Positions 1 to 64,000 of a stretch of 64,000 nucleotides of DNA are shown piece after piece. Positions within the stretch are counted from its first letter, which is position 1; every line of letters starts with the position of its first letter. The DNA is from a virus. Taxonomy: Duplodnaviria > Caudoviricetes. Made by a program: the position numbers and the translations under genes. Under the pieces are notes generated by a model. It had not been told where the DNA came from and did no database searches. It saw only the letters and a program-made list of their open reading frames with translations. Location of the stretch: IMG/VR virus record IMGVR_UViG_2615840601_000001; one strand, written 5' to 3'.

Positions 1-1
1 C

Positions 2-826
2 GTTAAGACGAGTTATGACAAAGTCGCCGATGTCGTGCCCTCGACTGGGTCCGAGAATACCTATGCTTGGCTCAAGGACTGGCCCGCTCTTCGTGAATGG
101 ATCGGTGATCGCAAGATCAAGCAGCTTGAAGGCGAGAGTTACCGTCTGGGCAACAAGAAATTCGAAAGCACTGTTGCGATCAATGCCGATGATATCAACG
201 ATGACAAATACGGCATTTATACTCCGCGCTTCAAAGCGATGGGTATTGCGGCCGCGCAGTGGAAAGACCGCCTTGTCTGGCCACTAATGCCTTTGGGTTT
301 TGAAGCCGTTTGTTTTGATGGTCAAAAATTCTTTGATGCTGACCATCCGGTGGGCAGTAAAGAAAATGGCAACTTCACCACCGTTTCAAATATGCAGGCA
401 GGTACGGGCAATCCTTGGTTCCTGCTTGATACCAATCAGGCTTTGAAGCCTTTCATTCTTCAGATGCGCCAAGAGCCTGAATTCAACTCTCTGACCGATG
501 GCGATACGTCTGAGCGTGTCTTTATGCGCGATGAGTATCTCTATGGCGTCAAAGCCCGCGCCAATGGCGGGTTTGCGTTCTGGCAGACAGCTTTCGGCTC
601 CAAGGCTGAATTGAATGCGGCGAATTATGAGGCTGCTCGCCTTGCTATGCTGTCCCTTGAAAATGATGAAGGCGATAAGCTGGGGGTTTTGCCAAATCTC
701 TTGGTCGTTGGTCCATCCAATGAAGCGAAGGCGCGTGCGCTGATCGCCAAAGAGCGCCTTGCGAATGGCGAAGATAACGTTTGGTACAAATCCATTGAGA
801 TCCTCGTCTCACCTTGGCTGAAATAG
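2..826 (+). CDS. Mu-like major head subunit gpT (5' partial)
   Basis: Frame open to window start; motifs LREWIGDR, CFDGQKFFDADHP, YLYGVKARANGGFAFWQ. Confidence 0.92.
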   Translation, partial: VKTSYDKVADVVPSTGSENTYAWLKDWPALREWIGDRKIKQLEGESYRLGNKKFESTVAINADDINDDKYGIYTPRFKAMGIAAAQWKDRLVWPLMPLGFEAVCFDGQKFFDADHPVGSKENGNFTTVSNMQAGTGNPWFLLDTNQALKPFILQMRQEPEFNSLTDGDTSERVFMRDEYLYGVKARANGGFAFWQTAFGSKAELNAANYEAARLAMLSLENDEGDKLGVLPNLLVVGPSNEAKARALIAKERLANGEDNVWYKSIEILVSPWLK

Positions 827-838
827 GAGATCAAACAG

Positions 839-1243
839 ATGCCAATCAAACAGATCTCCATTGTCACCTCCCGCACGCATTGGCGTGCGGGGATGCACTT
901 TGTTCAGGGCAAGCCCAAGCTGCTTGATCTGGACAAGCTTTCCAAAGAGCAAATCAATCAGTTGAACGATGACCAAGAGCTGCTGGTTAAAGAGTTGGAC
1001 GGGGTCGCCGAGCTGTCCAATGAACCATTGGCCCGACCGGAAAGTGTGGCCGAAGTGATCGCAGCCATTCAGGTGGCCGCGCTCAACATGCCATCGGCTG
1101 ACTTTACCAAGGCGGGCAAGCCTCGCGTTGATGAGCTTGAAAAGGCGCTCGGCTGGAAAGCTTCATCGGATGAGATCGAGGCGGCGCTTGATCAAATGAC
1201 CGACGAGCAGAAGGCGCAACTGGCGGCTCTCATTCAAGGCTGA
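839..1243 (+). CDS. Mu gp35/HI1506-like head-associated protein
   Basis: Follows gpT; WRAGMHF motif; C-terminal DFTKAGKPRV segment resembles 46593..46988. Confidence 0.6.
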   Translation: MPIKQISIVTSRTHWRAGMHFVQGKPKLLDLDKLSKEQINQLNDDQELLVKELDGVAELSNEPLARPESVAEVIAAIQVAALNMPSADFTKAGKPRVDELEKALGWKASSDEIEAALDQMTDEQKAQLAALIQG

Positions 1244-1279
1244 TCAGTTCGCTATGGGTGCACTTCTCGTGCGCTTAAA

Positions 1280-1314
1280 TGGGAGGGTCGTTGCTGGTTT
1301 GGCCCTCCCACTTT
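1280..1314 (+). terminator. Intrinsic terminator-like hairpin
   Basis: TGGGAGGGTC...GGCCCTCCCA followed by CTTTT. Confidence 0.6.
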
Positions 1315-1333
1315 TCCTTTTCAAAGGTGCTCC

Positions 1334-1747
1334 ATGTCCTATGCAAGTGTCGATGATTGGCTGCTCTATGAAGCCGCCCACAAAACCATTGCCGATACCG
1401 ATTATGACGGCGAGGCTGACAGGGACGTGATTGAAACCGCCTTGTCTCGTGCTTCAGCCGAGATGGACGGTTGGCTTGCAAGCCGAACCGATACGCCAGT
1501 TACGGACCCAAAATCGGCACCTGTTCTGAAGCACCATTGCACGCTTATCGCGACATATCATCTGGCCAATACAGCCAACACGGTCACGGAAGAAATCGAG
1601 ACCCGTTACAAGGCTTCCCTTTCTTGGCTCAAGAGCGTGTCCGAAGGCAAAAGCAGTTTGCCCATGTCTCCCAATCTGTCCAGTTCTGGGGGCAATGCGT
1701 CGGGCATTGGCGCGACCTTTGTTTTGCCCGAACGGATTTTCAAATGA
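1334..1747 (+). CDS. Mu gp36-like (DUF1320) head-tail connector
   Basis: MSYAS...ASAEMDGWL...RYKASLSWLKSV pattern; synteny. Confidence 0.85.
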   Translation: MSYASVDDWLLYEAAHKTIADTDYDGEADRDVIETALSRASAEMDGWLASRTDTPVTDPKSAPVLKHHCTLIATYHLANTANTVTEEIETRYKASLSWLKSVSEGKSSLPMSPNLSSSGGNASGIGATFVLPERIFK

Positions 1748-2244
1748 GCGGGATTGAGTTTCTGGCCTCACTGGATGCGACGCTGCCCCTGCGGGCCGCA
1801 AGCAAACTGGCCGCCTTGGATGAAGCTGAACTGCTCGATGCCGTCGGCGCGATCGGTGTTAGTCAATCGCAGCGCCGTATCAGCGACGAGCAGGCCGGGC
1901 CGAATGGCGAAGCTTGGCCCGCCCTTAATCCTGAATATGCCAAAGGCAAAAGAGGGGCTGGCGGCATCTTGGAAGGCGAGGGCGACCTAATCACATCAAT
2001 GGATCACGTTGTCGGTTCTGGCGAGGTCAGTTGGGGTTCGCCTCTTGTTTATGCGGCCATTCATCATTTTGGCGGGGTGATCACGCCCAAGAATGCCGAA
2101 AAGCTTGTTTTCCAGTTAGGCGGGCGAACCATCGTCGCAGATGCCGTCACCATCCCCGAACGGCCTTATCTCGGGATCAGCCAAGACAATGCCGCCGAGA
2201 TTGAAGACACAGCCCTCATTTTTATTGCGGAGCCTTTTCAATGA
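1744..2244 (+). CDS. Virion morphogenesis protein (Mu gpG / P2 S-like)
   Basis: ATG at 1744 overlaps gp36 stop; YAAIHHFGG and IPERPYLGIS motifs. Confidence 0.88.
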   Translation: MSGIEFLASLDATLPLRAASKLAALDEAELLDAVGAIGVSQSQRRISDEQAGPNGEAWPALNPEYAKGKRGAGGILEGEGDLITSMDHVVGSGEVSWGSPLVYAAIHHFGGVITPKNAEKLVFQLGGRTIVADAVTIPERPYLGISQDNAAEIEDTALIFIAEPFQ

Positions 2245-2801
2245 GTGAATGGACTAAGCCAACCGGCTACAATGACGTACTGGCATCGATTGTTGCCCGG
2301 ATCGAAACCTCGGGCATCTTCATGCAGGGTGCCAAGATCGAAATGGCTCCGGGAACCTTGACGGAAGGCTGGATAGCAAAAGCCAGTATTCCCAATTCAG
2401 GTGCCGCGTTTGTGGCATTGGGAAAGCTGCTCTCGGTCAAGCGCCGGTCTGATGGCATGCAGGAGCATTTGTTGAACTTGGGCATATTTGCCGCCGCTCC
2501 TTATGGCGGCAGACTTGATCAGGCAAAGAGCCTCAATGATCTGGTGTTCAACCTTACCCGCCTTATTGAGGACAATCGCTTCGAGCTGGTTCAAGCCGGT
2601 AAACCGTCCGGCTTTTCCGGGCGCAATCTGTTTTCCCTTTCCCTTATGAAGAAGGGGTCGGCTCTTTGGGCGCTCGAGTGGAGGCAAAGTTTCATGATGT
2701 TCGATCAAGATGGCCGGCAGCTCGGTGCTCCGGTTTCAAGCCAGCTTGGCCGCGAGACTGAATGGCCAACAAGTTCGGAGCTGGCCAATGTCAGCCCTTG
2801 A
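2241..2801 (+). CDS. Mu gp37-like tail completion protein
   Basis: Synteny; NLFS...ALWALEWRQ motif. Confidence 0.6.
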   Translation: MSEWTKPTGYNDVLASIVARIETSGIFMQGAKIEMAPGTLTEGWIAKASIPNSGAAFVALGKLLSVKRRSDGMQEHLLNLGIFAAAPYGGRLDQAKSLNDLVFNLTRLIEDNRFELVQAGKPSGFSGRNLFSLSLMKKGSALWALEWRQSFMMFDQDGRQLGAPVSSQLGRETEWPTSSELANVSP

Positions 2802-3330
2802 TGCGCTGATTGATGAAATATCCGATCTGAAAGACTGGCGTGCTGAACAAGAACGCAAGTCCAACAACTACGTGCGCAAAGTCCGCATGAAGGAGCGCAA
2901 AGACGGCAAGGTCATCGTCGAAGACGGCTCGGGCTTTGTTAGCGGACCGGTAACCCAAGCCTCTATGACCTCAGGTGAGTGGACCATTGACGCCCCGGCT
3001 AATCCCGGTGCGCAAGGCTTTCTCATTTGCCCCGATGGTGAGACCGAGGGCGGCGCATTCTTTCCTTGCCTGCCAAACGACAATCATCCTCATGCCAGCA
3101 CTGAACAAGGGACTTTGCGGCTCAAGGGTCCAGCCGGGGCCGAGATTGAAATTGCCGGTGGGGTGGCAACGCTGAAAGGCGTCAAGGTGGTCATTGATCC
3201 CGAAACACATTTGGCCGGTAAAGGCGGACCAGCGGTCGCCCGCGTTGGCGATATGGTCGACGTAAAATTTGGATCTTCAAAGGGGCTTCACCCGATCATT
3301 CAAGGCTCTTCAAAAGTCTTTGCCAACTGA
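2788..3330 (+). CDS. Baseplate spike (gpV/gp45-like)
   Basis: Likely ATG 2788; C-terminus AVARVGD...GSSKVFA shared with 55299..55832. Confidence 0.75.
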   Translation: MSALDALIDEISDLKDWRAEQERKSNNYVRKVRMKERKDGKVIVEDGSGFVSGPVTQASMTSGEWTIDAPANPGAQGFLICPDGETEGGAFFPCLPNDNHPHASTEQGTLRLKGPAGAEIEIAGGVATLKGVKVVIDPETHLAGKGGPAVARVGDMVDVKFGSSKGLHPIIQGSSKVFAN

Positions 3331-3370
3331 TATCTGATACCGGCTTTAGCCAATCACGCTCGCGCATAGT
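3327..3370 (+). promoter_or_regulatory. Putative late promoter of prophage 1
   Basis: CTGATATCTGATACCGGCT (3327-3345) recurs exactly at 8978-8996; -10-like CATAGT at 3365. Confidence 0.55.
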
Positions 3371-3415
3371 TGAGGCGACTTCAAACGCAACTCAACTGTT
3401 TCTCGAACGAGGTTT

Positions 3416-3625
3416 GTGATGGCGACAAAAGCAAAAGATCCGGGCAAGAAAACCTACATTGTCCAGCAGCGCGGCCCGGTGCTTGATGATCAGATCAAGG
3501 AAAAGGGCTCCGAGATTGAAGCCCACCCCAATCAAGTTACCTTTTTGTTGCTCAACGGCACTCTGACCGAAAAGCCTTCTGTCGCAGATAAAGCCAAAGC
3601 AACCGCAAAAACCGCTGAGAAATAG
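3416..3625 (+). CDS. Small hypothetical tail-region protein
   Basis: RBS GAGG; fits operon. Confidence 0.6.
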   Translation: MMATKAKDPGKKTYIVQQRGPVLDDQIKEKGSEIEAHPNQVTFLLLNGTLTEKPSVADKAKATAKTAEK

Positions 3626-3633
3626 GGGGCGGT

Positions 3634-4002
3634 ATGTCGGGCTATGACGCACGAACAGGCAAGCCGCTCGAGGGCGACGCACGCATTGTGCAATCCATCG
3701 GCCGACTGATTGTCACCAATGGCGATCTCGTCATGCGGCGCGATCTGGCTTGCGCCCTGCCTGATCTTATCGATGCCCCCGGAAATGACGTGGTGAGGAT
3801 GCTCTATTGCGCGGCGGTTGCCACGGCTATTCATGAAGGGGAGAGCCGAGCAAATTTGCGAACCCTGAAGGTCGTTGCCCCTGACGAGGCAAGCGACTTG
3901 AACGCCGCTTTGTTGGTCGCAGACGGTCAGAGCGTTCTTGTCCTTGATGCGGTGAGCCTTGAGACAGGAAAGGCTCTTAACTTCGGTGAGCTGGTGTCAT
4001 GA
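3634..4002 (+). CDS. Baseplate wedge gpW/gp25-like
   Basis: G.DARTGKPL...QSI...VMRRD motif; precedes gpJ. Confidence 0.8.
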   Translation: MSGYDARTGKPLEGDARIVQSIGRLIVTNGDLVMRRDLACALPDLIDAPGNDVVRMLYCAAVATAIHEGESRANLRTLKVVAPDEASDLNAALLVADGQSVLVLDAVSLETGKALNFGELVS

Positions 4003-4868
4003 GCAAGTATGATGACCTGATTGATTTGAGCAAGCTTGGCCCGCCTAAGCTGGTGGACTTGTCCGGTTATGACGCTCAGCTCTCGGCCCTGATGGCGGCA
4101 TACAAGCTACGATACCCGGATTTTGAAGACGAAACGGAATTTGAGCCGGTAAAGGCTCACTTTGGCGTTGATGCTTGGCTTGCAGACAATGTACGCGACA
4201 GGATCAATGAAGCGGGCAAGGCAACGCTGCTCGCCAGCGCGGGCGGTTCAGACCTTGAGGTGATTGGTTGGAGCCGGAATGTTGAGCGCAAGGTCATTGA
4301 TGAGGACGCGGGCATCTATGAGGATGACGATGACTTGCGCGAGCGCATTCACATGGCCCCGGAAAGCTGGTCGACGGCTGGGCCTCAAGGCGGATATGAA
4401 TTCTGGGCGGAAACGGTTGAGGCCGTCAAAGACGCACAAGCGATCAGCCCTTCACCGGCCGTGGTTGAAATCTATGTTGTCGGGCATGACACATCAGTCC
4501 CGGCTACGGAAGGCTTGCTGGCAGACGTAACCGCTGCAATCTCGGCAGACAACCGCCGCCCGATCGCCGATCGTGTGAGCGTTCATAGCGCGGACATCGT
4601 TCCTTATGATCTGGTTGCAACCATCAAGGTTCAATCCGGCCCCAGCCCTGACGTCATTCAAGCTGAAGCTGAAAAGGCGCTTGCCGCTTATCAGGAAAGC
4701 CGGGCCTATATCGGCAAAAGTCTGCCTGCGTCGGCACTCTATGCGGCTTTGACGGTCGCCGGTGCTGAAGAGGTTAGCTTGTCGCCAGCAGAAGGCGTTA
4801 CCGTTACGCAAACACAGATTGCGCACTGCAATTCGGTGACGATCAATGTGGAGGTGATCAATGTATGA
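3999..4868 (+). CDS. Baseplate J-like protein
   Basis: IDLSKL.PP, EDDDDLRERI...STAGP.GGYEFWA, RPIADRV. Confidence 0.92.
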   Translation: MSKYDDLIDLSKLGPPKLVDLSGYDAQLSALMAAYKLRYPDFEDETEFEPVKAHFGVDAWLADNVRDRINEAGKATLLASAGGSDLEVIGWSRNVERKVIDEDAGIYEDDDDLRERIHMAPESWSTAGPQGGYEFWAETVEAVKDAQAISPSPAVVEIYVVGHDTSVPATEGLLADVTAAISADNRRPIADRVSVHSADIVPYDLVATIKVQSGPSPDVIQAEAEKALAAYQESRAYIGKSLPASALYAALTVAGAEEVSLSPAEGVTVTQTQIAHCNSVTINVEVINV

Positions 4869-5688
4869 CGCTTCCAAGCATTTGCCGCTTTATGCATCCG
4901 ATCATGAATTGCGGGTGTCATCTGTCAGCTTTTTGATGGATGACATCGAGGCGGCGATCATTGCCCTGTCGAAAGAAAAGAACCCGGCTGAATGCCGCGC
5001 CGAGATCCTGCCTTGGCTTGCCTATGAAGCAAGTGCCGATTTTTGGGATCCTGCATGGTTCGAAGACACACGTCGAACGGTTATCGCTGCTCAATGGGAA
5101 ATCCACCGTCACAAGGGCACGCCTTACGCATTGAACTATGCGCTCGATATGGTCGGCCTTGAAAGCAATCTGGTTGAGTGGTGGCAGATGGAGCCACCCG
5201 GCGTCCCCGGTACGTTTGAGGTTACCGCTTGGTTGGCCAAGCCGGTTTATGATCGCGAGATTGATCATATCGAAAGACTGACCTCGATTGCGCATCAAGC
5301 CATAACGCGCACCAAGCCTCTGTCCCGGCATTATAGCTTGCGTTTGGCTTTGCGTTCGTGGCTTTCAATCGTTCCTCACTCGGCTTTGCAGGATCTTCAA
5401 AAGGTCAAGATCCTGCCACCCATGGCGACGGACCTCAGTAGCACCATGAAGATGGTGATGGCGGGCTGCGCCTCGACCGGTGAATTGGTCCGGATCAAGC
5501 CAAAGCAGACCACCGCGATCTATGACGCCATGTCACTGGCCTTTGGAGGCTCGACATCGGTTGGCGAAGTGATCCGTCTTTATCCTCCAACAGCGTCCGG
5601 CCTTGAAAGCCAAGCGTCCTATCACCTTGCTATCGGGGTCCGCCCGGCCAACCCAATTGTGACCATCTTGCCGGAGGGGCATGCATGA
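4861..5688 (+). CDS. P2 gpI-like tail protein
   Basis: LPWLAYE...W..AW...IHRHKGT, EWWQ motifs. Confidence 0.88.
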   Translation: MYDASKHLPLYASDHELRVSSVSFLMDDIEAAIIALSKEKNPAECRAEILPWLAYEASADFWDPAWFEDTRRTVIAAQWEIHRHKGTPYALNYALDMVGLESNLVEWWQMEPPGVPGTFEVTAWLAKPVYDREIDHIERLTSIAHQAITRTKPLSRHYSLRLALRSWLSIVPHSALQDLQKVKILPPMATDLSSTMKMVMAGCASTGELVRIKPKQTTAIYDAMSLAFGGSTSVGEVIRLYPPTASGLESQASYHLAIGVRPANPIVTILPEGHA

Positions 5689-6782
5689 CGACCTACTCAA
5701 CGCGCCTGACCAATGCCGGGGCGATTGCCCTCAATGAGGCAATCACCGGCGACACCGCCATCGCCTTGGATGTGCTGGCTGTTGGCGATGCCAACGGCGC
5801 GGACTATGTGCCAGACGGCAGCGAGGCCGCCCTGATCAACGAACAATACCGCCTACCACTGGCCTCGATCATTCCTCATCCAGTTAATGCGGATTGGTTG
5901 GTTCTGGAAGCCATTTTGCCGCCCGATGTTGGTGGCTGGTGGATCCGTGAGGTCGGGATCTATGATGACAATGGCGACCTGTTTGCCATCGCCAATTTCC
6001 CACCAACATACAAGGCTGTGGCAGTCGACGGCGCAACGTCAAGCCTCACCATTCAGATTGTTCTTCAGGTGTCTGATAGCAATGCGCTGACCTTGTCAGT
6101 TGATGCACAGGAGGGCTATGCCACGCAGAGTTTTGTGGAGGCGGGGCTTAGCGGCAAGGCCGATAACGACCATACCCATGATGATCGTTATTACACAGAA
6201 ACTGAGATAGACACCAAGCTGATAGCCAAAGCCCCAGCCTCTCATTCTCATGATAACCTTTACTATACTGAGGCCGAAATTGACGCCAAATTGGCGGGAA
6301 AGGCCGCGACCAGTCATACTCACGATGGTCGCTATTACACGGAAACAGAGATGGACAGCAAACTGGCCGGTAAAGCCGCCGCCAGTCATACTCATCCTGT
6401 CGGACAGATCAGCGGCATCAATGGTAATTTCGATCTCGCCAATGGCCTCTTTGGTGGCAAATCACCAAGTGAGTTGACCGGAATATTTGCTTGGGTGTCT
6501 TTCAATGGTGCCTCTGGTGCTGTGCTGGGAAGCAGCGGTGTCAGTTCTGTCACCAAGAATGGCACAGGTGACTTCACAGTTAACTTCTCGGCTGCAGCGG
6601 CCTCTACGGGCTACGCAGTAGTGGCTCTTGCGGGCAGAACAGGCACAGATGGAAACATCAATGCTGCTTTGTGGCCCGGTTCTTCGAAGAGCATGTGGGG
6701 TGTTCGCCTTTCCATCCAAGTTTCGTCAAACGCGGTTCGTGAAAACACCGCGATTGTCGACGTTCTGATTATTGGCGGGTGA
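5685..6782 (+). CDS. Tail fibre 1 (P2 gpH-like N-terminus)
   Basis: LTNAG...AVGDANG...VGGWWIREVG N-terminal domain; His-x-His repeats. Confidence 0.88.
   Translation: MTTYSTRLTNAGAIALNEAITGDTAIALDVLAVGDANGADYVPDGSEAALINEQYRLPLASIIPHPVNADWLVLEAILPPDVGGWWIREVGIYDDNGDLFAIANFPPTYKAVAVDGATSSLTIQIVLQVSDSNALTLSVDAQEGYATQSFVEAGLSGKADNDHTHDDRYYTETEIDTKLIAKAPASHSHDNLYYTEAEIDAKLAGKAATSHTHDGRYYTETEMDSKLAGKAAASHTHPVGQISGINGNFDLANGLFGGKSPSELTGIFAWVSFNGASGAVLGSSGVSSVTKNGTGDFTVNFSAAAASTGYAVVALAGRTGTDGNINAALWPGSSKSMWGVRLSIQVSSNAVRENTAIVDVLIIGG
6150..6400 (+). repeat. About 3 tandem 72-bp (24-aa) repeats, KA..SHTHD.RYYTETE.D.KL
   Basis: Visible in translation of fibre 1. Confidence 0.8.
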
Positions 6783-6783
6783 T

Positions 6784-7242
6784 ATGACAGAAGAATGCAT
6801 CGTCTATAAAGACAACAATGGCCTGGCTCTTGTTATGCCCTCTGGTGAAGTGGCCGACGCCCTTAAGGATATTCCTACAGGTGCTACCCACCGGACTCTG
6901 GCCATTGATAACCTGCCGGAGCACCCTATTGATATTTGGGGTGAGGCATATTTGGCTACAGGCCTCATGCCTGCATTGGGCGAGCATGTGCCGCTCATCC
7001 CCCTTGCTCCTATCACTCGAAAACAGATGATTGATGTGCTGATCGACCATAATTTGGACGAGGCGGTCGAGCCAGCTCTTGAAGCAATTGAAGATGTTAC
7101 GGAGCGCAAGAAAGCCCTCAATGCCTGGCAAAACGCCACTCAGTATGAGCCAGACCATGCGCTGATATTGCAAATGAAGACCACCCTCAATCTCACCGAC
7201 GAAGAATTTCAGACCATGTGGCGTGAAGCCATGGTGCTTTAA
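6784..7242 (+). CDS. Tail fibre assembly/chaperone-like protein
   Basis: Follows fibre; C-terminal domain paralogous to 8520..8954 and 59723..60148. Confidence 0.7.
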   Translation: MTEECIVYKDNNGLALVMPSGEVADALKDIPTGATHRTLAIDNLPEHPIDIWGEAYLATGLMPALGEHVPLIPLAPITRKQMIDVLIDHNLDEAVEPALEAIEDVTERKKALNAWQNATQYEPDHALILQMKTTLNLTDEEFQTMWREAMVL

Positions 7243-7251
7243 CGGAGCTGA

Positions 7252-8517
7252 ATGATGACTGCCGCAACTTACTATACCCGCCTCACCAATATCGGCTCCA
7301 ATGCCCTCAGCGCGGCCATTACCGGTGGCGCTTCGGTTTCTCTGACCCATCTTGCTGTGGGAGACGCCGATGGTTCTAGCTATGATCCAGACGGAACGGA
7401 AACCAATCTGGTGCACGAGACACATCGGCTCAATATCACGTCTATCACGCCAGACGTTCAGAACCCGGCTTGGCTGATTGTCGAGGCAATTCTCCCGCCT
7501 GACGTGGGTGGGTGGTGGATCCGCGAGGCAGGCCTGTTTGACGCCAATGGGGCAATGTTCGCCATCGCCAAATATCCGCCAACCTACAAGGCCATCCTTA
7601 CGGATGGCACCGCCTCGACGCTCACGATCCAGATCGTCCTGCAGGTCACCAATACCGATAGCATTCAGTTGGTGGTCAACCCTCTTGACGGCTACGCCTC
7701 CCAAAACTGGGTTATATCCTCCTATCCATGGGCCAACGAAGAAGAAGTGGTAGACGCGGCGATTGAAAAGAAGCTGGTGGATCCAAAACGTTTGGCAGCC
7801 GCATTGTCACAACTCTCCTTTGCAAGGCCTGAGGATTTAACGTCCTTGTCTGAGGCAATTGATCTTGCGTTGGAAGGCAAAGCAGCACGCAATCATAACC
7901 ATGCCGGGGTTTATGCGCTGGCAGCCCATAACCACGACGGTGCCTATGCGTCGATCAATCACGCTCATGATCTTCTATATGCCGCCAAAAGCCATGGTCA
8001 CCAGATCAGCGAAATCAGCGGCATCAATGGCATTTTCGATTTGGCAAATGGTTTGATCGATGGCCGGTTGCCGAGCCAATTAGGCGGGGGACCTGCCGCT
8101 TCGATTACGCACGAGATGGCCAATGGAGTTGACGGAGGCTGGCTTTACGCTGGCTCTTGGCAAGTGAGGCCCTACAACACGGAAGATGATCCATTTGGAT
8201 TGATCTCACTGGCCAACAACAGCTTCACGCCAGCAGCCGACCTGTATATGAGTGGATGGGCTTCTATCAACGATACCGCTCAGACCTCCTCGCGGGTTTT
8301 TTGTGTAACAGATAATGCGGTTGTTGCCGTTGGATCAGGCGGGCATTCCAACCCGACCTATTATTGCACCTCGCACACCTTTTTCTCCGCGAAGCTTACG
8401 GCAGGAAAAACCTATCGCATCGAGATGCGTGGGGCGGAAACCTCTGTTGGCTTCGGGGTTTCCATGGTGTTGGGGCAAACTGAGCTTTATTCTCAAATCG
8501 ATTTCTGGAGGCGATAA
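7252..8517 (+). CDS. Tail fibre 2
   Basis: Same N-terminal family as fibre 1, different C-terminal head; homologous to 60158..61408. Confidence 0.88.
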   Translation: MMTAATYYTRLTNIGSNALSAAITGGASVSLTHLAVGDADGSSYDPDGTETNLVHETHRLNITSITPDVQNPAWLIVEAILPPDVGGWWIREAGLFDANGAMFAIAKYPPTYKAILTDGTASTLTIQIVLQVTNTDSIQLVVNPLDGYASQNWVISSYPWANEEEVVDAAIEKKLVDPKRLAAALSQLSFARPEDLTSLSEAIDLALEGKAARNHNHAGVYALAAHNHDGAYASINHAHDLLYAAKSHGHQISEISGINGIFDLANGLIDGRLPSQLGGGPAASITHEMANGVDGGWLYAGSWQVRPYNTEDDPFGLISLANNSFTPAADLYMSGWASINDTAQTSSRVFCVTDNAVVAVGSGGHSNPTYYCTSHTFFSAKLTAGKTYRIEMRGAETSVGFGVSMVLGQTELYSQIDFWRR

Positions 8518-8519
8518 AA

Positions 8520-8954
8520 ATGGTTGTTCTGATCAACGACGACCGCGTGATCCAACATGTTTGGAAGCATAAGACGATTAAGGATTTGGTAGAAATCCTA
8601 AACGGCACTGAAGGCTTTTCGAAAGAGAACCTACTCGAGATGGATGGCGTGCCAGGTCAGATCGTCAATGAAGATGGGTCTTTGCGTAACCCTGCACCGG
8701 GGCCGGTGCGGCTCGCTCCTATCACCCGCAAGCAGTTGATTGATGTGCTGATCAACCATGAATTGGATGAGACGGTCGAGCCTGCTCTTGAGGCCATCGC
8801 AGATGGCAAAGAGCGCAAGAAAGCGCTGAATGCTTGGCGGAACGCATCGATCTACAAGCCGGATCATGATCTTATCGGGCATATGAAGGCAGCTCTTGAT
8901 CTTACCGAGGACCAATTCGCAGCCATGTGGCGAGAAGCCATGGTGCTTGAATAG
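8520..8954 (+). CDS. Tail fibre assembly/chaperone-like protein
   Basis: LAPITRKQ...MWREAMVL domain shared with 6784..7242. Confidence 0.7.
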   Translation: MVVLINDDRVIQHVWKHKTIKDLVEILNGTEGFSKENLLEMDGVPGQIVNEDGSLRNPAPGPVRLAPITRKQLIDVLINHELDETVEPALEAIADGKERKKALNAWRNASIYKPDHDLIGHMKAALDLTEDQFAAMWREAMVLE

Positions 8955-8977
8955 GGAGCAAAAACTCATCCCTTTAC

Positions 8978-9047
8978 CTGATATCTGATACCGGCTCACG
9001 GTCTCGCTCCTTGCGGTTAACTGGATGTAGTTAACCGCAAGGAGCGA
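8978..9047 (+). promoter_or_regulatory. Late-promoter motif plus perfect 19-bp hairpin covering the sheath RBS
   Basis: Arms 9004-9022 and 9029-9047 are exact reverse complements; AAGGAG at 9039-9044. Confidence 0.7.
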
Positions 9048-9051
9048 AAGC

Positions 9052-10275
9052 ATGACGACGAATTATGGTCATGGCGTCTATTCCTATGACAAGACGTCAG
9101 CCCCGCCTCAAATCACAGTCGGTGAAAGCGGCGAAATCGCTATCACCGGCACGGCCCCCGATGCCGTTGCCGAAGACTGGCCTCTCGATATTCCTGTCGA
9201 TATCAATGGCGATATCACCAAAGCTGCAAGCTTGGGTGCAACCGGCACTCTGCCTATCGCTCTGCAACAGATTTGGCGGCAGTATGGCAAGCAATCGGGC
9301 CGTATTGCGGTTATCCGCGTTGAGAAAATCGAAGACACAGCACAACAGACAAGCGCGGTTCTGGGCAGTGAGATCGACAAGACTGGCGTCTATGCCATCC
9401 TCAAATGTCAGTCGTTGCTTGGCTTCGAGCCTGACCTCCTGATCGCTCCCGGTTTCGCCACGGTGCCAACCGAAGGGGACGTGACGCCAGTTGCTGGTGC
9501 ATTGTCTGCGATCGCAGAAAAGATCCGGAGCTTTGTCTATCTGGATACGACCAACGGAATGCTCGCCGAAGCCCATCAAAGCCGCGCTTTGGTCGGCTAT
9601 GACAACGCGATGCTGGTGCACAATTTCACGAAAGAGTGGGATAGCGCAGTTGATGCTCATGTCGCCGTTCCCGGATCTATCTTTGCGGCTGCGATGCAGT
9701 CCAAATATGATCTTGAAAAAGGGTTCTGGTGGTCTGCGTCGAACAAGCCGGGCAACCTTGATGGGCTGTCCCAGCAGATCCAATATCGCCGGGGTGACAA
9801 AGGATCAGAGGCCAACCTGCTGAACGCCGATCAGATCTCCACGATCATTCGCGATAAGGGCGAATACAAGCTCTGGGGTTCTCATACGCTTGATGACGCC
9901 CAGCTTCTTGGCGGCACCATTGTCGGTCGCCGTGTGTCCTACAAGGTGTATGACGCCCTTGACGATGGCCTGCACCCTTACATTGATCAGCCAACGAGCC
10001 TGCAAGCGATTGAGGATATCTCCGCTTCGGCCCGCGAGTTCTTGCGCACGCTGGCCTCAAAGGGCGCTCTGATCGGATACGAATTTGAGCTGCCGATCGG
10101 CCTCAACACGATCTCCCAAATTCAGGCAGGTCTGTTCATCTATCGCTTGAAATGGGTGGAAGCTGGCCCGATGCGCGAAATTCAGATCTGGGGTGTTCGC
10201 ACGCCCGATCTCTATGCGGAGTTCCTTGATCAGGCGTCCGCCCTTTCATACTTCCGCGAAACGGTCGCGGGCTAA
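9052..10275 (+). CDS. Tail sheath protein (P2 FI-like)
   Basis: YGHGV, PDLLIAPGF, GFWWSASNK, KLWG motifs. Confidence 0.92.
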   Translation: MTTNYGHGVYSYDKTSAPPQITVGESGEIAITGTAPDAVAEDWPLDIPVDINGDITKAASLGATGTLPIALQQIWRQYGKQSGRIAVIRVEKIEDTAQQTSAVLGSEIDKTGVYAILKCQSLLGFEPDLLIAPGFATVPTEGDVTPVAGALSAIAEKIRSFVYLDTTNGMLAEAHQSRALVGYDNAMLVHNFTKEWDSAVDAHVAVPGSIFAAAMQSKYDLEKGFWWSASNKPGNLDGLSQQIQYRRGDKGSEANLLNADQISTIIRDKGEYKLWGSHTLDDAQLLGGTIVGRRVSYKVYDALDDGLHPYIDQPTSLQAIEDISASAREFLRTLASKGALIGYEFELPIGLNTISQIQAGLFIYRLKWVEAGPMREIQIWGVRTPDLYAEFLDQASALSYFRETVAG

Positions 10276-10287
10276 GGAGCTTCAATC

Positions 10288-10797
10288 ATGGCAATGGAAA
10301 AGATTAGCGCGCTCGATGGCTTCACCCTTTGGATTGGTGACGCGGACTATGGTGGGACGGTGACCGGGATCACGTTGCCCGGTCTACCGCGCCGCATTGA
10401 GGGACGGCGCACTGGCGGCCGCCGTGGTGTCTTGGGCGTCAAGCTTGGCCTTGAAGAAGCCAAGGCAACAATCAAGACAAAGGGGGTCTCGCAAAGTCTG
10501 ATTGATGCGGTCAGCTCTGGTAAAATTGACGGCACCCGCCTGTTTGCCCGAGGCAATCTTGACGATCAGCAAGGCGGCTACACATCGGTTGTCTACGAGC
10601 TACAGGGCCGATGCACCAACCCGGACAAAATCTCGGAAGAATGGACCGATGACGATGTCGAGGGTGAACTTGAATTCTGGCTTGTCTATTGGCGCAAAGA
10701 CGTTGCGGGGGAGCGCAAGCTCGAGGTCGATCTACTCAATGACACCATCTATCCGGACGAGGCAAACGACGCCCGTCGCGCCAACCTTGGCCGCTAA
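10288..10797 (+). CDS. Tail tube protein (P2 FII-like)
   Basis: Follows sheath; ITLP, EVDLLN motifs; 169 aa. Confidence 0.85.
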   Translation: MAMEKISALDGFTLWIGDADYGGTVTGITLPGLPRRIEGRRTGGRRGVLGVKLGLEEAKATIKTKGVSQSLIDAVSSGKIDGTRLFARGNLDDQQGGYTSVVYELQGRCTNPDKISEEWTDDDVEGELEFWLVYWRKDVAGERKLEVDLLNDTIYPDEANDARRANLGR

Positions 10798-10873
10798 TGA
10801 TGCCTCCTGAGCGGGCGTCTTTGAGTTGCCCGCTCTCGCCTTTCTCTTAATCAGCAACGAAAGACACCCTGTC

Positions 10874-11224
10874 ATGAAACAGCAAATTGTCACCCTGCCT
10901 CAGCCGATCAAACTCAATGGTCAGGATCAGGACAAAGTCACCATTGTGCGCGAGCCTATTGGGCGCGAAATGGGCCAATACACGGCTTTTGATCTGATGG
11001 AAGGCAATATCAAGGCGCTTGCCTATGTGCTGCCCAAAGTCACCAATCCTCCCTTGGCTCGCAATATGGTCCTCGACATGAGCGCCTCCAACCAGATGGC
11101 CTTGATTGCGGGGTTCAACCGTTTTTTCGATGGGATGGACGTGGATGGCTGTGTCGAGACGGTGGATACGGCTCAGACCGAGACGACGATCCCGGCGACG
11201 AAGACTTCGACCAAGCCTTCATAG
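10874..11224 (+). CDS. Tail assembly chaperone gpE-like; -1 frameshift at T TTT TTC (11122-11128) gives E' ending 11403
   Basis: Position between tube and tape measure; -1 frame encodes FQWSPDYIDGL, typical of gpE'. Confidence 0.8.
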   Translation: MKQQIVTLPQPIKLNGQDQDKVTIVREPIGREMGQYTAFDLMEGNIKALAYVLPKVTNPPLARNMVLDMSASNQMALIAGFNRFFDGMDVDGCVETVDTAQTETTIPATKTSTKPS

Positions 11225-11389
11225 ATCCTCCCAAAAAACCGGAGGACATGAACCAGATCCGGTATGAAGTCTCGGCCGCCTTTCAATGGTCCCCCGACTA
11301 TATCGACGGTTTGGACTGGAGCCGCATATATGGCCACTGGATCGACGCACGGGAGATCCTGCTAGAGCGAGAAAAGGCATTGAGGAAAA

Positions 11390-13795
11390 GTGAGCAATCT
11401 TAATGCATCAATGACGCTCTCCATTCGGGATAAATGGTCCCGTGGGGCAAAGCGGTTCCAGAAAGACATGAAGGGTCTGGAAAGCTCGTCGCGCCGGTTG
11501 CGCGGCGAGTTCAAAGGCGTTTCGAACGACACTCGAAAGATGGCTCAAGCCAGTTCGGACGCCGCCCGTAAGCAGCTCAAGCTCATTTCGAATTTCAAGC
11601 AGACGCAAAAGACGCTGGCTTCGACCAGGAGCGAGTTCGATCGCGCCAAATCAGAAGTGGCCCGGCTCAAAGAGCAAATGCAGGCGATTGGTCCTCCGGT
11701 CAAAGGCTTGGAGCAAAGGCTGAACAAAGCCAACGCCACGCTAAGCCGAACCAAGGACAAATTCAGGTCGGCCGCCCAAGCCTCTCATGCCGCAAAGAAC
11801 GGTTTGCGAGAAGCGGGGATTGAGGCGAAACAACTTGCCGCCACTGAAAAGCGGCTGTCTTCCAGCCTTGATAAAGCAACGCAGGATTTGCGCGAACAGG
11901 CGGCCGCCACGCGCAAGCTCGAGGGCGAGTACCAAAGGCTTGAGCACCGCAAACGTGCCATTGCAAAGCTGACCGATCGGGAGCGAAACCGACGAAACGA
12001 TCGTGCCATGCTGGGCGGAAAGATTGCCATAGCGGGGGTTAGTTCCATGATTGCCGGGCGGCAAGTGGCGCGACCTGTGGTGTCGTCAGCCAACCAGTTT
12101 GGCAACTTCGAAGAAGCCATGGACAGCGTGGCGGCCGTTGCGCGGATCAAACAGAATAGTGGCGATTACAAAGAGCTGTTTAATCTGGCTCGCGAGCTTG
12201 GCGCGACCACCAGCTATAGCGCCATTGAAGCCGCTCAAGGCATGAACTTTCTTGCCATGGCGGGTATGGACAAAGCATCTATCAAAGCCGCTATGGCTGA
12301 TGTGCTCAATCTGGCCAAAGCCACCAAGACGGATCTTGCCGCCACGGCTGATATCTCATCCAATATTCTATCAGGCTTCGGGCTGGCCCCTGAAGAAATG
12401 AACCGGGTTGCCAACGTCCTGACCGCGACCACAACGCGGGCCAATGTTGATTTGACCATGCTGGGCGAGAGCATGAAATATGCCGCCCCTATCGCCAAGC
12501 AATTGGGCGTGAGCCTTGAAGAGACCGCCGCCATGGCCGGTCTTTTGGGGAACGTGGGTATTCAAGGCTCAATGGCCGGTACCAGCTTGCGCACGATCTA
12601 CACCCGTCTTGCTGCCCCGAACAAGCGGGCGCGGTCTGCGCTCAAAGCCTTGAAGGTTGAAACGAAGGATCTGAAAGGCAACCTTCTGCCTGTGCCTGAT
12701 TTGCTTTTGAAGATCGCCAAAGCCAGCGAGGGTATGGGATCGGGCAAGCGTGCCGAAATGTTTAAAGACATTGTCGGGGCGGAAGCCGGATCTGCCTTTG
12801 CCTCGCTCCTTGATGAGCAGGGATTTGAGGTCTTTGAAAAACTCTTGAAGGATCTGAAGAACGTCAAAGGGGAAGCCGCCCGCGTCGCCACTGAAATGGG
12901 CGACAACTGGATGGGTGATAAAAAGGCGCTCGGTTCGGCTATGGCTGAGATTGCCTTGATCTTTGGCGAGTCCCTCAACCCGGCTTTGCGCGAGGCAACC
13001 CAATGGATCACAAAGCAAACACGCGCCTTCGGTGAATGGCTCAAAGCCCACCCAAAACTGACCAGAGCAATCGCTTTCACTGTGGCCGCCCTTGCTGGCT
13101 TGCTGGTCGTGGGTGGAGGGTTCTTGACCTTCATGGGCACTTCCATCGCCCTGTTGGCTGGGTTGCGGTTTGGCCTCTTTATGCTTGGCTTGAAGGCCAA
13201 AACCGGTGCCGGAGCAATCGGTTTGGTTGGCACCGCATTGAAAGCATTGGCCCCGATCAGGTGGGCGGCCTTGTTGCCTGTTGCTGGTCTTGCCAGCGTG
13301 GTTAGCAGCATAGTCTCGATCATAGGCGGGATCGGTGCTGGTTTGGTTACGGCGACGGCTCCGGTTTGGGGTATCATCGCGGCATTGGTCGCAGCCGTCG
13401 CTGGTTTTGCCTTGGCGATCTATAATTATTGGGTGCCGATTTCGGAATTTGTCGGTGGGTTTGCTGACGTCATTGGCGATGCTTTGTCGTCAATGGTTGC
13501 CATGTCGCGCACCGTCAAGCGCCACGCAGCAAGCGCCGCCCTTGCGACCAGTATCGCGGCCGCTCCAATGGCGGCGACGGCCGCGCCATCGATATTGCCT
13601 TCTCTGGCGGCCGCAGAAGCCACCGCCGCAGGCAAGACCGATAGAAAGATAGAGCTCAATGTATCGGTTCCGATCGGCTCTATCACGGCAAGCGACCCCA
13701 ACATCGAGGCCCGTGTTCAGCAAGCCATTCACGCCGGTGTTGAAGAGGCCGTTGAACGGGCTTTGGCCCGCCTCTCTGACCGGCTCGGAGACTGA
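11390..13795 (+). CDS. Tail tape measure protein (TP901-type core)
   Basis: ARELGATT.YSA.EAAQG..FLAMAG, GIQGSMAGTSLR. Confidence 0.92.
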   Translation: MSNLNASMTLSIRDKWSRGAKRFQKDMKGLESSSRRLRGEFKGVSNDTRKMAQASSDAARKQLKLISNFKQTQKTLASTRSEFDRAKSEVARLKEQMQAIGPPVKGLEQRLNKANATLSRTKDKFRSAAQASHAAKNGLREAGIEAKQLAATEKRLSSSLDKATQDLREQAAATRKLEGEYQRLEHRKRAIAKLTDRERNRRNDRAMLGGKIAIAGVSSMIAGRQVARPVVSSANQFGNFEEAMDSVAAVARIKQNSGDYKELFNLARELGATTSYSAIEAAQGMNFLAMAGMDKASIKAAMADVLNLAKATKTDLAATADISSNILSGFGLAPEEMNRVANVLTATTTRANVDLTMLGESMKYAAPIAKQLGVSLEETAAMAGLLGNVGIQGSMAGTSLRTIYTRLAAPNKRARSALKALKVETKDLKGNLLPVPDLLLKIAKASEGMGSGKRAEMFKDIVGAEAGSAFASLLDEQGFEVFEKLLKDLKNVKGEAARVATEMGDNWMGDKKALGSAMAEIALIFGESLNPALREATQWITKQTRAFGEWLKAHPKLTRAIAFTVAALAGLLVVGGGFLTFMGTSIALLAGLRFGLFMLGLKAKTGAGAIGLVGTALKALAPIRWAALLPVAGLASVVSSIVSIIGGIGAGLVTATAPVWGIIAALVAAVAGFALAIYNYWVPISEFVGGFADVIGDALSSMVAMSRTVKRHAASAALATSIAAAPMAATAAPSILPSLAAAEATAAGKTDRKIELNVSVPIGSITASDPNIEARVQQAIHAGVEEAVERALARLSDRLGD

Positions 13796-13797
13796 TT

Positions 13798-14199
13798 ATG
13801 AGACCACTTGCAGCCCTTGGTATGTTTGTTTTTGCCCCTGACATTGGATCATTCGAGCAGCTTGAACGGCAATGGCAGTTCACTTGGGCAAAGCCTGATC
13901 CGATCGGCTCAGCCCCGCTTAAACAATGGACTGGCCCCGGTGACCAGACCATTCACATTCGCGGTGGGATCTGGCCAGAAATTCAGCCCGCAGGCACATG
14001 GAAGATTGAAGCCCTTGCTGAACAGGCAGGCCGGGGAAAGCCGCTTAGCTTCGTGCTTGGCAATGGCATGGTTCTTGGCCGTTGGTGCGTTGAAAGCATC
14101 TCGAAGAAGGAAAGCGAGTTCCTTTCTCATCTGCCTGCGGCCATCGAGTTCGAAATCCAGATGAGCAAAAGCACGGGAGGTGGGCAATGGCCATTCTAG
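13798..14199 (+). CDS. P2 gpU-like tail protein
   Basis: ALGMFVF...QWTGPG; synteny. Confidence 0.85.
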   Translation: MRPLAALGMFVFAPDIGSFEQLERQWQFTWAKPDPIGSAPLKQWTGPGDQTIHIRGGIWPEIQPAGTWKIEALAEQAGRGKPLSFVLGNGMVLGRWCVESISKKESEFLSHLPAAIEFEIQMSKSTGGGQWPF

Positions 14200-14423
14200 T
14201 TCGCGCTCATGACGGCGAGCTGCTCGAGGAGCTGATCATGCGCCACTATGGCCGCCAGTCGGTGACGCTTGTTGAGCTGGTTCGGTCGCACGTCAAGAAC
14301 CGCCCTTTGAACCGGCCTAACAGCCCGATCGCGCTTGATATGACTATCGAGGTTTGGTGCCCCGATGCGCCGTTGAGTGAGACGCCGAACATCACGCCAT
14401 TCAGTCAAAGTCTGGATGATTGA
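14187..14423 (+). CDS. P2 gpX-like tail protein
   Basis: DGELLE..IMRHYG; between U and D. Confidence 0.75.
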   Translation: MAILVRAHDGELLEELIMRHYGRQSVTLVELVRSHVKNRPLNRPNSPIALDMTIEVWCPDAPLSETPNITPFSQSLDD

Positions 14424-15415
14424 GCATGAACCTTTATGCCTCCATCGCCGGGAGAAATATCAGCTCCTATTTGACCAACCTTCTGGGGCAAGGCCGCTTG
14501 ATGGATCTGACCATCACGGATGAAGTGAGCGGCAAGGCTGATAAAGCTTCTTTGACTGTGGTGCGTGACGGCACGATGCAGCCGCCGCCTGAGCAGTCAG
14601 AATTGGTTTTTGCGTTGCCCGATCGGGCGGGCATGTTGCGGCCAATGGGCACCTACTATTCCGACGCGCCAAAGACTTCGGGTGCCAAGTCATCAGGCCA
14701 CAAAATGAGCCTGTCCGGTACCACAGCGAACATGGCGAACAAGCTCAAGGAAAAGCGCACGGACAGCTACGACCAGAAGACTGTGAAAGACGTTGTTGGC
14801 AAGGTCGCTGGGCGGCAAGGCCTCGCCCCTGTTGTCAGCAAGGCCCTTGGCTCGATGAAGATCCCCCACAAGGATCAGGTCAATGTCAGTGACATGCACT
14901 TCCTCAAGACATGGGCGGCCGATCTGGGGGCATTCTTCAAGATCAAAGATGGCAAGATCTTCTTTCTGGAGAACGGCAGCGCCAAGACCGCAAGCGGCGC
15001 TCCAATGTTACCGGTGAGCTGCATCGGGACCGAGATAATCTCCTATTCATGGTCTGGCGGCAAACGCGAAAAGTACAAATCCGCCAAGGCGGCTTGGCAC
15101 GATCAAGCCAAATCAGAACGCATGTTTGAGACGGCTGGATCAGGCACGCCAGAGCTTTCTTTGACCAAGACTTATGCGAGCAAGGAGGAAGCCAAAAAGG
15201 CGGCGGCCTCAGCGTTGAAAGAGGCAAGCGTCAAGGATGACAAATGCACGATAACGGTGCCCGGTGACGCAAGCCTGAGAGCAGGCGGCGAGTATATTAT
15301 CCCGCCGTTCATTCAGCCCGAATTGTCCGGCTCTTGGTTCATCGCCAAGGCCATTCACAAAGTGAGTAAATCAAGCGGGTATCTGACCACGCTTTCATTG
15401 GAGAGAAAGAGATGA
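14420..15415 (+). CDS. Baseplate hub (P2 gpD / Mu gpP-like)
   Basis: LTITDE..GKAD, DQ...SDMHFL, GY.TTL.LE. Confidence 0.88.
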   Translation: MSMNLYASIAGRNISSYLTNLLGQGRLMDLTITDEVSGKADKASLTVVRDGTMQPPPEQSELVFALPDRAGMLRPMGTYYSDAPKTSGAKSSGHKMSLSGTTANMANKLKEKRTDSYDQKTVKDVVGKVAGRQGLAPVVSKALGSMKIPHKDQVNVSDMHFLKTWAADLGAFFKIKDGKIFFLENGSAKTASGAPMLPVSCIGTEIISYSWSGGKREKYKSAKAAWHDQAKSERMFETAGSGTPELSLTKTYASKEEAKKAAASALKEASVKDDKCTITVPGDASLRAGGEYIIPPFIQPELSGSWFIAKAIHKVSKSSGYLTTLSLERKR

Positions 15416-15558
15416 TGAAGCGCAGCAAAACTGCCGAAGCAAGGATGAGCGAAGCGGCTTTGACCATAATGATTGTCGCGCTGCTTCTTGTCTGCTCGAT
15501 CCTGATCGGCGTGGGCTGGTCGGCCCTCCAGTTCATTCAATGGGTGGGCTGGGTTTGA
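15412..15558 (+). CDS. Small membrane protein (48 aa, below ORF-track cutoff)
   Basis: ATG overlaps gpD stop; hydrophobic LTIMIVALLLVCSILIGVGW. Confidence 0.45.
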   Translation: MMKRSKTAEARMSEAALTIMIVALLLVCSILIGVGWSALQFIQWVGWV

Positions 15559-15577
15559 TGGGCCAAAGGATCAAATA

Positions 15578-15680
15578 GCAGGCGAGAGATTAAGAGCGTT
15601 GACGCGCTCGAAAACACGGGGCCTAGATTGGCGTCAAAACCCCGCCGATGAAACAAAAGCATAACACCGCTCTCGCCAGC
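15578..15680 (+). ncRNA. Putative cloverleaf-like structured RNA upstream of com/methylase
   Basis: Closing stem GGCGAGAG/CTCTCGCC, internal hairpins, GATTGGCGTC loop; counterpart at 61481-61575. Confidence 0.5.
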
Positions 15681-15729
15681 TCTGCCCACGCGGAATGAGC
15701 AGCGAGATCAAGTTATGTGAGTCTTCTTA

Positions 15730-15930
15730 ATGGAGTCTATCCGTTGTAGTGCCTGTCAGGCATTGCTGTTTAAAACCGAAGAAAAGGCCATCTCCGGCCG
15801 GATTGAAATCAAGTGTCGGAGATGCCGAACAATCAATCATTTGAGGCCAGCAGAGCCCGAAACTGATTGCCTAGAGCAACCAGCTATCGGAGAAAAATCT
15901 TGTGGCTCTATGTCCCACTCGAAACCCTGA
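15730..15930 (+). CDS. com: Mu Com-like zinc-finger translational regulator
   Basis: IRCSAC.ALLFK...IEIKCRRCRTIN; overlaps the following methylase start. Confidence 0.88.
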   Translation: MESIRCSACQALLFKTEEKAISGRIEIKCRRCRTINHLRPAEPETDCLEQPAIGEKSCGSMSHSKP

Positions 15931-16819
15931 AATCAATCCCTTCAACGGTCTTTCCCTCTGCTCCGGATTTGGAGGTTTGGAACTCGGCCTGCATGTCGCA
16001 CAACCCGAATATCGAACTGTGTGTTATGTCGAGCAAGAAGCTTTTGCAGCGGCCACCCTCGTGGCACGGATGGAAGATCAGGCCTTGGATCACGCGCCTG
16101 TCTGGTCCAATGTTAAGTCCTTCGACGGCCGCCCGTGGCGTGGCAAAGTTCATATCCTCACTGCAGGATATCCATGTCAGCCTTTCTCAGCCTCCGGCCT
16201 TCAAAAAGGAAAGAAAGACCCCCGCCACCTTTGGCCAGAAGTGGCCCGCATTATCAGAGAATGTAGCCCCGAATGGGTCTTCTGCGAAAATGTCGAAGGA
16301 CATTTGGACCGTGGATTTGACGAAGTTGCCCTCGAGCTACAAAGCATGGGCTTTACAGTCAAAGCAGGCTTGTTCTCGGCGGCTGAAGTTGGTGCGTCCC
16401 ACCTCCGGCGCCGGCTCTTCATTCTGGCCCACGCCAACAACTGCGCCGAACGGCAACCGGGCCGAGTTTCGGATGTGCAGGGAGAAGGGGTTGCGGATTG
16501 TTCCGGCAATCGATCAAGCTGGCTCTCAGATTGGGATAGTCAACTCTGCTCGCATCTGGACAACTCTTTGGATCCTGACACAAGCTCTGGGCATGGTCCC
16601 GAACGGATCGAGCCACTTCCCATATTCGCGCCAGCTCCATGTGACTTTGAGACCTGGAAGCGGATCCTCACCCGGCGAGAGGACCTACAACCTGAATTTT
16701 TCGGACTGGATGATGGGTTGGCCAATCGGATGGAGCGAACCAGGGCAGCCGGTAACGGAGTGGTCAGCTTGGCTGCTGCATATGCGTATGTCTCTCTCCG
16801 AGCTGCTTTCGAGGGTTGA
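15902..16819 (+). CDS. C5-cytosine DNA methyltransferase, alpha-like chain (mom position)
   Basis: LSLCSGFGG (I), GYPCQPFS (IV), ENV (VI), HLRRRLF (VIII), AAGNGVV (X). Confidence 0.88.
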   Translation: MALCPTRNPEINPFNGLSLCSGFGGLELGLHVAQPEYRTVCYVEQEAFAAATLVARMEDQALDHAPVWSNVKSFDGRPWRGKVHILTAGYPCQPFSASGLQKGKKDPRHLWPEVARIIRECSPEWVFCENVEGHLDRGFDEVALELQSMGFTVKAGLFSAAEVGASHLRRRLFILAHANNCAERQPGRVSDVQGEGVADCSGNRSSWLSDWDSQLCSHLDNSLDPDTSSGHGPERIEPLPIFAPAPCDFETWKRILTRREDLQPEFFGLDDGLANRMERTRAAGNGVVSLAAAYAYVSLRAAFEG

Positions 16820-16823
16820 TTGA
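16290..16823 (+). CDS. Putative overlapping beta subunit of the C5 methyltransferase (alternative frame)
   Basis: FWPTP and NLNFSDWMMGWPIGW motifs in the alternative frame; start codon uncertain. Confidence 0.6.
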   Translation: MSKDIWTVDLTKLPSSYKAWALQSKQACSRRLKLVRPTSGAGSSFWPTPTTAPNGNRAEFRMCREKGLRIVPAIDQAGSQIGIVNSARIWTTLWILTQALGMVPNGSSHFPYSRQLHVTLRPGSGSSPGERTYNLNFSDWMMGWPIGWSEPGQPVTEWSAWLLHMRMSLSELLSRVD

Positions 16824-17044
16824 TAGGCGCTTCAAGATCGGTTCGGAGGGGCTTCGAGCCGGTCGCTCTGCTTTAGCGAAAGGGTGGTTAACCTCGCTGA
16901 GGAGCTTCAATTGGCCTTCAAAAGTAGTTTAGTGCTCAGTGAAAGGCATTTTACCGCGAGCTTTAATAAGCGGCCCTCGCCGATTTTCAATTATGATTTT
17001 AGCCTTTGCTCGCCAAATTGATAGTAATGCGCATTCTAAGAAAA

Positions 17045-17818
17045 TCAGTAGTCATACCAAACTTCATATTCTCGAGAGGTAGCCGCCGAACGTGCGCCCT
17101 TGCTTAAGTTGCAACTTGAGCAAGTCAATTGTAGGTTGGTTATGCAGTTCATCCCTCCATGTGCCAATGGAATAATATGGTCATAGTGGATCTGCGACTG
17201 TTGGCTGAACAGCTTAGTGAGGTCCGTCTGACAGAGTACGCATCGCCCCTTGTCTCTATGAAACACGGCATTCTCTGCCCATTTTGGGATTGAAGCTCGA
17301 ATTAGGTGACCTGCGTCGTTGAATGCTTCTGGCACGAACGATGGAGCTGTTTCCAAGACGTAGCTTCTTACCATATGTCCAAATGCAGACATCGTTCCGC
17401 GATTTGAGAACAACACGTAAAAAACCTGCTTCGATATTGTCTCACACAGCTCGGTAATTAGGTCTTCTTGCTGTAGAGCGTCCAGATACTCGTAACCGTC
17501 GAATCGGCCAAACTTCGAAGGGGTAATTGATGAGTAGTCAAAGCTATTTGACTGGAGTAGATAATCGACCCAGTATTCACCTGGACTGCGCTCGGCAATT
17601 TCGGCGTCCTCAAAGATCACGCTTGAAATGAGCTCTTCCACGAAGGCATGAAAACAGGTCCACTTGGAATACCTTTGCGCTAGAGCGGCTGACGACATAT
17701 CACCGAATATGTCCTCGATATTCCGAAGGTATCTGTCAGGGTGCCGTGTCACGCCGTCAACCATCTGGCAAATGAAGTAGAGATCGGTAGTCGATACCAA
17801 CTGGAGCTGTGAAACCAA
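17045..17818 (-). CDS. HNH endonuclease (putative defence)
   Basis: RDKGRCVLC...HYDHIIPLAHGG.N...NLQLTCSSCN. Confidence 0.85.
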   Translation of the reverse strand: MVSQLQLVSTTDLYFICQMVDGVTRHPDRYLRNIEDIFGDMSSAALAQRYSKWTCFHAFVEELISSVIFEDAEIAERSPGEYWVDYLLQSNSFDYSSITPSKFGRFDGYEYLDALQQEDLITELCETISKQVFYVLFSNRGTMSAFGHMVRSYVLETAPSFVPEAFNDAGHLIRASIPKWAENAVFHRDKGRCVLCQTDLTKLFSQQSQIHYDHIIPLAHGGMNCITNLQLTCSSCNLSKGARSAATSREYEVWYDY

Positions 17819-18320
17819 GTGCTTAAGCCTCCGCTGCGGCCTGAGTTAGCAAAAAAAATCGCCAATACAGTTGTGCAAATCAAATGTTACATATTCAATC
17901 GTGGAAGAAAACTACGGTTGGGCTGTGCTTAAGCCGCTGCCTGTTTGAATCGCCGTTTAGGGAATGCAGTACGGCTGTCGGGCCGAACGCTCAAGGCAAG
18001 GAGAGGTGCTGCAGCTGCACACTGCTGATCCATCCGGTGACCCAGTCTAGTTGCAGCAATGGGCTCAACTCTACTCATGTATCGCAAAATTATTGGGCCT
18101 AGAGGGCCAAACCTAATTTCAAGAGACGACACATTGCGGCCGCTCTATCCACCCACGGTAAACGTCCGGTCGCAGCCCTAGGCGGACATGCCTCAAATTC
18201 GACTTATGCACTGCGCTAACCCGAAATGGATCGCCAAGGCTTCCACTTACCGGTCGTTTTATCATATGAATGTTGTATGCGTGGCGCTAGACAGTTTTAC
18301 GCACTCAAGGAGAAGACTAT

Positions 18321-19529
18321 ATGCTTAAATCGCTTGAACTCTTTGCAGGTGCAGGCGGTCTTGTTCTAGGCACTGAACTGTCAGGTTTTCGTGCTGTTGC
18401 CGCCGTTGAGCACAACCGTTGGGCATGCGAGACGCTGATGGACAACGCAACGCGTGAATACCCGCTTGTGCGAAATCTTCGAGTGGTCCAAAGCGATGTA
18501 CGCGAATTCGATCTGGCTTCCATCCCCGAAGACATCGACCTAGTTTCCGGAGGCCCTCCATGTCAGCCATTTTCAATGGGTGGCCGTGCACGAGGTTTCA
18601 ACGATGATCGGGACATGTTCTCGGCATTTGCAAGGATAGTCGCAGAGACGAAACCTCGAGCCTTTATTATTGAGAACGTTCGCGGTTTGACTCGACCAGC
18701 CTTTGAGAACTATGTCTCATATATCGAGCTCCGTATGAGTATGCCCGAAGTGTTGCAGCGCCCTGGGGAGCTATGGCCTGACCATATGCGGCGACTAGAA
18801 CGTGAGCGAACCTCCACTGGCGACAAGGGTATCCAGTATTCCGTGCTGAGGGAGCTTTTCGACGCTGCAGACTTTGGAGCACCACAGCGTCGGCATCGCG
18901 TATTCTTCGTAGGGTTTCGCCAAGATCAGAATGTTCACTGGAGTTTCCCTGAAGTCACGCACTCTCAAGATGGACTTATCTATGATCAGTGGGTTAGCGG
19001 GGAATATTGGGAACGGCATGGCATTTCAAGGAAGGAACGTGGGACTGTCCCCGATCGTCTTGTTAAACGAGTTGAGGCACTTCGCGGTCGAAACGATCAT
19101 ATTGGCGCGCCTTGGAGAACAGTTCGAGATGCACTGCGAACTCTACCTGAACCGCACAAGGATGGCAGCGATACGCTAGGTATTGCAAACCATCGGTTTC
19201 AGCCAGGTGCACGACCGTATCCGGGCCATACTGGGTCTCCCCTTGATGCTCCCTCAAAAGCATTGAAGGCTGGAGATCATGGAGTTCCTGGAGGGGAGAA
19301 CATGTTGGTTCGCCCCGATGGTTCCTGTCGTTATTTCACCGTTCGTGAAGCAGCTCGAATTCAGGGTTTCCCTGATGGATATGTCTTCCATGGAGCGTGG
19401 TCCGAAACCATGCGGCAGCTTGGGAATGCGGTGCCTGTCATGCTCGCCCAAGCGATTGCGTCTTCCGTTGCGGAGCGACTTCTCGAGGCCGATGTAGAGA
19501 CGCTGTCTAAATGCCAGAGGATGCACTGA
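18321..19529 (+). CDS. Type II RM C5-cytosine methyltransferase
   Basis: LFAGAGG, GGPPCQPFS, ENV, PQRRHRVF, REAARIQGFP, QLGNAVP. Confidence 0.93.
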   Translation: MLKSLELFAGAGGLVLGTELSGFRAVAAVEHNRWACETLMDNATREYPLVRNLRVVQSDVREFDLASIPEDIDLVSGGPPCQPFSMGGRARGFNDDRDMFSAFARIVAETKPRAFIIENVRGLTRPAFENYVSYIELRMSMPEVLQRPGELWPDHMRRLERERTSTGDKGIQYSVLRELFDAADFGAPQRRHRVFFVGFRQDQNVHWSFPEVTHSQDGLIYDQWVSGEYWERHGISRKERGTVPDRLVKRVEALRGRNDHIGAPWRTVRDALRTLPEPHKDGSDTLGIANHRFQPGARPYPGHTGSPLDAPSKALKAGDHGVPGGENMLVRPDGSCRYFTVREAARIQGFPDGYVFHGAWSETMRQLGNAVPVMLAQAIASSVAERLLEADVETLSKCQRMH

Positions 19530-20188
19530 TGGCGCAGGAGGAATCAGTAACTAGAGAGTTTGAACCTTTCGACCCACTCGCTCGTACGAACCTCGCCGCA
19601 TCAGCGGCAGAAGCTCTTTTGGATACCGCGCCTGAACCGCTTAACACCTTGGTGCCCTTTTGGGGGGCAGGCGTTTACGCGATCTACTATACTGGAGACT
19701 TTCCGGCATACAGCTGGATCGCGAAGTCCAACGACAATGGTAGGTGGCTCGCGCCTCTTTATGTGGGCAAGGCTATTCCAAGTGGAGGTCGCAAAGGTAG
19801 TTCAGGACTTGAACCCCCGCGTGGAAAGTACCTGTTCAATCGGTTGAACCAACATGCCGAAAGTGTCAGGGCGGCGGAAAACCTAAATATCGAGCATTTC
19901 CATGCTCGATTCCTTGTAGTTGTTGATATTTTTATCCCTCTCATCGAGAATCTGATGATTTCACGTTTTGCTCCTATCTGGAACAATCCTGTGGATGGCT
20001 TCGGAAATCACGATCCAGGTGCAGGGAGACGAAAAGGAATGCGCCCGCGTTGGGATGTCCTACATCCCGGTCGGCGATGGGCAGACTTATGCGGTCAACG
20101 CCCAGAGACGCAGGAAAGCATCGCTAGGGAAGTCGAGGCATTGCTCTCAGCTCGTGCAGTGCCTGATCAAAGAATGATTCAACCGTAG
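19529..20188 (+). CDS. Eco29kI-family GIY-YIG restriction endonuclease
   Basis: GAGVYAIYY, LYVGKA, GFGNHDPG, WDVLHPGR; TGATG coupling to the methylase. Confidence 0.88.
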   Translation: MAQEESVTREFEPFDPLARTNLAASAAEALLDTAPEPLNTLVPFWGAGVYAIYYTGDFPAYSWIAKSNDNGRWLAPLYVGKAIPSGGRKGSSGLEPPRGKYLFNRLNQHAESVRAAENLNIEHFHARFLVVVDIFIPLIENLMISRFAPIWNNPVDGFGNHDPGAGRRKGMRPRWDVLHPGRRWADLCGQRPETQESIAREVEALLSARAVPDQRMIQP

Positions 20189-20348
20189 TGTGCCGCTTAA
20201 AGAAATTTCCTGTTTAGTACGACGTCAAGTGTACAAAACCAGCGCTATCGAGCAGGAGTTGCTCCTAACTTTTAGCAATTGATCTGTAGTTTGCTCTGAA
20301 TGACGACAAGAGCTATGGTGACTTGCGCATCATTGCTGTCCGTTTGGC

Positions 20349-20383
20349 GCAGTGAGCAGTGAGCAGTGAGCAGTGAGCAGTGA
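20349..20383. repeat. Tandem heptamer (GCAGTGA)x5
   Basis: Read directly. Confidence 0.95.
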
Positions 20384-20475
20384 GGGGAGTGAGACTCCCG
20401 AAGCTCAAAAGGTCCTCAAATGACCTTCTAGACCCCTTCAAATCGGTTTCTTGATTTGTTTCTGATTTTGAGAAG

Positions 20476-20522
20476 TGGCAAAACCGCGTGAAAAAATTGG
20501 CAAAACCGCGCGAAACGCTACA
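20476..20522 (+). repeat. Putative right end of prophage 1 (transposase-binding repeats and terminal CA)
   Basis: TGGCAAAACCGCG at 20476 and 20498, then ...GCTACA. Confidence 0.65.
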
Positions 20523-20540
20523 GTGAAAAAAATGGCAAAA

Positions 20541-20692
20541 TGTGGGGGGACCTGTCATATTGCACAGACAAAAATCCCGCGAGTTGACAGCAGGTGATTG
20601 AATTTTATTGTTAATTTAGAATTTTGTGAAAATCGCGTCTTTGCACAAGAATGAGCGAATGATCGTGAGAACGACCATTTTCTTTGCACAAT
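20541..20692 (+). repeat. Putative left end of prophage 2 (TG plus three TTGCACA sites)
   Basis: TG at 20541; TTGCACA at 20560, 20641, 20684; ~80-bp partly AT-rich gap between first and second, as in Mu attL. Confidence 0.5.
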
Positions 20693-20740
20693 CGTTCGGA
20701 AATGTTCAGCCGACGATCAAAAGAACCGTGATGCATTCTT

Positions 20741-21448
20741 TCAACGAGCGAAATGGTGGCCGCACCAGACGACTTTGCCGATCAATTGGAAGCCTTCAAG
20801 CTCATCTTTTCTAATGGTCTCCTTGGGAAACAAGGGGCTTTGATTGAGGCTAATGACTTCAATATCGCCTGAAATGGTTTTTCGCAGCCACTTGATCCTT
20901 GCTTCTCCATTAAGAACGAAAGCGAAGATGCCGTCGCTAAGCGTCTGCTTTCTTTGATCAACCATTACCAAGTCGCCATCGCTAATTTGCGGCTCCATGC
21001 TTTCGCCGTTGGCAGACATGATGAGAAGCCCTTCTGCGGTAGAACGTCCCAAGCGTCGACGCAAGAATTCTGGGGTAAAAGGGATGTGGTCCAGAACCTC
21101 AGCCTTGCCTTGATTCCAGAAGCCATTACCTGCGCTTAGCGAGGCATCATAGCGTGGTATTCCAACGTAATCGGTCAGTTTCTGCGTTTGGTGCTCACCG
21201 GGATGGACTGGATCTACACCTTCTATGAGCCATTCAATTGTAACATTAAATAGGCGCGCAATCCTCAAGGCCTTGTCTGCGCTAGGCATTCCATCTTCTA
21301 AATAATTTCTAAGCGCCCCTACTGAGATACCGCATTTATCGGCAAATTCAGCTCGGCTCATGTCTCCCATGAGCTTTTTTAAGCGTTCCGAGAATGTGCC
21401 ATTGTTCATTTTTAGCAGCAGTGGCTCGAAAGCCATCCTTTTTCCCAC
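20741..21448 (-). CDS. Phage repressor, XRE HTH + S24 peptidase (CI-like)
   Basis: N-terminal HTH; LSAG.G, G.SMEP, IKWL, IGKVVW. Confidence 0.9.
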   Translation of the reverse strand: MGKRMAFEPLLLKMNNGTFSERLKKLMGDMSRAEFADKCGISVGALRNYLEDGMPSADKALRIARLFNVTIEWLIEGVDPVHPGEHQTQKLTDYVGIPRYDASLSAGNGFWNQGKAEVLDHIPFTPEFLRRRLGRSTAEGLLIMSANGESMEPQISDGDLVMVDQRKQTLSDGIFAFVLNGEARIKWLRKTISGDIEVISLNQSPLFPKETIRKDELEGFQLIGKVVWCGHHFAR

Positions 21449-21671
21449 ATGACATGGCTTTATTAAACCATTGATTTAGCGGTATGAAACCTAATTGCAC
21501 TTGAAATTTAGCCAAATAAAACAATGGCCAGCTATATAAAGCTTTACTACTGGCTAAATATAGCTCATTCTGTCTTCATTCGTTAATCACAGCAGGCAGC
21601 CACTAAGGCTAACTGCAAGGTTCAGAAAAAAGCGGCCTGTTACAGCAGCCCGCTTTTCACGAGGAGACATT

Positions 21672-21974
21672 ATGCCGAAGCGTAAGTGGGACAAGTATGC
21701 AATCAAAGCCGAGCTTCACCGCCAGGGCATGACCTTCACCGAGCTTGCCGCTCGGCACGGATGTCATCGCACCAATATTAGCGTGGCGCTGGATCGCCCC
21801 AACTCCACCGGCGAGAAAGCCATTTCTGAAGCCATCGGCGTACCTGCCGAAGAGCTATGGCCTGACCGTTACCCCAAGTCTGCAACGTCTCATCGAATTT
21901 ACGATAGCAGACGACACGGCCCTTGTACCAGTCAGAAGTTTGCAACTGGCGCTGACAATGAGTGTGCGGCATGA
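21672..21974 (+). CDS. ner: Ner/Nlp-like regulator
   Basis: W...IKAELHRQG...GEKAISEAIGVPAEELWPDRY; divergent from repressor. Confidence 0.88.
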   Translation: MPKRKWDKYAIKAELHRQGMTFTELAARHGCHRTNISVALDRPNSTGEKAISEAIGVPAEELWPDRYPKSATSHRIYDSRRHGPCTSQKFATGADNECAA

Positions 21975-22180
21975 GCCGGGCGGTGTCAGAGCGACTGTTT
22001 GATGCTGACAAGTGGGTCGCAGCCCTGTCGCGCTTCTATCACTGCTTTGATTATTGGCCTGATCAAAATGGTCTACGCGATCTGGCAGGATTGATTTCCC
22101 TTGTTTGCTTTCAAGCCTTTCTTGCCTTGTGCTGCTGGATCGCCAGCGGCTGGGTCATCGTCTGGAGATTGAGCGAATGA
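21971..22180 (+). CDS. Hypothetical early protein (hydrophobic C-terminus)
   Basis: ATGA overlaps on both sides. Confidence 0.45.
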   Translation: MSRAVSERLFDADKWVAALSRFYHCFDYWPDQNGLRDLAGLISLVCFQAFLALCCWIASGWVIVWRLSE

Positions 22181-22386
22181 CCTCTGAAGTCATGCGGGAC
22201 TTCCATTCCCTCTTTTGGAGTACGCGCGATGGTGTTCGCCTCAAGAATTGGGCGCTATCTGGCAAAGGAGCATTGAGGATCGACCTCGAGATCACCGGTG
22301 CTCATGAACTGGGGGACTTGGTTGGACAGCTGAAGTCCATCGAAGCCGTCCAAGCCCAAAGCAAACCTCCTAAATCGAAACGCTAA
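22177..22386 (+). CDS. Hypothetical early protein
   Basis: ATGA coupling within operon. Confidence 0.5.
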   Translation: MTSEVMRDFHSLFWSTRDGVRLKNWALSGKGALRIDLEITGAHELGDLVGQLKSIEAVQAQSKPPKSKR

Positions 22387-22401
22387 AGGTCCATCTTCCA
22401 C

Positions 22402-22860
22402 ATGGCAAAAGCTCACGGCGACAAGATGACTGGTGATCTTTTGAGTTGGGAACCACCCAAGGTGGCTCCCCGCTTTGAGGAAACGCGCGTCCGGGCTTCG
22501 TCTCTCGCTCGGAAGGTCTGTCGTGTTCTGGCCGAAGCTCTCAAAGAGGATGGAAGAAGCCGCGAGGACATTGCTGCTCAGCTTTCCGCATTCCTGGGCG
22601 AGGAAATAAGCCGGGACAGCATTGATGCCTGGACCTCGGAAGCCCGCGAGAACAACAACATCTCGACCTATCGCTTTTTTGCCCTCGCCCGAATTCTTGG
22701 CAGCGCCGAAATGCTCAACGAACTACTCACCGATACCCACATGATTGTCGTCGACCAGAAGTATCAACCCCTCATCGAGCGCGAGCTGGCTCTCGAGAAG
22801 AAAGAAGCTCTGGAACAGTTCATCGCCAGTCGCGACAAGGAATGGAGGCTGAGCAAATGA
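22402..22860 (+). CDS. Hypothetical protein, possibly DNA-binding, preceding transposase
   Basis: SRE.IAA.LS.FLGE.IS...DAW.S pattern; position before A. Confidence 0.65.
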   Translation: MAKAHGDKMTGDLLSWEPPKVAPRFEETRVRASSLARKVCRVLAEALKEDGRSREDIAAQLSAFLGEEISRDSIDAWTSEARENNNISTYRFFALARILGSAEMLNELLTDTHMIVVDQKYQPLIERELALEKKEALEQFIASRDKEWRLSK

Positions 22861-25076
22861 CTGCTATCTCCGTCGCTGATAATGGCATCTTGCGGGAGTG
22901 GTATACAGCTCGCGAACTGGCAGAGCTGAAACTAACGGGATTACCACAGAGTGATCGCAAATCGCTCATTCGATTTGCTGAGCGCCATGATTGGCAATCC
23001 ACCTCCTTGGCTCGCAAGCGGTCGGGGCGTGGCGGCGGCTGGGAATATCACATAGACTTGTTGCCAGAGGCCGCACGGTCTGAACTGCAGAAACGCATTA
23101 CTCTTGAGCGACACAAGGCGGACAACTCCCTTGTGCAAAGTAAGAGGGCTATTGCGGTTCAGAACCAGCAAGCGTTTAACGCCCGTCAACGTGTCATGAT
23201 GGAAGCGCGAGCCGCACTTCTCGTCGAAATCGAACGTCGCTCCATCATCAGTGGCCTGTCTCGACGGAAAGCCATCCTGCAGTTTCTTGAAGATCTCAAT
23301 CTCTATCGGGCTGGTTTGCCAACCAGCGACGAACACTCCAAAGACAAAACAGATTATGCAGCCCTAAGTGAAGCTGTAGAACTTGCTGCAGAGCGCCGGA
23401 ACAGCCTGTCGCTTCGCTCTGTCTATGGCTGGTTCTCAGCTCGCGACGAAGGCGGGGTGACAGCTCTGGCTCCCCAGATCAAAAAGAAGACCAAGTCGCT
23501 TGCAGAAGTTGAATGGTTTGGGGAGTTTCTGAAATTCTATGCTCGTCCCTCCAAGCCTTCCATTGCTCAGGCGTTGGGTGACTATATCGAGACGCTTGAA
23601 GACAAGAGCTTTGCCCCATCATACAAGCAGGTTCGCACCGCTCTGTGCAAGCTGGGCAATGTGGATCGTGTCCGGGGCCGCGAAGGCGCTTTGACCATAA
23701 AAGCCCGTATGGCTTATGTCAGCAGGTCAACCGAAGGCCTGATGCCGACTTCCATCTACACCGCCGATGGCAAGACCTTTGATGCTGAAGTCGCGCACTT
23801 GCTGACCGGCCAACCCTTCCGGCCCGAAATCACCTCCGTGCTTGATGTCTTTACCCGCAGATGCGTTGGCTTCTCGGTGAGCCTCAAAGAGAATGTCATT
23901 GCGGTCTCGGATGCCTTGCGTCGTGCCAGCGTGGAACATGGCATTCCTGCCATTTTCTATGTCGATAACGGCCCTGGCTACAGGAACAAGACCTTTGATG
24001 CCGATGCTACCGGCATGATGGGACGCCTCGGTATCTCCAAGATGCATTCCATCGCCTACAATTCGCAGGCGCGCGGGATCATTGAGCGCTTCCACGGCAG
24101 CGTCTGGAATCCACTAGCCAAGAGTTATGTCACCTATGTCGGTCGCGACATGGACAAGGAGGCTCGCAAAAAAGCCTTTGATGTCACTCGGCGCGAAGTG
24201 AAGGAATTTGGCAGAAGCCGTATCCTCATCGAATGGGATGCGTTTCTGGCCGATTGCGAGAAGGCCGTCGAGCAATATAACGACAAGCCTCATTCAGAGT
24301 TGCCCAAGATTGCCGACCCAATCACCGGCAAAAAGAGGCATATGTCGCCCAATGAATTCTGGCATGCTCAAACAGCCAAGGGCTTCGAGCCGGTTTCTGT
24401 GCAGCCTTACGAAATCGACGATCTATTCCGTCCTCACGAGATCCGAACGGCCCGTCGCTGCCTGATCGAATGGAACACAAATAAATACTTCCATCAGGAT
24501 CTGGAACAGTACCATGGCGACAAGGTGATCGTTGCTTATGACATCAAGGATGCCAGCAAGCTTTGGGTTCGCGAGATTGATGAAGTTGATGGCGAGCTGT
24601 TGCCGGGACGCTTGATCTGTGTCGCCGAGTTTGCAGGCAACGAGGAACGCTATGTTTCGGTATCCTATGAGCAAACCGCAATCGAGAAACGCGCTCGCGC
24701 CCAGAAACGTCGTCTTTCTGACAAGATGGACAAGGTCGAAGACCAACTGCGTTCGGACCTTATGCTGGAGCTCAATCCAGCCGAAAATATCAATGTGTTG
24801 GATGGCCTTTCCAGCATTGAGCATGAGCCAGAACCAGTCGTCGAACTGATCAAGCCACAGTCCTCGGTCTCTACTGAGCCAGCCAGGCCGCGCAAGCGGA
24901 TCTTTGGCTCGGATGAAGAGCTGGCTTCCTGGGTGATCGAGCACCCTGAGGATTTAACCCCATCACGCAAAAAGGTGCTGAGTGGATGTCTCCAGCGCAG
25001 CACCTCTTTGGAACTGTTCCGCTTGAAAGGTGTCGATGTGGAAGCCCTTCGCAACGTCCTCCGCACCGCTGCCTGA
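22857..25076 (+). CDS. Mu-type DDE transposase A
   Basis: N-terminal Mu HTH (RKRSGRGGGWEYH); ADG, YVDNGPGY, ARGIIER. Confidence 0.95.
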   Translation: MTAISVADNGILREWYTARELAELKLTGLPQSDRKSLIRFAERHDWQSTSLARKRSGRGGGWEYHIDLLPEAARSELQKRITLERHKADNSLVQSKRAIAVQNQQAFNARQRVMMEARAALLVEIERRSIISGLSRRKAILQFLEDLNLYRAGLPTSDEHSKDKTDYAALSEAVELAAERRNSLSLRSVYGWFSARDEGGVTALAPQIKKKTKSLAEVEWFGEFLKFYARPSKPSIAQALGDYIETLEDKSFAPSYKQVRTALCKLGNVDRVRGREGALTIKARMAYVSRSTEGLMPTSIYTADGKTFDAEVAHLLTGQPFRPEITSVLDVFTRRCVGFSVSLKENVIAVSDALRRASVEHGIPAIFYVDNGPGYRNKTFDADATGMMGRLGISKMHSIAYNSQARGIIERFHGSVWNPLAKSYVTYVGRDMDKEARKKAFDVTRREVKEFGRSRILIEWDAFLADCEKAVEQYNDKPHSELPKIADPITGKKRHMSPNEFWHAQTAKGFEPVSVQPYEIDDLFRPHEIRTARRCLIEWNTNKYFHQDLEQYHGDKVIVAYDIKDASKLWVREIDEVDGELLPGRLICVAEFAGNEERYVSVSYEQTAIEKRARAQKRRLSDKMDKVEDQLRSDLMLELNPAENINVLDGLSSIEHEPEPVVELIKPQSSVSTEPARPRKRIFGSDEELASWVIEHPEDLTPSRKKVLSGCLQRSTSLELFRLKGVDVEALRNVLRTAA

Positions 25077-25105
25077 TAGCAAAAACTTGAATAGGAGAAT
25101 ACTAG

Positions 25106-25873
25106 ATGCGGAATGTCTTTGTCGAGACCAGCAATGTCTCGCGGTTCCTTTCAGCCCTCGACAGGCTCAGCCAGCGGGGAGCTGAAGAAGCCTGCCTGGT
25201 GGTGGTCGACGGTGCGCCTGGTCTTGGCAAAACCACGACATTGAAGCATTGGGTGGCCCAGACCGGGAGTGTCTATCTTCGTGCCAAAAAGGAATGGACG
25301 CCCAACTGGTTCATGACCGAGTTGCTGGAAAGTCTGCGGGTGACGCCACCTCACGCCTTCCAAAAGAAATACAAGCTGGCCCTTGAAGAGTTGGCCAGCC
25401 GACAGGCTTCTGCCCAGATGGCCAACCGAACCTTCGGGCTGGTTATCGATGAGGCCGATCACGTATCGAGCAAGTCCCCCATTCTGGAAACCATCCGAGA
25501 TATTTCCGACATGATCGAATTGCCCACCATTCTGGTCGGTATGGGCAAGGTGAATGACAATCTCAAACGCTTCCCACAGGTCTCCTCCCGCGTTTCCCAG
25601 AAGGTGCGCTTCGAGAATTGTTCTGAGGATGATGTGTCAGCTTTGATCAGTGGGCGCTGTGAGGTGCCGGTTGCTTCTGACCTGGTCAAGTTCACCCTCA
25701 AGGCATCCGGTGGCTATAACCGGGAGATCTTAGAGGCCATCGCCAATATCGAACGCTTCGGGTTGCGCAATGAACCGGATGAGGCTGGTCTGACCATGGC
25801 CGACATGGCTGGCGAGACCTTGCTCATTGATCGTCAGCGCAACCAGCCCATCACCATTCCGGAGGTGTTGTGA
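25106..25873 (+). CDS. MuB-like AAA+ ATPase
   Basis: Walker A GAPGLGKT, Walker B LVIDEAD. Confidence 0.92.
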   Translation: MRNVFVETSNVSRFLSALDRLSQRGAEEACLVVVDGAPGLGKTTTLKHWVAQTGSVYLRAKKEWTPNWFMTELLESLRVTPPHAFQKKYKLALEELASRQASAQMANRTFGLVIDEADHVSSKSPILETIRDISDMIELPTILVGMGKVNDNLKRFPQVSSRVSQKVRFENCSEDDVSALISGRCEVPVASDLVKFTLKASGGYNREILEAIANIERFGLRNEPDEAGLTMADMAGETLLIDRQRNQPITIPEVL

Positions 25874-26463
25874 TGGCTGTCGGGGACCTTTCAAATGCCG
25901 TTCTCGCCCGCTTGTCTGATGGTCAGTGCCACACGGTTGACCATCTGGATTATGCGCTTGTCGATTTCCAGCGGCGCGAGATTGTCAAATGTGCAGGCCG
26001 CTTGATCATGCGCGGTCTGTTGGAACGCGTCGAGATTGGTTGCTATCAGCTCACCGAGGATGGCAAGCGCATTGTTGCCACCGGCGAGACGATTTCCTCT
26101 GGACCCTATCGCCCGGATCAGGGCTACTGCCGCAAGCCTCGGGATACCATGCGCCAGCGAGCGTGGACCGCCATGCGCATGTCCGGGACTTTCACTATTG
26201 GCGACATTGCCATGGCCGCAGCATCGGGAAGTGAAGTCACCCCAGAGCAGAATTTGCAGAAGTATTTCCGGGCACTGAAGCTGGCCGGTTATCTCATTGA
26301 ACTGCCGATCCGCGCCAAGGGAACAGCCCTCACATCCAACGGCTTCAAGCGGTTTCGGCTGATGCGGGATACAGGCCCTACAGCGCCGGTGTTTCGGGCG
26401 AACAAGGGCTGCCTGTTTGATCACAATCTCGGTGATCGCGGAGAGGAAGTGTCATGTCACTGA
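25870..26463 (+). CDS. Hypothetical tandem wHTH-like protein
   Basis: RQRAWTAMR...LMRDTGPTAP motif; follows B. Confidence 0.7.
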   Translation: MMAVGDLSNAVLARLSDGQCHTVDHLDYALVDFQRREIVKCAGRLIMRGLLERVEIGCYQLTEDGKRIVATGETISSGPYRPDQGYCRKPRDTMRQRAWTAMRMSGTFTIGDIAMAAASGSEVTPEQNLQKYFRALKLAGYLIELPIRAKGTALTSNGFKRFRLMRDTGPTAPVFRANKGCLFDHNLGDRGEEVSCH

Positions 26464-26798
26464 CAGCAAAGATCCTCCTTGAAGAAAGAGTGAGACTGCT
26501 TGGCTCGAAGAAAGCTGTGGCCGATGAGTTGGAGGTCAGCCGCACCCAGATCAGCCTCTATCTGTCCGGCAAATATGAGCAAGCCGGTGGCCGGGTTGAT
26601 CGGCTGGAGGCCAAGGTCATCGCCACCTATAGCAATCGGATCCTCTGTCCTCATTTGGGGTGCGATATCACTCAGACCAGTTGCCGCGAGTGTCGCACTG
26701 GTCCGATGCCGATGTCTGACCCGGTTCAGCTCAAACACTGGATTGCCTGCAAATCCTGTCCTCTCAATCTCACCAAGCAGGAGAGTGCCGCATGTTGA
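26454..26798 (+). CDS. HTH protein with Cys-rich C-terminus
   Basis: VADELEVSRTQIS..L.GKY; CPHLG...C..C. Confidence 0.7.
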   Translation: MSLTAKILLEERVRLLGSKKAVADELEVSRTQISLYLSGKYEQAGGRVDRLEAKVIATYSNRILCPHLGCDITQTSCRECRTGPMPMSDPVQLKHWIACKSCPLNLTKQESAAC

Positions 26799-27043
26799 GC
26801 GAAACCTTGCTTGCGATGCAGGACTGGTTTGTCGGGACCTATAACAATGACGGCTTCTCGCCAGCAGCGGCCCAGCGCTTTGCTGATCTGCTTCATGCGC
26901 AGTCCCAAAAGGCCAAACGGCTGGAAGCAGCGCTTCTGGCTCGGACCATTCCACTCACCAGAGAGCAGCTTGACGACCCCAAAATCGCGCTCTTCCCCAC
27001 CTGGCCGGAAATGGCACGAAACCACCAAAAGAACGAAGGGTGA
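26792..27043 (+). CDS. Hypothetical early protein
   Basis: RBS AGGAG; operon fit. Confidence 0.55.
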   Translation: MLSETLLAMQDWFVGTYNNDGFSPAAAQRFADLLHAQSQKAKRLEAALLARTIPLTREQLDDPKIALFPTWPEMARNHQKNEG

Positions 27044-27073
27044 ATCTCACCCGCATTTGAAGGAAACCGAACC

Positions 27074-27697
27074 ATGACAGAGCAAGTGAAGACAATCCCG
27101 GACGGCTATATGGAGAATGCCAAAGGTGCCCTGGTTCCCATCCAGACCGTCAAACCCGAACATATCGAGGAAGATGCGTTGGTGCGCGATCTGATGGCCG
27201 AAGCGGAGGATCTCAATTCCAGACTGGCAGCCTTCAAGCAAAGAGCGTTGGGCAACGTGGAAGCCTTCCGAGAACTGATCGCCGAGAAATACGGAGCCAA
27301 GCGTGGCGGCAAAAAGGGCAATGTCACCCTCAACAGCTATGACGGCTCGCTCCAGTTGGTAGTAGCCATCTCCGAGAGCATTTCCTTTGGGCCAGAACTG
27401 GAAGCCGCCAAGGCCCTGATTGACGAATGCATCCATGACTGGAGCAAAGACGCCAATGCCAATTTGCGGGCACTGGTCGACGATGCCTTCCAGGTCGACA
27501 AACAGGGCAAGATCTCCACTGGTCGTGTCCTCGGACTGCGCCGCCTCAATATCGAAGATGAGAAATGGCTCAAGGCCATGGAGGCCATTTCCGATGCTCT
27601 GCGCGTCACCGGCTCCAAGAGCTACTTCCGAGCCTACAAGCGACAGCAGGGAAGCGAAGAGCGCAGTCCTGTTTCTCTCGATATCGCCAGCGCGTGA
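27074..27697 (+). CDS. DUF3164-family Mu early protein
   Basis: GYMENAKGALVP, GGKKGNVTL.SYDG, FGPEL.AAK.LIDECI. Confidence 0.85.
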   Translation: MTEQVKTIPDGYMENAKGALVPIQTVKPEHIEEDALVRDLMAEAEDLNSRLAAFKQRALGNVEAFRELIAEKYGAKRGGKKGNVTLNSYDGSLQLVVAISESISFGPELEAAKALIDECIHDWSKDANANLRALVDDAFQVDKQGKISTGRVLGLRRLNIEDEKWLKAMEAISDALRVTGSKSYFRAYKRQQGSEERSPVSLDIASA

Positions 27698-27708
27698 AGG
27701 AGGGAGGG

Positions 27709-27942
27709 ATGACCAGGCTCACCGATGCTCAAAGAAAGGTGCTGCACGCCCTGCAGCATCTCATCGAACCCGAAGCTGAAAGGCATTTGGCCTCGACCTC
27801 AGCTATTGCCCGACGCGCCGGGCTTGGTGGTGTCTTCACCAGGAACGCCCTTCATCGCCTACGCAACAAGGGGCTGGTCTGTCAGCCCTGCACGGGTGAG
27901 TGGAGCCTGACCGTCGATGGAGGGCAGTATGGCTCTGCATAG
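27709..27942 (+). CDS. Small wHTH protein
   Basis: LTDAQRKVL...IARRAGL...LHRLRNKGLV; strong RBS. Confidence 0.6.
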   Translation: MTRLTDAQRKVLHALQHLIEPEAERHLASTSAIARRAGLGGVFTRNALHRLRNKGLVCQPCTGEWSLTVDGGQYGSA

Positions 27943-28342
27943 TTCGGCAGCACTTGCGAAAATTCATATTGCAAAGAAGGATCTGGGGCTGGACGAGACC
28001 ACCTACCGCTCGCTGCTGATGCGGATTACCGGCAAAGACAGTGCAGGCCAGATGTCCGAACCCCAACGCGAATCCGTCCTCGCAGAAATGCGTCGCCTTG
28101 GCTGGAAACCGAAGTCGGGGGGCAAGCACCGTCCGACCTCTTCTAAGCCCTATGTTCGGCTCATGTATGCCATCGCCAAAAACATCGACAAGACTGGCTA
28201 CTGGAAGCTGCCTTACAAAGATGCCCTGCGGGCCTTTGTCAAAGCGGAAACCGGCATCGACAATCCGGAATGGTTGACCTTCGAGCAGGCCAGCCCGGTG
28301 ATTGAAGCCCTCAAGACGATAGAGCGGAGGGTGGGAAGATGA
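27929..28342 (+). CDS. gemA: GemA (Mu gp16)-like protein
   Basis: LAKIHIAKKDLGLDE.TYR..L...TGK.S; VIEALK. Confidence 0.88.
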   Translation: MALHSSAALAKIHIAKKDLGLDETTYRSLLMRITGKDSAGQMSEPQRESVLAEMRRLGWKPKSGGKHRPTSSKPYVRLMYAIAKNIDKTGYWKLPYKDALRAFVKAETGIDNPEWLTFEQASPVIEALKTIERRVGR

Positions 28343-28344
28343 GG

Positions 28345-28689
28345 TTATTGAGAAGTCCCAAGCTTGTGCTTCCCAACATATTTTTCGGTAGCGGAGCAAA
28401 GCACCTTTTTCTGCAGGTCGCTCGCCTTCTCAAGGCTCATTTTGGCAACCATGACCTGACCATCCAACTGGGCGAGCACGTCGCTTTCCCTTCCTTCAAA
28501 ATAGTGAGCGACAAAGGACATCATCGCATCTGCATCAACCGCTATGCTGCATTCTTCCTGAATGGCAACAGTTTTTGCCAGAGCAGACATCTCTGTAAAA
28601 AAGGTCAAGTCGTCCATCTGCGCAAATGCGCTGGTCGGAATGACAATAACGAGAGCGGCAAGCCATTTTTTCATGATAAAAATCCTCAA
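28345..28689 (-). CDS. Secreted hypothetical protein (moron)
   Basis: Signal peptide MKKWLAALVIVIPTSAFA; antisense to early operon. Confidence 0.7.
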   Translation of the reverse strand: MRIFIMKKWLAALVIVIPTSAFAQMDDLTFFTEMSALAKTVAIQEECSIAVDADAMMSFVAHYFEGRESDVLAQLDGQVMVAKMSLEKASDLQKKVLCSATEKYVGKHKLGTSQ

Positions 28690-28707
28690 ACTGAAGGGAG
28701 GGTTGAG

Positions 28708-29031
28708 CTAGCGACAGGCTGCCATGCCAATAGATTGAACGCCGCCAGCCTTGTAGGCCGCGTCATCATATATGGTGATGGTCTTGAGATCTTTCGGGGC
28801 ACCGACATCTGGGAAAAGCATGCAGAGATACTCGGCATATCCATCTTTGCGGGTGCCGTCAGACGCCATCGTGACGTGCATGGCATTGACAACAGGATCT
28901 TTCCATCGTGCATCTATGACCTTCTTTTCGGATTTGATCAGTTTAAGTGCATCTTGCTGCCATTGAGCCAGCTCGGCTGCCTGCGTAGATGTGCTCAAAA
29001 TCAATGCTGCGAGAATCAAAGCGATGCGCAT
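28708..29031 (-). CDS. Secreted hypothetical protein (moron)
   Basis: Signal peptide MRIALILAALILSTSTQA; RBS AGGA. Confidence 0.72.
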   Translation of the reverse strand: MRIALILAALILSTSTQAAELAQWQQDALKLIKSEKKVIDARWKDPVVNAMHVTMASDGTRKDGYAEYLCMLFPDVGAPKDLKTITIYDDAAYKAGGVQSIGMAACR

Positions 29032-29120
29032 GGTGTTCTTTCCTACTCTTACAATCAGTGGAGGAACTTAACGCTAGCCATTCGCCAATTGTCAATGCCG
29101 CCCGTTGTCGGGAGGACCAT

Positions 29121-29381
29121 ATGAACAAGCCTTTGCCCGCTGATTTCGTGACGGATCATGCGCTCGTCCGCTATCTCGAACGCGTCCTTGAGATCGATCT
29201 TGATGGGGTTCGCCAGCAGATCGCGGACGAGACTGCGACGGCCATTGCCTCCGGGGCCGTTTCCATGCGCAAGAATGGCCTGCGCTACATCTTCAAGGGC
29301 GGGAAGGTCATCACCATTTTGCTGACATCCAACGAAATGGAGCGCATCAGGCGGCTTCGGACAGGAGAGAGCCATGACTGA
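29121..29381 (+). CDS. Hypothetical phage protein
   Basis: RBS GGAGG; VTDHALVRYLERV motif. Confidence 0.7.
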   Translation: MNKPLPADFVTDHALVRYLERVLEIDLDGVRQQIADETATAIASGAVSMRKNGLRYIFKGGKVITILLTSNEMERIRRLRTGESHD

Positions 29382-29772
29382 GCTTCTGACCGAGGATATG
29401 GGAATGATCGCGGATATTGTTGGGCGCGAGGTGGTTGATGAGCTGATGACCAAGCTGCCTGGCATCGAGATCAAAGTGCCTCTTCACTGGACCGAAGACA
29501 ACCCGCTCTCGCGCCTTGATCGCGAGACCGCCGACCTGCTGATCCATCAGTTCCCCGGCGACAAATTCTATGTGCCAACCCGTCTGCGCAAAGCCGACAA
29601 TCGGGCCGAAGCCCTGCGCCTGCACAAAGAGGGTTTCGGCTCAATCGAGATTGCCCTCGAACTGCGTATATCAGAACGCTATGTGCGCATGCTGCTGGCG
29701 GGCAAAGCCCTGCCAAGCCGTGTCGATGAGCGACAGATGGATATTGAGGATTTTCTGAGGCGAGTGGGGTGA
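29374..29772 (+). CDS. Mor/C-like transcription activator
   Basis: FPGDKFYVP plus C-terminal HTH IALELRISERYVR; last early gene. Confidence 0.8.
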   Translation: MTELLTEDMGMIADIVGREVVDELMTKLPGIEIKVPLHWTEDNPLSRLDRETADLLIHQFPGDKFYVPTRLRKADNRAEALRLHKEGFGSIEIALELRISERYVRMLLAGKALPSRVDERQMDIEDFLRRVG

Positions 29773-29976
29773 TCAGAACAAATGACGGCTCTGAGCCCAT
29801 TTTGCATATTTTTGCAAGACGCATCAACGGCAGCTTTCTGCACGAGGTTTTATATCCTAGCCTAAGATACACTTTTATGGGGCGCATCTTAAAATTAGCT
29901 GTTCGATAAAGAAGGGTCTTAGTGTCAGGGCAAAGGGAATAATTCGAAGGACTGGTGCTCCCACATATATGAAAGG

Positions 29977-30234
29977 TCAGGCTTCTCGTTGTCGCCTAGC
30001 AATCTTAGCCAATATCCCTAGAACAACAGAGCCAAGCACCATATAGAAACCCCTTGTGACCATTTCGCCCGTTGTTGCGCCATATCGGTGGTCATAGAAC
30101 GCTTGGATTTGCGCTAAGGCCTGCGGGTCATCAATCGGCAGTTTAGAGCCAAGCCAAAAACCCATGCCCAAAGAAAGCATTCCAATCACAAACCCTATCC
30201 AAGCGAGCACTGAACCAATACGAGCAAAAAACAT
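29977..30234 (-). CDS. Two-TM membrane protein (moron)
   Basis: Two hydrophobic helices; AT-rich; antisense. Confidence 0.65.
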   Translation of the reverse strand: MFFARIGSVLAWIGFVIGMLSLGMGFWLGSKLPIDDPQALAQIQAFYDHRYGATTGEMVTRGFYMVLGSVVLGILAKIARRQREA

Positions 30235-30487
30235 AATCTTCTCAATTATTGTAATAACGTGATGTCTACAGTAACATATCAAAAAGAGAGTGCGAATACT
30301 ACATTACAACCAAAACAATAATCAACTTCCACTTTTTGCAAAAGTCATGACTTTTGCAATGGTACTCAGAGCAGAGAATAATAAGCTTAACATGGTCCCA
30401 CAAGCGGGCATTGGCGTAGCTGCAACGAAAGCCCGCTTCGTCCGCAGAGTGTGAATTCGAGACGATCCTACCAAATAGCTTTCCCCA

Positions 30488-30528
30488 GGAACACTTCCGG
30501 CGCTTCCCGTAATTTAAAAGCAGACAGT
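30488..30528 (+). promoter_or_regulatory. Putative late promoter (GGAACACTTCC + -10-like GACAGT)
   Basis: Recurrent motif with 24-nt spacer; upstream of lysin. Confidence 0.6.
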
Positions 30529-30565
30529 TGTCTCAAAATTCGTCCCGAATTTCACGAGGCCAGTC

Positions 30566-31780
30566 ATGTCTGTTGTAGCCCAGTTGCGTCGAGGCGGTGG
30601 CGAAGTCACCGATATCTCAGCCACCATTGAAGCCTTTGCCAGTCGTATCGGCTGTGAAGTCACCGTCCTTCGTGCCATTCTGGAGGTGGAAAGCGGTGGT
30701 GATGATTATGATGATCAGGGTCGCCTGATCATTCTCCCCGAAAAGCATGTCTTTAATCGCCAATTGCCAAAGAGCTTGCGCAAGAAGGCTTTGAGCTTGC
30801 ACCTGTCTACAAGCAAATGGTCTCGTGCAAATTACAAAGGCCTTGGCGGCAAGGGATCCGATCAACGCTGGAACCTGATGGAAAGGTGGGTTCGGCTTGA
30901 TGAGGAAGCCGCGCTCAAGTCAGCCTCCTATGCATCGTTTCAGGGAATGGGGTTTAATCACCGTCTTTGCGGCTATGCCACTGTTTCCGAGTATGTGCTG
31001 TCGCTGGCTCAATCCAGTACCCATTGCGTTGAAGCCTTCCTGTCCTTTCTTGAGTATTCCGGCCTTGCCGACGCGTTGCGCGAGAAGGATTGGGAGGGGA
31101 TTGCCCGCCGTTACAATGGCTCTGGTCAGGTGGCCCATTATGCCAGCCTGATGCGCAAGGCCTATGCTCGCCTTGGTGGATCAGAAGATGGCAGGAAGAG
31201 CAAACCATCTTCGCGCTTTGCCATGCTCCGCCTCGGGTCATCGGGCTATATGGTCAAGGCCCTGCAGGAGCGTCTCTGTGACCTCGGTTATCACGTCAAG
31301 GTGGATAGCGATTTCGGTCCGGCTACTCGCCGTGCTGTTGTCGCGTTCCAGGTCGATCATGGCCTGAAGACAGACGGCCTGGTCGGCCCCAAGACACAGG
31401 CCGCTCTTGACGTCGCCGTACCGATCAACCAGCAACTCGGCAATGGCCGGAATGGTCTGACGGTCAAATACCTTCGCAAATCCGGCTCTGACACCGTTAG
31501 AAAGGCCGATTGGCTAACGCGGCTTGGTGGTGCTGTTCTGGGCACAGGCACGCTTGCCGGTGGCCTCGATGGCGCTGATCCTGGCGGCCTGCTTGATGGT
31601 CTGGGGCAAATGACTGCGACCTTGCAGTCCCTCCGGGCACAGCTTTCGCCGATCTTTTCTTTGATCGCGGACAACAAGTGGATGGCCTTTGGCCTCATTG
31701 GTCTCGCCATCCTCTTTATCGCTCATCAGATCAAACAGCGCCGTCTGATGGACGCTCAGAACTGGAGGCATGTGGGATGA
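30566..31780 (+). CDS. Endolysin: N-acetylmuramidase (DUF3380-like) + peptidoglycan-binding domain + hydrophobic C-terminus
   Basis: VESGG, EKHVF, SASY..FQ.MGFN, ARRYNG; LRLGS.G..VK.LQ, DG.VGP.T. Confidence 0.88.
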   Translation: MSVVAQLRRGGGEVTDISATIEAFASRIGCEVTVLRAILEVESGGDDYDDQGRLIILPEKHVFNRQLPKSLRKKALSLHLSTSKWSRANYKGLGGKGSDQRWNLMERWVRLDEEAALKSASYASFQGMGFNHRLCGYATVSEYVLSLAQSSTHCVEAFLSFLEYSGLADALREKDWEGIARRYNGSGQVAHYASLMRKAYARLGGSEDGRKSKPSSRFAMLRLGSSGYMVKALQERLCDLGYHVKVDSDFGPATRRAVVAFQVDHGLKTDGLVGPKTQAALDVAVPINQQLGNGRNGLTVKYLRKSGSDTVRKADWLTRLGGAVLGTGTLAGGLDGADPGGLLDGLGQMTATLQSLRAQLSPIFSLIADNKWMAFGLIGLAILFIAHQIKQRRLMDAQNWRHVG

Positions 31781-32202
31781 TTGGATGGATCGTCAAACTT
31801 GGCACCAAGCTGCTTTCTCTTCTCGGCATCGATCTTGTTGACCGGGTGTTGTCCTTTTTTGAGCGTCAGGCCGATAGCTTGACCGAACGCACCAAGATCG
31901 GCGCAAAGGTTACAATCGAAGAAATCAGGGCGGATGTCGCAACCCGCAATGCCGCGCGCGATATCGTCATTGCGGAACAGGGCTGGTGGTTGACGGCCAT
32001 GATCCGTCCGCTCTTTGCCTATCCCACCATTGCCTACTATGGCGCGGTGATTGCCGACAGCCTGTTTCACTTCAAATGGGACGTGGCGAAGTTGCCCGAT
32101 CCGATAGGGGATTGGGCCGGTTGGATCGTTGGCGCTTATTTCCTCACCCGACCAATTGAGAAGGGTATCCGCTCCTATCTCTTTAACAAAGGAAAGTCCT
32201 GA
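31777..32202 (+). CDS. Holin-like membrane protein
   Basis: After lysin; IRP motif, TM helices, YF..R..EK. Confidence 0.6.
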   Translation: MIGWIVKLGTKLLSLLGIDLVDRVLSFFERQADSLTERTKIGAKVTIEEIRADVATRNAARDIVIAEQGWWLTAMIRPLFAYPTIAYYGAVIADSLFHFKWDVAKLPDPIGDWAGWIVGAYFLTRPIEKGIRSYLFNKGKS

Positions 32203-32408
32203 TGTCCGAGGAAATCCATGCGCAGCTGGGAGAGATCAAGGGGCTTCTGAAAGGGATCGACGGCAAAGTCAATGGCCTTGATCACCGCCTCGAAAAGCAG
32301 GATGAGCGCCTTCGCCTGGTCGAGAGGCGCTCCATCACCAATTCGGTCATCACCTCCGGCGTGATCTCGATCGGTCTGGCCTTCATCAAAGACAAGATCG
32401 GGATGTGA
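32202..32408 (+). CDS. Small coiled-coil/TM protein
   Basis: Coiled coil plus C-terminal TM; precedes DUF1804 gene. Confidence 0.6.
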   Translation: MSEEIHAQLGEIKGLLKGIDGKVNGLDHRLEKQDERLRLVERRSITNSVITSGVISIGLAFIKDKIGM

Positions 32409-32417
32409 TATCCGGCC

Positions 32418-32918
32418 ATGGCGCATAAAGACGAAAAAAGGACCGATGCCCGCAGGGCCTATATCCGGGAGCAACAAGCCATCCCGGTCATTGCCTTGTC
32501 TATTGGCGTCTCTGAGGCCACCGTGCGCCGCTGGAAGCGGGACGCCAAACAGAGCGGCGATAACTGGGATGTGGCGCGGGCCGCGCACATGATGGCGGGA
32601 GAAGGTCTGGAGACAGTTGTCTCCGGAGTTGTCGAACAGTTCGTCACCCTGTTCAAGGCCACCATAGAGCAATTGCAGGATGACGGCGACCTGTCGCCCG
32701 AAGAGCGGGTCAAGGCCATGGCCAGTCTTTCCGATGCCTTCAACAAGATGGTTGCCAGCGCCGGTCGTGTCGCGCCGAAGATTTCTGAGCTGGGTGTCGC
32801 CAATGATGTCTTGCAGCGACAGGCCGAGTTCATCCGCGAGTTCTATCCCCAGCATGCCGCAGCCTTTCTGGAGATCCTTGAACCCTTCGGGGAGCGACTA
32901 GTGGAGGTCTATGGATGA
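32418..32918 (+). CDS. DUF1804 protein (putative small terminase)
   Basis: MAH...R..AR.AY...TVRRWK....GDNWD.AR. Confidence 0.85.
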   Translation: MAHKDEKRTDARRAYIREQQAIPVIALSIGVSEATVRRWKRDAKQSGDNWDVARAAHMMAGEGLETVVSGVVEQFVTLFKATIEQLQDDGDLSPEERVKAMASLSDAFNKMVASAGRVAPKISELGVANDVLQRQAEFIREFYPQHAAAFLEILEPFGERLVEVYG

Positions 32919-34561
32919 GCACGCCAAAGGTGCAAAAGCAGCTCAAATCAAGGGAGTTCCTCGACGGCCTCTCCGAGATGGCGGAAGCCTTCCGCCTGAA
33001 GATCGAGCTGGAAGTTGAAGCCTTCCCGATTGACCCCAAGCTGCGGGCCGAGCGGCTCAAAAAGGTGCAGGATCCGGAGACCGGTTATCGCTTCTTTGCC
33101 GAGACCTATTTCCCGCATTATCTGACCTCGGCCCCGTCGCTGCTGCATGAGCATCTCTATGACAATTTGCCCATGCTGGTCGCCACCAGGGAAGGGCAGA
33201 AGAAACTGGTCATCGCGCCACGCGGCTCGGCCAAATCCACCCATATCAGCCTGATCTTCCCGCTCTGGTGCATTGTGCGAGGCCTCAAGCATTATATCGT
33301 CCTGATCATGGATGCGTTTGAGCAGGCCGCTGTCATGCTCGAAGCCCTGAAAGCCGAGCTTGAGGTCAATCCTCGCCTCAAATATGACTTCCCCGATGTC
33401 TTCGGGCAGGGCCGTGTCTGGCGTGAGGGCGATATCATCACCCGCAACAATGTGAAGGTGGAGGGCTTCGGCACCGGCAAGAAGATCCGAGGCCGCCGCC
33501 ATGGCCCGTATCGCCCGGATCTGGCCATCCTAGATGATATCGAGAATGACGAGAATGTCGCCAGCCCCAAACAGCGCGACAAACTGGAAAGCTGGATCGC
33601 CAAGGCTGTCCTCAAGCTTGGCCCGACCGATGGCTCCATGGATGTGCTCTATGCGGGCACCGTGTTGCATTTTGATGCGGTGATTGTTCGTTATGCCAAG
33701 AAGCCGGGCTGGGGCGTCACCGAGTTCCGCGCCGTCCTTGAATGGCCTAACGATATGGCGCGGTGGGACGAGTGGGAAGAGATCTATCTCAATGAGGGGG
33801 AACCGGAGGCCGACGCCTTCTATTCGGCCAATAAGGCCGCGATGGACAAGGGTGCAGAGCTCAACTGGCCTGCCAATCATACGCTGATCTATCTGATGAA
33901 AGAGCGGGCCGGTGATCATGCCGCCTTTGAATCCGAGTATCAGAACAAGCCGCTTGCGCTCGACAATCCCTTTCAGAGCATCACCTGGTGGGTGCGGGTC
34001 AATCGGGACTGGCTGTTCTTCGGCGCTGTTGATCCGTCCCTTGGTAAGAACAATCGCAATCGCGACCCGTCTGCCATCCTTGTTGGAGCCTATGACAAAG
34101 AGAGCACCATTCTCGATATTGTCGAAGCCTCCATTCGCCGACGCGTGCCCGATCTCATCATTGATGACATTATTGCCATGCAACGGGAATACCACTGCCA
34201 GATGTGGTTTGCCGAGGTGGTCCAGTTCCAGGAGTTCCTGCGCACCGAACTGATGAAGCGGGCGGCAAAAGCCGGTCTTGCCCTGCCTGCCTATCCGGTC
34301 ACGCCGATCATTGACAAGAACTTGCGCATCGAGCGGCTGCAGATCCCGATCTCGGACGGCACCATCCGCCTTCACAAGAGCCAGCAGACCCTCATTGATC
34401 AGCTCCAGCAATGGCCCATGGCCGACCATGATGACGGGCCGGACTGCCTTGAGATGCTCTGGAAGCATGCCATCGAAATGGCCGCTACCACCCTGACCGC
34501 CACCTCTATCACCACCGCTGCCCCAATCAGTCAGGGCGCGTTAGGAGGCTATCGATTATGA
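32915..34561 (+). CDS. Terminase large subunit
   Basis: APRGSAKST, RPDLAILDDIE, AVDPS, HDDGPD. Confidence 0.93.
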   Translation: MSTPKVQKQLKSREFLDGLSEMAEAFRLKIELEVEAFPIDPKLRAERLKKVQDPETGYRFFAETYFPHYLTSAPSLLHEHLYDNLPMLVATREGQKKLVIAPRGSAKSTHISLIFPLWCIVRGLKHYIVLIMDAFEQAAVMLEALKAELEVNPRLKYDFPDVFGQGRVWREGDIITRNNVKVEGFGTGKKIRGRRHGPYRPDLAILDDIENDENVASPKQRDKLESWIAKAVLKLGPTDGSMDVLYAGTVLHFDAVIVRYAKKPGWGVTEFRAVLEWPNDMARWDEWEEIYLNEGEPEADAFYSANKAAMDKGAELNWPANHTLIYLMKERAGDHAAFESEYQNKPLALDNPFQSITWWVRVNRDWLFFGAVDPSLGKNNRNRDPSAILVGAYDKESTILDIVEASIRRRVPDLIIDDIIAMQREYHCQMWFAEVVQFQEFLRTELMKRAAKAGLALPAYPVTPIIDKNLRIERLQIPISDGTIRLHKSQQTLIDQLQQWPMADHDDGPDCLEMLWKHAIEMAATTLTATSITTAAPISQGALGGYRL

Positions 34562-36177
34562 GCCGCAAATCCCGCCGAAACCGTGCTCGCCGCCGTGCCG
34601 TCCAGCAAGTGGCGCAACAGACTTCACAACAGGCCACACAGGCAAAGTTGCCCAAACAGGGTGGCCAGCTGATCGCCACGGCGCAGAATGACATCACCGT
34701 CCCCTTTTATTCGGACATCCTTGTGCCGCAGGATACGACCATCAAGGAAAAGGGGCCACACAAGGGCCTCAAGCTCTATGACGAGGTCATGAAGGATGGT
34801 CGGGCCAAGGCCACACTTAGTAAGCGCTACAGCAAGATCACCCGGCGCGAATGGATGGTGGAGGCGGCAAGCGAGGATACAAAGGATATCGAGGCCAGGG
34901 ACGGCATGGAGGAGATCCTCAATGCCCTGCCGTTTGACGCCATTTGCAAGGAACTCTCCAAAGCCATTCTTAAGGGCTTTGCCATCTCGGAAATCGTCTG
35001 GGGCCGCAATGTGGACGGGCATGTGGTGCCGGAGAGGATCAAGACCCACGACCCAAGCCGCTTTGTCTTTGACAAGGACTGGAACCCGCGTCTTCTGGTG
35101 CCAGAGAATTCCATCGACGGGATCAAGCTGCCCGTTCGCAAGTTCATTGTCCATCGGTTCGATGCCGAAGGAAACAATCCTTACGGCATGGGGCTCGGCT
35201 CCGTCCTTTTCTGGCATGTGCTGTTCAAGCGCGAGGGCGTTTCCTTCTGGATGAAGTTCCTCGACAAGTTTGCCGCTCCCATTCCGTTCGGCAAATATGC
35301 GGTCGGCACCCCCAAGAAAGAACAGGACCAGTTGCTCAACTCACTGATGGCGATGGTTCAGCAGGGCGCGCTTGTTGCCCCCATTGGCACAGAGGTCAGC
35401 TTTCTGGAAGCAGCCCGCTCAGGCAATGCCTCCTATGAGGAATGGTGCCGGTTCTGGGATGAGCAGACCTCCGAGGTGGTTCTGGGCAGCACCCTGTCGA
35501 CCAGCCTCAAGGGGCAAGGGTCTCGCGCTGCGTCTCAAACCCATGCAGAAGAAACCGACAGCATTATCGATGATGATTGCGACCAGCTTTCCGATACGCT
35601 CAACCCGACCCTCATCAAATGGATCTCAGAGCAGAACTGGCCCGATGCCAACCCGCCGACCGTGTGGCGTCCGCGCCCTCGCAACGAAAGTGAAGAGGAA
35701 GACCAGAAGGCAAAACGGGCCACTCGACAGCAGTCAGAAATCCGCTCTCTTGATGCTGCCCGCAAACAGGGCTTTGAACCCAAGGATGTCCAGGACTGGC
35801 TCTCCTCTGTCTTCGACGTTGAAATGGTGCCGGTCGAGCTGACCACACCTCAACCGGCAGAGCCAGAGGACAACGCGACATTTGCTGATGATGACAGCCC
35901 GATTGCTCATCTGATTGATCAGTTGGAAGAGCTGGCGGGACCGCAGCAACAAGCATGGCTCGATCATATCCAGGAACGCCTGTCGAAAGTGTCCAGCTTC
36001 TCGGAGGCCTCTCAGGCCTTGCTGGAGCTGTCTGGCGAACTGGAGATCGATCCAATGGGCCGGGTGATGGGCAACGCCATCGCCCTTTCTGAGATCACGG
36101 GCCGATCCGATGTCTTTGACGAGACGGGCATCTATCCTTCCGGGGCGCGTGGCTCAAAAAAAAAGACCAAAATCTAG
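34558..36177 (+). CDS. Portal protein (Mu gp29, DUF935)
   Basis: GFAISEIVW, NPYG.GL, W..FLDKF..P; ends in A9 slippery run. Confidence 0.92.
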   Translation: MSRKSRRNRARRRAVQQVAQQTSQQATQAKLPKQGGQLIATAQNDITVPFYSDILVPQDTTIKEKGPHKGLKLYDEVMKDGRAKATLSKRYSKITRREWMVEAASEDTKDIEARDGMEEILNALPFDAICKELSKAILKGFAISEIVWGRNVDGHVVPERIKTHDPSRFVFDKDWNPRLLVPENSIDGIKLPVRKFIVHRFDAEGNNPYGMGLGSVLFWHVLFKREGVSFWMKFLDKFAAPIPFGKYAVGTPKKEQDQLLNSLMAMVQQGALVAPIGTEVSFLEAARSGNASYEEWCRFWDEQTSEVVLGSTLSTSLKGQGSRAASQTHAEETDSIIDDDCDQLSDTLNPTLIKWISEQNWPDANPPTVWRPRPRNESEEEDQKAKRATRQQSEIRSLDAARKQGFEPKDVQDWLSSVFDVEMVPVELTTPQPAEPEDNATFADDDSPIAHLIDQLEELAGPQQQAWLDHIQERLSKVSSFSEASQALLELSGELEIDPMGRVMGNAIALSEITGRSDVFDETGIYPSGARGSKKKTKI

Positions 36178-37445
36178 CTGCCTTTGCCGACATAGGGCCG
36201 TTTGAAGAGGCTCTGGACTTCCATCGCCAGAAGGTGCGTCTTCCGACCCGCGCCTGGTCCGATTTGCTCCATCATGGTCATGACCGGGCCTTTGTCGTGG
36301 CCGGGGCACAGAAGGATGCCATGCTGGAAGACTTCCAGATGGCCATTGATGACGCCATCGCAAAGGGCATGCCGCTCAAGGGATGGCTCGACAAGGATGA
36401 TACCTATCATCCCGGCTTTCTTGATCGCTTTGACGAGATCGTCAAAAAGCACGGCTGGGATTACAAGGGCGGACGCAACTGGCGTGCCCGCGTCATCTAT
36501 GAGACCAATCTCAAAACCGCCTATGCTGCCGGTCGCTACAAGCAGATGACCGATCCGGCCACGCTTAAGGCCTTTCCTTACTGGCAGTATAAGCATGCCT
36601 GGGAACGCATTCCGCTTCATCCGCGCGAAGAGCATGAAGCGTGGGATGGGCTGATCCTTCCGGCTGATGATCCATGGTGGCAGACCTATTACCCGCCCAA
36701 TGGCTGGAAATGCGGCTGTGGCGTGCGGCCAGTCAGTCGGGCAAAGCTCAAACGCGTTGGTAAGGAAGGCCCCGATACCGCCCCTTCCATCCAGTACCAA
36801 CAGAAACTGGATCCCGGCACAGGTGACCCAATCGACTATCCCGCTGGCGTCGATATGGGATGGGCCTATGCCCCAGGCCGGACATGGGCAGATGGACTGG
36901 TGCCAAGGGAACTGCAAAGATCAGCAGGCAGGCAAATGGAATTGCCGGAAATGAACAATCTGCCCGCCCTATCAGGTGGTTCCAAGCCTGTGATGGCTCC
37001 ACTTCTTCCTACTGGTCAAACACACGAATATTATGTGTCACAGTTCCTAGAGGCTTTTGATGCTGATCTTGATGAAGAAAAGAGCTTTCGGGACAAGGCG
37101 GGCAATATTGTTATTCTCAGCAGGAAACTATTCCAAAGGGCGGACGGTTCCAGCAAACTGAACAGCACCCGTGCTCCCGCCCTTAAGCAGCTCGCCGAAG
37201 CCATCATGGATCCAGATGAAATCTGGGTTGACTGGGAATGGCATGATGTGAGGAAGGAATGGATACTGAAGCGCCGTTATCTGCGCTCAGCTCCCAATCT
37301 TGCCGGGTTGCTTGTGTTCGAATGGTCCCAGCATGGCTGGTCAGCGACCACAGCCTACAATGCAGCACGTGGTCGCAAGCTCAAACCAAACCACAATCAA
37401 ATCAACAGCTGGCGACGGGGCCATTTGTTATGGCAGCGCAAATAA
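36156..37445 (+). CDS. Mu gpF head morphogenesis protein with C-terminal PBECR-like nuclease domain; probably entered by -1 frameshift from portal
   Basis: PFEEALDFHRQK lies upstream of first GTG (36234); IYETN..TAYAAGR, YPPNGWKCGC; LAEAIMDPDEIW. Confidence 0.8.
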   Translation, partial: KKKDQNLAAFADIGPFEEALDFHRQKVRLPTRAWSDLLHHGHDRAFVVAGAQKDAMLEDFQMAIDDAIAKGMPLKGWLDKDDTYHPGFLDRFDEIVKKHGWDYKGGRNWRARVIYETNLKTAYAAGRYKQMTDPATLKAFPYWQYKHAWERIPLHPREEHEAWDGLILPADDPWWQTYYPPNGWKCGCGVRPVSRAKLKRVGKEGPDTAPSIQYQQKLDPGTGDPIDYPAGVDMGWAYAPGRTWADGLVPRELQRSAGRQMELPEMNNLPALSGGSKPVMAPLLPTGQTHEYYVSQFLEAFDADLDEEKSFRDKAGNIVILSRKLFQRADGSSKLNSTRAPALKQLAEAIMDPDEIWVDWEWHDVRKEWILKRRYLRSAPNLAGLLVFEWSQHGWSATTAYNAARGRKLKPNHNQINSWRRGHLLWQRK

Positions 37446-37548
37446 AAATGGCAGCCGGTGCGAACTGCCATTTGCGCAATCGAGTGGAGACACGCACCTG
37501 TCCCCGATTGCATCAATGTAAATATAGCACCCCTGGAGGGCTTTTTAA

Positions 37549-38052
37549 ATGCCATTCCTCAGTTTCAGATATGACTATGCCTCCGCAGATCAGGAGATCC
37601 GCCGTCTGATCGACAAGATCGAAGACAAGGCCGCTATTCATCGTGTCATCGGCATGGCGCTCTATGATCAGACCATGGACCGGTTCGAGCGTGAAGAGAG
37701 CCCGGATGGCAACAAATGGGCACCGCTCGCCCCACTTACCCTCTCTAACCGCCGCCAGCCCAGGGGCATCTTGCGCGACAGCGGTGAGTTGATGCGCTCC
37801 ATCCATTTTGAAGCCTCATCCTCCCGCACGGAGGTCGGCACCAATCTCAACCATCCAAAGGTCTGGGTCATGCAGCGCGGCGCAACGATCAAGCCGCGCC
37901 GGTTCAACTCCCTGCGCATCCCTGTCTCACGCGGGGCTGAAGGCTATGTCTTCAGCAAGGGCGTGAAGATCCCCGCACGGCCTTATATCGGTATCGGACG
38001 GCAGGATGAAGAGGTGATCCGGGAGGAGCTGGAGGGGTATTTTGGGGACTGA
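37549..38052 (+). CDS. Virion morphogenesis protein gpG
   Basis: RF..E.SPDG.KWAPL, ILRDSGEL..SI, IPARPYIG. Confidence 0.88.
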   Translation: MPFLSFRYDYASADQEIRRLIDKIEDKAAIHRVIGMALYDQTMDRFEREESPDGNKWAPLAPLTLSNRRQPRGILRDSGELMRSIHFEASSSRTEVGTNLNHPKVWVMQRGATIKPRRFNSLRIPVSRGAEGYVFSKGVKIPARPYIGIGRQDEEVIREELEGYFGD

Positions 38053-38196
38053 TGATATGGTCGGAACGGCCCAGAGCCGCCGTTCGCCAAGACCCTCTCA
38101 CCAAAAGCCAGCGTCCCCAAAGCAGGCATACGTGGCTGTGCTCCGGTTCAGGCTTCTTCGAAAAGCCAGCAAGCAAGTCGAGGCGTTTCAATGTTC

Positions 38197-38715
38197 TTAA
38201 TAAGGCAGTTTTAAAACGAAATGAAAGAGATTCCAAAACTTGCTTTCACCCGAATAGACCCGTCCTTCGAACCATTCAGCCGCTTTATAAACGGCATTGA
38301 AGCCCGCTCGTTCGTAGATGATATTGGCTTCATCAAAGCTGATGCATTTTGCTATTGGACTCGCTGCCCAATCATCATCTAGGCCCAATAGGGTCACGTA
38401 AATGGTGCCGTTATCATTCAATAGGGATTTTAAGCGACCGAGGAACTCCTCGAGGGAATAGGTGATATGGTGAGAAACGAGAGATGCAACGATAAGATCG
38501 TAGCGCTGAGTTGTGGTAAAATCTTCAAATCTGCTTTGAATGAAATTGATCTCTTTGTCTGAAGCCAATTCTTCAAAAACCACAGGATCAATTGCATCAA
38601 CGTTATGGCCCTTATTTGCGAAATACCTCGCCATCCCTCCCTCTCTTGCACCAACATCTAGCACTCTACCTGGTTTAGGTAATTCAATTCTCTCTATAAT
38701 ATCGGCGCGTATCAT
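38197..38715 (-). CDS. Class I SAM-dependent methyltransferase (cargo)
   Basis: VLDVGAREG, VDAID, YDLIV; low GC. Confidence 0.8.
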   Translation of the reverse strand: MIRADIIERIELPKPGRVLDVGAREGGMARYFANKGHNVDAIDPVVFEELASDKEINFIQSRFEDFTTTQRYDLIVASLVSHHITYSLEEFLGRLKSLLNDNGTIYVTLLGLDDDWAASPIAKCISFDEANIIYERAGFNAVYKAAEWFEGRVYSGESKFWNLFHFVLKLPY

Positions 38716-39092
38716 ACAGGCATCTTTCTCGACTGTTTGTTATTTGCAAGGCTGTCTCTTGCGGTGTCTTGAAGAAACCATAGCCTGTACGAGGAAAACG
38801 TCTCGAGCCAGCGTTTAGTTTTGCTAACTCACAGCTGCAAACGGTCCTGCCACTTTTAGTGTCCAATTTGGGCTCGAACCGGACTGGTGCAGTGCATCAT
38901 CATGCGACAACGCTCATCCAGGTTGGTGATTTGCAATCGCGGCCCCTTAAGAGACACTCAGCGATAAGCTGTCATACTGCGGCGCTCCCCTCCCATCCGG
39001 TCATTTGCCGCAGATGTGCAATCTCAGGGGAGATGCATATTCACGATGCGGACTTTATGGAACTACAGCGCGGTCTGTGGCAAGATCTTGCA

Positions 39093-39815
39093 ATGATAGA
39101 ATTCCGCTCCCTTTCCGATGACCATCCCGACCTCGCGCATTCCCCGCTGCTGCACGGTGCGCTCCTTACACTGCAATATGCGCAGAAGCACGGATCAATC
39201 GCTCTGACCAAATCTAAGGCCTTCAAGCGCATTTTCGTCCATTGGGCCGTCGAGAATTTCAATTGGCCAGGCAAAAGCGCAGAAGAGATGTTCCGCTATA
39301 ACAAGGTAATCAATGAATATGAGTTTCCTCCGCTCGAGATTATCCATTTCCTGCTCATCTCCCTGCGCCTGGGACGTCACTTCAAGGGTGAGTTTCGACT
39401 GACCAAGCGGGGCATAAAACTGGCGCAATCTCCTGGCCATCTGTTTGCCGAGTTGATCCCATACTTTGTGCTTCAGATGGATCACTCTTCTTATGCACGC
39501 TTTGAAAACCGTCCCTTCGGGAAGTGGGAGGTCTGGATGAATGTGATTAACGTCGAAGCCGATCAAGGCACGACCGAGGCTGCCTTGTTCGAAATCTTCT
39601 ACGGTGAGCCGCAAGATTGGCACACTGCAGGGTGGAGAGAGATGGCTGTGTTTTCAGCCTGTGTACTTCGTCCGCTCGAATGGGCTGGGTTGCTGGTGGA
39701 GACACGTGAAGAAGGAGGCAGCAAGCCTGTATGTCATGTGTTCAAAACCCCACTCTGGCGCAGCGCGATCAACCTTGATACCGACAACATGCTGCGGCCA
39801 ATATCCGTTCAATGA
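39093..39815 (+). CDS. Hypothetical protein (cargo)
   Basis: Long ORF, likely ATG 39093; flanked by degenerate repeats. Confidence 0.65.
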   Translation: MIEFRSLSDDHPDLAHSPLLHGALLTLQYAQKHGSIALTKSKAFKRIFVHWAVENFNWPGKSAEEMFRYNKVINEYEFPPLEIIHFLLISLRLGRHFKGEFRLTKRGIKLAQSPGHLFAELIPYFVLQMDHSSYARFENRPFGKWEVWMNVINVEADQGTTEAALFEIFYGEPQDWHTAGWREMAVFSACVLRPLEWAGLLVETREEGGSKPVCHVFKTPLWRSAINLDTDNMLRPISVQ

Positions 39816-40062
39816 GAGATGCTTTTTCGGCTACCAAGATGTGGCGCTTTTAGCGTTTGCGGCCCCAAGCGGTCGAGTGCGATGCGTAATGATGAAAGCC
39901 GCTCATCTAGGCTTGCGTTTTGCATTCGCGGCCCAAAGCTGCCTTTCGTGCACCTCGCAATGAACGTCCGGTTTGTCAGCCGAAGCGGAAATGCTAACTT
40001 AGATGGGTGGCAAGCGTTCGCTCTATTGCCACCACTTTGTGACACTTTCGGATCGAAAAATG

Positions 40063-40186
40063 GATAGTTGGGCGTGCCTGTATGTGTGTGGTCCGCAAAA
40101 GCGTAAACTTAGAAGGAACGCAGAGGCCTAGTAATGGGTCCCGTCGCGTCCAGCTCAGATATCTCAGGCAACCGCCCACAATTATC
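40063..40186 (-). ncRNA. DRT3-associated ncRNA with CACACACA tract
   Basis: Starts right after drt3b stop; 5' GATAATTGTGGGCGGTTGCCTG pairs with 3' CAGGCACGCCCAACTATC; tract at 40083-40090. Confidence 0.8.
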
Positions 40187-42121
40187 TTAGACCGCCGAGT
40201 ATACAGGCTGCAACTGCTTTCTTCTCAAAAAATGAGACGTTCTTCCGGCGTTCCAATCGACGAATGCAACGTGTTTTGCGAGCTTTTCGATATCATCGTC
40301 CGATAGGTCATCGACGCCACAAACTTCCTTTATTAAGGCCTTTCTTTTGCTAACCTTAATATAGGGACATCCTATAATATCGCTAAACATCAGGTATACC
40401 TCTGAACTAGTCCTGAGTTCTGTTTTGTTTCTACGAACCTGTTTGAGAGCCAACTTGGAGATGGTTTCGAGCGCCCTATCAACATCAACAGACGGCGATG
40501 CTTGCGCCAACAGAAAAATCATCGCAATAAATGAAAAGTACCCAATGCTTTTCCTTTTAAGCAACATGGTGCACAGCTCAATAACAGGGGGCTGGGATAA
40601 AAACAGGTCACTATTAACCGAAGCACCAAGCACAAGCAGATTACAAATTTCTAAGGAAATGTCTTTCTCAATCTTTTCCGGTTTATAGGTAGCAACTAGC
40701 TCCGTTATCTCATAAACGAGATAGCTATCTAGCGCTTCAGCTTCTGACAATCCGATTGCAGTCTTGAAATTCTTTAAGCTCTCGAGAATTTGGAAAGATT
40801 TATAGATCGGAGCAACGCGAAAATCTGACGCCAAAGAATAGAATAGAATTCGCAGAATGGATCTAACTCTATTAATGGCGTCAATTTTTGTTTTAGTCGT
40901 AAAACTTTCTGCCGACTTTAATACAGCTTTAACGGCCTTCCCTATCTGAAAATAGATCGAGCCGGTTACTTCGTTGAAAGTTGCATCTGTATCACGAACA
41001 ACTAGCCTTAACTCTTCAAGTAGGCTTCGCATGTTGCGGCGTATCTCTGTTTGTTCGTCCTCGTCATCAACTAACGGCCTTTTTGCTTCGGCTAGCAACC
41101 TAGTGGTAATATCTCCGATGCCTTGTTTTGCTCGGGTGATGTTGGTCACAAAAGGGCGGCGCAAATTTTCAAGTTTTCCCTCGTTCGGATACAGCTTATA
41201 CTCTTCTAAACAAGTTTCTACAGCTCGATTCAGTTCGTCGAGTACAGCTTCATTCCGTGTAAAGAGGAAAAAGTCATCGACATATCTACGGAAAGTGTAA
41301 TCACGCCCCTCGCGAAGGTGTTTATCCATTTTTAAGATTATATTTCTATCAATCTTCTGAAAGATTATCTCCGCAAAGACTCGTGATATCTCGGGTCCAA
41401 CAACAATTCCATTTGTTTCATTGTAATTGGACCGTTGCATCAGTGCATCGAACCGGCCCTCGAAGGTATACTTGTTTGCTTGGGCTTTAGAATAAGGTTT
41501 ATCCTTCACAGCCCATGTCACTGAATGGGTATAGATGTTAAAAAAGCACTTAGTTACATCAAGCTTTCTGAGATACTGAAATCGGCTCTCTAGCCTTAGA
41601 AGTTCGTTAGAGCCATAAAACTTGTCGAGCAAATTGTATTTTTTGACTGAAAAAAAGGATGGAGCAAAATTAATATCTAAGCGTCCATCTTCCGGCGCTA
41701 CATGTGCTAGTCCAAGCTTCTTCGCATTCCCTGCTTTCTTCAATTCTTCCTTCGAAACTTCCGGCAAAACTCTGTACGGAGCTCGAAGCGAGTATCTACT
41801 TTCACTGCATTCCGAAATGATTGTATTCGAATATCCTACTAAAAAAGTTGCCATTCTGATCTGGTGAAGTGGATGAACAATACTGAGTGTATTGAAGCCT
41901 CTGGCTCCTTTGCGAATCTGGTAGCTGAAAGGAATTGTGTAAGTCTCTGGCCTCAAAGGCCTCCTGTAGTCCCCATTTAAAAACTCTTGTGCTTTAACAG
42001 AAAGCCGAGACTTTCTTAGCTCGGATACGAAGAGAAATTCGTTGGAAAAGGTGACAGGAACCTCGTATGGCAGTGTTTCAGTCAAGAGAGGTCGCAATTT
42101 CCGTGCGTGTGGTTCAAGCAT
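40187..42121 (-). CDS. drt3b: Antiphage reverse transcriptase Drt3b (UG8-type)
   Basis: LLTETLPYEVP..FSN, LDVTKCF.NIYTHS..WA, GIVVGPEISRVFAE, RYVDD; 644 aa. Confidence 0.9.
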   Translation of the reverse strand: MLEPHARKLRPLLTETLPYEVPVTFSNEFLFVSELRKSRLSVKAQEFLNGDYRRPLRPETYTIPFSYQIRKGARGFNTLSIVHPLHQIRMATFLVGYSNTIISECSESRYSLRAPYRVLPEVSKEELKKAGNAKKLGLAHVAPEDGRLDINFAPSFFSVKKYNLLDKFYGSNELLRLESRFQYLRKLDVTKCFFNIYTHSVTWAVKDKPYSKAQANKYTFEGRFDALMQRSNYNETNGIVVGPEISRVFAEIIFQKIDRNIILKMDKHLREGRDYTFRRYVDDFFLFTRNEAVLDELNRAVETCLEEYKLYPNEGKLENLRRPFVTNITRAKQGIGDITTRLLAEAKRPLVDDEDEQTEIRRNMRSLLEELRLVVRDTDATFNEVTGSIYFQIGKAVKAVLKSAESFTTKTKIDAINRVRSILRILFYSLASDFRVAPIYKSFQILESLKNFKTAIGLSEAEALDSYLVYEITELVATYKPEKIEKDISLEICNLLVLGASVNSDLFLSQPPVIELCTMLLKRKSIGYFSFIAMIFLLAQASPSVDVDRALETISKLALKQVRRNKTELRTSSEVYLMFSDIIGCPYIKVSKRKALIKEVCGVDDLSDDDIEKLAKHVAFVDWNAGRTSHFLRRKQLQPVYSAV

Positions 42122-43403
42122 TCAACCAAGCCTTTCTTATTTCGGAAACAGTGGCACGCTTGAAGCGCACGGTCATCTTGTTTGTGAACCCCTTGTAAAA
42201 AGAGAGGTTCTTTAACTCTGCCAACTGCTCTGGCGTGAACGAAGCTTGAATTTCCGTTTTGAACTGGCTGTTACCTCCCCATAAAAGGGATGATAAAAAC
42301 CCATCTAACTCTTTCAGTTCGATTGGAGCAACTGAGACATTCTCAGGACCTTGCCGTCTGTATTGATACAAGCCGCATTTCCGATAATTGAAGTATATTC
42401 CGGTCCTGATTCTGGCTTTTTTCGATCCGTGAGTATGACCCGTCTTTCTAATTTCAAAATTGCTGGTGAGAAACTTCACTCGGTTTAGCAGCAAAGCAGC
42501 GTTCTTGTCTTTTTGGAATGCTTTCAAGCTAAGTATGATACGTGTCTTTCTGACTTTGATTTTGTCTTTAGATATCTTGACCAAGACTTGTCGGCTCATT
42601 CGAGCTCGAATTCCATTTGAGCATTCGAACGAATAACCGAGATAGGTGAACGAGCTGGCTGGCTTTTTGCAAGGATTTTTGTCTGAATCTGGTATCGACT
42701 CTAGAAAAGCATCTTCCGTCTTTGAGTTCAGTTCGAAATTTGGGCTTAGGATCTCCTTGATTTTGGCAAGTGCTGGATCGACCTTTTGCGTTGAAAACAA
42801 CAAAATGTCATCTGCGAAGCGAAAATATCGGTAAACCCCTTCGATCTCCATGACTTCTCGATCAAATTTACGCAGCGCAAGTTCGGCGAAGGTGGTGCTG
42901 AGGCCAAGTCCACGAGGGATGCCAGATTGTGTTCCCCCAAGTAGGCCCGACGTTTCTAGAACTCTCAGGACTGTCTTTACGTGTGAGTGTGTCTTTGTTG
43001 AACTAAGAATCTCTGCCAGTATTGCCTTTGCATCTACATTTTCGAAGAAAGATTTTATATCACACCGCAATACATAAAATGGTGAAGCGTCGAACAGAGT
43101 TTCTAAGACGCCGTTAACCACAGTGTCGCGGCTAGCCGAGCTAACACCATATTGTTTGTTCAAAGACCTCGCGGTCGCTCGTAGAGCGAGCGCACCGTGA
43201 AAGTTGTTAATCAAAAGCAGCTTTCGCCCTTTGGAAATCGGGACCGAGCGGTGATGAAAAGTGATTGTGCCATCATCCACCTGTTCGCGTATCTGAGAAA
43301 GAAGAGCCTCGCAATCCAATGCCAAATCGACACCAAACTTCCTGGAGTCGCCGACCCGAATACAGCTTCTAAGATATTTTTCAGAAAATGGACTAATCTG
43401 CAT
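42114..43403 (-). CDS. drt3a: Antiphage reverse transcriptase Drt3a (UG3-type)
   Basis: RCDIKSFFE, GIPRGLGLS, YFRFADD, FTYLGYSF; overlaps drt3b start by 8 nt. Confidence 0.9.
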   Translation of the reverse strand: MQISPFSEKYLRSCIRVGDSRKFGVDLALDCEALLSQIREQVDDGTITFHHRSVPISKGRKLLLINNFHGALALRATARSLNKQYGVSSASRDTVVNGVLETLFDASPFYVLRCDIKSFFENVDAKAILAEILSSTKTHSHVKTVLRVLETSGLLGGTQSGIPRGLGLSTTFAELALRKFDREVMEIEGVYRYFRFADDILLFSTQKVDPALAKIKEILSPNFELNSKTEDAFLESIPDSDKNPCKKPASSFTYLGYSFECSNGIRARMSRQVLVKISKDKIKVRKTRIILSLKAFQKDKNAALLLNRVKFLTSNFEIRKTGHTHGSKKARIRTGIYFNYRKCGLYQYRRQGPENVSVAPIELKELDGFLSSLLWGGNSQFKTEIQASFTPEQLAELKNLSFYKGFTNKMTVRFKRATVSEIRKAWLNA

Positions 43404-43889
43404 TATTGTTTACTTCTTATCAAAAGGTTGTAAATATTTCCGATACAATTTGATCCGCATGCAAGTTAGTTGAGCGATGTAAGCATAACAATACCAGAAA
43501 TTGCACAAAAACAGCAATGTGACTAAAACTGTCTTCGGTGCAGATAGCAGCAAAAGACTGCCTCCCGCCCGACCATGACGCAGCTATCAAAGCGAGCTTA
43601 AAGTTCCCGAGAATGTCCGCTTCTGCTGGCTACCATCAGGATTTTGCATCTGCGGGAAATGTCCGCAATCCGCCCACAGGCGTCGATCATCAAGCTTTCC
43701 GACAATTTGTCTCTGTCGCGTTTTGTACCCCCTCCCAGCCCCCACCATACCCAAAATTTCCGCGAGCCGCGTTAAAGGCGCGTTAGAAAGCCATTGAGGG
43801 CCTATTGTTGCGGTTGGGTTGCCTCTCATCTGCCGTTGGTGATAGAAGGGCGATAGCTTCCCCCCAAAAATTGACTTCATATGCCGCCC

Positions 43890-43930
43890 GGAACAGTTCC
43901 GGCGAGCGCCATCATTTTACCTGCCATGTT
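43890..43930 (+). promoter_or_regulatory. Putative late promoter (GGAACAGTTCC + CATGTT)
   Basis: Recurrent motif, 24-nt spacer, upstream of protease. Confidence 0.6.
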
Positions 43931-43960
43931 GCCATCAACTTGATCCCAAGGAGATGCGGC

Positions 43961-45127
43961 GTGGCCAAGGTTGATGACAAAGACAAAACGAAGCGCATTG
44001 AGGTGTTCCGTCCGGGCACGTTTACGGCGATGGGCGGCATGGCGTTCAGTGCGTCTGCTGAAGACCTGGCTGGTCTGGCTCAGCGTTATGATCCTGACGC
44101 ATATCCTGTGCCTGTTGTTGTTGGCCATCCCAAGACTGACGATCCCGCCTATGGCTGGGTGAAGGCCTTTTCCTATGATGATGAGGCGGATCGCCTCTTT
44201 GCCGAGATCGGTGATCTGGAGCCACAGTTCGCCGATGCGGTTGCGCAGCATCGCTACAAGCGCGTCTCCATGGCTTTTTATAAACCAGGTGCAAGCTCCA
44301 ATCCTGCGGGCGATGCTCTCTATCCCAAACATGTCGGGTTTCTTGGGGCTGTGGCTCCTGCTGTGCCCGGTTTGAAGCCGGTGGAATTTGCCGGTGAGGC
44401 GGATGATGTCATCGCCGTCGAGTTTGCCGATGCCGCCTTCAAGGATGTTGCCAGCATCTTTCGCCGTTTCCGTGACTGGCTGATCGCCAACGAAGGTCTG
44501 GAGACCGCAGACAATGTGCTGCCCGACTATCAGATCCGCTGGATCGACGATGCTGGCGACCTGCCTCCCGACATTCCTTCCCCCGAATTTTCTGAAGACG
44601 AGGAACCCACCATGGCCCTGAAGCCCGCCAAATCCAAACCCGCCCAGACCGCCACTACACAACCAAGCGAAGCTGAGCTTACCTTTGCTGAGCGAGAGGC
44701 CGAGCTGAACGCCCGTCAGGCAGAGCTGGACGAGCGGGAAGCCGAACAGCGCCATGAGACCCATGTCGCCTTTGCCGAAGGCCTTGTCGATGATGGCCGC
44801 CTGCCATCGGGCAACCGGGCCAAGGTGGTGGCCCTGCTCGATGGCGCTTCTGAGCTTGATGCGGACGAGATCGAATTTGCCGATGGCAACGAGACCAAGA
44901 AAGCCGATCTGGTCGATCTCTTGAAAGACGTGCTCAAGACCCAGCCTCCCATCATCCAGTTTGGCGAGATGGATCTGGGTGATGCACCGGACGGCAAGGA
45001 GCCTGATCCCGAGGTCATCGCCAATGAGGCGGTTGCCTTCCAGGTCTCCCAGCGTGAAGCGGGGATTGAGGTCTCCACGTCCGACGCCATTTCCCACATC
45101 CGCCAGAAGCGTGGCCTGACAGACTAA
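43961..45127 (+). CDS. Prohead protease/scaffold (Mu gpI/Z-like)
   Basis: GTG with RBS AAGGAG; IEVFRPG, GHP, PAYGWV, HVGFLGA..PAV.GL. Confidence 0.9.
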   Translation: MAKVDDKDKTKRIEVFRPGTFTAMGGMAFSASAEDLAGLAQRYDPDAYPVPVVVGHPKTDDPAYGWVKAFSYDDEADRLFAEIGDLEPQFADAVAQHRYKRVSMAFYKPGASSNPAGDALYPKHVGFLGAVAPAVPGLKPVEFAGEADDVIAVEFADAAFKDVASIFRRFRDWLIANEGLETADNVLPDYQIRWIDDAGDLPPDIPSPEFSEDEEPTMALKPAKSKPAQTATTQPSEAELTFAEREAELNARQAELDEREAEQRHETHVAFAEGLVDDGRLPSGNRAKVVALLDGASELDADEIEFADGNETKKADLVDLLKDVLKTQPPIIQFGEMDLGDAPDGKEPDPEVIANEAVAFQVSQREAGIEVSTSDAISHIRQKRGLTD

Positions 45128-45163
45128 GCCGCACCCATTCCCCCTAATCTGGAGACGAGAACA

Positions 45164-45541
45164 ATGCAGCAGCATGTAGGGCTGATCAAGAATTTCATGG
45201 CAGAGGGGCTTATTGAGAAGCGCCGTCTGGTCACCTTCGGGTCTGAAGAAGGCAATGTTGCCAGGGCTGGCATCGGCGATGTGCTGCTTGGCACGACCGC
45301 GATCCGTGGTGCCCCTGCCGCCAATAGCCGAGTGGATGTCTGTCTCGACAATATCCGCGAAGTCGAATTTGGCGGTGTTGTCGCCTATGGCGATCCGATC
45401 ACCTCTGATGCCAATGGCCGCGCCATCAAGGCGGAACCGGCAGAAGGCAGTTCGGTTCCGATCATCGGACGCGCCATGGAAGGTGCCAAGGTTGGCACCA
45501 TCGGGCATGTCTTCATTCAGCCTGCCATCCTTCACGGCTAA
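45164..45541 (+). CDS. Capsid decoration/cement protein (DUF2190-like)
   Basis: GDPITSDANGRA; between protease and capsid. Confidence 0.75.
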   Translation: MQQHVGLIKNFMAEGLIEKRRLVTFGSEEGNVARAGIGDVLLGTTAIRGAPAANSRVDVCLDNIREVEFGGVVAYGDPITSDANGRAIKAEPAEGSSVPIIGRAMEGAKVGTIGHVFIQPAILHG

Positions 45542-45580
45542 GGCCGTTCATCCTTAACCCCTACTTGGAGAGGTCTCGCT

Positions 45581-46519
45581 ATGTCGACCGCTACCGACCA
45601 ATTTACCGAAAGCCCGACACTTACTGCGGTCGCTATTGCCTACCGCAATCCCGATTACGCACTGATTGCCGATGATGTTCTGCCGCGCGTTGACGTGCCT
45701 GGCATCAATTTCAAATGGCAGAGCTACAACGAAGCGGAAGCCTTCACCATTCCCGACACCAAGGTCGGTCGCCGTTCTGCACCGAACCAGGTTGAACTGG
45801 AAGGCGAAGAGAAGGATGGTTCGGTCGAGGACTTCGGGATCGACATCCCTCTCGACAATGCCACCATCACGGAAGCCAAGCGTAACAAGTATAATCCGGA
45901 AAGCCGGGCAACCGAGCGGGCAACCAACATTATCATGCTGGATCGTGAAGTGCGTGTTGCGAGACTGATCACCGATCCTGCCAATTATCATTCCGATCAT
46001 GTTGAGGCTCTGTCCGGCACGGACCTGCTGACGGATGAAGCGTCCGATCCGATCTCTCTGGTCGAGGATCTGATGTCCACCTGTTGGCACAAGCCCAACC
46101 AGATCACCTTTGGCTTTCGTGCCTGGCGTGCCTTCCGCAAGCATCCAAAGGTTATGAAAGCCGTTCATGGCAATAGCGGTGATGAAGGCCGCGCCACCCG
46201 TGCCCAGATTACTGAGCTGCTCGAAGTCAAGCGGATCCTCGTTGGCGAAAGCCGGGTCAACATCAACAAACCGGGTGAGAATGCTGAACTGCATCGCGTC
46301 TGGGACAACACCATTTCCGGTCAGTTCATTGATCGCACCGCCGACACGTCCGGTGGTTTGACCTTCGGCTTCACGGCCCAGCTCGGCAAGAAGATTGCCG
46401 GAACCCTTCCTGCCAATATGGGTTTGCGCGGTGGCAAACTGGTTCGCTCCGGTGAAAGCGTCAAAGAGTTCATCGTTGCCAATCGTGCAGGCTTCCTGAT
46501 CCAAAACGCAGTCGTCTGA
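45581..46519 (+). CDS. Major capsid protein
   Basis: PTLTAVAIAYRN...LIADDVLPRV; LDREVRVA; GFLIQNAV. Confidence 0.88.
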   Translation: MSTATDQFTESPTLTAVAIAYRNPDYALIADDVLPRVDVPGINFKWQSYNEAEAFTIPDTKVGRRSAPNQVELEGEEKDGSVEDFGIDIPLDNATITEAKRNKYNPESRATERATNIIMLDREVRVARLITDPANYHSDHVEALSGTDLLTDEASDPISLVEDLMSTCWHKPNQITFGFRAWRAFRKHPKVMKAVHGNSGDEGRATRAQITELLEVKRILVGESRVNINKPGENAELHRVWDNTISGQFIDRTADTSGGLTFGFTAQLGKKIAGTLPANMGLRGGKLVRSGESVKEFIVANRAGFLIQNAVV

Positions 46520-46592
46520 TCGCCAGGACGCGGTGAGCGGCCTGGATAACTGACCCACCGCTCATTTCCCTCTCATTTGAAAGCCTCAAACC

Positions 46593-46988
46593 ATGACTGA
46601 CAAGAAGACTTACCCCGTTCTTTCTGCCGTCCGCCACAATGGCACGCTCTACAAACCCGACGATCCGGAGCATGACAGCATCACGCTCACCGAGAAGGAA
46701 GCCAACCAGCTCCTGAAGCTCAAGGTGATCGGTGAACCGGCCCATGAGGATACTGATGAAGCGACTGGCTCCGAGCCATCCCTCTCTGATGAGGAGCGCA
46801 AACGGGTCATCATCAATGTTCTCCCGCAGCTCAAATCTGACACGGATCTCACCAAGGCCGGGGAGCCGAAGGTGAGCGTGATCGAAAAACTGGTCGGCTT
46901 TGATGTCTCTGCCGATGAGGTCAAGGCGATCTGGGCGGACGTCCAGGCGCAGTCTGCTGCCCTCAAAGTTGATCCTCAGAGCGAATAG
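46593..46988 (+). CDS. Head-associated hypothetical protein
   Basis: VRHNG..Y.P motif; DLTKAGEPKV domain. Confidence 0.6.
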   Translation: MTDKKTYPVLSAVRHNGTLYKPDDPEHDSITLTEKEANQLLKLKVIGEPAHEDTDEATGSEPSLSDEERKRVIINVLPQLKSDTDLTKAGEPKVSVIEKLVGFDVSADEVKAIWADVQAQSAALKVDPQSE

Positions 46989-47000
46989 GCGCGTTAGGTC

Positions 47001-47483
47001 ATGGCTGAGACGGGATCCTATCTAACGCTCGATGAGCTGATTGCCCGGCAGGACGAGAAGGACTTGCTTGCTCTTTGCGGGACAGGTGGCTGGAACGGTG
47101 CTGCCGGTCGGCAGATTGATGAGGCCCGTCTTGGCTGGCAGCTCAAACGTGCCCAGAGCATGATCGCGGGATATGTCAAATCCCGCTATCCGGCCCTTGA
47201 GGCCATGGTACCCGAGGACATGCCCGAAGCCCTCAAGGGCGCAGCCGAGACCCTTGTCATCTATTGGCTGCGGGATCGGGTCCATGACACGTCCGGTGTC
47301 TCCGATGAATGGAGGGACCGATATCGGGATGTGGTGAGCTGGCTCAAGGATATCCATGCGGGCCGCGCCGATCTCGATCTGCCCGGACTTGATGACGCAT
47401 CCGCTGAGGATGGGTCCGGGATCCTCAGTGCCTTCCCGGTGGGACGGGCTGACCATGTTTTGAAAGGATATGGCTTTGACTGA
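47001..47483 (+). CDS. Mu gp36-like (DUF1320)
   Basis: YLT.DEL..R, I.GY...RY, RY...VSWLKDI..G. Confidence 0.85.
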   Translation: MAETGSYLTLDELIARQDEKDLLALCGTGGWNGAAGRQIDEARLGWQLKRAQSMIAGYVKSRYPALEAMVPEDMPEALKGAAETLVIYWLRDRVHDTSGVSDEWRDRYRDVVSWLKDIHAGRADLDLPGLDDASAEDGSGILSAFPVGRADHVLKGYGFD

Positions 47484-47973
47484 TCTCATCATCAAAACAG
47501 ACCAGCTGAGCAATCTGGAAGCTGGCCTTGTTGAGCGGCTGAAGACCTTTCTGCCGTCGCCCTATTACATCGCACCATTCCCCGATAAGCCTGAAGACTT
47601 CGATATGGCGCGGATGGAGGCGGTTTGCCTCGTCCACTATTCCGGTTCCCGCTACAGCAAGCCGTCTGACCAGATCCGGCAGGTGCGCGAGATGCAGTTC
47701 ACGCTGGCGCTTTATATCTATGCGTTGCGTGGTGGAGCCGAAGACGAGCGGCTTCATGCCTATGGCGCTATCGAGACGATCCGCAAGGCGGCGCAGAATG
47801 TGCGGCTTGATGGCTGCAAGCCCTTTTACCTGGTCTCCGATCAATTGGTCGGTCAGCAGGCCGGGCGCTGGGACTGGCAAATCGACATCGCCTGCGAGAC
47901 CACCGCTGTTGCCGCCGAGCACAATATCCCAAGTCCTCGTTATCCCCTCAATCGCGCAAGACAGGAGGTCTGA
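47470..47973 (+). CDS. Gp37-like tail completion protein
   Basis: FPDKPE, LVHYSGSRY; synteny. Confidence 0.8.
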   Translation: MALTDLIIKTDQLSNLEAGLVERLKTFLPSPYYIAPFPDKPEDFDMARMEAVCLVHYSGSRYSKPSDQIRQVREMQFTLALYIYALRGGAEDERLHAYGAIETIRKAAQNVRLDGCKPFYLVSDQLVGQQAGRWDWQIDIACETTAVAAEHNIPSPRYPLNRARQEV

Positions 47974-47975
47974 CC

Positions 47976-48200
47976 ATGGCCGATATCGCGCCAGTCTTTA
48001 ACGACTATGTCTATTCCGGGCCGGTCCAGTCGATCTGCCTTAAAACCAAGAATGCCGATGGCGAGCTTGTCACTTTCCTTGATGACATCCTCAATCCGGG
48101 GTGCACCTACAGCCTTCTGGAAGGGCATCGGGTTGTCGAGGGCTGGAAGGCCATGAAGCTTGTCACGCGTGCAGCACAGGAAGGAGCTGACCATGAGTGA
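47976..48200 (+). CDS. Small hypothetical protein
   Basis: RBS AGGAGG; Y.YSGP motif before sheath. Confidence 0.6.
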   Translation: MADIAPVFNDYVYSGPVQSICLKTKNADGELVTFLDDILNPGCTYSLLEGHRVVEGWKAMKLVTRAAQEGADHE

Positions 48201-49509
48201 GCGTAAGTATGGCGCAGAGATCGTCACTGTCGATGATGGCGGAACCACCGTCACCGAACTGAAGGCCGCAACGGCGTTGCTTGTCGGGACGGCACCTATT
48301 CAAGAAGTTCATGTCACACCCGAGGCTCGGGCAGCCTATATCAACAAAAAGATCCTCATTCGGCGTCGTTCAGATATCGAAAGCTATTTCGGTCCGGTTC
48401 GCGATTGCTATACGATCCCCACGGCGCTGCATCAGATGTTCGATCAGGAAGGCACACAAGGGATCGGCACCATTTGCGTGGTCAATGTCTTTGACCCTGA
48501 TACTCATGTGGACGGAGAGAGCAATCCCGATCCGAGCCAGGTCACCAACCTTGATATCATCGGCGCGTTCGATGCCTCAGGTGCCCCGTCCGGGCTGCAA
48601 CATGCCTATGCCTGTTATCAGTCTTTCGGCTGGTTCCCCAAATTGCTACTTACGCCAGGCTTCTCCACCCAGACCGGGGTGCGAGCCGCGATGGAAAGCA
48701 TCGCCAACAAGGTGCGTGCCCGCTTCTTCCTTGACGCACCGCTCGGTGTCACCTCTCAGCAGGTGATTGAAGCCCGTGGCGATACAGGGGAGTTTGACTG
48801 GCAGATCAGCTCGCGGCGTGCCGTTGGCTGCTGGCCCTATATGAAGTTCGTCAATCTTGACAGCACGTCCCTGACGGCAGGCGAAGCGGTGCCACTCTGG
48901 TATAGCCCGGTGCTGGCGGCCATCTGGCTGCGCTATATCGTTGAGGTCGGCTATCACCATAGCCCTTCCAACCGGTCCATCATCTGCGAAGAGCCGGCAC
49001 AGGAAGTGCTCTATATTCCTGGCGACTTCACATCCGATGTGCAGGAGCTGCGGGCCAATGGGGTGGTGACGTGCGAAGAGCGCCACGGCAAGGGGCCGCA
49101 CACAGCGGGCAACCGGTCGCTCGCCTGGCCGACCGATACCAATATGCGCAACTTCCTGCATGTGCAGTTGATCGAGGATGTCATGCACGAGGCCGTGCTG
49201 CATTTCCTGGACCAATGGAAAGACCGCAATGGCAGCCCAGCCAATCTTGAGCTGATCGAAGACCGCATCAATGCCTACGGGATTGGCAAGACCACGGGCA
49301 AGGATCCGGCTCTGTCCGGCTTCCGCTTTGCCTTTGATCGCCAGAAGACCACCACAGCCACCGTAGCCGAGGGCCACTATTACTGGACGCTCGAATGGGC
49401 ACCCGTCGGCGTCATGGAATGGCTGACGGTCAATGACTGGATCAACACCGACATGCTCGGGGATCCGCTCGGTCTTTCTACCTCTGACACATCGTCCGCT
49501 GTAGCCTGA
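48193..49509 (+). CDS. Tail sheath protein
   Basis: LVGTAPI, YTIPTAL, VVNVFDP, PKLLLTPGFS, SPSN. Confidence 0.9.
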   Translation: MSERKYGAEIVTVDDGGTTVTELKAATALLVGTAPIQEVHVTPEARAAYINKKILIRRRSDIESYFGPVRDCYTIPTALHQMFDQEGTQGIGTICVVNVFDPDTHVDGESNPDPSQVTNLDIIGAFDASGAPSGLQHAYACYQSFGWFPKLLLTPGFSTQTGVRAAMESIANKVRARFFLDAPLGVTSQQVIEARGDTGEFDWQISSRRAVGCWPYMKFVNLDSTSLTAGEAVPLWYSPVLAAIWLRYIVEVGYHHSPSNRSIICEEPAQEVLYIPGDFTSDVQELRANGVVTCEERHGKGPHTAGNRSLAWPTDTNMRNFLHVQLIEDVMHEAVLHFLDQWKDRNGSPANLELIEDRINAYGIGKTTGKDPALSGFRFAFDRQKTTTATVAEGHYYWTLEWAPVGVMEWLTVNDWINTDMLGDPLGLSTSDTSSAVA

Positions 49510-49524
49510 TAAGGGAGAACAACA

Positions 49525-50040
49525 ATGGCAGATTATCGTCGTTACGGCCAATCGGTTCAGTCCGAGGTCTATCTGGAAGACAACAGCCTTGTTGGCATCG
49601 CCAAGGGTTTCCAGCTTCCGGCCATCAAATGGAAAACCGTGACCATCGAAACCCTCGGCCAGGTGGCGGTCTATGAACCGCCGTCCCGTGTTCTGGAAGC
49701 CCTCAATGGTTCGCTGACCATGAGCTTCTTTGAGCCGGAGCTGATGGGGGATTTCTTCAACCCGACCAAGTCGCAGAAACTGCAATTCCATCAATATGTC
49801 GATGTCAGCAATGAAGACGGCTATGACGCGGAACGCTCCTTCACCCGGATTTCCATCCTGACCATGCGCTTCACGGGCTATGAGCATCAGGAAGTCAGCC
49901 TTGGCGAGAATGAAGAGGTCCCGCTCGACTTTTCCTGCTCGCGTCTCGTCCAGCGCATTCATGACAGCGACAAGACCTTGCTTGAGATTGATGTCTTCGG
50001 CAACAAGGCAGGGAACAGTTCCGGCGCTTTCTGGAGCTGA
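49525..50040 (+). CDS. Tail tube protein
   Basis: Follows sheath; LEIDVFGN; 171 aa. Confidence 0.85.
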   Translation: MADYRRYGQSVQSEVYLEDNSLVGIAKGFQLPAIKWKTVTIETLGQVAVYEPPSRVLEALNGSLTMSFFEPELMGDFFNPTKSQKLQFHQYVDVSNEDGYDAERSFTRISILTMRFTGYEHQEVSLGENEEVPLDFSCSRLVQRIHDSDKTLLEIDVFGNKAGNSSGAFWS

Positions 50041-50063
50041 TTGGCCCACATTGATGGTAAGCG

Positions 50064-50095
50064 AAAGCCTCGTGCGGCATGCGCGGGGCTTTTTT
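50064..50095 (+). terminator. Intrinsic terminator after tube gene
   Basis: AAAGCCTCGTGC/GCGCGGGGCTTT hairpin plus T tract. Confidence 0.7.
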
Positions 50096-50121
50096 CATGC
50101 ACCCATTCCGAGGAGCTTACC

Positions 50122-50481
50122 ATGTCCGGCACCGAAACTGCCTCCACCAAGCGATCCAGCGTCATCGACAAGCTGAAGAACTACCGCGCTTCCAATGAGG
50201 GCGATGCCACCTTCACACTGCCCGAAACCGGCGTCACGGTCAGCTATCCCAAATTCCGCAAGCATGGCGTCTGGGCCAGCGCCTTGCGCATCGCCAAAAA
50301 CAAGCTTGGCAAGGCCCAGATCCTCTATGTCTGCCGCATCTGCCTGTTTGATGGCGAGAAGCTGACGGAAGCCGACTTCCGGGAATATATCCCCATGTCC
50401 GATGCCAACGAGCTGCTCGCCGAGATCTTCGGATCTGATGACGAAGACGAGGATGATGAGGGAAACGGGGTGGAGGGCTAA
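50122..50481 (+). CDS. Tail assembly chaperone; -1 frameshift at G GGA AAC (50460-50466) extends to 50657
   Basis: Position; lambda G-T-like slippery heptamer; -1 frame encodes GWSSSDLDAM. Confidence 0.8.
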   Translation: MSGTETASTKRSSVIDKLKNYRASNEGDATFTLPETGVTVSYPKFRKHGVWASALRIAKNKLGKAQILYVCRICLFDGEKLTEADFREYIPMSDANELLAEIFGSDDEDEDDEGNGVEG

Positions 50482-50666
50482 GGCTCTCCTCCCTTGACTG
50501 CCACATCTATCTTGTCAATCGCGGCTGGTCCTCATCTGATCTCGACGCCATGCGCGAGGACGAGTTTCTGACCGTCTTTGACGAGCAATTGGCGATGGAT
50601 GAGGCAAAGGCAGAAGCTGAGCGCAAGGCGGTCGAGAAAACTGCCGGGCACAGATAGGACTTTTCC

Positions 50667-53078
50667 ATGACCATGCGCCTTGGCATTGTTGCAGACTTTA
50701 CCGACCGTGCGTCCAAACGCATGGCAAAGCTGCTGCGTGCCAACAAGAAGCTGGAAAAGGCCAACAAGGCACAGGGCAAACTGGCCAAGCAACAGGCTGC
50801 TCAAACGAAAGCGCAGACTGCTGCCCAGGGAAAGTTTGCTTCTCAGGTAGAGCGATCCAGCCGGTTGATGTCGGTGCTCAAGGCGACGGCGTCAGGAGTG
50901 GCGTCTGGCATCGGCGCGGCCAGTGCTGCCATGTTGCGCTTCACCGGCACTATCTCGCGCGCCATTCGCAGGATCTTCAGTCTCAAGGCAGCACTCTCCC
51001 GCGTCAGCAAGGGCGTGGACATGATGAAGACAGGGGCTGGCAAGATTGCACGCGGGGTCATGGTGGCCGGTGGGCTTGCCCTTGGCGCAACCGCGCTTGC
51101 TGGTGGGGCTGCCAATGCGGTCATTGGTCCGGCTGCCCAGATGGAGAAATACCAGACCATTCTGGAAACCACCACCGGCTCCGCCGCCAAGGCTAAGGAA
51201 GCCATGGCATGGGTGACGGACTTTGCCGTTAGAACTCCCTATGAGCTGCAGGATGTCATGGGCAGCTTTGTGCAGCTGCGCAATTACGGTCTTGAGCCAA
51301 CCAATGGCCTTCTCAAGACCCTTGGCGATACTTCCGCTGCCATGGGCAAGCCCATCATGCAGGCGGTCGAGGCTATGGCCGATGCGGTCACCGGGGAGAA
51401 TGAGCGGCTGAAGGAATTCGGCATCAAGGCCCGTAAGGCGGGCAAATACTTCTATTACGAATACACCCAAAATGGCGTGACCAAGGTCGCAAAGGCTCTG
51501 GCCTCTGACCGGGCTGCCATTCAAAAGACCCTCTCCGGTATCTTCGATGCCAAATATTCCGGTGCGATGGAGAAGCTCTCCCAGACATGGGAAGGCATGT
51601 TGTCCAACCTTTCGGACATGTGGTTCAAATTCCGTCTGATGATTGCCGAGAGCGGCCTCTTCGACTTTGCCAAGGAAAAGCTGCGCGGTCTGCTTGATCT
51701 CATCAACAAGATGGAAGCGGATGGCTCCTTGAAGGTCTGGGCCAAGGAGATCGGCGACAACATCATTGCGACCCTGCAGGCAGCATGGACCTTCGGCCTT
51801 CAGCTTTTCGACATCATCAAGCAGGTTGGTTCATGGCTCAAATTCGCCGCCGATGCCCTTGGTGGTTGGAACCGGCTCGTTGGGGTGTTTATCGCTCTGC
51901 CTCTGCTCGGAACCATTGCCGGTATCATAACCGGCTTTGCCCAACTCGCTGCTGGCTTGATGCTGGTCGGGTCCGGCATTGCGGCCTTGTCCTTGCCTGT
52001 TATGGCGATCATTGCCGGTGTGGCGGCCGTCGCGTCAGCCGCCTATCTCATCTATGACAATTGGGACGGCATCGTGGACTGGTTCAGCAGCCTCTGGACC
52101 GGGATTGTCGATTATGCCAGCGCGGCATGGGACTGGTTCAAAACCAATATGTCCTGGCATCCGCTTGCCCTGATTGCAAACAATTGGGGCGAGATCTCCG
52201 CATGGTTTTCAGCATTCTGGGACCGGCTCAAAAACACCGCCGATATGGGCTGGCAGGCTGTCAAAACGCTATTCGACTGGTCTCCCCTTGGTCTCATCAT
52301 CAACAACTGGTCTGAGATTACTCAATGGGTTGGCTCTTTCTGGGACGACCTAAAGGTCCGAGTGTCAGCAGGCTGGGAAACCATAAAATCAACCTTCACT
52401 GTTGACTGGGCAAGCCTCCTTTCAACCGGCCTTCCTGAAGCCGTCCAGCGCATCATAGACACCTTCTCGAACATCAACCTGTTCCACGTGGGCGTAAAGA
52501 TCCTCAAGAGCCTTTGGGATGGCATGTTGTCTCTGGTTGACCAGATGGTTTCCAGTATCAGCAGCAAGCTCTCCTCCATGATGCCGACACTTCCCTCTTG
52601 GCTGGGTGGCGGCAAGACCGAGGCCGTTCAGCAGCGAGCCTCCGGTGGAGCCTTTAACCGTGGCCCACTGCTGGTGGGCGAGAAGGGGCCAGAGCTCAGC
52701 TATGCCAACCGCAGTGGCTTCATCGCCCATCATGACCAACTCCAGCAAATGGCGGCCCTGTCAGACCGGATCCGACAGGGCACAGCAACGGCTGCTCTTG
52801 CCGCATCCGTTGCCACGGCCTCACCAGCCATTGCGGCATCCGCTCCGGTTGCCGCGTCACCCAGCGTTTCGGCCCTGCATGCGAGCGGGAACACTTCCGG
52901 CGCGTCTACGGCGCAAAGCGGGCATACCTTCCATATCCAGTTTTCTCCGACCGTAACGGTGGGTGAAGGCGCATCCATCAGCCGAGAAGAAATCATGGAT
53001 CTACTCAATGAGCAGGCAGACGAGCTGGTGGATTTGGTCAAGCGCAAAATGGACGAGGATGGAAGGCTCGATTTCTGA
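50667..53078 (+). CDS. Tail tape measure protein
   Basis: FAVRTPYEL, TGENERLKEFG, Trp-periodic region, LVGEKGPEL. Confidence 0.92.
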   Translation: MTMRLGIVADFTDRASKRMAKLLRANKKLEKANKAQGKLAKQQAAQTKAQTAAQGKFASQVERSSRLMSVLKATASGVASGIGAASAAMLRFTGTISRAIRRIFSLKAALSRVSKGVDMMKTGAGKIARGVMVAGGLALGATALAGGAANAVIGPAAQMEKYQTILETTTGSAAKAKEAMAWVTDFAVRTPYELQDVMGSFVQLRNYGLEPTNGLLKTLGDTSAAMGKPIMQAVEAMADAVTGENERLKEFGIKARKAGKYFYYEYTQNGVTKVAKALASDRAAIQKTLSGIFDAKYSGAMEKLSQTWEGMLSNLSDMWFKFRLMIAESGLFDFAKEKLRGLLDLINKMEADGSLKVWAKEIGDNIIATLQAAWTFGLQLFDIIKQVGSWLKFAADALGGWNRLVGVFIALPLLGTIAGIITGFAQLAAGLMLVGSGIAALSLPVMAIIAGVAAVASAAYLIYDNWDGIVDWFSSLWTGIVDYASAAWDWFKTNMSWHPLALIANNWGEISAWFSAFWDRLKNTADMGWQAVKTLFDWSPLGLIINNWSEITQWVGSFWDDLKVRVSAGWETIKSTFTVDWASLLSTGLPEAVQRIIDTFSNINLFHVGVKILKSLWDGMLSLVDQMVSSISSKLSSMMPTLPSWLGGGKTEAVQQRASGGAFNRGPLLVGEKGPELSYANRSGFIAHHDQLQQMAALSDRIRQGTATAALAASVATASPAIAASAPVAASPSVSALHASGNTSGASTAQSGHTFHIQFSPTVTVGEGASISREEIMDLLNEQADELVDLVKRKMDEDGRLDF

Positions 53079-53551
53079 TGACGGTGTATGCCTATCTCGG
53101 TGACTTCACGCTTGGACAGAGCAATGCCATGTCTGGCCCCAAATCCGATAGTCAGACTTGGGGCAACACCATCCATGAGCACAAGGTGGTGCGAGGCAAG
53201 CCGGTGCCGCAATATGCCGGTGAGGAGCTGGACAAGCGAACGCTCGAATTCTTCTTTGATGAAAGCTTCTGCGATCCGCAAACAGAATATGCCCGCCTCA
53301 AGGCTGCCCGCTCTTCCGGCTCGGTGATGCCGTTTACCTCCGGACATGGGGACTACGACGGCACCCATTACCAGATCACCTCCATCTCTCCGGTCATCGA
53401 GAAAACCACTTCGGGCGGGCGCATTGTTCGTCTGTCCGCCAGCATCGAGCTGCTGGAGGTTCCCTCCTTTGCTTTGTCTCTGCGTTCTGCGGTTTCTGCG
53501 GTTGCAACAGCGGCCTCAGCCATCATCAACCCGTTGACCAGGAAAAGCTAA
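53078..53551 (+). CDS. gpU-like tail protein
   Basis: YAYLGD, EH....GKP..QY.G; synteny. Confidence 0.8.
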   Translation: MTVYAYLGDFTLGQSNAMSGPKSDSQTWGNTIHEHKVVRGKPVPQYAGEELDKRTLEFFFDESFCDPQTEYARLKAARSSGSVMPFTSGHGDYDGTHYQITSISPVIEKTTSGGRIVRLSASIELLEVPSFALSLRSAVSAVATAASAIINPLTRKS

Positions 53552-53554
53552 GCG

Positions 53555-53818
53555 ATGACTGAGGTCGTTAAAACCGGAGACTATCTCGAACATTTAACGG
53601 TCGCTGGAGATCGCTGGGATTTACTCGCCTGGGATTATTACAGCGATGCCAGCAAGGACAATCTGATCATCGACGAGAACCGGAATCTCTATCTTTCCAC
53701 TCTTGATCCCATTCCTGCCCTTCTCCCACCAGGTCTCTCACTTCGCATCCCTGTCATCGAACAATCAACGCTCGATGACAGCCAGCTACCGCCGTGGAAG
53801 CGACGCCAAAAGGACTGA
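53555..53818 (+). CDS. gpX-like tail protein
   Basis: GDRWDLLAWDYY, LRIPVI, LPPWKR. Confidence 0.88.
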   Translation: MTEVVKTGDYLEHLTVAGDRWDLLAWDYYSDASKDNLIIDENRNLYLSTLDPIPALLPPGLSLRIPVIEQSTLDDSQLPPWKRRQKD

Positions 53819-53822
53819 TGTC

Positions 53823-54296
53823 ATGCCTAGAATCGCCCCTCTCTTTCTTCTTCTATCTGCGCTCCTGTTCGTCGGTGGTTGTGATTTTTCCCCTGCACCA
53901 AAACCAAAAACGTGCTTTCTCGTCGGTGATAGCATCGGCGTTGGTCTGTCCTGGTATCTCAAAACCTGTCCAGCCTCCGCCAAGGTTGGGCTATCCTCCA
54001 ACGCGGTTCTCAAGCGCACTGAACCAGCCGATGTGCTCATTGTCTCGGCGGGCTCCAACGACCCAGACAACAAACGGCTTGAGGCCAACCTCAAAGCCAT
54101 TCGGGACAAAAGCGGCGCGGCGACTGTCATCTGGATCGAACCGCGTCACAAAAGAGCATCTGCCATCGTGCGCAAGATTGCCCAACGGAACGGGGATTTG
54201 GTGATCTTTTTCAAGGCAGGCAAGGACAAGGTCCACCCCAGATCCTACAAACGCTTGGCGCGTGATGTGGCTCAGTCGCTCAAGGGATTGCTGTAA
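53823..54296 (+). CDS. Lipoprotein, SGNH/GDSL hydrolase-like
   Basis: Lipobox LFVGGC; GDS, GSND and DKVHP blocks. Confidence 0.72.
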   Translation: MPRIAPLFLLLSALLFVGGCDFSPAPKPKTCFLVGDSIGVGLSWYLKTCPASAKVGLSSNAVLKRTEPADVLIVSAGSNDPDNKRLEANLKAIRDKSGAATVIWIEPRHKRASAIVRKIAQRNGDLVIFFKAGKDKVHPRSYKRLARDVAQSLKGLL

Positions 54297-54301
54297 AGCT
54301 C

Positions 54302-55297
54302 ATGAGCCAGCTTGCCGAACCGACTGTCTCGCTCACCATCAACGGCATTGAGGTTGGGTCTTATTTCGCGCCCTACCTTCTTGACTTCACCTGGGCCGAC
54401 AATCTCCACGGCAAGGCCGATGAGATTGCCGTGCGCTTGCGGGATGACAGCGGCCTGTGGCGCGGTGCCTGGCGACCCGATGAGGGCGATCTGTGTGACG
54501 CGAGCATCGGCTACAAGGGCGGTCTTCTGATGCCCTGCGGGGCCTACCAGATCGATATTCCCGACGCTAGCGGCTCCCGTGGCAATGACATCGTCTGCTT
54601 CCGGGCGACATCAGCCTTTCCGGAAAAAGATCAGCGCACACAGAAGAGCAAGGGCTCAGAAAAGACCGATCTCAAGAAGATCATCACCGAGACCGCCAAC
54701 AATCTTGGCTACACGGTCTCCGGCGACATCGAGGAGCTGAAGTTCGATTACAAGCGCCAACGGCGCGAGAGGGATCTCTCCTATATCAGACGGCTCGCCG
54801 AGGACTTCGGGTATTTCGTGGCGATCAAGCATCGCCAGTTGGTCTTTTTCAAGCGAAAGGATCTGGAAAGCCAAGGCCCCGTCAAAACGTTCGAGCTGAG
54901 TGACCCGACACCAATCACCCGTTGGCGGGCCAAGGACCAGTCTTCAAAGACTTACAAGAAAGCAAAGGTCTCCTATCTTGACCCTACCTCGAAAAAGATC
55001 ATCAAGGCAGAAGCGGAGGATGCCAGCTCCAAATCCGGCGATGTCCTGAAGATCGATGAGCGGGTGGAAAATGAGGAACAGGCTGAAAAACTTTGTAAAG
55101 GACGGCTCGCCAAGGCAAACGAGGACAAGCGCACCGCCAGCCTTTCACTTGTTGGAGACCCCACACTGGTCGCAGGCCTCGTCGTGGCCCTCGGTCCGAC
55201 CTTTGGCCGCTATGCAGGCAACTATCTCATTCACAAGGCCGTCCATTCCATCAAGCGCGGCAACTATATCACCAGACTAGACCTGAAAGGCATTTGA
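54302..55297 (+). CDS. Baseplate hub gpD-like
   Basis: DNLHGKADE, Q.RE.DL.YIRRLA, GDP.LVAG. Confidence 0.88.
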   Translation: MSQLAEPTVSLTINGIEVGSYFAPYLLDFTWADNLHGKADEIAVRLRDDSGLWRGAWRPDEGDLCDASIGYKGGLLMPCGAYQIDIPDASGSRGNDIVCFRATSAFPEKDQRTQKSKGSEKTDLKKIITETANNLGYTVSGDIEELKFDYKRQRRERDLSYIRRLAEDFGYFVAIKHRQLVFFKRKDLESQGPVKTFELSDPTPITRWRAKDQSSKTYKKAKVSYLDPTSKKIIKAEAEDASSKSGDVLKIDERVENEEQAEKLCKGRLAKANEDKRTASLSLVGDPTLVAGLVVALGPTFGRYAGNYLIHKAVHSIKRGNYITRLDLKGI

Positions 55298-55298
55298 G

Positions 55299-55832
55299 AT
55301 GACCGAACGTTTCCGCAACAACGAGAAGAATTCGCCATACCGGCGCGGCACCGTCAAGGAAATCAATGAGGGCCGGATCCGCGTCACCTTCTCCGATGAA
55401 GACGAAACCGACAGCTTCTGGCTCAATGCCAATCAGTCTGGCACTGGAGCCAACAAGAGCTGGTCCATGCCCAATGTCGGCGAACAGGTCAATTGCCTCA
55501 TCGACTGGGATGGCGAAGATGGCTGCGTCCTTGGCTCTTGCTGGAACAAGGAAGACAGCGCTCCGAGCGATGATCCCGGTGTTGAGCATATTGTCGATGA
55601 AAGCGGCCTTGAAATCATCCGAGATCGAAAGAGCGGGAATATCACGATCCGGAATGCCGCATCCGTTCGCGTTGAAGGCAATGATCTCGTTGTTTCTGCC
55701 GAGACCCATCTTGGTGGAGATGGCGGTAAGGCGGTCGCCCGTATCGGGGATCATGTCCTGGTCAGCAGCGGTTCCAGTGCAGGGCTATGGCCTATTGTCG
55801 AAGGATCCTCAAAGGTGTTTGCGGTGGATTGA
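55299..55832 (+). CDS. Baseplate spike gpV-like
   Basis: RIRVTF...SFWL...MP.VGEQV.CL.D..GEDG.VLG. Confidence 0.88.
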   Translation: MTERFRNNEKNSPYRRGTVKEINEGRIRVTFSDEDETDSFWLNANQSGTGANKSWSMPNVGEQVNCLIDWDGEDGCVLGSCWNKEDSAPSDDPGVEHIVDESGLEIIRDRKSGNITIRNAASVRVEGNDLVVSAETHLGGDGGKAVARIGDHVLVSSGSSAGLWPIVEGSSKVFAVD

Positions 55833-56029
55833 TGGGATATTTTTTTATTGTCATAGCAACTGTAATAGGGGTGACTGTTGTCGCTAATAGCTATGTCAGA
55901 TACCTGGCAGTCATTGTCAAAGCAGAAGAACGACTGGCGATATCCAAAGAGGAAACAGAGCGAATGAAACTCGCGCTTCATACAGTTCAATGCGATTTTA
56001 GAAATACAGACCCCGGAACACTTCCGTAA
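55832..56029 (+). CDS. Small membrane-anchored hypothetical protein
   Basis: TGATG coupling; N-terminal TM; AT-rich. Confidence 0.5.
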   Translation: MGYFFIVIATVIGVTVVANSYVRYLAVIVKAEERLAISKEETERMKLALHTVQCDFRNTDPGTLP

Positions 56030-56055
56030 CCTCTAAGTCCACCATTTCCTATCCT
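56015..56055 (+). promoter_or_regulatory. Putative late promoter (GGAACACTTCC + TATCCT)
   Basis: Recurrent motif with 24-nt spacer. Confidence 0.6.
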
Positions 56056-56089
56056 GCTGACAGATATCCCTCATTTTGGATCTGTCGGC

Positions 56090-56476
56090 ATGGTGCAAAT
56101 CGATTATCTTCATTGGCAACATAAGGTCACTCTGGGCGCGAACGCCGCCTGGGGCGAGATTGCTGTCGGGCTGGATGATCTGCACCAGGCTGTGCGCATC
56201 ATTGTGTTGACGCCAAAGCGCTCGGTGCCGACCGAGCCGGAGAAGTTCTGCGACGCCCTCGACTATATAGACCGTCCACCAGCCGTTGCCATTCCCGCCA
56301 TCAAACGTGCTGTCTGGGATGCTATCACGCTCTGGGAGCCGCGTATTGTTCTCGACGGAATCGAAGCGGAGATGGTGGATTTAGCGCATTATGCGATCAC
56401 CATCAGTTGGCATCCGGTTGAAGGCGTCCTGAAGGAAATCCAGCGGACCAAGGTTCTGTTGCAGGAGGCCGCGTGA
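56090..56476 (+). CDS. Baseplate gpW/gp25-like
   Basis: DL.QA..II..TP..SVP..PE; AITLWEPR. Confidence 0.85.
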   Translation: MVQIDYLHWQHKVTLGANAAWGEIAVGLDDLHQAVRIIVLTPKRSVPTEPEKFCDALDYIDRPPAVAIPAIKRAVWDAITLWEPRIVLDGIEAEMVDLAHYAITISWHPVEGVLKEIQRTKVLLQEAA

Positions 56477-57621
56477 TGTCCTCCGGCCTCATCAAAGCCT
56501 ATAGCGCTGAAGAGCTGATCGCCCGTGGTGCGCCGCAATGTTTCACGGTCACGTCCTCCCAATGGAAAGAAAAGCTTGTCAACTGGTTCGAGACGGACGC
56601 TGACGGCCCTCAGCGCAAGCTCTATCCGGCTCAATATGAGCAGATCCTCATTGACCTTCTGTCCTATGGCTTCGCGCTGCTCGGGCAGGAAGGGCAAAAT
56701 GCCTCAAAGCAGCGCTGGCTGCTGTTCGCCGAGGGCAAGCATCTTGATGTCGTCGCGGCCAACAATTCCACCTACCGCCTGAAGGCAGCCGCCGCTACCT
56801 GCGAGCTGGAAATCACCCTCGACGCGGCGCTGGTTGAAGATTTCTATTTGGCTGCGGGCACGCTGGTGACCGGTGGCAAATTCAGCTTCGTGACCGATGA
56901 GCAGGCTCTGATCGAAGCCGGGGCATTGTCCGCCAGGGTCGGTGCAACTGCGACCGAGACGGGCGAAGCCGCCAATGGCCTGATGACTGGGCAGATCAAC
57001 GCCTTCCAGTCGTTTCAGGAAGGGGTGTCGGTGGTGAATGTCACCGACACCGAGGGCGGGGCCGATGAAGAGGGGGATGCCAGCATTCGCATGCGAGCCG
57101 CCTATGCCCATGATCGCATCTCCAAGGCGGGGCCGAAGGAAAGCTATCGCCAGCAGGTTCTGGCCTATAGCTCGGCCATCATCGCGGTGGCCGTCGTGCG
57201 CCCGGAACCGGGGCATATCTGGATTTATGTGTTGCTGGAAGATGGAGTGCCGTCCGAGGATTATTGCGCCCGTGTTGCCGACTGGCTCGATCCGGAAGGC
57301 AAACGCCCGCAAGGGGACGATGTTTCTGTCTTTCCGGCAGAGGCGGTGAGCTTCACCATCAGCGGCACGGCTCTCATCACCGGCAATGCCACCACGGCAA
57401 AGAGCGAGCTGGAAAGCGACCTTGGGGATGCATCCGGCATCTGGCAGCGGGCGCTGGGGCCGTATCTGGCCTTGTCGGCCCTCACAGTGGTTGCCCGCAA
57501 CAACGCCAATCTCGTGGACATCGACCTCGTGGTCTCCGGCCTTCAAGACCGACAACTGGAGCCGCATCAGTTTGGCGTGGTCACCGATATCGATCTGACG
57601 ATGGAGGTGGTCGATGGGTGA
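56473..57621 (+). CDS. Baseplate J-like protein
   Basis: LYPAQ.E, GGADEE.D, S.AGP..SY, KRP..D.V. Confidence 0.9.
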   Translation: MMSSGLIKAYSAEELIARGAPQCFTVTSSQWKEKLVNWFETDADGPQRKLYPAQYEQILIDLLSYGFALLGQEGQNASKQRWLLFAEGKHLDVVAANNSTYRLKAAAATCELEITLDAALVEDFYLAAGTLVTGGKFSFVTDEQALIEAGALSARVGATATETGEAANGLMTGQINAFQSFQEGVSVVNVTDTEGGADEEGDASIRMRAAYAHDRISKAGPKESYRQQVLAYSSAIIAVAVVRPEPGHIWIYVLLEDGVPSEDYCARVADWLDPEGKRPQGDDVSVFPAEAVSFTISGTALITGNATTAKSELESDLGDASGIWQRALGPYLALSALTVVARNNANLVDIDLVVSGLQDRQLEPHQFGVVTDIDLTMEVVDG

Positions 57622-58465
57622 TCGGTCTGTGACACGCGGCATTCCTCTCAAGGCCATCCCTCCGGGCATCAATGATGCCCGCACCCGTGCGTTGGTCGGG
57701 GCCTTTAACGCCATGGCCTCGGAGTTGGACTTCACCGGCCTCTTGATGCGCACTGGGGATGAGATCCCGGACAAGGCGTTAAGCTGTGCGCTCCATGACT
57801 TCTCCCTAACGGAGTTTGTCGGCCCGGACGGTTTGCCCGCCAATCTGGCCCGCAAGCTGATCGATGATGCGTGGGCTCTTCATGAACAGCAGGGCACGGA
57901 TGCCGGGGTGAAGCTGGGGCAGAACCTTCTTGGCATCGGGGTCACCATCGAGCACTGGTGGCAGAAGGAGCCGATTGGATATCACGACACCCACACCATC
58001 ACCCTCAATCTGGGGGACAGTGACGATCCTCCTACCGACCCTCTGGGACCGGAAGTGCAGCAATCTGCGCTGAAGACCATTGAAGCGACCAAACGCTGGA
58101 GCCAGGACACCGATCTGGTCTGGCGGACCCGTGCCCGCATGGACCTGTTCGCTCATGCCATCACCCAGGATCTCAATCGACTTAGAATTCTGCCGCCAAT
58201 CGCGACGGAACTAAACGGCACCATGAAGATGGTGATGGCGGGCTGCGCCTCGACCGGTGAATTGGTCCGGATCAAGCCAAGGCAAATCACCGCGATCCAT
58301 GACGCCATGTCGCTGGCCTTTGGTGGCTCGACATCGGTCGGTGAAGTGATCCGTCTTTATCCTCCCGTAGCTTCGGGCCTTGAAAGCCAAGCGCCCTATC
58401 ATCTCGCTCTCGGGGTCCGTCCGGCCAATCCGATTGTCACCATCCTGCCCGAGGAGAATGCATGA
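57614..58465 (+). CDS. gpI-like tail protein
   Basis: LH..QGT, HWWQ; C-terminal third nearly identical to 4861..5688. Confidence 0.8.
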   Translation: MGDRSVTRGIPLKAIPPGINDARTRALVGAFNAMASELDFTGLLMRTGDEIPDKALSCALHDFSLTEFVGPDGLPANLARKLIDDAWALHEQQGTDAGVKLGQNLLGIGVTIEHWWQKEPIGYHDTHTITLNLGDSDDPPTDPLGPEVQQSALKTIEATKRWSQDTDLVWRTRARMDLFAHAITQDLNRLRILPPIATELNGTMKMVMAGCASTGELVRIKPRQITAIHDAMSLAFGGSTSVGEVIRLYPPVASGLESQAPYHLALGVRPANPIVTILPEENA

Positions 58466-59718
58466 CAACCTATTCAACGCGCCTGACCAATGCCGGGGCA
58501 ATTGCCCTCAATGAGGCAATCACAGGCGACACCGCCGTCGCTTTGGAGGTGCTGGCGGTTGGCGATGCCAACGGCGCGGACTATGTGCCTGACGGCAGCG
58601 AAGCCGCCCTTATCAACGAACAGCACCGCCTACCACTGGCCTCGATTATTCCTCATCCTGCGAATGCGAACTGGCTGGTTCTGGAAGCGGTTTTGCCGCC
58701 CGATGTTGGTGGCTGGTGGATCCGCGAGGTTGGTGTCTTTGATGACAATGGCGACCTGTTTGCCATTGCCAATTTCCCGCCAACCTACAAGGCCCTGGCA
58801 GCCGATGGTTCAGCATCGAACTTGACCATCCAGATTGTTCTACAAGTCAGCGACACCAATGCCCTGACCTTATCGGTCGATGCGGGCGAAGGCTATGCCA
58901 CTCCGGCATTGATCGAAGCCGCCTATCCTTGGGCGACTGAGGCTGAAGCCGCAGATGAGGCAACCGAACACAAGGTTGTCGATCCAAAGCGACTGGCTCA
59001 TGTTCTGGCCCTTCTTGATGCAGCCCCGCGAGACGAGCTGCAAGCCTTGTCAGATGCGGTCGATCTGGCTTTGCAAGGCAAGGCGGACAGCAACCACAAT
59101 CACGACGGCCAGTATTACTCCGAGGATGAGGTCGACAATCTTCTATCTGGAAAGTCAGACACATCACACAGCCACTCGGAGTATCTGACCACCTCAGGCA
59201 AAGCCGCTGACTCTGACAAGCTCAATGGGCTTCGCGCCAGCGAAATAGGTGGCGGTAAATACCTAGGGCTGAAGACTCTATCTTCCTCTGGGACTCATAC
59301 ATTGGCAGCAGGCACTAAACACGTCTTCGTGATGGCCTTCGGAGGCGGTGGGGGCACCAACCGGCGAGGTGGCTTTGATATTAAAGGTGGGGACGGTGGA
59401 AAGGTGGCTTTCTGGTTGGCAGTCGATGGAACACTTTCCGTGACCATTGGTGCGGCAGGGTCCAGTACAACAGGTCCTTGGGCTACGGCGGGGACAGGCG
59501 GTACCACAAAGGTAGCTGGCGTCAACCTGACGGGTGGTACAGGTGCCTTCTCGGGTAACTCAAACGAAAGCGGAGGCAGCGGCACCAACGGTAAGGTGTC
59601 GAGCACGTCGCGGATCGTGAATACCAACTTCTACCTCGAAGGTACAAACTACGGCAAAGGTGCAAACAAAAGTCACTACGCTGGTAAGGGTGCAGTCATT
59701 CTGTATCAGTTTGGATAA
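58462..59718 (+). CDS. Tail fibre 1 with Gly-rich C-terminal domain
   Basis: N-terminus near-identical to 5685..6782; GGGGG/GGDGG-rich tip. Confidence 0.88.
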   Translation: MTTYSTRLTNAGAIALNEAITGDTAVALEVLAVGDANGADYVPDGSEAALINEQHRLPLASIIPHPANANWLVLEAVLPPDVGGWWIREVGVFDDNGDLFAIANFPPTYKALAADGSASNLTIQIVLQVSDTNALTLSVDAGEGYATPALIEAAYPWATEAEAADEATEHKVVDPKRLAHVLALLDAAPRDELQALSDAVDLALQGKADSNHNHDGQYYSEDEVDNLLSGKSDTSHSHSEYLTTSGKAADSDKLNGLRASEIGGGKYLGLKTLSSSGTHTLAAGTKHVFVMAFGGGGGTNRRGGFDIKGGDGGKVAFWLAVDGTLSVTIGAAGSSTTGPWATAGTGGTTKVAGVNLTGGTGAFSGNSNESGGSGTNGKVSSTSRIVNTNFYLEGTNYGKGANKSHYAGKGAVILYQFG

Positions 59719-59722
59719 ACAC

Positions 59723-60148
59723 ATGACAATCAAAGCAATCGTAAACTCCGATGATGGAACTATTCTTAATATCATCGTTGCAGGTGATGACCCTCTGGAA
59801 GCGGAAGCAGCCACGGTCATCGTGGATGATCCCGATGGACAGGCGCAAATTGGAGGTACATGGTACGAGGCTGAAGGCTTCACGAAGCCGATCACATCTC
59901 TTCCGCCTCTCGGTCCTCTGTCAGCTAGACAGATCCGCCTTGTCCTCAATCGGCATGGCTACCTCGCTCAAGTTGAACCGGCTATCGCAGCTATCCCTGA
60001 TGAAACCGAGCGCAACGAAGCACTAATCGAGTGGACCTATGCGTCCTCTTTCGAACCTGACCATCCCCTGATCGCATCCATGCGTCTCGCCCTAGGTATC
60101 AGCGAAGCTGACATGGAAACGATGTGGCGCGAAGCCATGGCACTTTAG
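59723..60148 (+). CDS. Tail fibre assembly/chaperone-like protein
   Basis: LSARQIRL...EW.YA..F...HPLI...MWREAMAL. Confidence 0.7.
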   Translation: MTIKAIVNSDDGTILNIIVAGDDPLEAEAATVIVDDPDGQAQIGGTWYEAEGFTKPITSLPPLGPLSARQIRLVLNRHGYLAQVEPAIAAIPDETERNEALIEWTYASSFEPDHPLIASMRLALGISEADMETMWREAMAL

Positions 60149-60157
60149 CGGAGCTGA

Positions 60158-61408
60158 ATGATGACTGCTGCAACTTACTATACCCGCCTGACTGACATCG
60201 GCTCCAGTGCCTTGAGCGCTGCCATCACCGGTGGGGCTTCGGTCTCTCTGACCCATCTGGCGGTCGGGGATGCCAATGGGGCCAGTTATGAGCCGGACGG
60301 CTCGGAAACCGCGCTGGTGAACGAAACCCACCGGCTCAATATCACCTCTATCACGCCTGATCCTCAGAACCCGGCTTGGCTGATTGTCGAAGCGATTATT
60401 CCGCCCGATGTGGGCGGCTGGTGGATCCGGGAGGCGGGGCTGTTTGATGCGGACGGGGCGATGTTCGCCATCGCCAAATATCCGCCAACCTACAAGGCCA
60501 TTCTGACGGACGGCACGGCCTCGACCCTGACCATCCAGATTGTGCTTCAGGTGACCAACACCGACAGCATTCAGTTGGTGGTCAATCCCCTTGATGGCTA
60601 TGCGACCCAGAACTGGGTTATCTCTCGGTATCAGTGGGCCGATGAAGAAGAGGCAGTCGATGCCAGCGTTGAGACCAAACTGATTGATCCCAAGCGGCTC
60701 GCTTATGCATTGTCTCAGCTTTCCTTTGCCTTGCCCGACGACCTAACGGCCTTGGACCAAGCCTTGAGGCTGTTGCTCGCCAACCACAATCATGACGGGG
60801 TCTATGCCGCCGCCAATCACGCTCACGATGATCGCTATGCGCTGCTCGATCATCTTCATGACCAGATCTATGCGGCGAAGGTCCATGATCATCTGATCGA
60901 CGACATCAAGGGCATTCACGGTGTGTTCGATTTGGCCAGAGGTCTAATCGATGGAAAGACGCCAGCGCAACTGGGCGGTCCTCCGGTGGCGACCATTCGG
61001 CACGAAGCAGCCAGCGGGGCCAATGGCGGCACGCTCTATGCCGGATCGTGGCAGAAACGCCCCTTCAATGTGGAAGATGATCCGGTTGGTCTGATTGCTT
61101 TGTTCGATAGTGAGTTCACTCCTTCGGAGGATGTTTACATCAACGGCTGGGCTGTCATTCATGATACCGGCAAAACGGCCTCACGCGTGTTCTGTGTCTC
61201 GGACAATTCTTTGGTGTCGGTTGGTTCCAGCGGCCACTCCAACCCGACTTATCACAGCACTTCGCACAGCTTCTTCTCGGCCAGACTGAAGGCGGGCAAG
61301 ACCTATCGCATCGACATGAAGGGCGAAGTGACATCGGTCGGCTTTGGTGGAGCCATGGGGCATGGGCAGAATGAGCTATACGCCCAGATCGACTTCTGGC
61401 GACGGTGA
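60158..61408 (+). CDS. Tail fibre 2
   Basis: Full-length homology to 7252..8517. Confidence 0.88.
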   Translation: MMTAATYYTRLTDIGSSALSAAITGGASVSLTHLAVGDANGASYEPDGSETALVNETHRLNITSITPDPQNPAWLIVEAIIPPDVGGWWIREAGLFDADGAMFAIAKYPPTYKAILTDGTASTLTIQIVLQVTNTDSIQLVVNPLDGYATQNWVISRYQWADEEEAVDASVETKLIDPKRLAYALSQLSFALPDDLTALDQALRLLLANHNHDGVYAAANHAHDDRYALLDHLHDQIYAAKVHDHLIDDIKGIHGVFDLARGLIDGKTPAQLGGPPVATIRHEAASGANGGTLYAGSWQKRPFNVEDDPVGLIALFDSEFTPSEDVYINGWAVIHDTGKTASRVFCVSDNSLVSVGSSGHSNPTYHSTSHSFFSARLKAGKTYRIDMKGEVTSVGFGGAMGHGQNELYAQIDFWRR

Positions 61409-61480
61409 TGATGATTGAGGCGCTTTGTGTGGAACTGGGCGGAACAGTTCAGACGCGCCGCATCGCTCTCTTGCGCTATA

Positions 61481-61575
61481 GGAGCGGGAGACCTGGACAT
61501 CAAGTCCAGATACCGGGCCTGAGATTGGCGTCCTGACCCGATCGATGACAGCAATCACAATCATCACTCCCGCCG
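61481..61575 (+). ncRNA. Putative cloverleaf-like structured RNA upstream of Dam-like gene
   Basis: GCGGGAG/CTCCCGC closing stem, three internal hairpins, GATTGGCGTC loop. Confidence 0.5.
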
Positions 61576-61637
61576 CTTCTATCGATAGAGGCGCACTATG
61601 GGTGATTCTCGATCAAAAGAACATAGTGAGAACAAAA

Positions 61638-62423
61638 ATGTTTGAGGCTGTCACACCCGTCAAACCTGTTGCCGCCTATATTGGCGGCAAAAGCCAATTG
61701 GCCAAGCATATTGCAGGCCGCATCAGCAGGATCGATCACGCCAATTATGTGGAGCCCTTTGTTGGTATGGGTGGCATCTTCTTCCGCCGCTCCCAGCGCC
61801 CCAAGTGCGAGGTGATCAATGACATCTCCAAGGATGTCATCACCCTGTTCCGGATCCTACAACGCCACTATCCGCAGTTTCTTGACACCCTGAAATTCCA
61901 ACTCACCAGCCGGTCGGAGTTCGAGCGGCTCAAGGCCACAGACCCGGACACGCTGACCGATCTGGAACGCGCCGCCCGGTTCCTTTATCTCCAGCGCACG
62001 AGCTTTGCGGGCAAGGTGAACGGTCAGACTTATGGTGTTGCACTGCGCGGAGCGCGGTTCGACCTGACCAAGATCGTGCCTCTGTTGGAAGATGTTCATG
62101 AGCGCCTCAGCGGCGTCACCATCGAATGCCTGCCCTATGCCGACTGCATCAGCCGCTACGACCGGCCAGAGACACTCTTCTATCTCGATCCGCCTTACTG
62201 GCAGTGTGAGGACTATTACGGCAAGGGCGTCTTCGGTCCGGATGATTTCCAGAAGCTGGCCGACCAGCTTGAAACCATCAAAGGGCGCTTCCTCTTCTCC
62301 ATCAACGATGTGCCTGAAATCCGCGAAATCTTCAAAGGCTTCGATATCGAGGAAGTCTCGCTCAGCTACACAGCCAACGACAAAGGGCAGAAGAAGGCCA
62401 AGGAGTTGGTGATTGGGAATTGA
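61638..62423 (+). CDS. DNA adenine methyltransferase (D12/Dam class, mom position)
   Basis: YIGGKS, YVEPFVG.G, EVIND, YLDPPY. Confidence 0.92.
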   Translation: MFEAVTPVKPVAAYIGGKSQLAKHIAGRISRIDHANYVEPFVGMGGIFFRRSQRPKCEVINDISKDVITLFRILQRHYPQFLDTLKFQLTSRSEFERLKATDPDTLTDLERAARFLYLQRTSFAGKVNGQTYGVALRGARFDLTKIVPLLEDVHERLSGVTIECLPYADCISRYDRPETLFYLDPPYWQCEDYYGKGVFGPDDFQKLADQLETIKGRFLFSINDVPEIREIFKGFDIEEVSLSYTANDKGQKKAKELVIGN

Positions 62424-62601
62424 GAAAAACCCATCTGCTCTGTGCTGACGTTCGTGCCAACCGCAAGGAACGTCGGTTCAGAGCCCTTTCGCGACCTTCA
62501 AAATGAAGGAACGTTCGCATCCGCAACAAAGGGCGGCTGAAAATCGCGGCCCTTTGCTGTCTTTCGCAATTGGCGGTGAAATGTGACTATTGCAGATCGA
62601 A

Positions 62602-62638
62602 AAGGCAGTGCGATGGATCGCGCTGCCTTATATTTTTT
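62602..62638. terminator. Probable bidirectional terminator
   Basis: AAGGCAGTGCGAT/ATCGCGCTGCCTT hairpin between convergent genes. Confidence 0.6.
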
Positions 62639-62653
62639 TAAAGCGATCTGCGA

Positions 62654-64000
62654 TTAGAAGTTGCGATTGTAACGCAGATAGCTGTAGAGCGTGGTCGTAT
62701 CACCCAGACGCTCCACATCGACATTGGCACGGATCGCGGACCCACTTGACAGAGATATGGTGTCAAGGCTCAGGCTGCCGCCGCCACCACAATCCGAGCT
62801 ATTCTCACCCGCCCATTTGCGCTGACAAAGGACCGTCGGCCCGAAGGAGATGGTCGCCGTTCGGCTATCCGATGACAAAGCGTCAAAAGGCATCTGAATT
62901 TGTGGCGTGAACTGAAGACGAGCAACGGTCAAATTGTCTGTATCCAGATCCAAATCGCTGGTGGAGCCAGAGACGGTGGAATCGAATTTGTCACCGGAGA
63001 GCCATGCGTGGGACAGGCTGGCGGATAGTTCGGGGATGAGATTGAAGCCATCATAATTGATAACACCGGACAAAGTGCTGCCCATCAAAGCGGTTGTTGC
63101 CCAATAGGTGCCATCAACATCCGTGGTGCCATCGCTGAGTTCCAGATCGTTATGCTGATACCCAACTTGTACGAAGATATCGGCAAAGAAGGCCTGATTG
63201 ATGCGTTTGACGGCATAAGCGCCAATATTGCCACCGATGCTTGTTTGATCGCCGGAGAAGGTGCCCTCAACGTCCGCTTTGCCCAGGTCAACACCGAGGA
63301 AATAGCCAAGCAGCATTTCTTCACCCAAGCGGTGTTCCCGTGCTAGACGTCCCGATCCCATGACGCTGTTTGAGCCATTATCATCGTGAGAAAAGGTCAA
63401 CCCACCGGAGACGACGAAACGTCCATGTGTGTCACTGTCTTCATCTTCATGGACTGCCAGAGCTTTGGCCGCAATCCCCGCAGGGGTGCCATTGATAGAG
63501 CCTTGATAGGCGAGAGGCCCAACACTATTTGTTCCAGTCAGAACTCCACCGTTTATATCCTTGGTGAACCGATTGCGTGCCTGAGACATGAAGCGGTTAT
63601 TGATAAGAGCTTGCTTGCTCAGGGTTTCTGACACCTGGTTTTCGATGATTGTTTCGGTTGAGCCCTTCTCGTCCTCTCCCGTATCGCCACCGCTAACCTG
63701 AACGGTGGGATATTCTTCGTTGCCAAAAATGTCCCAAAGTCTTGTTCCACTCGTAACTGTGGACCCTCCATATGCTACATCTAGATCGCTATCAGCGATG
63801 CCGCAAGTGGTGGAGATTTCGCTCAAGAGATTGCTGGCGTCTCCATATATCCAACCAGTGGTTTTTGAGCTGCCGGATGGGCAGTTGTAACTGACTTGAT
63901 AAGCCATCACAGCCCAAGCCGAACCGCTAGCACAGGAAAGGATGAGTCCTAGGACAAGTGCAGTCAAAGGAGCGTAAAGAAGTCTTTTTGGATGGTTCAT
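62654..64000 (-). CDS. Autotransporter-like outer-membrane beta-barrel protein with short passenger
   Basis: Signal peptide; amphipathic beta strands; ends Y.RYNRNF. Confidence 0.7.
   Translation of the reverse strand: MNHPKRLLYAPLTALVLGLILSCASGSAWAVMAYQVSYNCPSGSSKTTGWIYGDASNLLSEISTTCGIADSDLDVAYGGSTVTSGTRLWDIFGNEEYPTVQVSGGDTGEDEKGSTETIIENQVSETLSKQALINNRFMSQARNRFTKDINGGVLTGTNSVGPLAYQGSINGTPAGIAAKALAVHEDEDSDTHGRFVVSGGLTFSHDDNGSNSVMGSGRLAREHRLGEEMLLGYFLGVDLGKADVEGTFSGDQTSIGGNIGAYAVKRINQAFFADIFVQVGYQHNDLELSDGTTDVDGTYWATTALMGSTLSGVINYDGFNLIPELSASLSHAWLSGDKFDSTVSGSTSDLDLDTDNLTVARLQFTPQIQMPFDALSSDSRTATISFGPTVLCQRKWAGENSSDCGGGGSLSLDTISLSSGSAIRANVDVERLGDTTTLYSYLRYNRNF

Follow-up and report, generated by a model that had tools for sequence, protein, structure and literature searches.

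The window, a stretch of 64,000 nucleotides of caudoviral DNA, holds two adjacent reverse transcriptase (RT) genes and a non-coding stretch inside a Mu-type prophage. Is this a working DRT type 3 (DRT3) defence system, of the kind reportedly found in E. coli by the Gao et al. 2020 defence screen, and how might it operate in a transposable phage? We conclude that the pair and its downstream ncRNA very probably form a genuine, apparently intact DRT type 3 system, horizontally acquired as low-GC cargo.

The reverse transcriptase pair and its ncRNA

The ORF list agrees exactly with the preliminary description of two overlapping minus-strand RT genes, of 429 aa (FADD) and 644 aa (YVDD):

42114-43403, minus strand: drt3a (UG3, class 2 RT), 429 aa, motif C FADD at residues 196-199
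40187-42121, minus strand: drt3b (UG8, class 1 RT), 644 aa, YVDD at residues 280-283

The two ORFs overlap by 8 nt (ATGCTTGA). Motif C reads YFRFADDILLF in the translation of the 429-aa RT and FRRYVDDFFLF in that of the 644-aa RT, and the catalytic motifs are intact in both (FADD in Drt3a, D188 and YVDD in Drt3b). We scored the proteins against NCBIfam NF041747 and NF041748, curated equivalog models with their own cut-offs. Drt3a reached 355.9 bits (cut-off 200), covering profile positions 1-412 of 412, and Drt3b 572.5 bits (cut-off 350), covering 1-647 of 647. The PADLOC models concur, at 4.4e-97 for Drt3a and 2.5e-160 for Drt3b, and together with the ncRNA template described below these scores bear out the earlier identification of a UG3 and UG8 RT pair plus ncRNA as DRT type 3. 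Among PDB entries, the 429-aa RT best matched 9z6y_A, 'Drt3a reverse transcriptase protein' (2.5e-28, residues 6-426), and the 644-aa RT 26cz_A (1.8e-81) and 9z6y_H (6.6e-78).

The arrangement is conserved in related loci. In 105 of 109, drt3a directly precedes drt3b in the same orientation, the other four being truncated by contig ends, and motif C of Drt3a conforms to [FY][VSA]DD in all 101 related loci compared, three of which have FADD. The public gene call starts drt3b at a site giving 589 aa and homologues favour the 644-aa start; were the shorter form true, Drt3b would be without its Glu20 gate.

Features of the region downstream of drt3b are as follows:

about 40063-40190, minus strand: predicted DRT3 ncRNA, ~125 nt, with approximate, inferred ends
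40165-40177, minus strand: 5' strand of P1, the closing stem of the ncRNA
40161-40164, minus strand: AGAU of the ncRNA
40094-40103, minus strand: small hairpin of the ncRNA, just upstream of the template
40084-40089, minus strand: template ACACAC of the ncRNA, 97 nt past the drt3b stop
40070-40080, minus strand: 3' strand of P1, 3 nt beyond the template, with outer pairs out to 40063
40056-40060, minus strand: U-run

The 300 nt that follow drt3b contain an ACACAC both in the window and at 72 of the 82 related loci for which the stop was found, against a chance rate of ~7% per sequence by our own arithmetic, and with some of the loci being near-duplicates. It is unpaired in the minimum free energy (MFE) fold of the window ncRNA. 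The EcDRT3 ncRNA is given as 130 nt with the template at 108-113 in a summary of the E. coli work (PMC13434031), which agrees with a remainder of ~17 nt after the template in the window.

This region had been called a structured non-coding region. The non-coding stretch after drt3b is there, and its stem emerges from comparative tests, but the fold of the sequence by itself is not significant (MFE of -65.8 kcal/mol, z = -1.16, 27 of 200 shuffles as good), so the description as structured rests on the comparison of relatives. The P1 duplex has -23.0 kcal/mol in the window (z = -1.8); 57 of the 70 sequences compared have a duplex z < -2, and 64 of 68 outscore a displaced control. When the register was set independently by AGAU and ACACAC, pairing was 70% at +3 versus 30-44% at other offsets, and the window itself formed 6 of 6 pairs in the AGAU-anchored test. 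Within the window's clade the closing stem comprises 12 pairs, four with double changes, and 93.8% of cells are paired versus 27-46% in slid registers. Covariation and register controls thus support the predicted closing stem, at whose outer end the left boundary of 40063 proposed earlier falls.

A beta-proteobacterial subfamily of the ncRNA has the same layout as the window, with 44 pairs of which 23 show compensatory changes. A covariance model built from five of these ncRNAs picked up four more loci at E <= 3e-5 and another three weakly, and did not match the window ncRNA. MAFFT with RNAalifold gave no consensus structure for 14 mixed ncRNAs because the interior is too variable for alignment. 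Rfam, searched at permissive thresholds, held no family for the ncRNA and no retron or intron RNA, the sole match being a chance one to Histone3 (E = 0.14). Scanning for terminators gave counts at or below chance.

RT HMM and PADLOC classification made no retron, group II intron or other-DRT assignment. On the NCBIfam models, the group II intron RT (group_II_RT_mat) scored 66.4 versus a cut-off of 300 and retron_St85 34.2 versus 235, and the Drt2 and Drt4 scores were far under their cut-offs. That the pair is another RT element, be it a retron, a group II intron, a DRT10/UG17 RT with an AbiK-like RT or single-gene DRTs that are neighbours by chance, is barely credible, since the many matches to other RT models that suggest it (in PADLOC, RT_UG17 at 4.4e-26 for the 429-aa RT; Drt6 at 1.5e-39 and Drt4 at 1.9e-32 for the 644-aa RT) trail those to the DRT3 models by tens of orders of magnitude and lie under NCBIfam cut-offs, the two genes stay adjacent across the related loci and the ncRNA carries the DRT3-specific template.

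Functional residues and a proposed mechanism

We compared the window proteins to E. coli DRT3. Both systems share the order Drt3a, Drt3b, ncRNA, with ACACAC near the 3' end of an RNA of ~130 nt, and a Drt3b with YVDD, a Glu gate, an Arg gate and a C-terminal priming Tyr. However, the Drt3a match is distant and the HMMER alignment of Drt3b falls into two parts, an N-terminal RT stretch at residues 10-342 and a C-terminal one that is far weaker. The window further differs in having Asn at the position of R71, FADD in Drt3a, an AddAB host without RecC and a Mu-type prophage as carrier.

Residue equivalences were read off the HMMER alignment with 26cz_A, and conservation was assessed over 33 homologues. 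The E. coli nucleotide gates E22 and R241 align to E20 and R247 of the window Drt3b, and Y641 aligns to the penultimate Tyr of 26cz_A (E. coli Y666). D188, F193, R247, YVDD and Y641 are present in 33 of 33 homologues, and E20 is Glu in 32 and Asp in one. E. coli R71, the base-stacking Arg, is missing from the window Drt3b, where the aligned residue is N77; the same column holds Asn in 25, Thr in six and His in two of the homologues. As aligned, the change from R71 to Asn is a clade-level difference and no defect of the window copy. The E. coli variants R71A and R71K are described in PMC13174585 as merely reducing synthesis, making R71 an auxiliary residue.

The following mechanism is one we infer from studies of the E. 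coli system published in 2026 (Wang et al., PMC13174585; Deng et al., through the summary in PMC13434031), and it is by this analogy that we read expression, DNA products, trigger and phenotype of the window DRT3. Drt3a would be an RNA-templated polymerase that binds the ncRNA and copies the single-stranded ACACAC over and over into poly(dT-dG), with the template confined between the small hairpin directly before it and the closing stem 3 nt after it. Drt3b would be a protein-primed, protein-templated poly(dC-dA) polymerase, primed on Tyr641 and using Glu20 and Arg247 to give alternating dA/dC without a nucleic-acid template. Both strands would anneal to poly(GT/AC) duplex DNA, which a host double-strand exonuclease would hold low in the uninfected lysogen. 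An infecting phage that blocks this nuclease or perturbs transcription would cause the duplex to accumulate, leading to cell arrest and an aborted infection, so that the lysogen population and its prophage would be protected.

The carrier prophage and its accessory slot

The flanks of the RT genes contain the MuA, MuB-like, head, regulatory and tail genes expected from the earlier placement of the system inside a Mu-like prophage. The prophage occupies the following minimum extent:

20541-62424, plus strand: Mu-type myovirus prophage; homology to the G010 prophage spans 20538-62424

It encodes a MuA-type transposase (22842-25076; Pfam Mu-transpos_C at 1.6e-15, HTH_Tnp_Mu_1 and rve) and a MuB-like ATPase (25106-25873; AAA_22/TniB). 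Its head and regulatory genes are portal, F, G, repressor, Mor-like activator, protease, GemA and Ner-like, and its further modules are TerL, major head, sheath, tape measure, baseplate and fibre. Thus, the prophage is apparently complete in gene content. Its left terminus may fall somewhere in 20189-20400, its right one in 62424-62655. Searches of the prophage ends gave no terminal inverted repeats above chance, and the terminus motif GGCAAAACCGCG had 16 matches versus 8.2 expected, with zero at the right end. Neither the ends nor a target duplication could be located by aligning the prophage with G010 from end to end or by searching for an empty site, the latter approach yielding nothing for want of a conserved left flank. 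The ORF at 28339-29124, in a window-specific insert of the early region, had no family match, and its translation looks by eye unlike a real protein. Mu-type phages transpose and do not integrate site-specifically, and DRT3 would spread with this carrier by replicative transposition.

DRT3 lies in a slot between a Mu G-like gene and the protease, together with other cargo:

38087-43697, no strand: whole cargo between G and protease, 5.6 kb, GC 0.459; three unrelated modules (methyltransferase, Y4jL-family gene, DRT3)
37549-38052, plus strand: Mu G-like virion morphogenesis gene, left slot border (Pfam Phage_tail_S 2.2e-24)
38197-38715, minus strand: class I SAM-dependent methyltransferase, 172 aa (Pfam Methyltransf_23 2.2e-15)
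39057-39815, plus strand: Y4jL-family protein, 252 aa, convergent with DRT3 (atlas name Y4jL_N/y4jL_C)
43404-43697, minus strand: non-coding leader upstream of drt3a, presumed promoter region, up to the resumed homology at 43698
43805-45127, plus strand: head maturation protease/scaffold (Mu I-like), right slot border (PHROG 976 2.6e-103)

Homology to the G010 prophage breaks at 38086 and picks up at 43698, with the protease 97% identical. The protease ORF matches PHROG 976 from residue 40 and its homologues align from residues 27-59, so that the true start is probably some 100-150 nt inside the ORF. The G-like gene has 61-93% identity in the sister prophages and L129, and the cargo genes were found in none of the six sister prophages, nor in L129. 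The DNA at the RT genes is AT-richer, as the preliminary description had it, with a GC of 0.40-0.47 (40000-43500) versus 0.56-0.60 in the flanks; for 40063-43697 the value is 0.437 versus 0.559 in the rest of the prophage. We considered the methyltransferase and the Y4jL-family gene as DRT3 accessories and rejected this: both are missing from all 109 other DRT3 loci, which makes them separate cargo. The Y4jL-family gene has 588 homologues with PF27146/PF27262, and the best 120 of these 588 are 74-92% identical.

The G/protease junction is a hotspot for defence cargo. Of 70 related viral contigs, 53 have nothing inserted there, and the occupants in others are SIR2-HerA, a UG9 RT system, Rosmer, OLD-like and KAP-like proteins and RelA/SpoT-like genes. 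The same slot, from the Mu G homologue to the protease/scaffold, is described for the anti-CRISPR locus of Pseudomonas Mu-like phages, where content varies between similar phages (Pawluk et al. 2014, PMC3993853). Whereas the Pseudomonas cargo described there consists of small counter-defence genes, the window and its relatives carry defence systems of several kilobases, which often run antisense to the late genes. The Shewanella Mu-like phage MuM16-1 has an RT-based putative defence element between morphogenesis genes and protease that is absent from close relatives (PMC8541194). It differs from DRT3 in consisting of a single type VI retron-like RT and an HTH partner, its phage is a siphovirus, and the authors' account does not present the slot as a hotspot in general. 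The P2/P4 hotspots reported by Rousset et al. (bioRxiv 10.1101/2021.01.21.427644) likewise hold interchangeable defence systems at fixed sites of temperate phages and satellites, but phage family and slot both differ from those in the window. DRT3 itself also has a P4-like setting in L081/L082 (integrase, DRT3, Psu-like), and L083/L084 carry it in a lambdoid slot flanked by Q and the lysis genes.

Host nucleases and control of DRT3

To our knowledge, all mechanistic work on DRT3 so far concerns E. coli copies restrained by RecBCD. The present DRT3 comes from an alphaproteobacterial clade. AddA and AddB scored over cut-off, and RecC was not found in the host genome in a search in which the E. 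coli control was positive. All five other DRT3 carriers tested likewise have AddAB and no RecC. The published RecBCD guard therefore cannot apply literally, and since RecC is absent the double-strand exonuclease of the proposed mechanism would have to be AddAB, the established functional counterpart of RecBCD.

Might the system be a silent or decaying passenger, intact in sequence yet unexpressed or non-functional in this host? Its foreign GC, the want of a matched promoter or of a RecBCD guard and antisense read-through from the late operon could each bring this about. DRT3 does read antisense to the phage late genes, a consensus promoter scan of the locus gave 4 sites versus 7.3 expected by chance, the GC of 0.44 versus 0.56 marks a recent foreign origin, and DRT3 occurs in only one of 21 other host-family genomes, as a 34%-identical partial match. 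However, both ORFs are full length on the curated profiles, the catalytic, gate and priming residues and the 8-nt coupling overlap are all retained, and the ncRNA keeps its template and closing stem with compensatory changes relative to its nearest relatives. The AddAB-only host type is moreover normal for this DRT3 clade, being that of the five other carriers. We consider a silent passenger unlikely.

An active system whose control, and perhaps product handling, differ from those of E. coli DRT3 is the more serious alternative, and we regard it as possible if rather doubtful. AddAB may then not be the guard, and triggering could come from an ST61-like phage protein that perturbs transcription, or from another cue. 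PMC13174585 describes such a second trigger, ST61 of T1, and a requirement for GreA, neither of which is explained by RecBCD. Asn77 may alter the kinetics or fidelity of Drt3b, the position of R71 being Asn, Thr or His throughout the 33 clade members, and the nuclease complement of the host and the other carriers also fits. Nevertheless, the template still reads ACACAC, an argument that the system continues to need the complementary poly(CA) product; the specificity-setting E20 and R247 are retained, and RecBCD has its established functional counterpart in AddAB.

The carrier phage would have to avoid triggering its own DRT3 during its lytic cycle, as had been proposed. The 2026 literature makes this idea concrete, since lambda Gam, a RecBCD inhibitor, triggers DRT3. 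A search for the Mu Gam family, weak in that it had no positive control, found none in the host, five sister genomes and five related proviruses, and Pfam and PHROG scans of the prophage early ORFs gave no Gam. The absence of Gam is lineage-wide and not particular to the DRT3 carrier; we rejected Gam loss as an adaptation to DRT3 carriage, because the DRT3-free sister prophages give the same result.

We also put forward a more far-reaching joint reading, which we hold to be plausible though short of an even chance. The G/protease junction would be a lineage-wide slot at which Mu-type transposable phages exchange whole defence systems, at the place of the Pseudomonas anti-CRISPR locus. The DRT3 clade in AddAB-only hosts would make the nuclease guard generic, not RecBCD-specific, and a Mu-type carrier without Gam would be naturally compatible with DRT3. 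In the literature searched, we found no description of a defence hotspot of Mu-type phages at the anti-CRISPR position.

Few polymerase systems known at present are as unusual as DRT3, in which protein side chains specify one strand of the DNA product. A complete alphaproteobacterial DRT3 in a host without RecBCD, and with R71 replaced by Asn, thus offers a ready test of the generality of the nuclease guard and of the gates. Its carrier is a transposable phage, whose lytic replication involves many DNA ends, and so self-triggering is directly testable. With a defence hotspot at the anti-CRISPR position of Mu-type phages, the uncharacterised cargo of this slot could be mined for new systems.

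A DRT3 pair of reverse transcriptases

The locus is a correctly identified, complete and apparently intact DRT3, carried on a Mu-type prophage. The two reverse transcriptase (RT) genes of the preliminary description were both found as open reading frames on the minus strand, overlapping by 8 nt. They lie in DNA that is AT-richer, as had been claimed (GC 0.40-0.47 over 40000-43500, compared with 0.56-0.60 outside).

42114-43403, minus strand: drt3a, 429 aa, FADD motif
40187-42121, minus strand: drt3b, 644 aa, YVDD motif

Drt3a and Drt3b matched the NCBIfam equivalogs NF041747 (355.9 bits, cut-off 200) and NF041748 (572.5 bits, cut-off 350), respectively, from end to end. PADLOC gave the same families (4.4e-97 for Drt3a and 2.5e-160 for Drt3b), with the next families many orders of magnitude weaker. 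Group II intron, retron St85, Drt2, Drt4 and Drt5 models all scored far under their NCBIfam cut-offs. Thus, classification by RT HMMs and PADLOC returned DRT3, rather than a retron, a group II intron or another DRT class. The original assignment of the RT pair and its non-coding RNA (ncRNA) to DRT type 3 is upheld by these curated matches, by the gene order and by an ACACAC template. The best solved structures were likewise DRT3 chains: the long RT matched 26cz_A (1.8e-81) and 9z6y_H (6.6e-78), and the short RT matched 9z6y_A (2.5e-28). Searching 5.8 billion proteins yielded 1094 relatives at E ≤ 1e-20, many of which already bear the name 'antiviral reverse transcriptase Drt3b'. The nearest, at 78-84% identity, come from marine metagenomes and one Rhodobacterales isolate.

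The public record of the drt3b protein is 589 aa long, around 55 residues short at the N-terminus, and would drop the conserved Glu20 gate. The conserved N-termini of homologues, and the 642-644 aa lengths of those at 78-84% identity, support the 644-aa reading.

We compared functional residues by HMMER alignment to 26cz_A, a tagged chain with a 108-residue offset. According to Wang et al. 2026 (PMC13174585), the E. coli Drt3b nucleotide gates are E22 and R241, R71 is a stacking residue, D182 and YVDD are catalytic, and Y666 is the priming tyrosine. E22, R241, R71, D182, YVDD and Y666 correspond to E20, R247, N77, D188, Y280-D283 and Y641 in the window. Across an alignment of 33 homologues, D188, F193, R247, YVDD and Y641 are invariant, and the E20 column holds Glu in 32 and Asp in one. 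The column of E. coli R71 differs, being Asn (25), Thr (6) or His (2) in these homologues and never Arg. Drt3a motif C reads [FY][VSA]DD in all 101 related loci.

Drt3a lies directly upstream of Drt3b in 105/109 loci, the four misses being contig-end truncations, while the neighbouring methyltransferase (38197-38715) and Y4jL-family gene (39057-39815) of the window occur in none of the 109. DRT3 is thus a self-contained unit of two genes and an RNA. The Y4jL-family gene (plus strand; PF27146/PF27262) is itself real, with 588 homologues, the best 120 listed being 74-92% identical. They are spread over many marine alphaproteobacterial genera, and such high identity over this breadth points to frequent horizontal transfer.

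The DRT3 non-coding RNA

The DRT3 ncRNA is described as following drt3b and carrying a conserved template, 5'-ACACAC-3', in a loop (PMC13174585), and as a 130-nt RNA with its template at 108-113 (Deng et al., as quoted in the review PMC13434031). In the window, ACACAC is found 97 nt past the drt3b stop.

about 40063-40190: DRT3 ncRNA, approximate placement
40165-40177: closing stem, 5' strand
40094-40103: ncRNA hairpin
40084-40089: ncRNA template ACACAC
40070-40080: closing stem, 3' strand

Genomes and viral contigs yielded 84 related loci, some of them near-duplicates, and the stop codon was found in 82; ACACAC follows within 300 nt in 72 of these, where chance would give about 7% per sequence by our own arithmetic. 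Folded alone, the window sequence did not bear out the structured region that had been proposed (z = -1.16, non-significant); comparison between loci does favour a stem. Pairing of the initial 60 nt past the stop with the 30 nt that follow the template reaches z < -2 relative to shuffles in 57/70 sequences, and the real duplex is better than a displaced control in 64/68. The window duplex has an energy of -23.0 kcal/mol (z = -1.8).

The consensus of a beta-proteobacterial subfamily comprises an 18-bp closing stem, three hairpins and a single-stranded CACACACAUG, with compensatory changes in 23 of its 44 pairs. For 20 loci the register was set independently on each side, using AGAU after the 5' strand and ACACAC+3 for the 3' strand. 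Pairing at the six junction positions was then 70%, compared with 30-44% at other offsets, with 6/6 in the window and at least four different helix sequences. RNAalifold of the window with three related loci (L001, L087 and L088) gave 12 closing-stem pairs, four of them changed on both sides. In the stem of the window clade, 93.8% of cells are paired compared with 27-46% in slid registers, and covariation is 0.528 (at most 0.167 when slid), with 1/500 shuffles reaching 0.528. Rfam holds no model for the window ncRNA. As contrary evidence, a covariance model derived from five distant ncRNAs recovered four new loci but missed the window.

In proteobacterial DRT3 ncRNAs, the 5' strand of the closing stem is followed by a conserved AGAU motif (40161-40164 in the window). 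This motif occurs at the matching position in loci L001, L006, L008, L013, L016-L018, L020, L022, L027 and L041, and in 29/73 ACACAC-bearing sequences, mainly proteobacterial. It may serve in protein contact or in processing.

The Mu-like carrier and the G/protease junction

The flanks encode Mu-type early, head and tail genes, in agreement with the Mu-like prophage first described. They comprise a CI-like repressor, Ner-like HTH protein, MuA transposase, MuB-like ATPase, GemA, DUF3164 and a Mor/C-like activator; a muramidase, large terminase, Mu portal, Mu F, G-like morphogenesis protein, head protease and major head protein; and sheath, tape measure, baseplate and fibres. Fused to the C-terminus of the Mu F-like head protein (36234-37445, plus strand) is a PBECR2 (Barnase-EndoU-ColicinE5/D-RelE-like) nuclease domain (7e-32), which the virion may deliver as a nuclease or toxin. 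The final gene of the prophage (61545-62423, plus strand) is a D12-class N6-adenine DNA methyltransferase (4.4e-27), in the place that the mom modification gene occupies in Mu. Identity with the prophage of the sister genome G010 is 83-94% across most of 21582-62424 and 74% across 20538-21163. A few segments are replaced between the two, the largest gap running from 38086 to 43698. A search for prophage termini and a target duplication found neither; the right host flank resumes at about 62655.

Other features were seen in and around the prophages. The G010 prophage, ~91% identical otherwise, lacks an early-region segment of about 780 bp (28331-29111), its coordinates running on without a break at this point; the ORFs of the segment matched no family, and the translation of the longest looks unlike a real protein by eye. 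The left end of the window prophage is abutted by a type II restriction-modification pair (18321-20188, plus strand), consisting of a C5 cytosine methylase (2.3e-60) and an endonuclease of the Eco29kI family (3.3e-60), in a flank unconserved in sister genomes. Further upstream, 5408-8513 shares 72-83% DNA identity with the tail-fibre end of the G010 prophage, which suggests a second phage-derived element. In the sister G012 prophage, an in-frame TGA interrupts the protease/scaffold gene (L132, G012:C1:595034-596350), and that prophage may be defective.

DRT3 occupies the slot between the Mu G homologue and the protease/scaffold gene. Related prophages are present in 7/21 other genomes of the host family. 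In six of these sister prophages, none with DRT3 there, the interval holds 1.1-5.9 kb of differing cargo, low-GC in 5/6 and including a KAP NTPase with a PifA-like N-terminus, an OLD/AriA-like ATPase, a RelA/SpoT-like protein with an NA37 partner, an IS transposase with a transglutaminase-like protein, a Na/Ca exchanger and an unknown protein. Of a further 80 Mu-like viral contigs, more distantly related, 70 kept the two border genes in order, with a gap of 9-300 nt in 53, 358-455 nt in two and 0.7-4.7 kb in 15; GC of the cargo was below the rest of the contig in 14 of these 15. Five of the ten largest cargo proteins strongly matched known systems: SIR2 (2.3e-80) with HerA (4.5e-163), a UG9 RT (3.3e-237) with RTasPolA (2.5e-171), and Rosmer RmrA (4.4e-178). 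No known defence family matched the remaining five, which are candidate members of new systems.

L189:2119-5383: UG9 RT with RTasPolA, in the slot of a Mu-like viral contig
L174:5059-8039: SIR2 with HerA, in the slot of a Mu-like viral contig

The window break points lie 34 nt past the stop codon of G and about 110 nt ahead of the protease ORF, leaving about the length of a typical empty gap. At this junction in phage Mu, the lys operon gives way to the C-dependent promoter of gene I, which would explain why insertions are tolerated. The anti-CRISPR locus of Pseudomonas Mu-like phages lies in this slot (Pawluk et al. 2014, PMC3993853), and a retron-like RT occupies it in Shewanella MuM16-1 (PMC8541194). 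Our literature search did not find the junction described as a defence hotspot.

Four IMG/VR contigs carry DRT3. It lies between a Q-like antiterminator and endolysin and terminase genes in two lambdoid contigs, and between an integrase and a Psu-like gene in two of P4-like layout, so Mu-type carriage is a new instance of a recurring theme. No full-length Drt3b was found in 50,697 deposited phage genomes.

Host nucleases and the setting of DRT3

In E. coli, RecBCD holds down the DRT3 duplex product and lambda Gam triggers DRT3 (PMC13174585). The window host encodes alpha-type AddA (1327 bits) and AddB (1040 bits) and gave no match to RecC, for which E. coli was positive as a control in the same search. 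AddA and AddB are also present, and RecC was not found, in 5/5 other DRT3-bearing alphaproteobacterial genomes. If the E. coli guard model transfers, the guard would have to be AddAB. Mu Gam was found neither in the prophage by direct scans nor in the genome by a family search, which was also blank for five sister genomes and five related proviruses. The family search had no positive control, so the absence is weakly established, and the blank result in sisters and related proviruses means that it is not specific to the DRT3 carrier.

The window locus adds one more DRT3 to an already known kind of system. Its added value lies in the G/protease junction as a hotspot, in a host setting of AddAB alone and in the clade-wide R71-to-N difference in Drt3b.

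Follow-up and report, generated by a model that had tools for sequence, protein, structure and literature searches.

A putative DRT3 noncoding RNA with an alternating AC tract, adjoining the drt3a-drt3b genes carried by a Mu-like prophage

The 124 nucleotides that follow drt3b on the minus strand, at positions 40063-40186 of the window (the whole 64,000-nt stretch of viral DNA that was analysed), very probably represent the noncoding RNA (ncRNA) of a type 3 defence-associated reverse transcriptase (DRT3) system, with a short alternating AC tract acting as the template of Drt3a. What the analysis shows is which genes these are, that the AC tract has a conserved position, that the closing helix covaries, and that the proteins retain their catalytic, gate and priming residues. 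Transcription, RNA ends, DNA products and defence at this locus are deduced by homology, and the RNA is probably transcribed together with, or just after, drt3a-drt3b. The mechanism of DRT3 was already published in 2026; the locus is a divergent further example of it, and introduces no new principle.

The drt3a gene, the drt3b gene and the 124-nt stretch all lie on the minus strand and are directly consecutive. drt3a (42114-43403) encodes a UG3/class 2 reverse transcriptase of 429 residues, and drt3b (40187-42121) a UG8/class 1 reverse transcriptase of 644 residues, of the type that has an alpha-repeat domain and a C-terminal tail. Both were assigned with PADLOC, in which the Drt3a model matches residues 2-428 (E 4.4e-97) and the Drt3b model residues 6-642 (E 2.5e-160), with all other DRT models far weaker for both ORFs; Pfam returns RVT_1 alone for either protein. 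The solved DRT3 structures that were matched are 9z6y and 9z6z (Deng et al., 2026) and 26cz (Wang et al., 2026), all from E. coli DRT3. Drt3a aligns with chain 9z6y_A ('Drt3a') over residues 6-426 (E 2.5e-28), and Drt3b with 9z6y_H over residues 10-641 (E 6.6e-78) and with 26cz_A (E 1.8e-81). The nearest relatives of Drt3b are 53-54% identical to it, and E. coli-type relatives less than 30%.

In the window the two genes overlap by 8 nt. The same overlap is found in annotated Phaeobacter and E. coli loci, and the annotated overlap in a further locus, L104, is 10 nt. The order drt3a-drt3b-ncRNA is also annotated in L096, in the E. coli locus L103 and in L104, and in 43 of 45 loci checked drt3b is preceded by a Drt3a-like ORF that has an xxDD motif. 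A consensus scan places a promoter-like site (TTTACA-18-AACAAT) at 43405-43434 on the minus strand, upstream of drt3a; promoter-like sites in this region are no commoner than in shuffled sequences, and the site is a weak lead.

Both proteins have a catalytic motif. Drt3a contains the catalytic xxDD motif as RFADDILL; the FADD form of motif C is common to L001, L016, L017 and L020, and FADD-type Drt3a co-occurs with a GA(A)GAU motif in the RNA (see below). The catalytic motif of Drt3b is RYVDDFF, with YVDD at residues 280-283. Alignment to 26cz, for which an offset of 108 residues from the SUMO tag was assumed, pairs E20, R247 and Y641 of the window Drt3b with E22, R241 and Y666 of the E. coli protein, which are the two gate residues and the priming tyrosine. 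The position of E. coli R71, a residue that contributes to synthesis but is not a defining one, is occupied by N77 (encoded in the region 41890-41893), as it is by asparagine in L001, and an arginine, R74, lies three residues upstream. The Drt3b proteins of the window and L001 also extend three residues past the priming tyrosine. In seven homologues that are more distant the R71 position is an arginine, and the majority of these proteins stop with the tyrosine or one residue later.

The stop codon of drt3b (TAA, 40189-40187) is followed immediately by the predicted RNA, which begins at G40186. The coordinates and pairings proposed in the first-pass annotation were reproduced on the minus strand, and so was the branched fold with an unpaired tract, on which the minimum free energy (MFE) and centroid structures agree. 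The predicted minimal extent of the RNA, based on its fold, the folds of relatives and covariance models, forms a three-way junction. Its closing helix starts 8 nt after the stop codon and pairs UGGGCG (40178-40173) with CGCCCA (40074-40069) and UGCCUG (40170-40165) with CAGGCA (40080-40075). The tract CACACACA (40090-40083), preceded by C at 40091, is located 2 nt 5' of the 3' arm and stays unpaired in the MFE structure as well as in the centroid; conservation among relatives and mutagenesis of E. coli DRT3 point to C-CACACACA as the putative Drt3a template. An internal stem-loop (40116-40151) pairs GGACGCG (40151-40145) with UGCGUUC (40122-40116) and has an inner GGG/CCU stem with the loop ACCCAUUACUAGG. 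A short hairpin of 3 bp, CGC-UUUU-GCG (40094-40103), ends 3 nt (GAC) before C-CACACACA and hence 4 nt before the alternating run, and is the positional counterpart of the published 'stem-loop 4'.

Directly after the 5' arm lies a GAGAU motif (40161-40165), which is conserved within the sub-clade: GAGAU, GAAGAU or UAGAU is found in the window, L001, L016, L017, L018, L021, L025, L026, L027 and L096, and is not family-wide. The outermost pairing that had been proposed can form, as GAUA (40186-40183) with UAUC (40066-40063), but it is not conserved in the closest relatives.

On its own, the evidence from single-sequence folding is moderate. The 124-nt fold has an MFE of -38.7 kcal/mol (z -2.48), with 2 of 200 shuffled sequences as stable, and the z-score drops to -0.45 when 241 nt of context are included. 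The octamer CACACACA occurs once in the 64-kb window and is expected 1.5 times by chance, so the motif by itself is not significant. In this longer context the 3' arm (40075-40082) can alternatively pair with GCCUGUAU (40201-40210), where drt3b encodes its conserved QPVY terminus, at -15.3 kcal/mol versus -22.2 kcal/mol for the cognate arm. In four relatives the alternative pairing reaches -7.8 (L016 and L018 each), -14.6 (L001) and -15.0 kcal/mol (L017), and it may be a chance complementarity. The DRT3 ncRNA is represented by a covariance model of Wang et al. (2026) and by no Rfam family; a search of positions 38500-44500 against Rfam 15 with a limit of E 1 returned nothing but a chance match to Histone3. 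About 30 nt past the ncRNA, between convergent genes, a perfect 8-bp hairpin (GGUGGCAA-12 nt-UUGCCACC, 40006-40033) is present without a U-run, and may mark the end of a transcript on either strand.

Comparison with relatives shows that the closing helix covaries. In an alignment of six sequences (the window, L001, L016, L018, L017 and L022), 7 of the 12 closing-helix pairs have changes on both sides. Over all 20 modelled pairs, 97% of the cells are paired; column shuffles give 82%, and sliding the partners by 1-3 columns gives 33-45%. The alignment was fitted to the model, which favours the structure. When the window is aligned with its nearest relatives, both parts of the helix likewise stay paired through two-sided changes: UA, CG or GC at pair 10/142 (CA, unpaired, in L016), GC or AU at pair 13/139, and CG or UA at pair 14/138. 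The internal hairpins have little or no support from covariation. L001 and L016 retain the inner pairs of the internal stem-loop and some of its outer stem, and its five modelled pairs are 100% paired, with one-sided variation. Folded separately, L001, L016 and L018 each give this three-way junction too, and the tract is again unpaired.

The arms of the wider family are too different to align, and therefore we used a swap test across 65 non-redundant loci, in which the 5' region of a locus was paired either with its own post-tract region or with those of the other loci. Cognate arms pair with a mean of -23.1 kcal/mol versus -14.7 kcal/mol for swapped arms, and none of 10000 permutations reaches the observed mean; the loci are not independent, as relatives share arms, but the effect is large all the same. 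Shuffling the arms within each locus is uninformative for GC-rich arms such as those of the window (z -0.26). In 48 of the 65 loci a helix ends within 5 nt before the tract. These pre-tract hairpins are no more stable than shuffled sequences (median z -0.23 over the 65 loci), and are backed by their position only.

The AC tract was surveyed across the family. Drt3b loci were collected from species genomes (14), from metagenomes (the best 80 of 438), from two plasmids and, in addition, from two E. coli chromosomes. The survey of downstream regions covered 87 of the 96 genome, metagenome and plasmid loci; nine loci (L002, L009, L012, L013, L019, L031, L046, L090 and L092) were dropped, having a broken match or a match at a contig end. 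Removal of seven loci without a stop codon before the contig end and three with less than 280 nt downstream left 77. A sense ACACAC is present within 200 nt past the drt3b stop codon in 69 of these 77 loci; extending the range to 300 nt raises the count to 71. In control 200-nt windows from the same loci, ACACAC was found in 36 of 2023 on the sense strand and 39 of 2023 on the antisense strand (~2%). In most loci the tract is located 1-5 nt 5' of the 3' arm. Among 64 non-redundant tracts, in which ACACAC itself is invariant by selection, the preceding base is C in 57, and the alternating run is 7 nt long in 37, 9 nt in ten, 8 nt in eight (the length in the window), 6 nt in five and 10 nt in four. 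Judged from this comparison with relatives, the conservation of the tract and of the helix goes beyond chance. The 77-locus survey provides an independent check of the published family-wide conservation of the ACACAC template.

The eight loci without ACACAC within 200 nt are partly accounted for. The ORFs of two of them (L079 and L093) are truncated, the end of the ORF was mis-assigned in L056, and in L073 the tract is found at +196. In L047 the tract is found at +357, within a much longer RNA closed by GCAAAGUGG/CCACUUUGC; this closing helix spans ~370 nt (4429-4810 of L047), and would delimit a much enlarged ncRNA. The remaining three have UACACG in the place of the template: L053, which has ACACAC at +267 and yet carries UACACG at the equivalent place before the 3' arm, and, like it, L067 and L006. 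The UACACG(C) sequences are located at 4432+ in L053, 2025+ in L067 and 4371+ in L006, and the Drt3b proteins of these loci retain the E/R gates and the terminal tyrosine. Either four nucleotides of ACAC may be enough as a template in these systems, or their product may differ.

Two covariance models were built, a check that had been suggested for the RNA. Model R1 was built from four sequences and searched in 79 sources, giving six matches at E up to 1; model R2 was searched with filters off in 15 sources. Both match a single place in the window and in the copy of the locus in its own genome (L015). With R2, the expected places in L027, L021 and L024 are recovered at E 0.8-2.7 only, amid false matches of similar score. 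Neither model reaches the E. coli type or bridges the sub-clades, as both are too narrow, and for this reason no family-wide covariance alignment was used. A MAFFT alignment of 13 RNAs was rejected, with the helix arms misaligned. Since no significant alignment was obtained, homology of the window RNA to the E. coli ncRNA is argued from layout and position.

The experimental reference is E. coli DRT3. According to the preprint by Wang et al. (2026; bioRxiv, PMC13174585), an ncRNA downstream of drt3b exposes a conserved loop sequence, 5'-ACACAC-3'. Drt3a reads this template again and again to make poly(dTdG), in a reaction that needs the RNA, dGTP and dTTP. Mutation of the tract alone, with the stems left in place, abolishes both poly(dTdG) and defence. 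Drt3b makes poly(dCdA) without RNA, templated by the protein itself; it primes on Y666, and its gates are E22 and R241. The two strands form a duplex whose level RecBCD restricts, and the lambda Gam protein triggers toxicity (Wang et al., 2026). A 6:6:6 complex with an ACACAC template is described by Deng et al. (Science 2026), as summarized in two reviews (PMC13314766 and PMC13213688). The first-pass annotation agrees with these sources. Its suggestion that Drt3a could copy the tract iteratively into poly(GT), in the manner of telomerase, corresponds to the published E. coli mechanism and would extend to the window by homology. Of the two sources it had considered for the complementary strand, copying of the Drt3a product by Drt3b is not the published mechanism, and template-independent, protein-guided synthesis is.

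Following this precedent, we propose that C-CACACACA, flanked by the short hairpin on one side and by the 3' arm on the other, would be kept single-stranded by the closing helix. Drt3a would bind the RNA and recopy the AC repeats, realigning the product as in telomerase or DRT10, which would yield poly(dTdG). Drt3b would act without RNA: it would prime on its C-terminal Y641 and add dC and dA in turn, as dictated by the active-site residues E20 and R247. Annealing of both strands would then produce a poly(GT/AC) duplex DNA. The host RecBCD would keep the duplex at a low level, and inhibition of RecBCD by an infecting phage would let it accumulate and lead to abortive infection.

A link to the experimental systems is provided by L103 (E. 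coli GF3-3 chromosome, 1136958-1143285). Its Drt3b matches 9z6y_H with 1444 bits over 650 of 650 residues, and from this full-length match we infer that L103 is the system of Deng et al. (2026), or nearly so. The sequence downstream of its drt3b repeats the layout of the window RNA and reads, in order, GCAACC...CCCU from the stop codon, hairpins, GCUC-AA-GAGC, CACACAC and AGGG...GGUUGC; its single-sequence MFE structure lacks the closing helix. The E. coli plasmid locus L097 corresponds to neither experimental system, and a megablast of the window locus against E. coli genomes gave no match.

The window locus shares with E. coli DRT3 the gene order drt3a-drt3b-ncRNA, the pairing of a class 2 with a class 1 reverse transcriptase, and a single-stranded ACACAC with a hairpin on one side and, on the other, the 3' arm of a closing helix whose start is at the drt3b stop codon. 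The E and R gates, the YVDD motif and the C-terminal priming tyrosine of Drt3b are common to both as well. However, gammaproteobacterial Drt3b relatives are only 26-30% identical to the window protein, and the window RNA measures ~124 nt compared with ~160 nt in L103 (according to our own reading of L103), without detectable sequence similarity outside the tract. Motif C of the window Drt3a is FADD rather than YVDD, and Drt3b differs by the asparagine at the R71 position and the three residues after the priming tyrosine. The carriers are different too, a Mu-like prophage in the window and a P4-like element in L103.

The use of a short, structure-bounded template in the reverse transcriptase's own RNA, recopied into tandem-repeat DNA, is shared with DRT10 (UG17) and eukaryotic telomerase, according to the accounts in PMC12632851 and PMC13174585. 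In contrast, DRT10 has one reverse transcriptase with a SLATT effector and is protein-primed, whereas DRT3 has a second, template-free reverse transcriptase for the complementary strand; the window Drt3a matches the PADLOC model RT_UG17 with E 4e-26, against 4e-97 for Drt3a. A similar likeness exists to DRT9 (UG28), in which a structured ncRNA beside the reverse transcriptase gene presents a short looped template for repetitive DNA synthesis, as described in PMC13174585. DRT9 differs in making poly-dA from a single reverse transcriptase, and the Drt9 model gives the window proteins much weaker scores (E 5e-11).

The divergence of Drt3b is relevant to the alternative that fares best, namely that RNA and tract are those of a real DRT3 system in which the register or the product differs from E. 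coli, so that the duplex would not be a pure GT/AC repeat. Copying might run into the flanking C/GAC or start in the AUA, or the nucleotide choice of Drt3b might be altered by N77. In E. coli, R71 stacks on the incoming dA, and R71A and R71K lower synthesis; stem-loop 4 adjoins the template, and read-through into the adjacent stem-loop truncates the products (PMC13174585). The asparagine at this position in the window and L001 is a point in favour of a different product, as is the variation in tract length from 6 to 10 nt among loci. On the other hand, E20, R247, YVDD and the priming tyrosine are retained, R74 may substitute from its place three residues upstream, and the tract with its preceding C is typical of the family. 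We consider a deviating product quite improbable, and prefer the reading in which the tract templates a GT repeat as in E. coli.

The DRT3 cassette is foreign, low-GC cargo in a Mu-like prophage. The region 20741-53078 of the window is a transposable prophage resembling RcapMu. Ahead of the cassette it encodes an S24 repressor, Mu transposase, a MuB-like ATPase, DUF3164 and GemA, followed by a muramidase, the large terminase, the Mu portal, a MuF-like protein and a Mu G-like protein (37549-38052); beyond the cassette lie the genes of the protease/scaffold (43805-45127), major head, sheath and tape measure proteins. The GC content is 0.43-0.46 over 40-44 kb and ~0.56 on either side. The gap between the G-like and protease genes amounts to 5752 nt in the window versus 267 nt in RcapMu, the nearest phage found. 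It is presumably the slot in which Mu-like Pseudomonas phages carry anti-CRISPR genes.

In addition to the ncRNA, drt3b and drt3a, the 5752-nt gap holds a small SAM-methyltransferase gene (38197-38715, minus strand; a weak PADLOC mad2 match, E 1e-12) and an ORF of 318 residues (38859-39815, plus strand) that has no match in Pfam, PADLOC or PHROG. Neither has a counterpart in other DRT3 loci, and so they are not counted as parts of DRT3. The MuF-like head protein upstream (36234-37445, plus strand) carries a C-terminal PBECR2 nuclease-like, toxin-like domain (Pfam, E 7e-32). A search of the window's own genome with the Pfam Mu Gam family gave no match, and the controls gave none either. Among 401 sampled genomes of the host's order, five contain DRT3, including that of the window.

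The location of the cassette inside a prophage, on the strand opposite the late genes, and its foreign GC content would also fit decaying, silent or non-functional cargo, with the RNA as a relic. We regard this as highly improbable: neither ORF is shortened, both retain their catalytic motifs, the 8-nt overlap is kept, the two arms of the helix pair without a mismatch, and the tract is undamaged. That the stem-loops are a mere 3' untranslated region or terminator of drt3b, next to a CA tract arisen by chance, has a negligible probability, because the U-run after the outer stem (40060-40056), the chance-level octamer count and the weak fold in longer context are set against a tract at a fixed place beside a covarying helix, present in 69 of 77 loci and in ~2% of control windows, a terminator scan without a minus-strand site at the ncRNA, and a U-run that is not conserved in L001 and L016.

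The system lies on a mobile element that differs from that of E. coli. L103 is found in a P4-like element beside ssrA, together with capsid, polarity-suppression and integrase genes, and the window locus in a Mu-like prophage, which indicates that DRT3 rides different mobile elements in different hosts. As DRT3 fires upon inhibition of RecBCD, and a transposable phage replicates without free DNA ends, such a phage might carry DRT3 unfired. We speculate, and hold it to be rather unlikely, that two things are true jointly: that the cassette is a weapon of the prophage against competing phages that stays unfired in its own lytic cycle, and that it belongs to a separate, minimal DRT3 lineage of alphaproteobacterial type. 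If so, the 124-nt RNA, the FADD-type Drt3a and the N77 Drt3b would define that lineage, and its RNA-protein contacts would be unlike those in the solved E. coli complex. The value of the locus is comparative: it is a distant DRT3 with a shorter RNA that keeps only the tract, the closing helix and the pre-tract hairpin, and thereby helps to define the minimal RNA of the family, and it shows DRT3 travelling as cargo of a Mu-like prophage.
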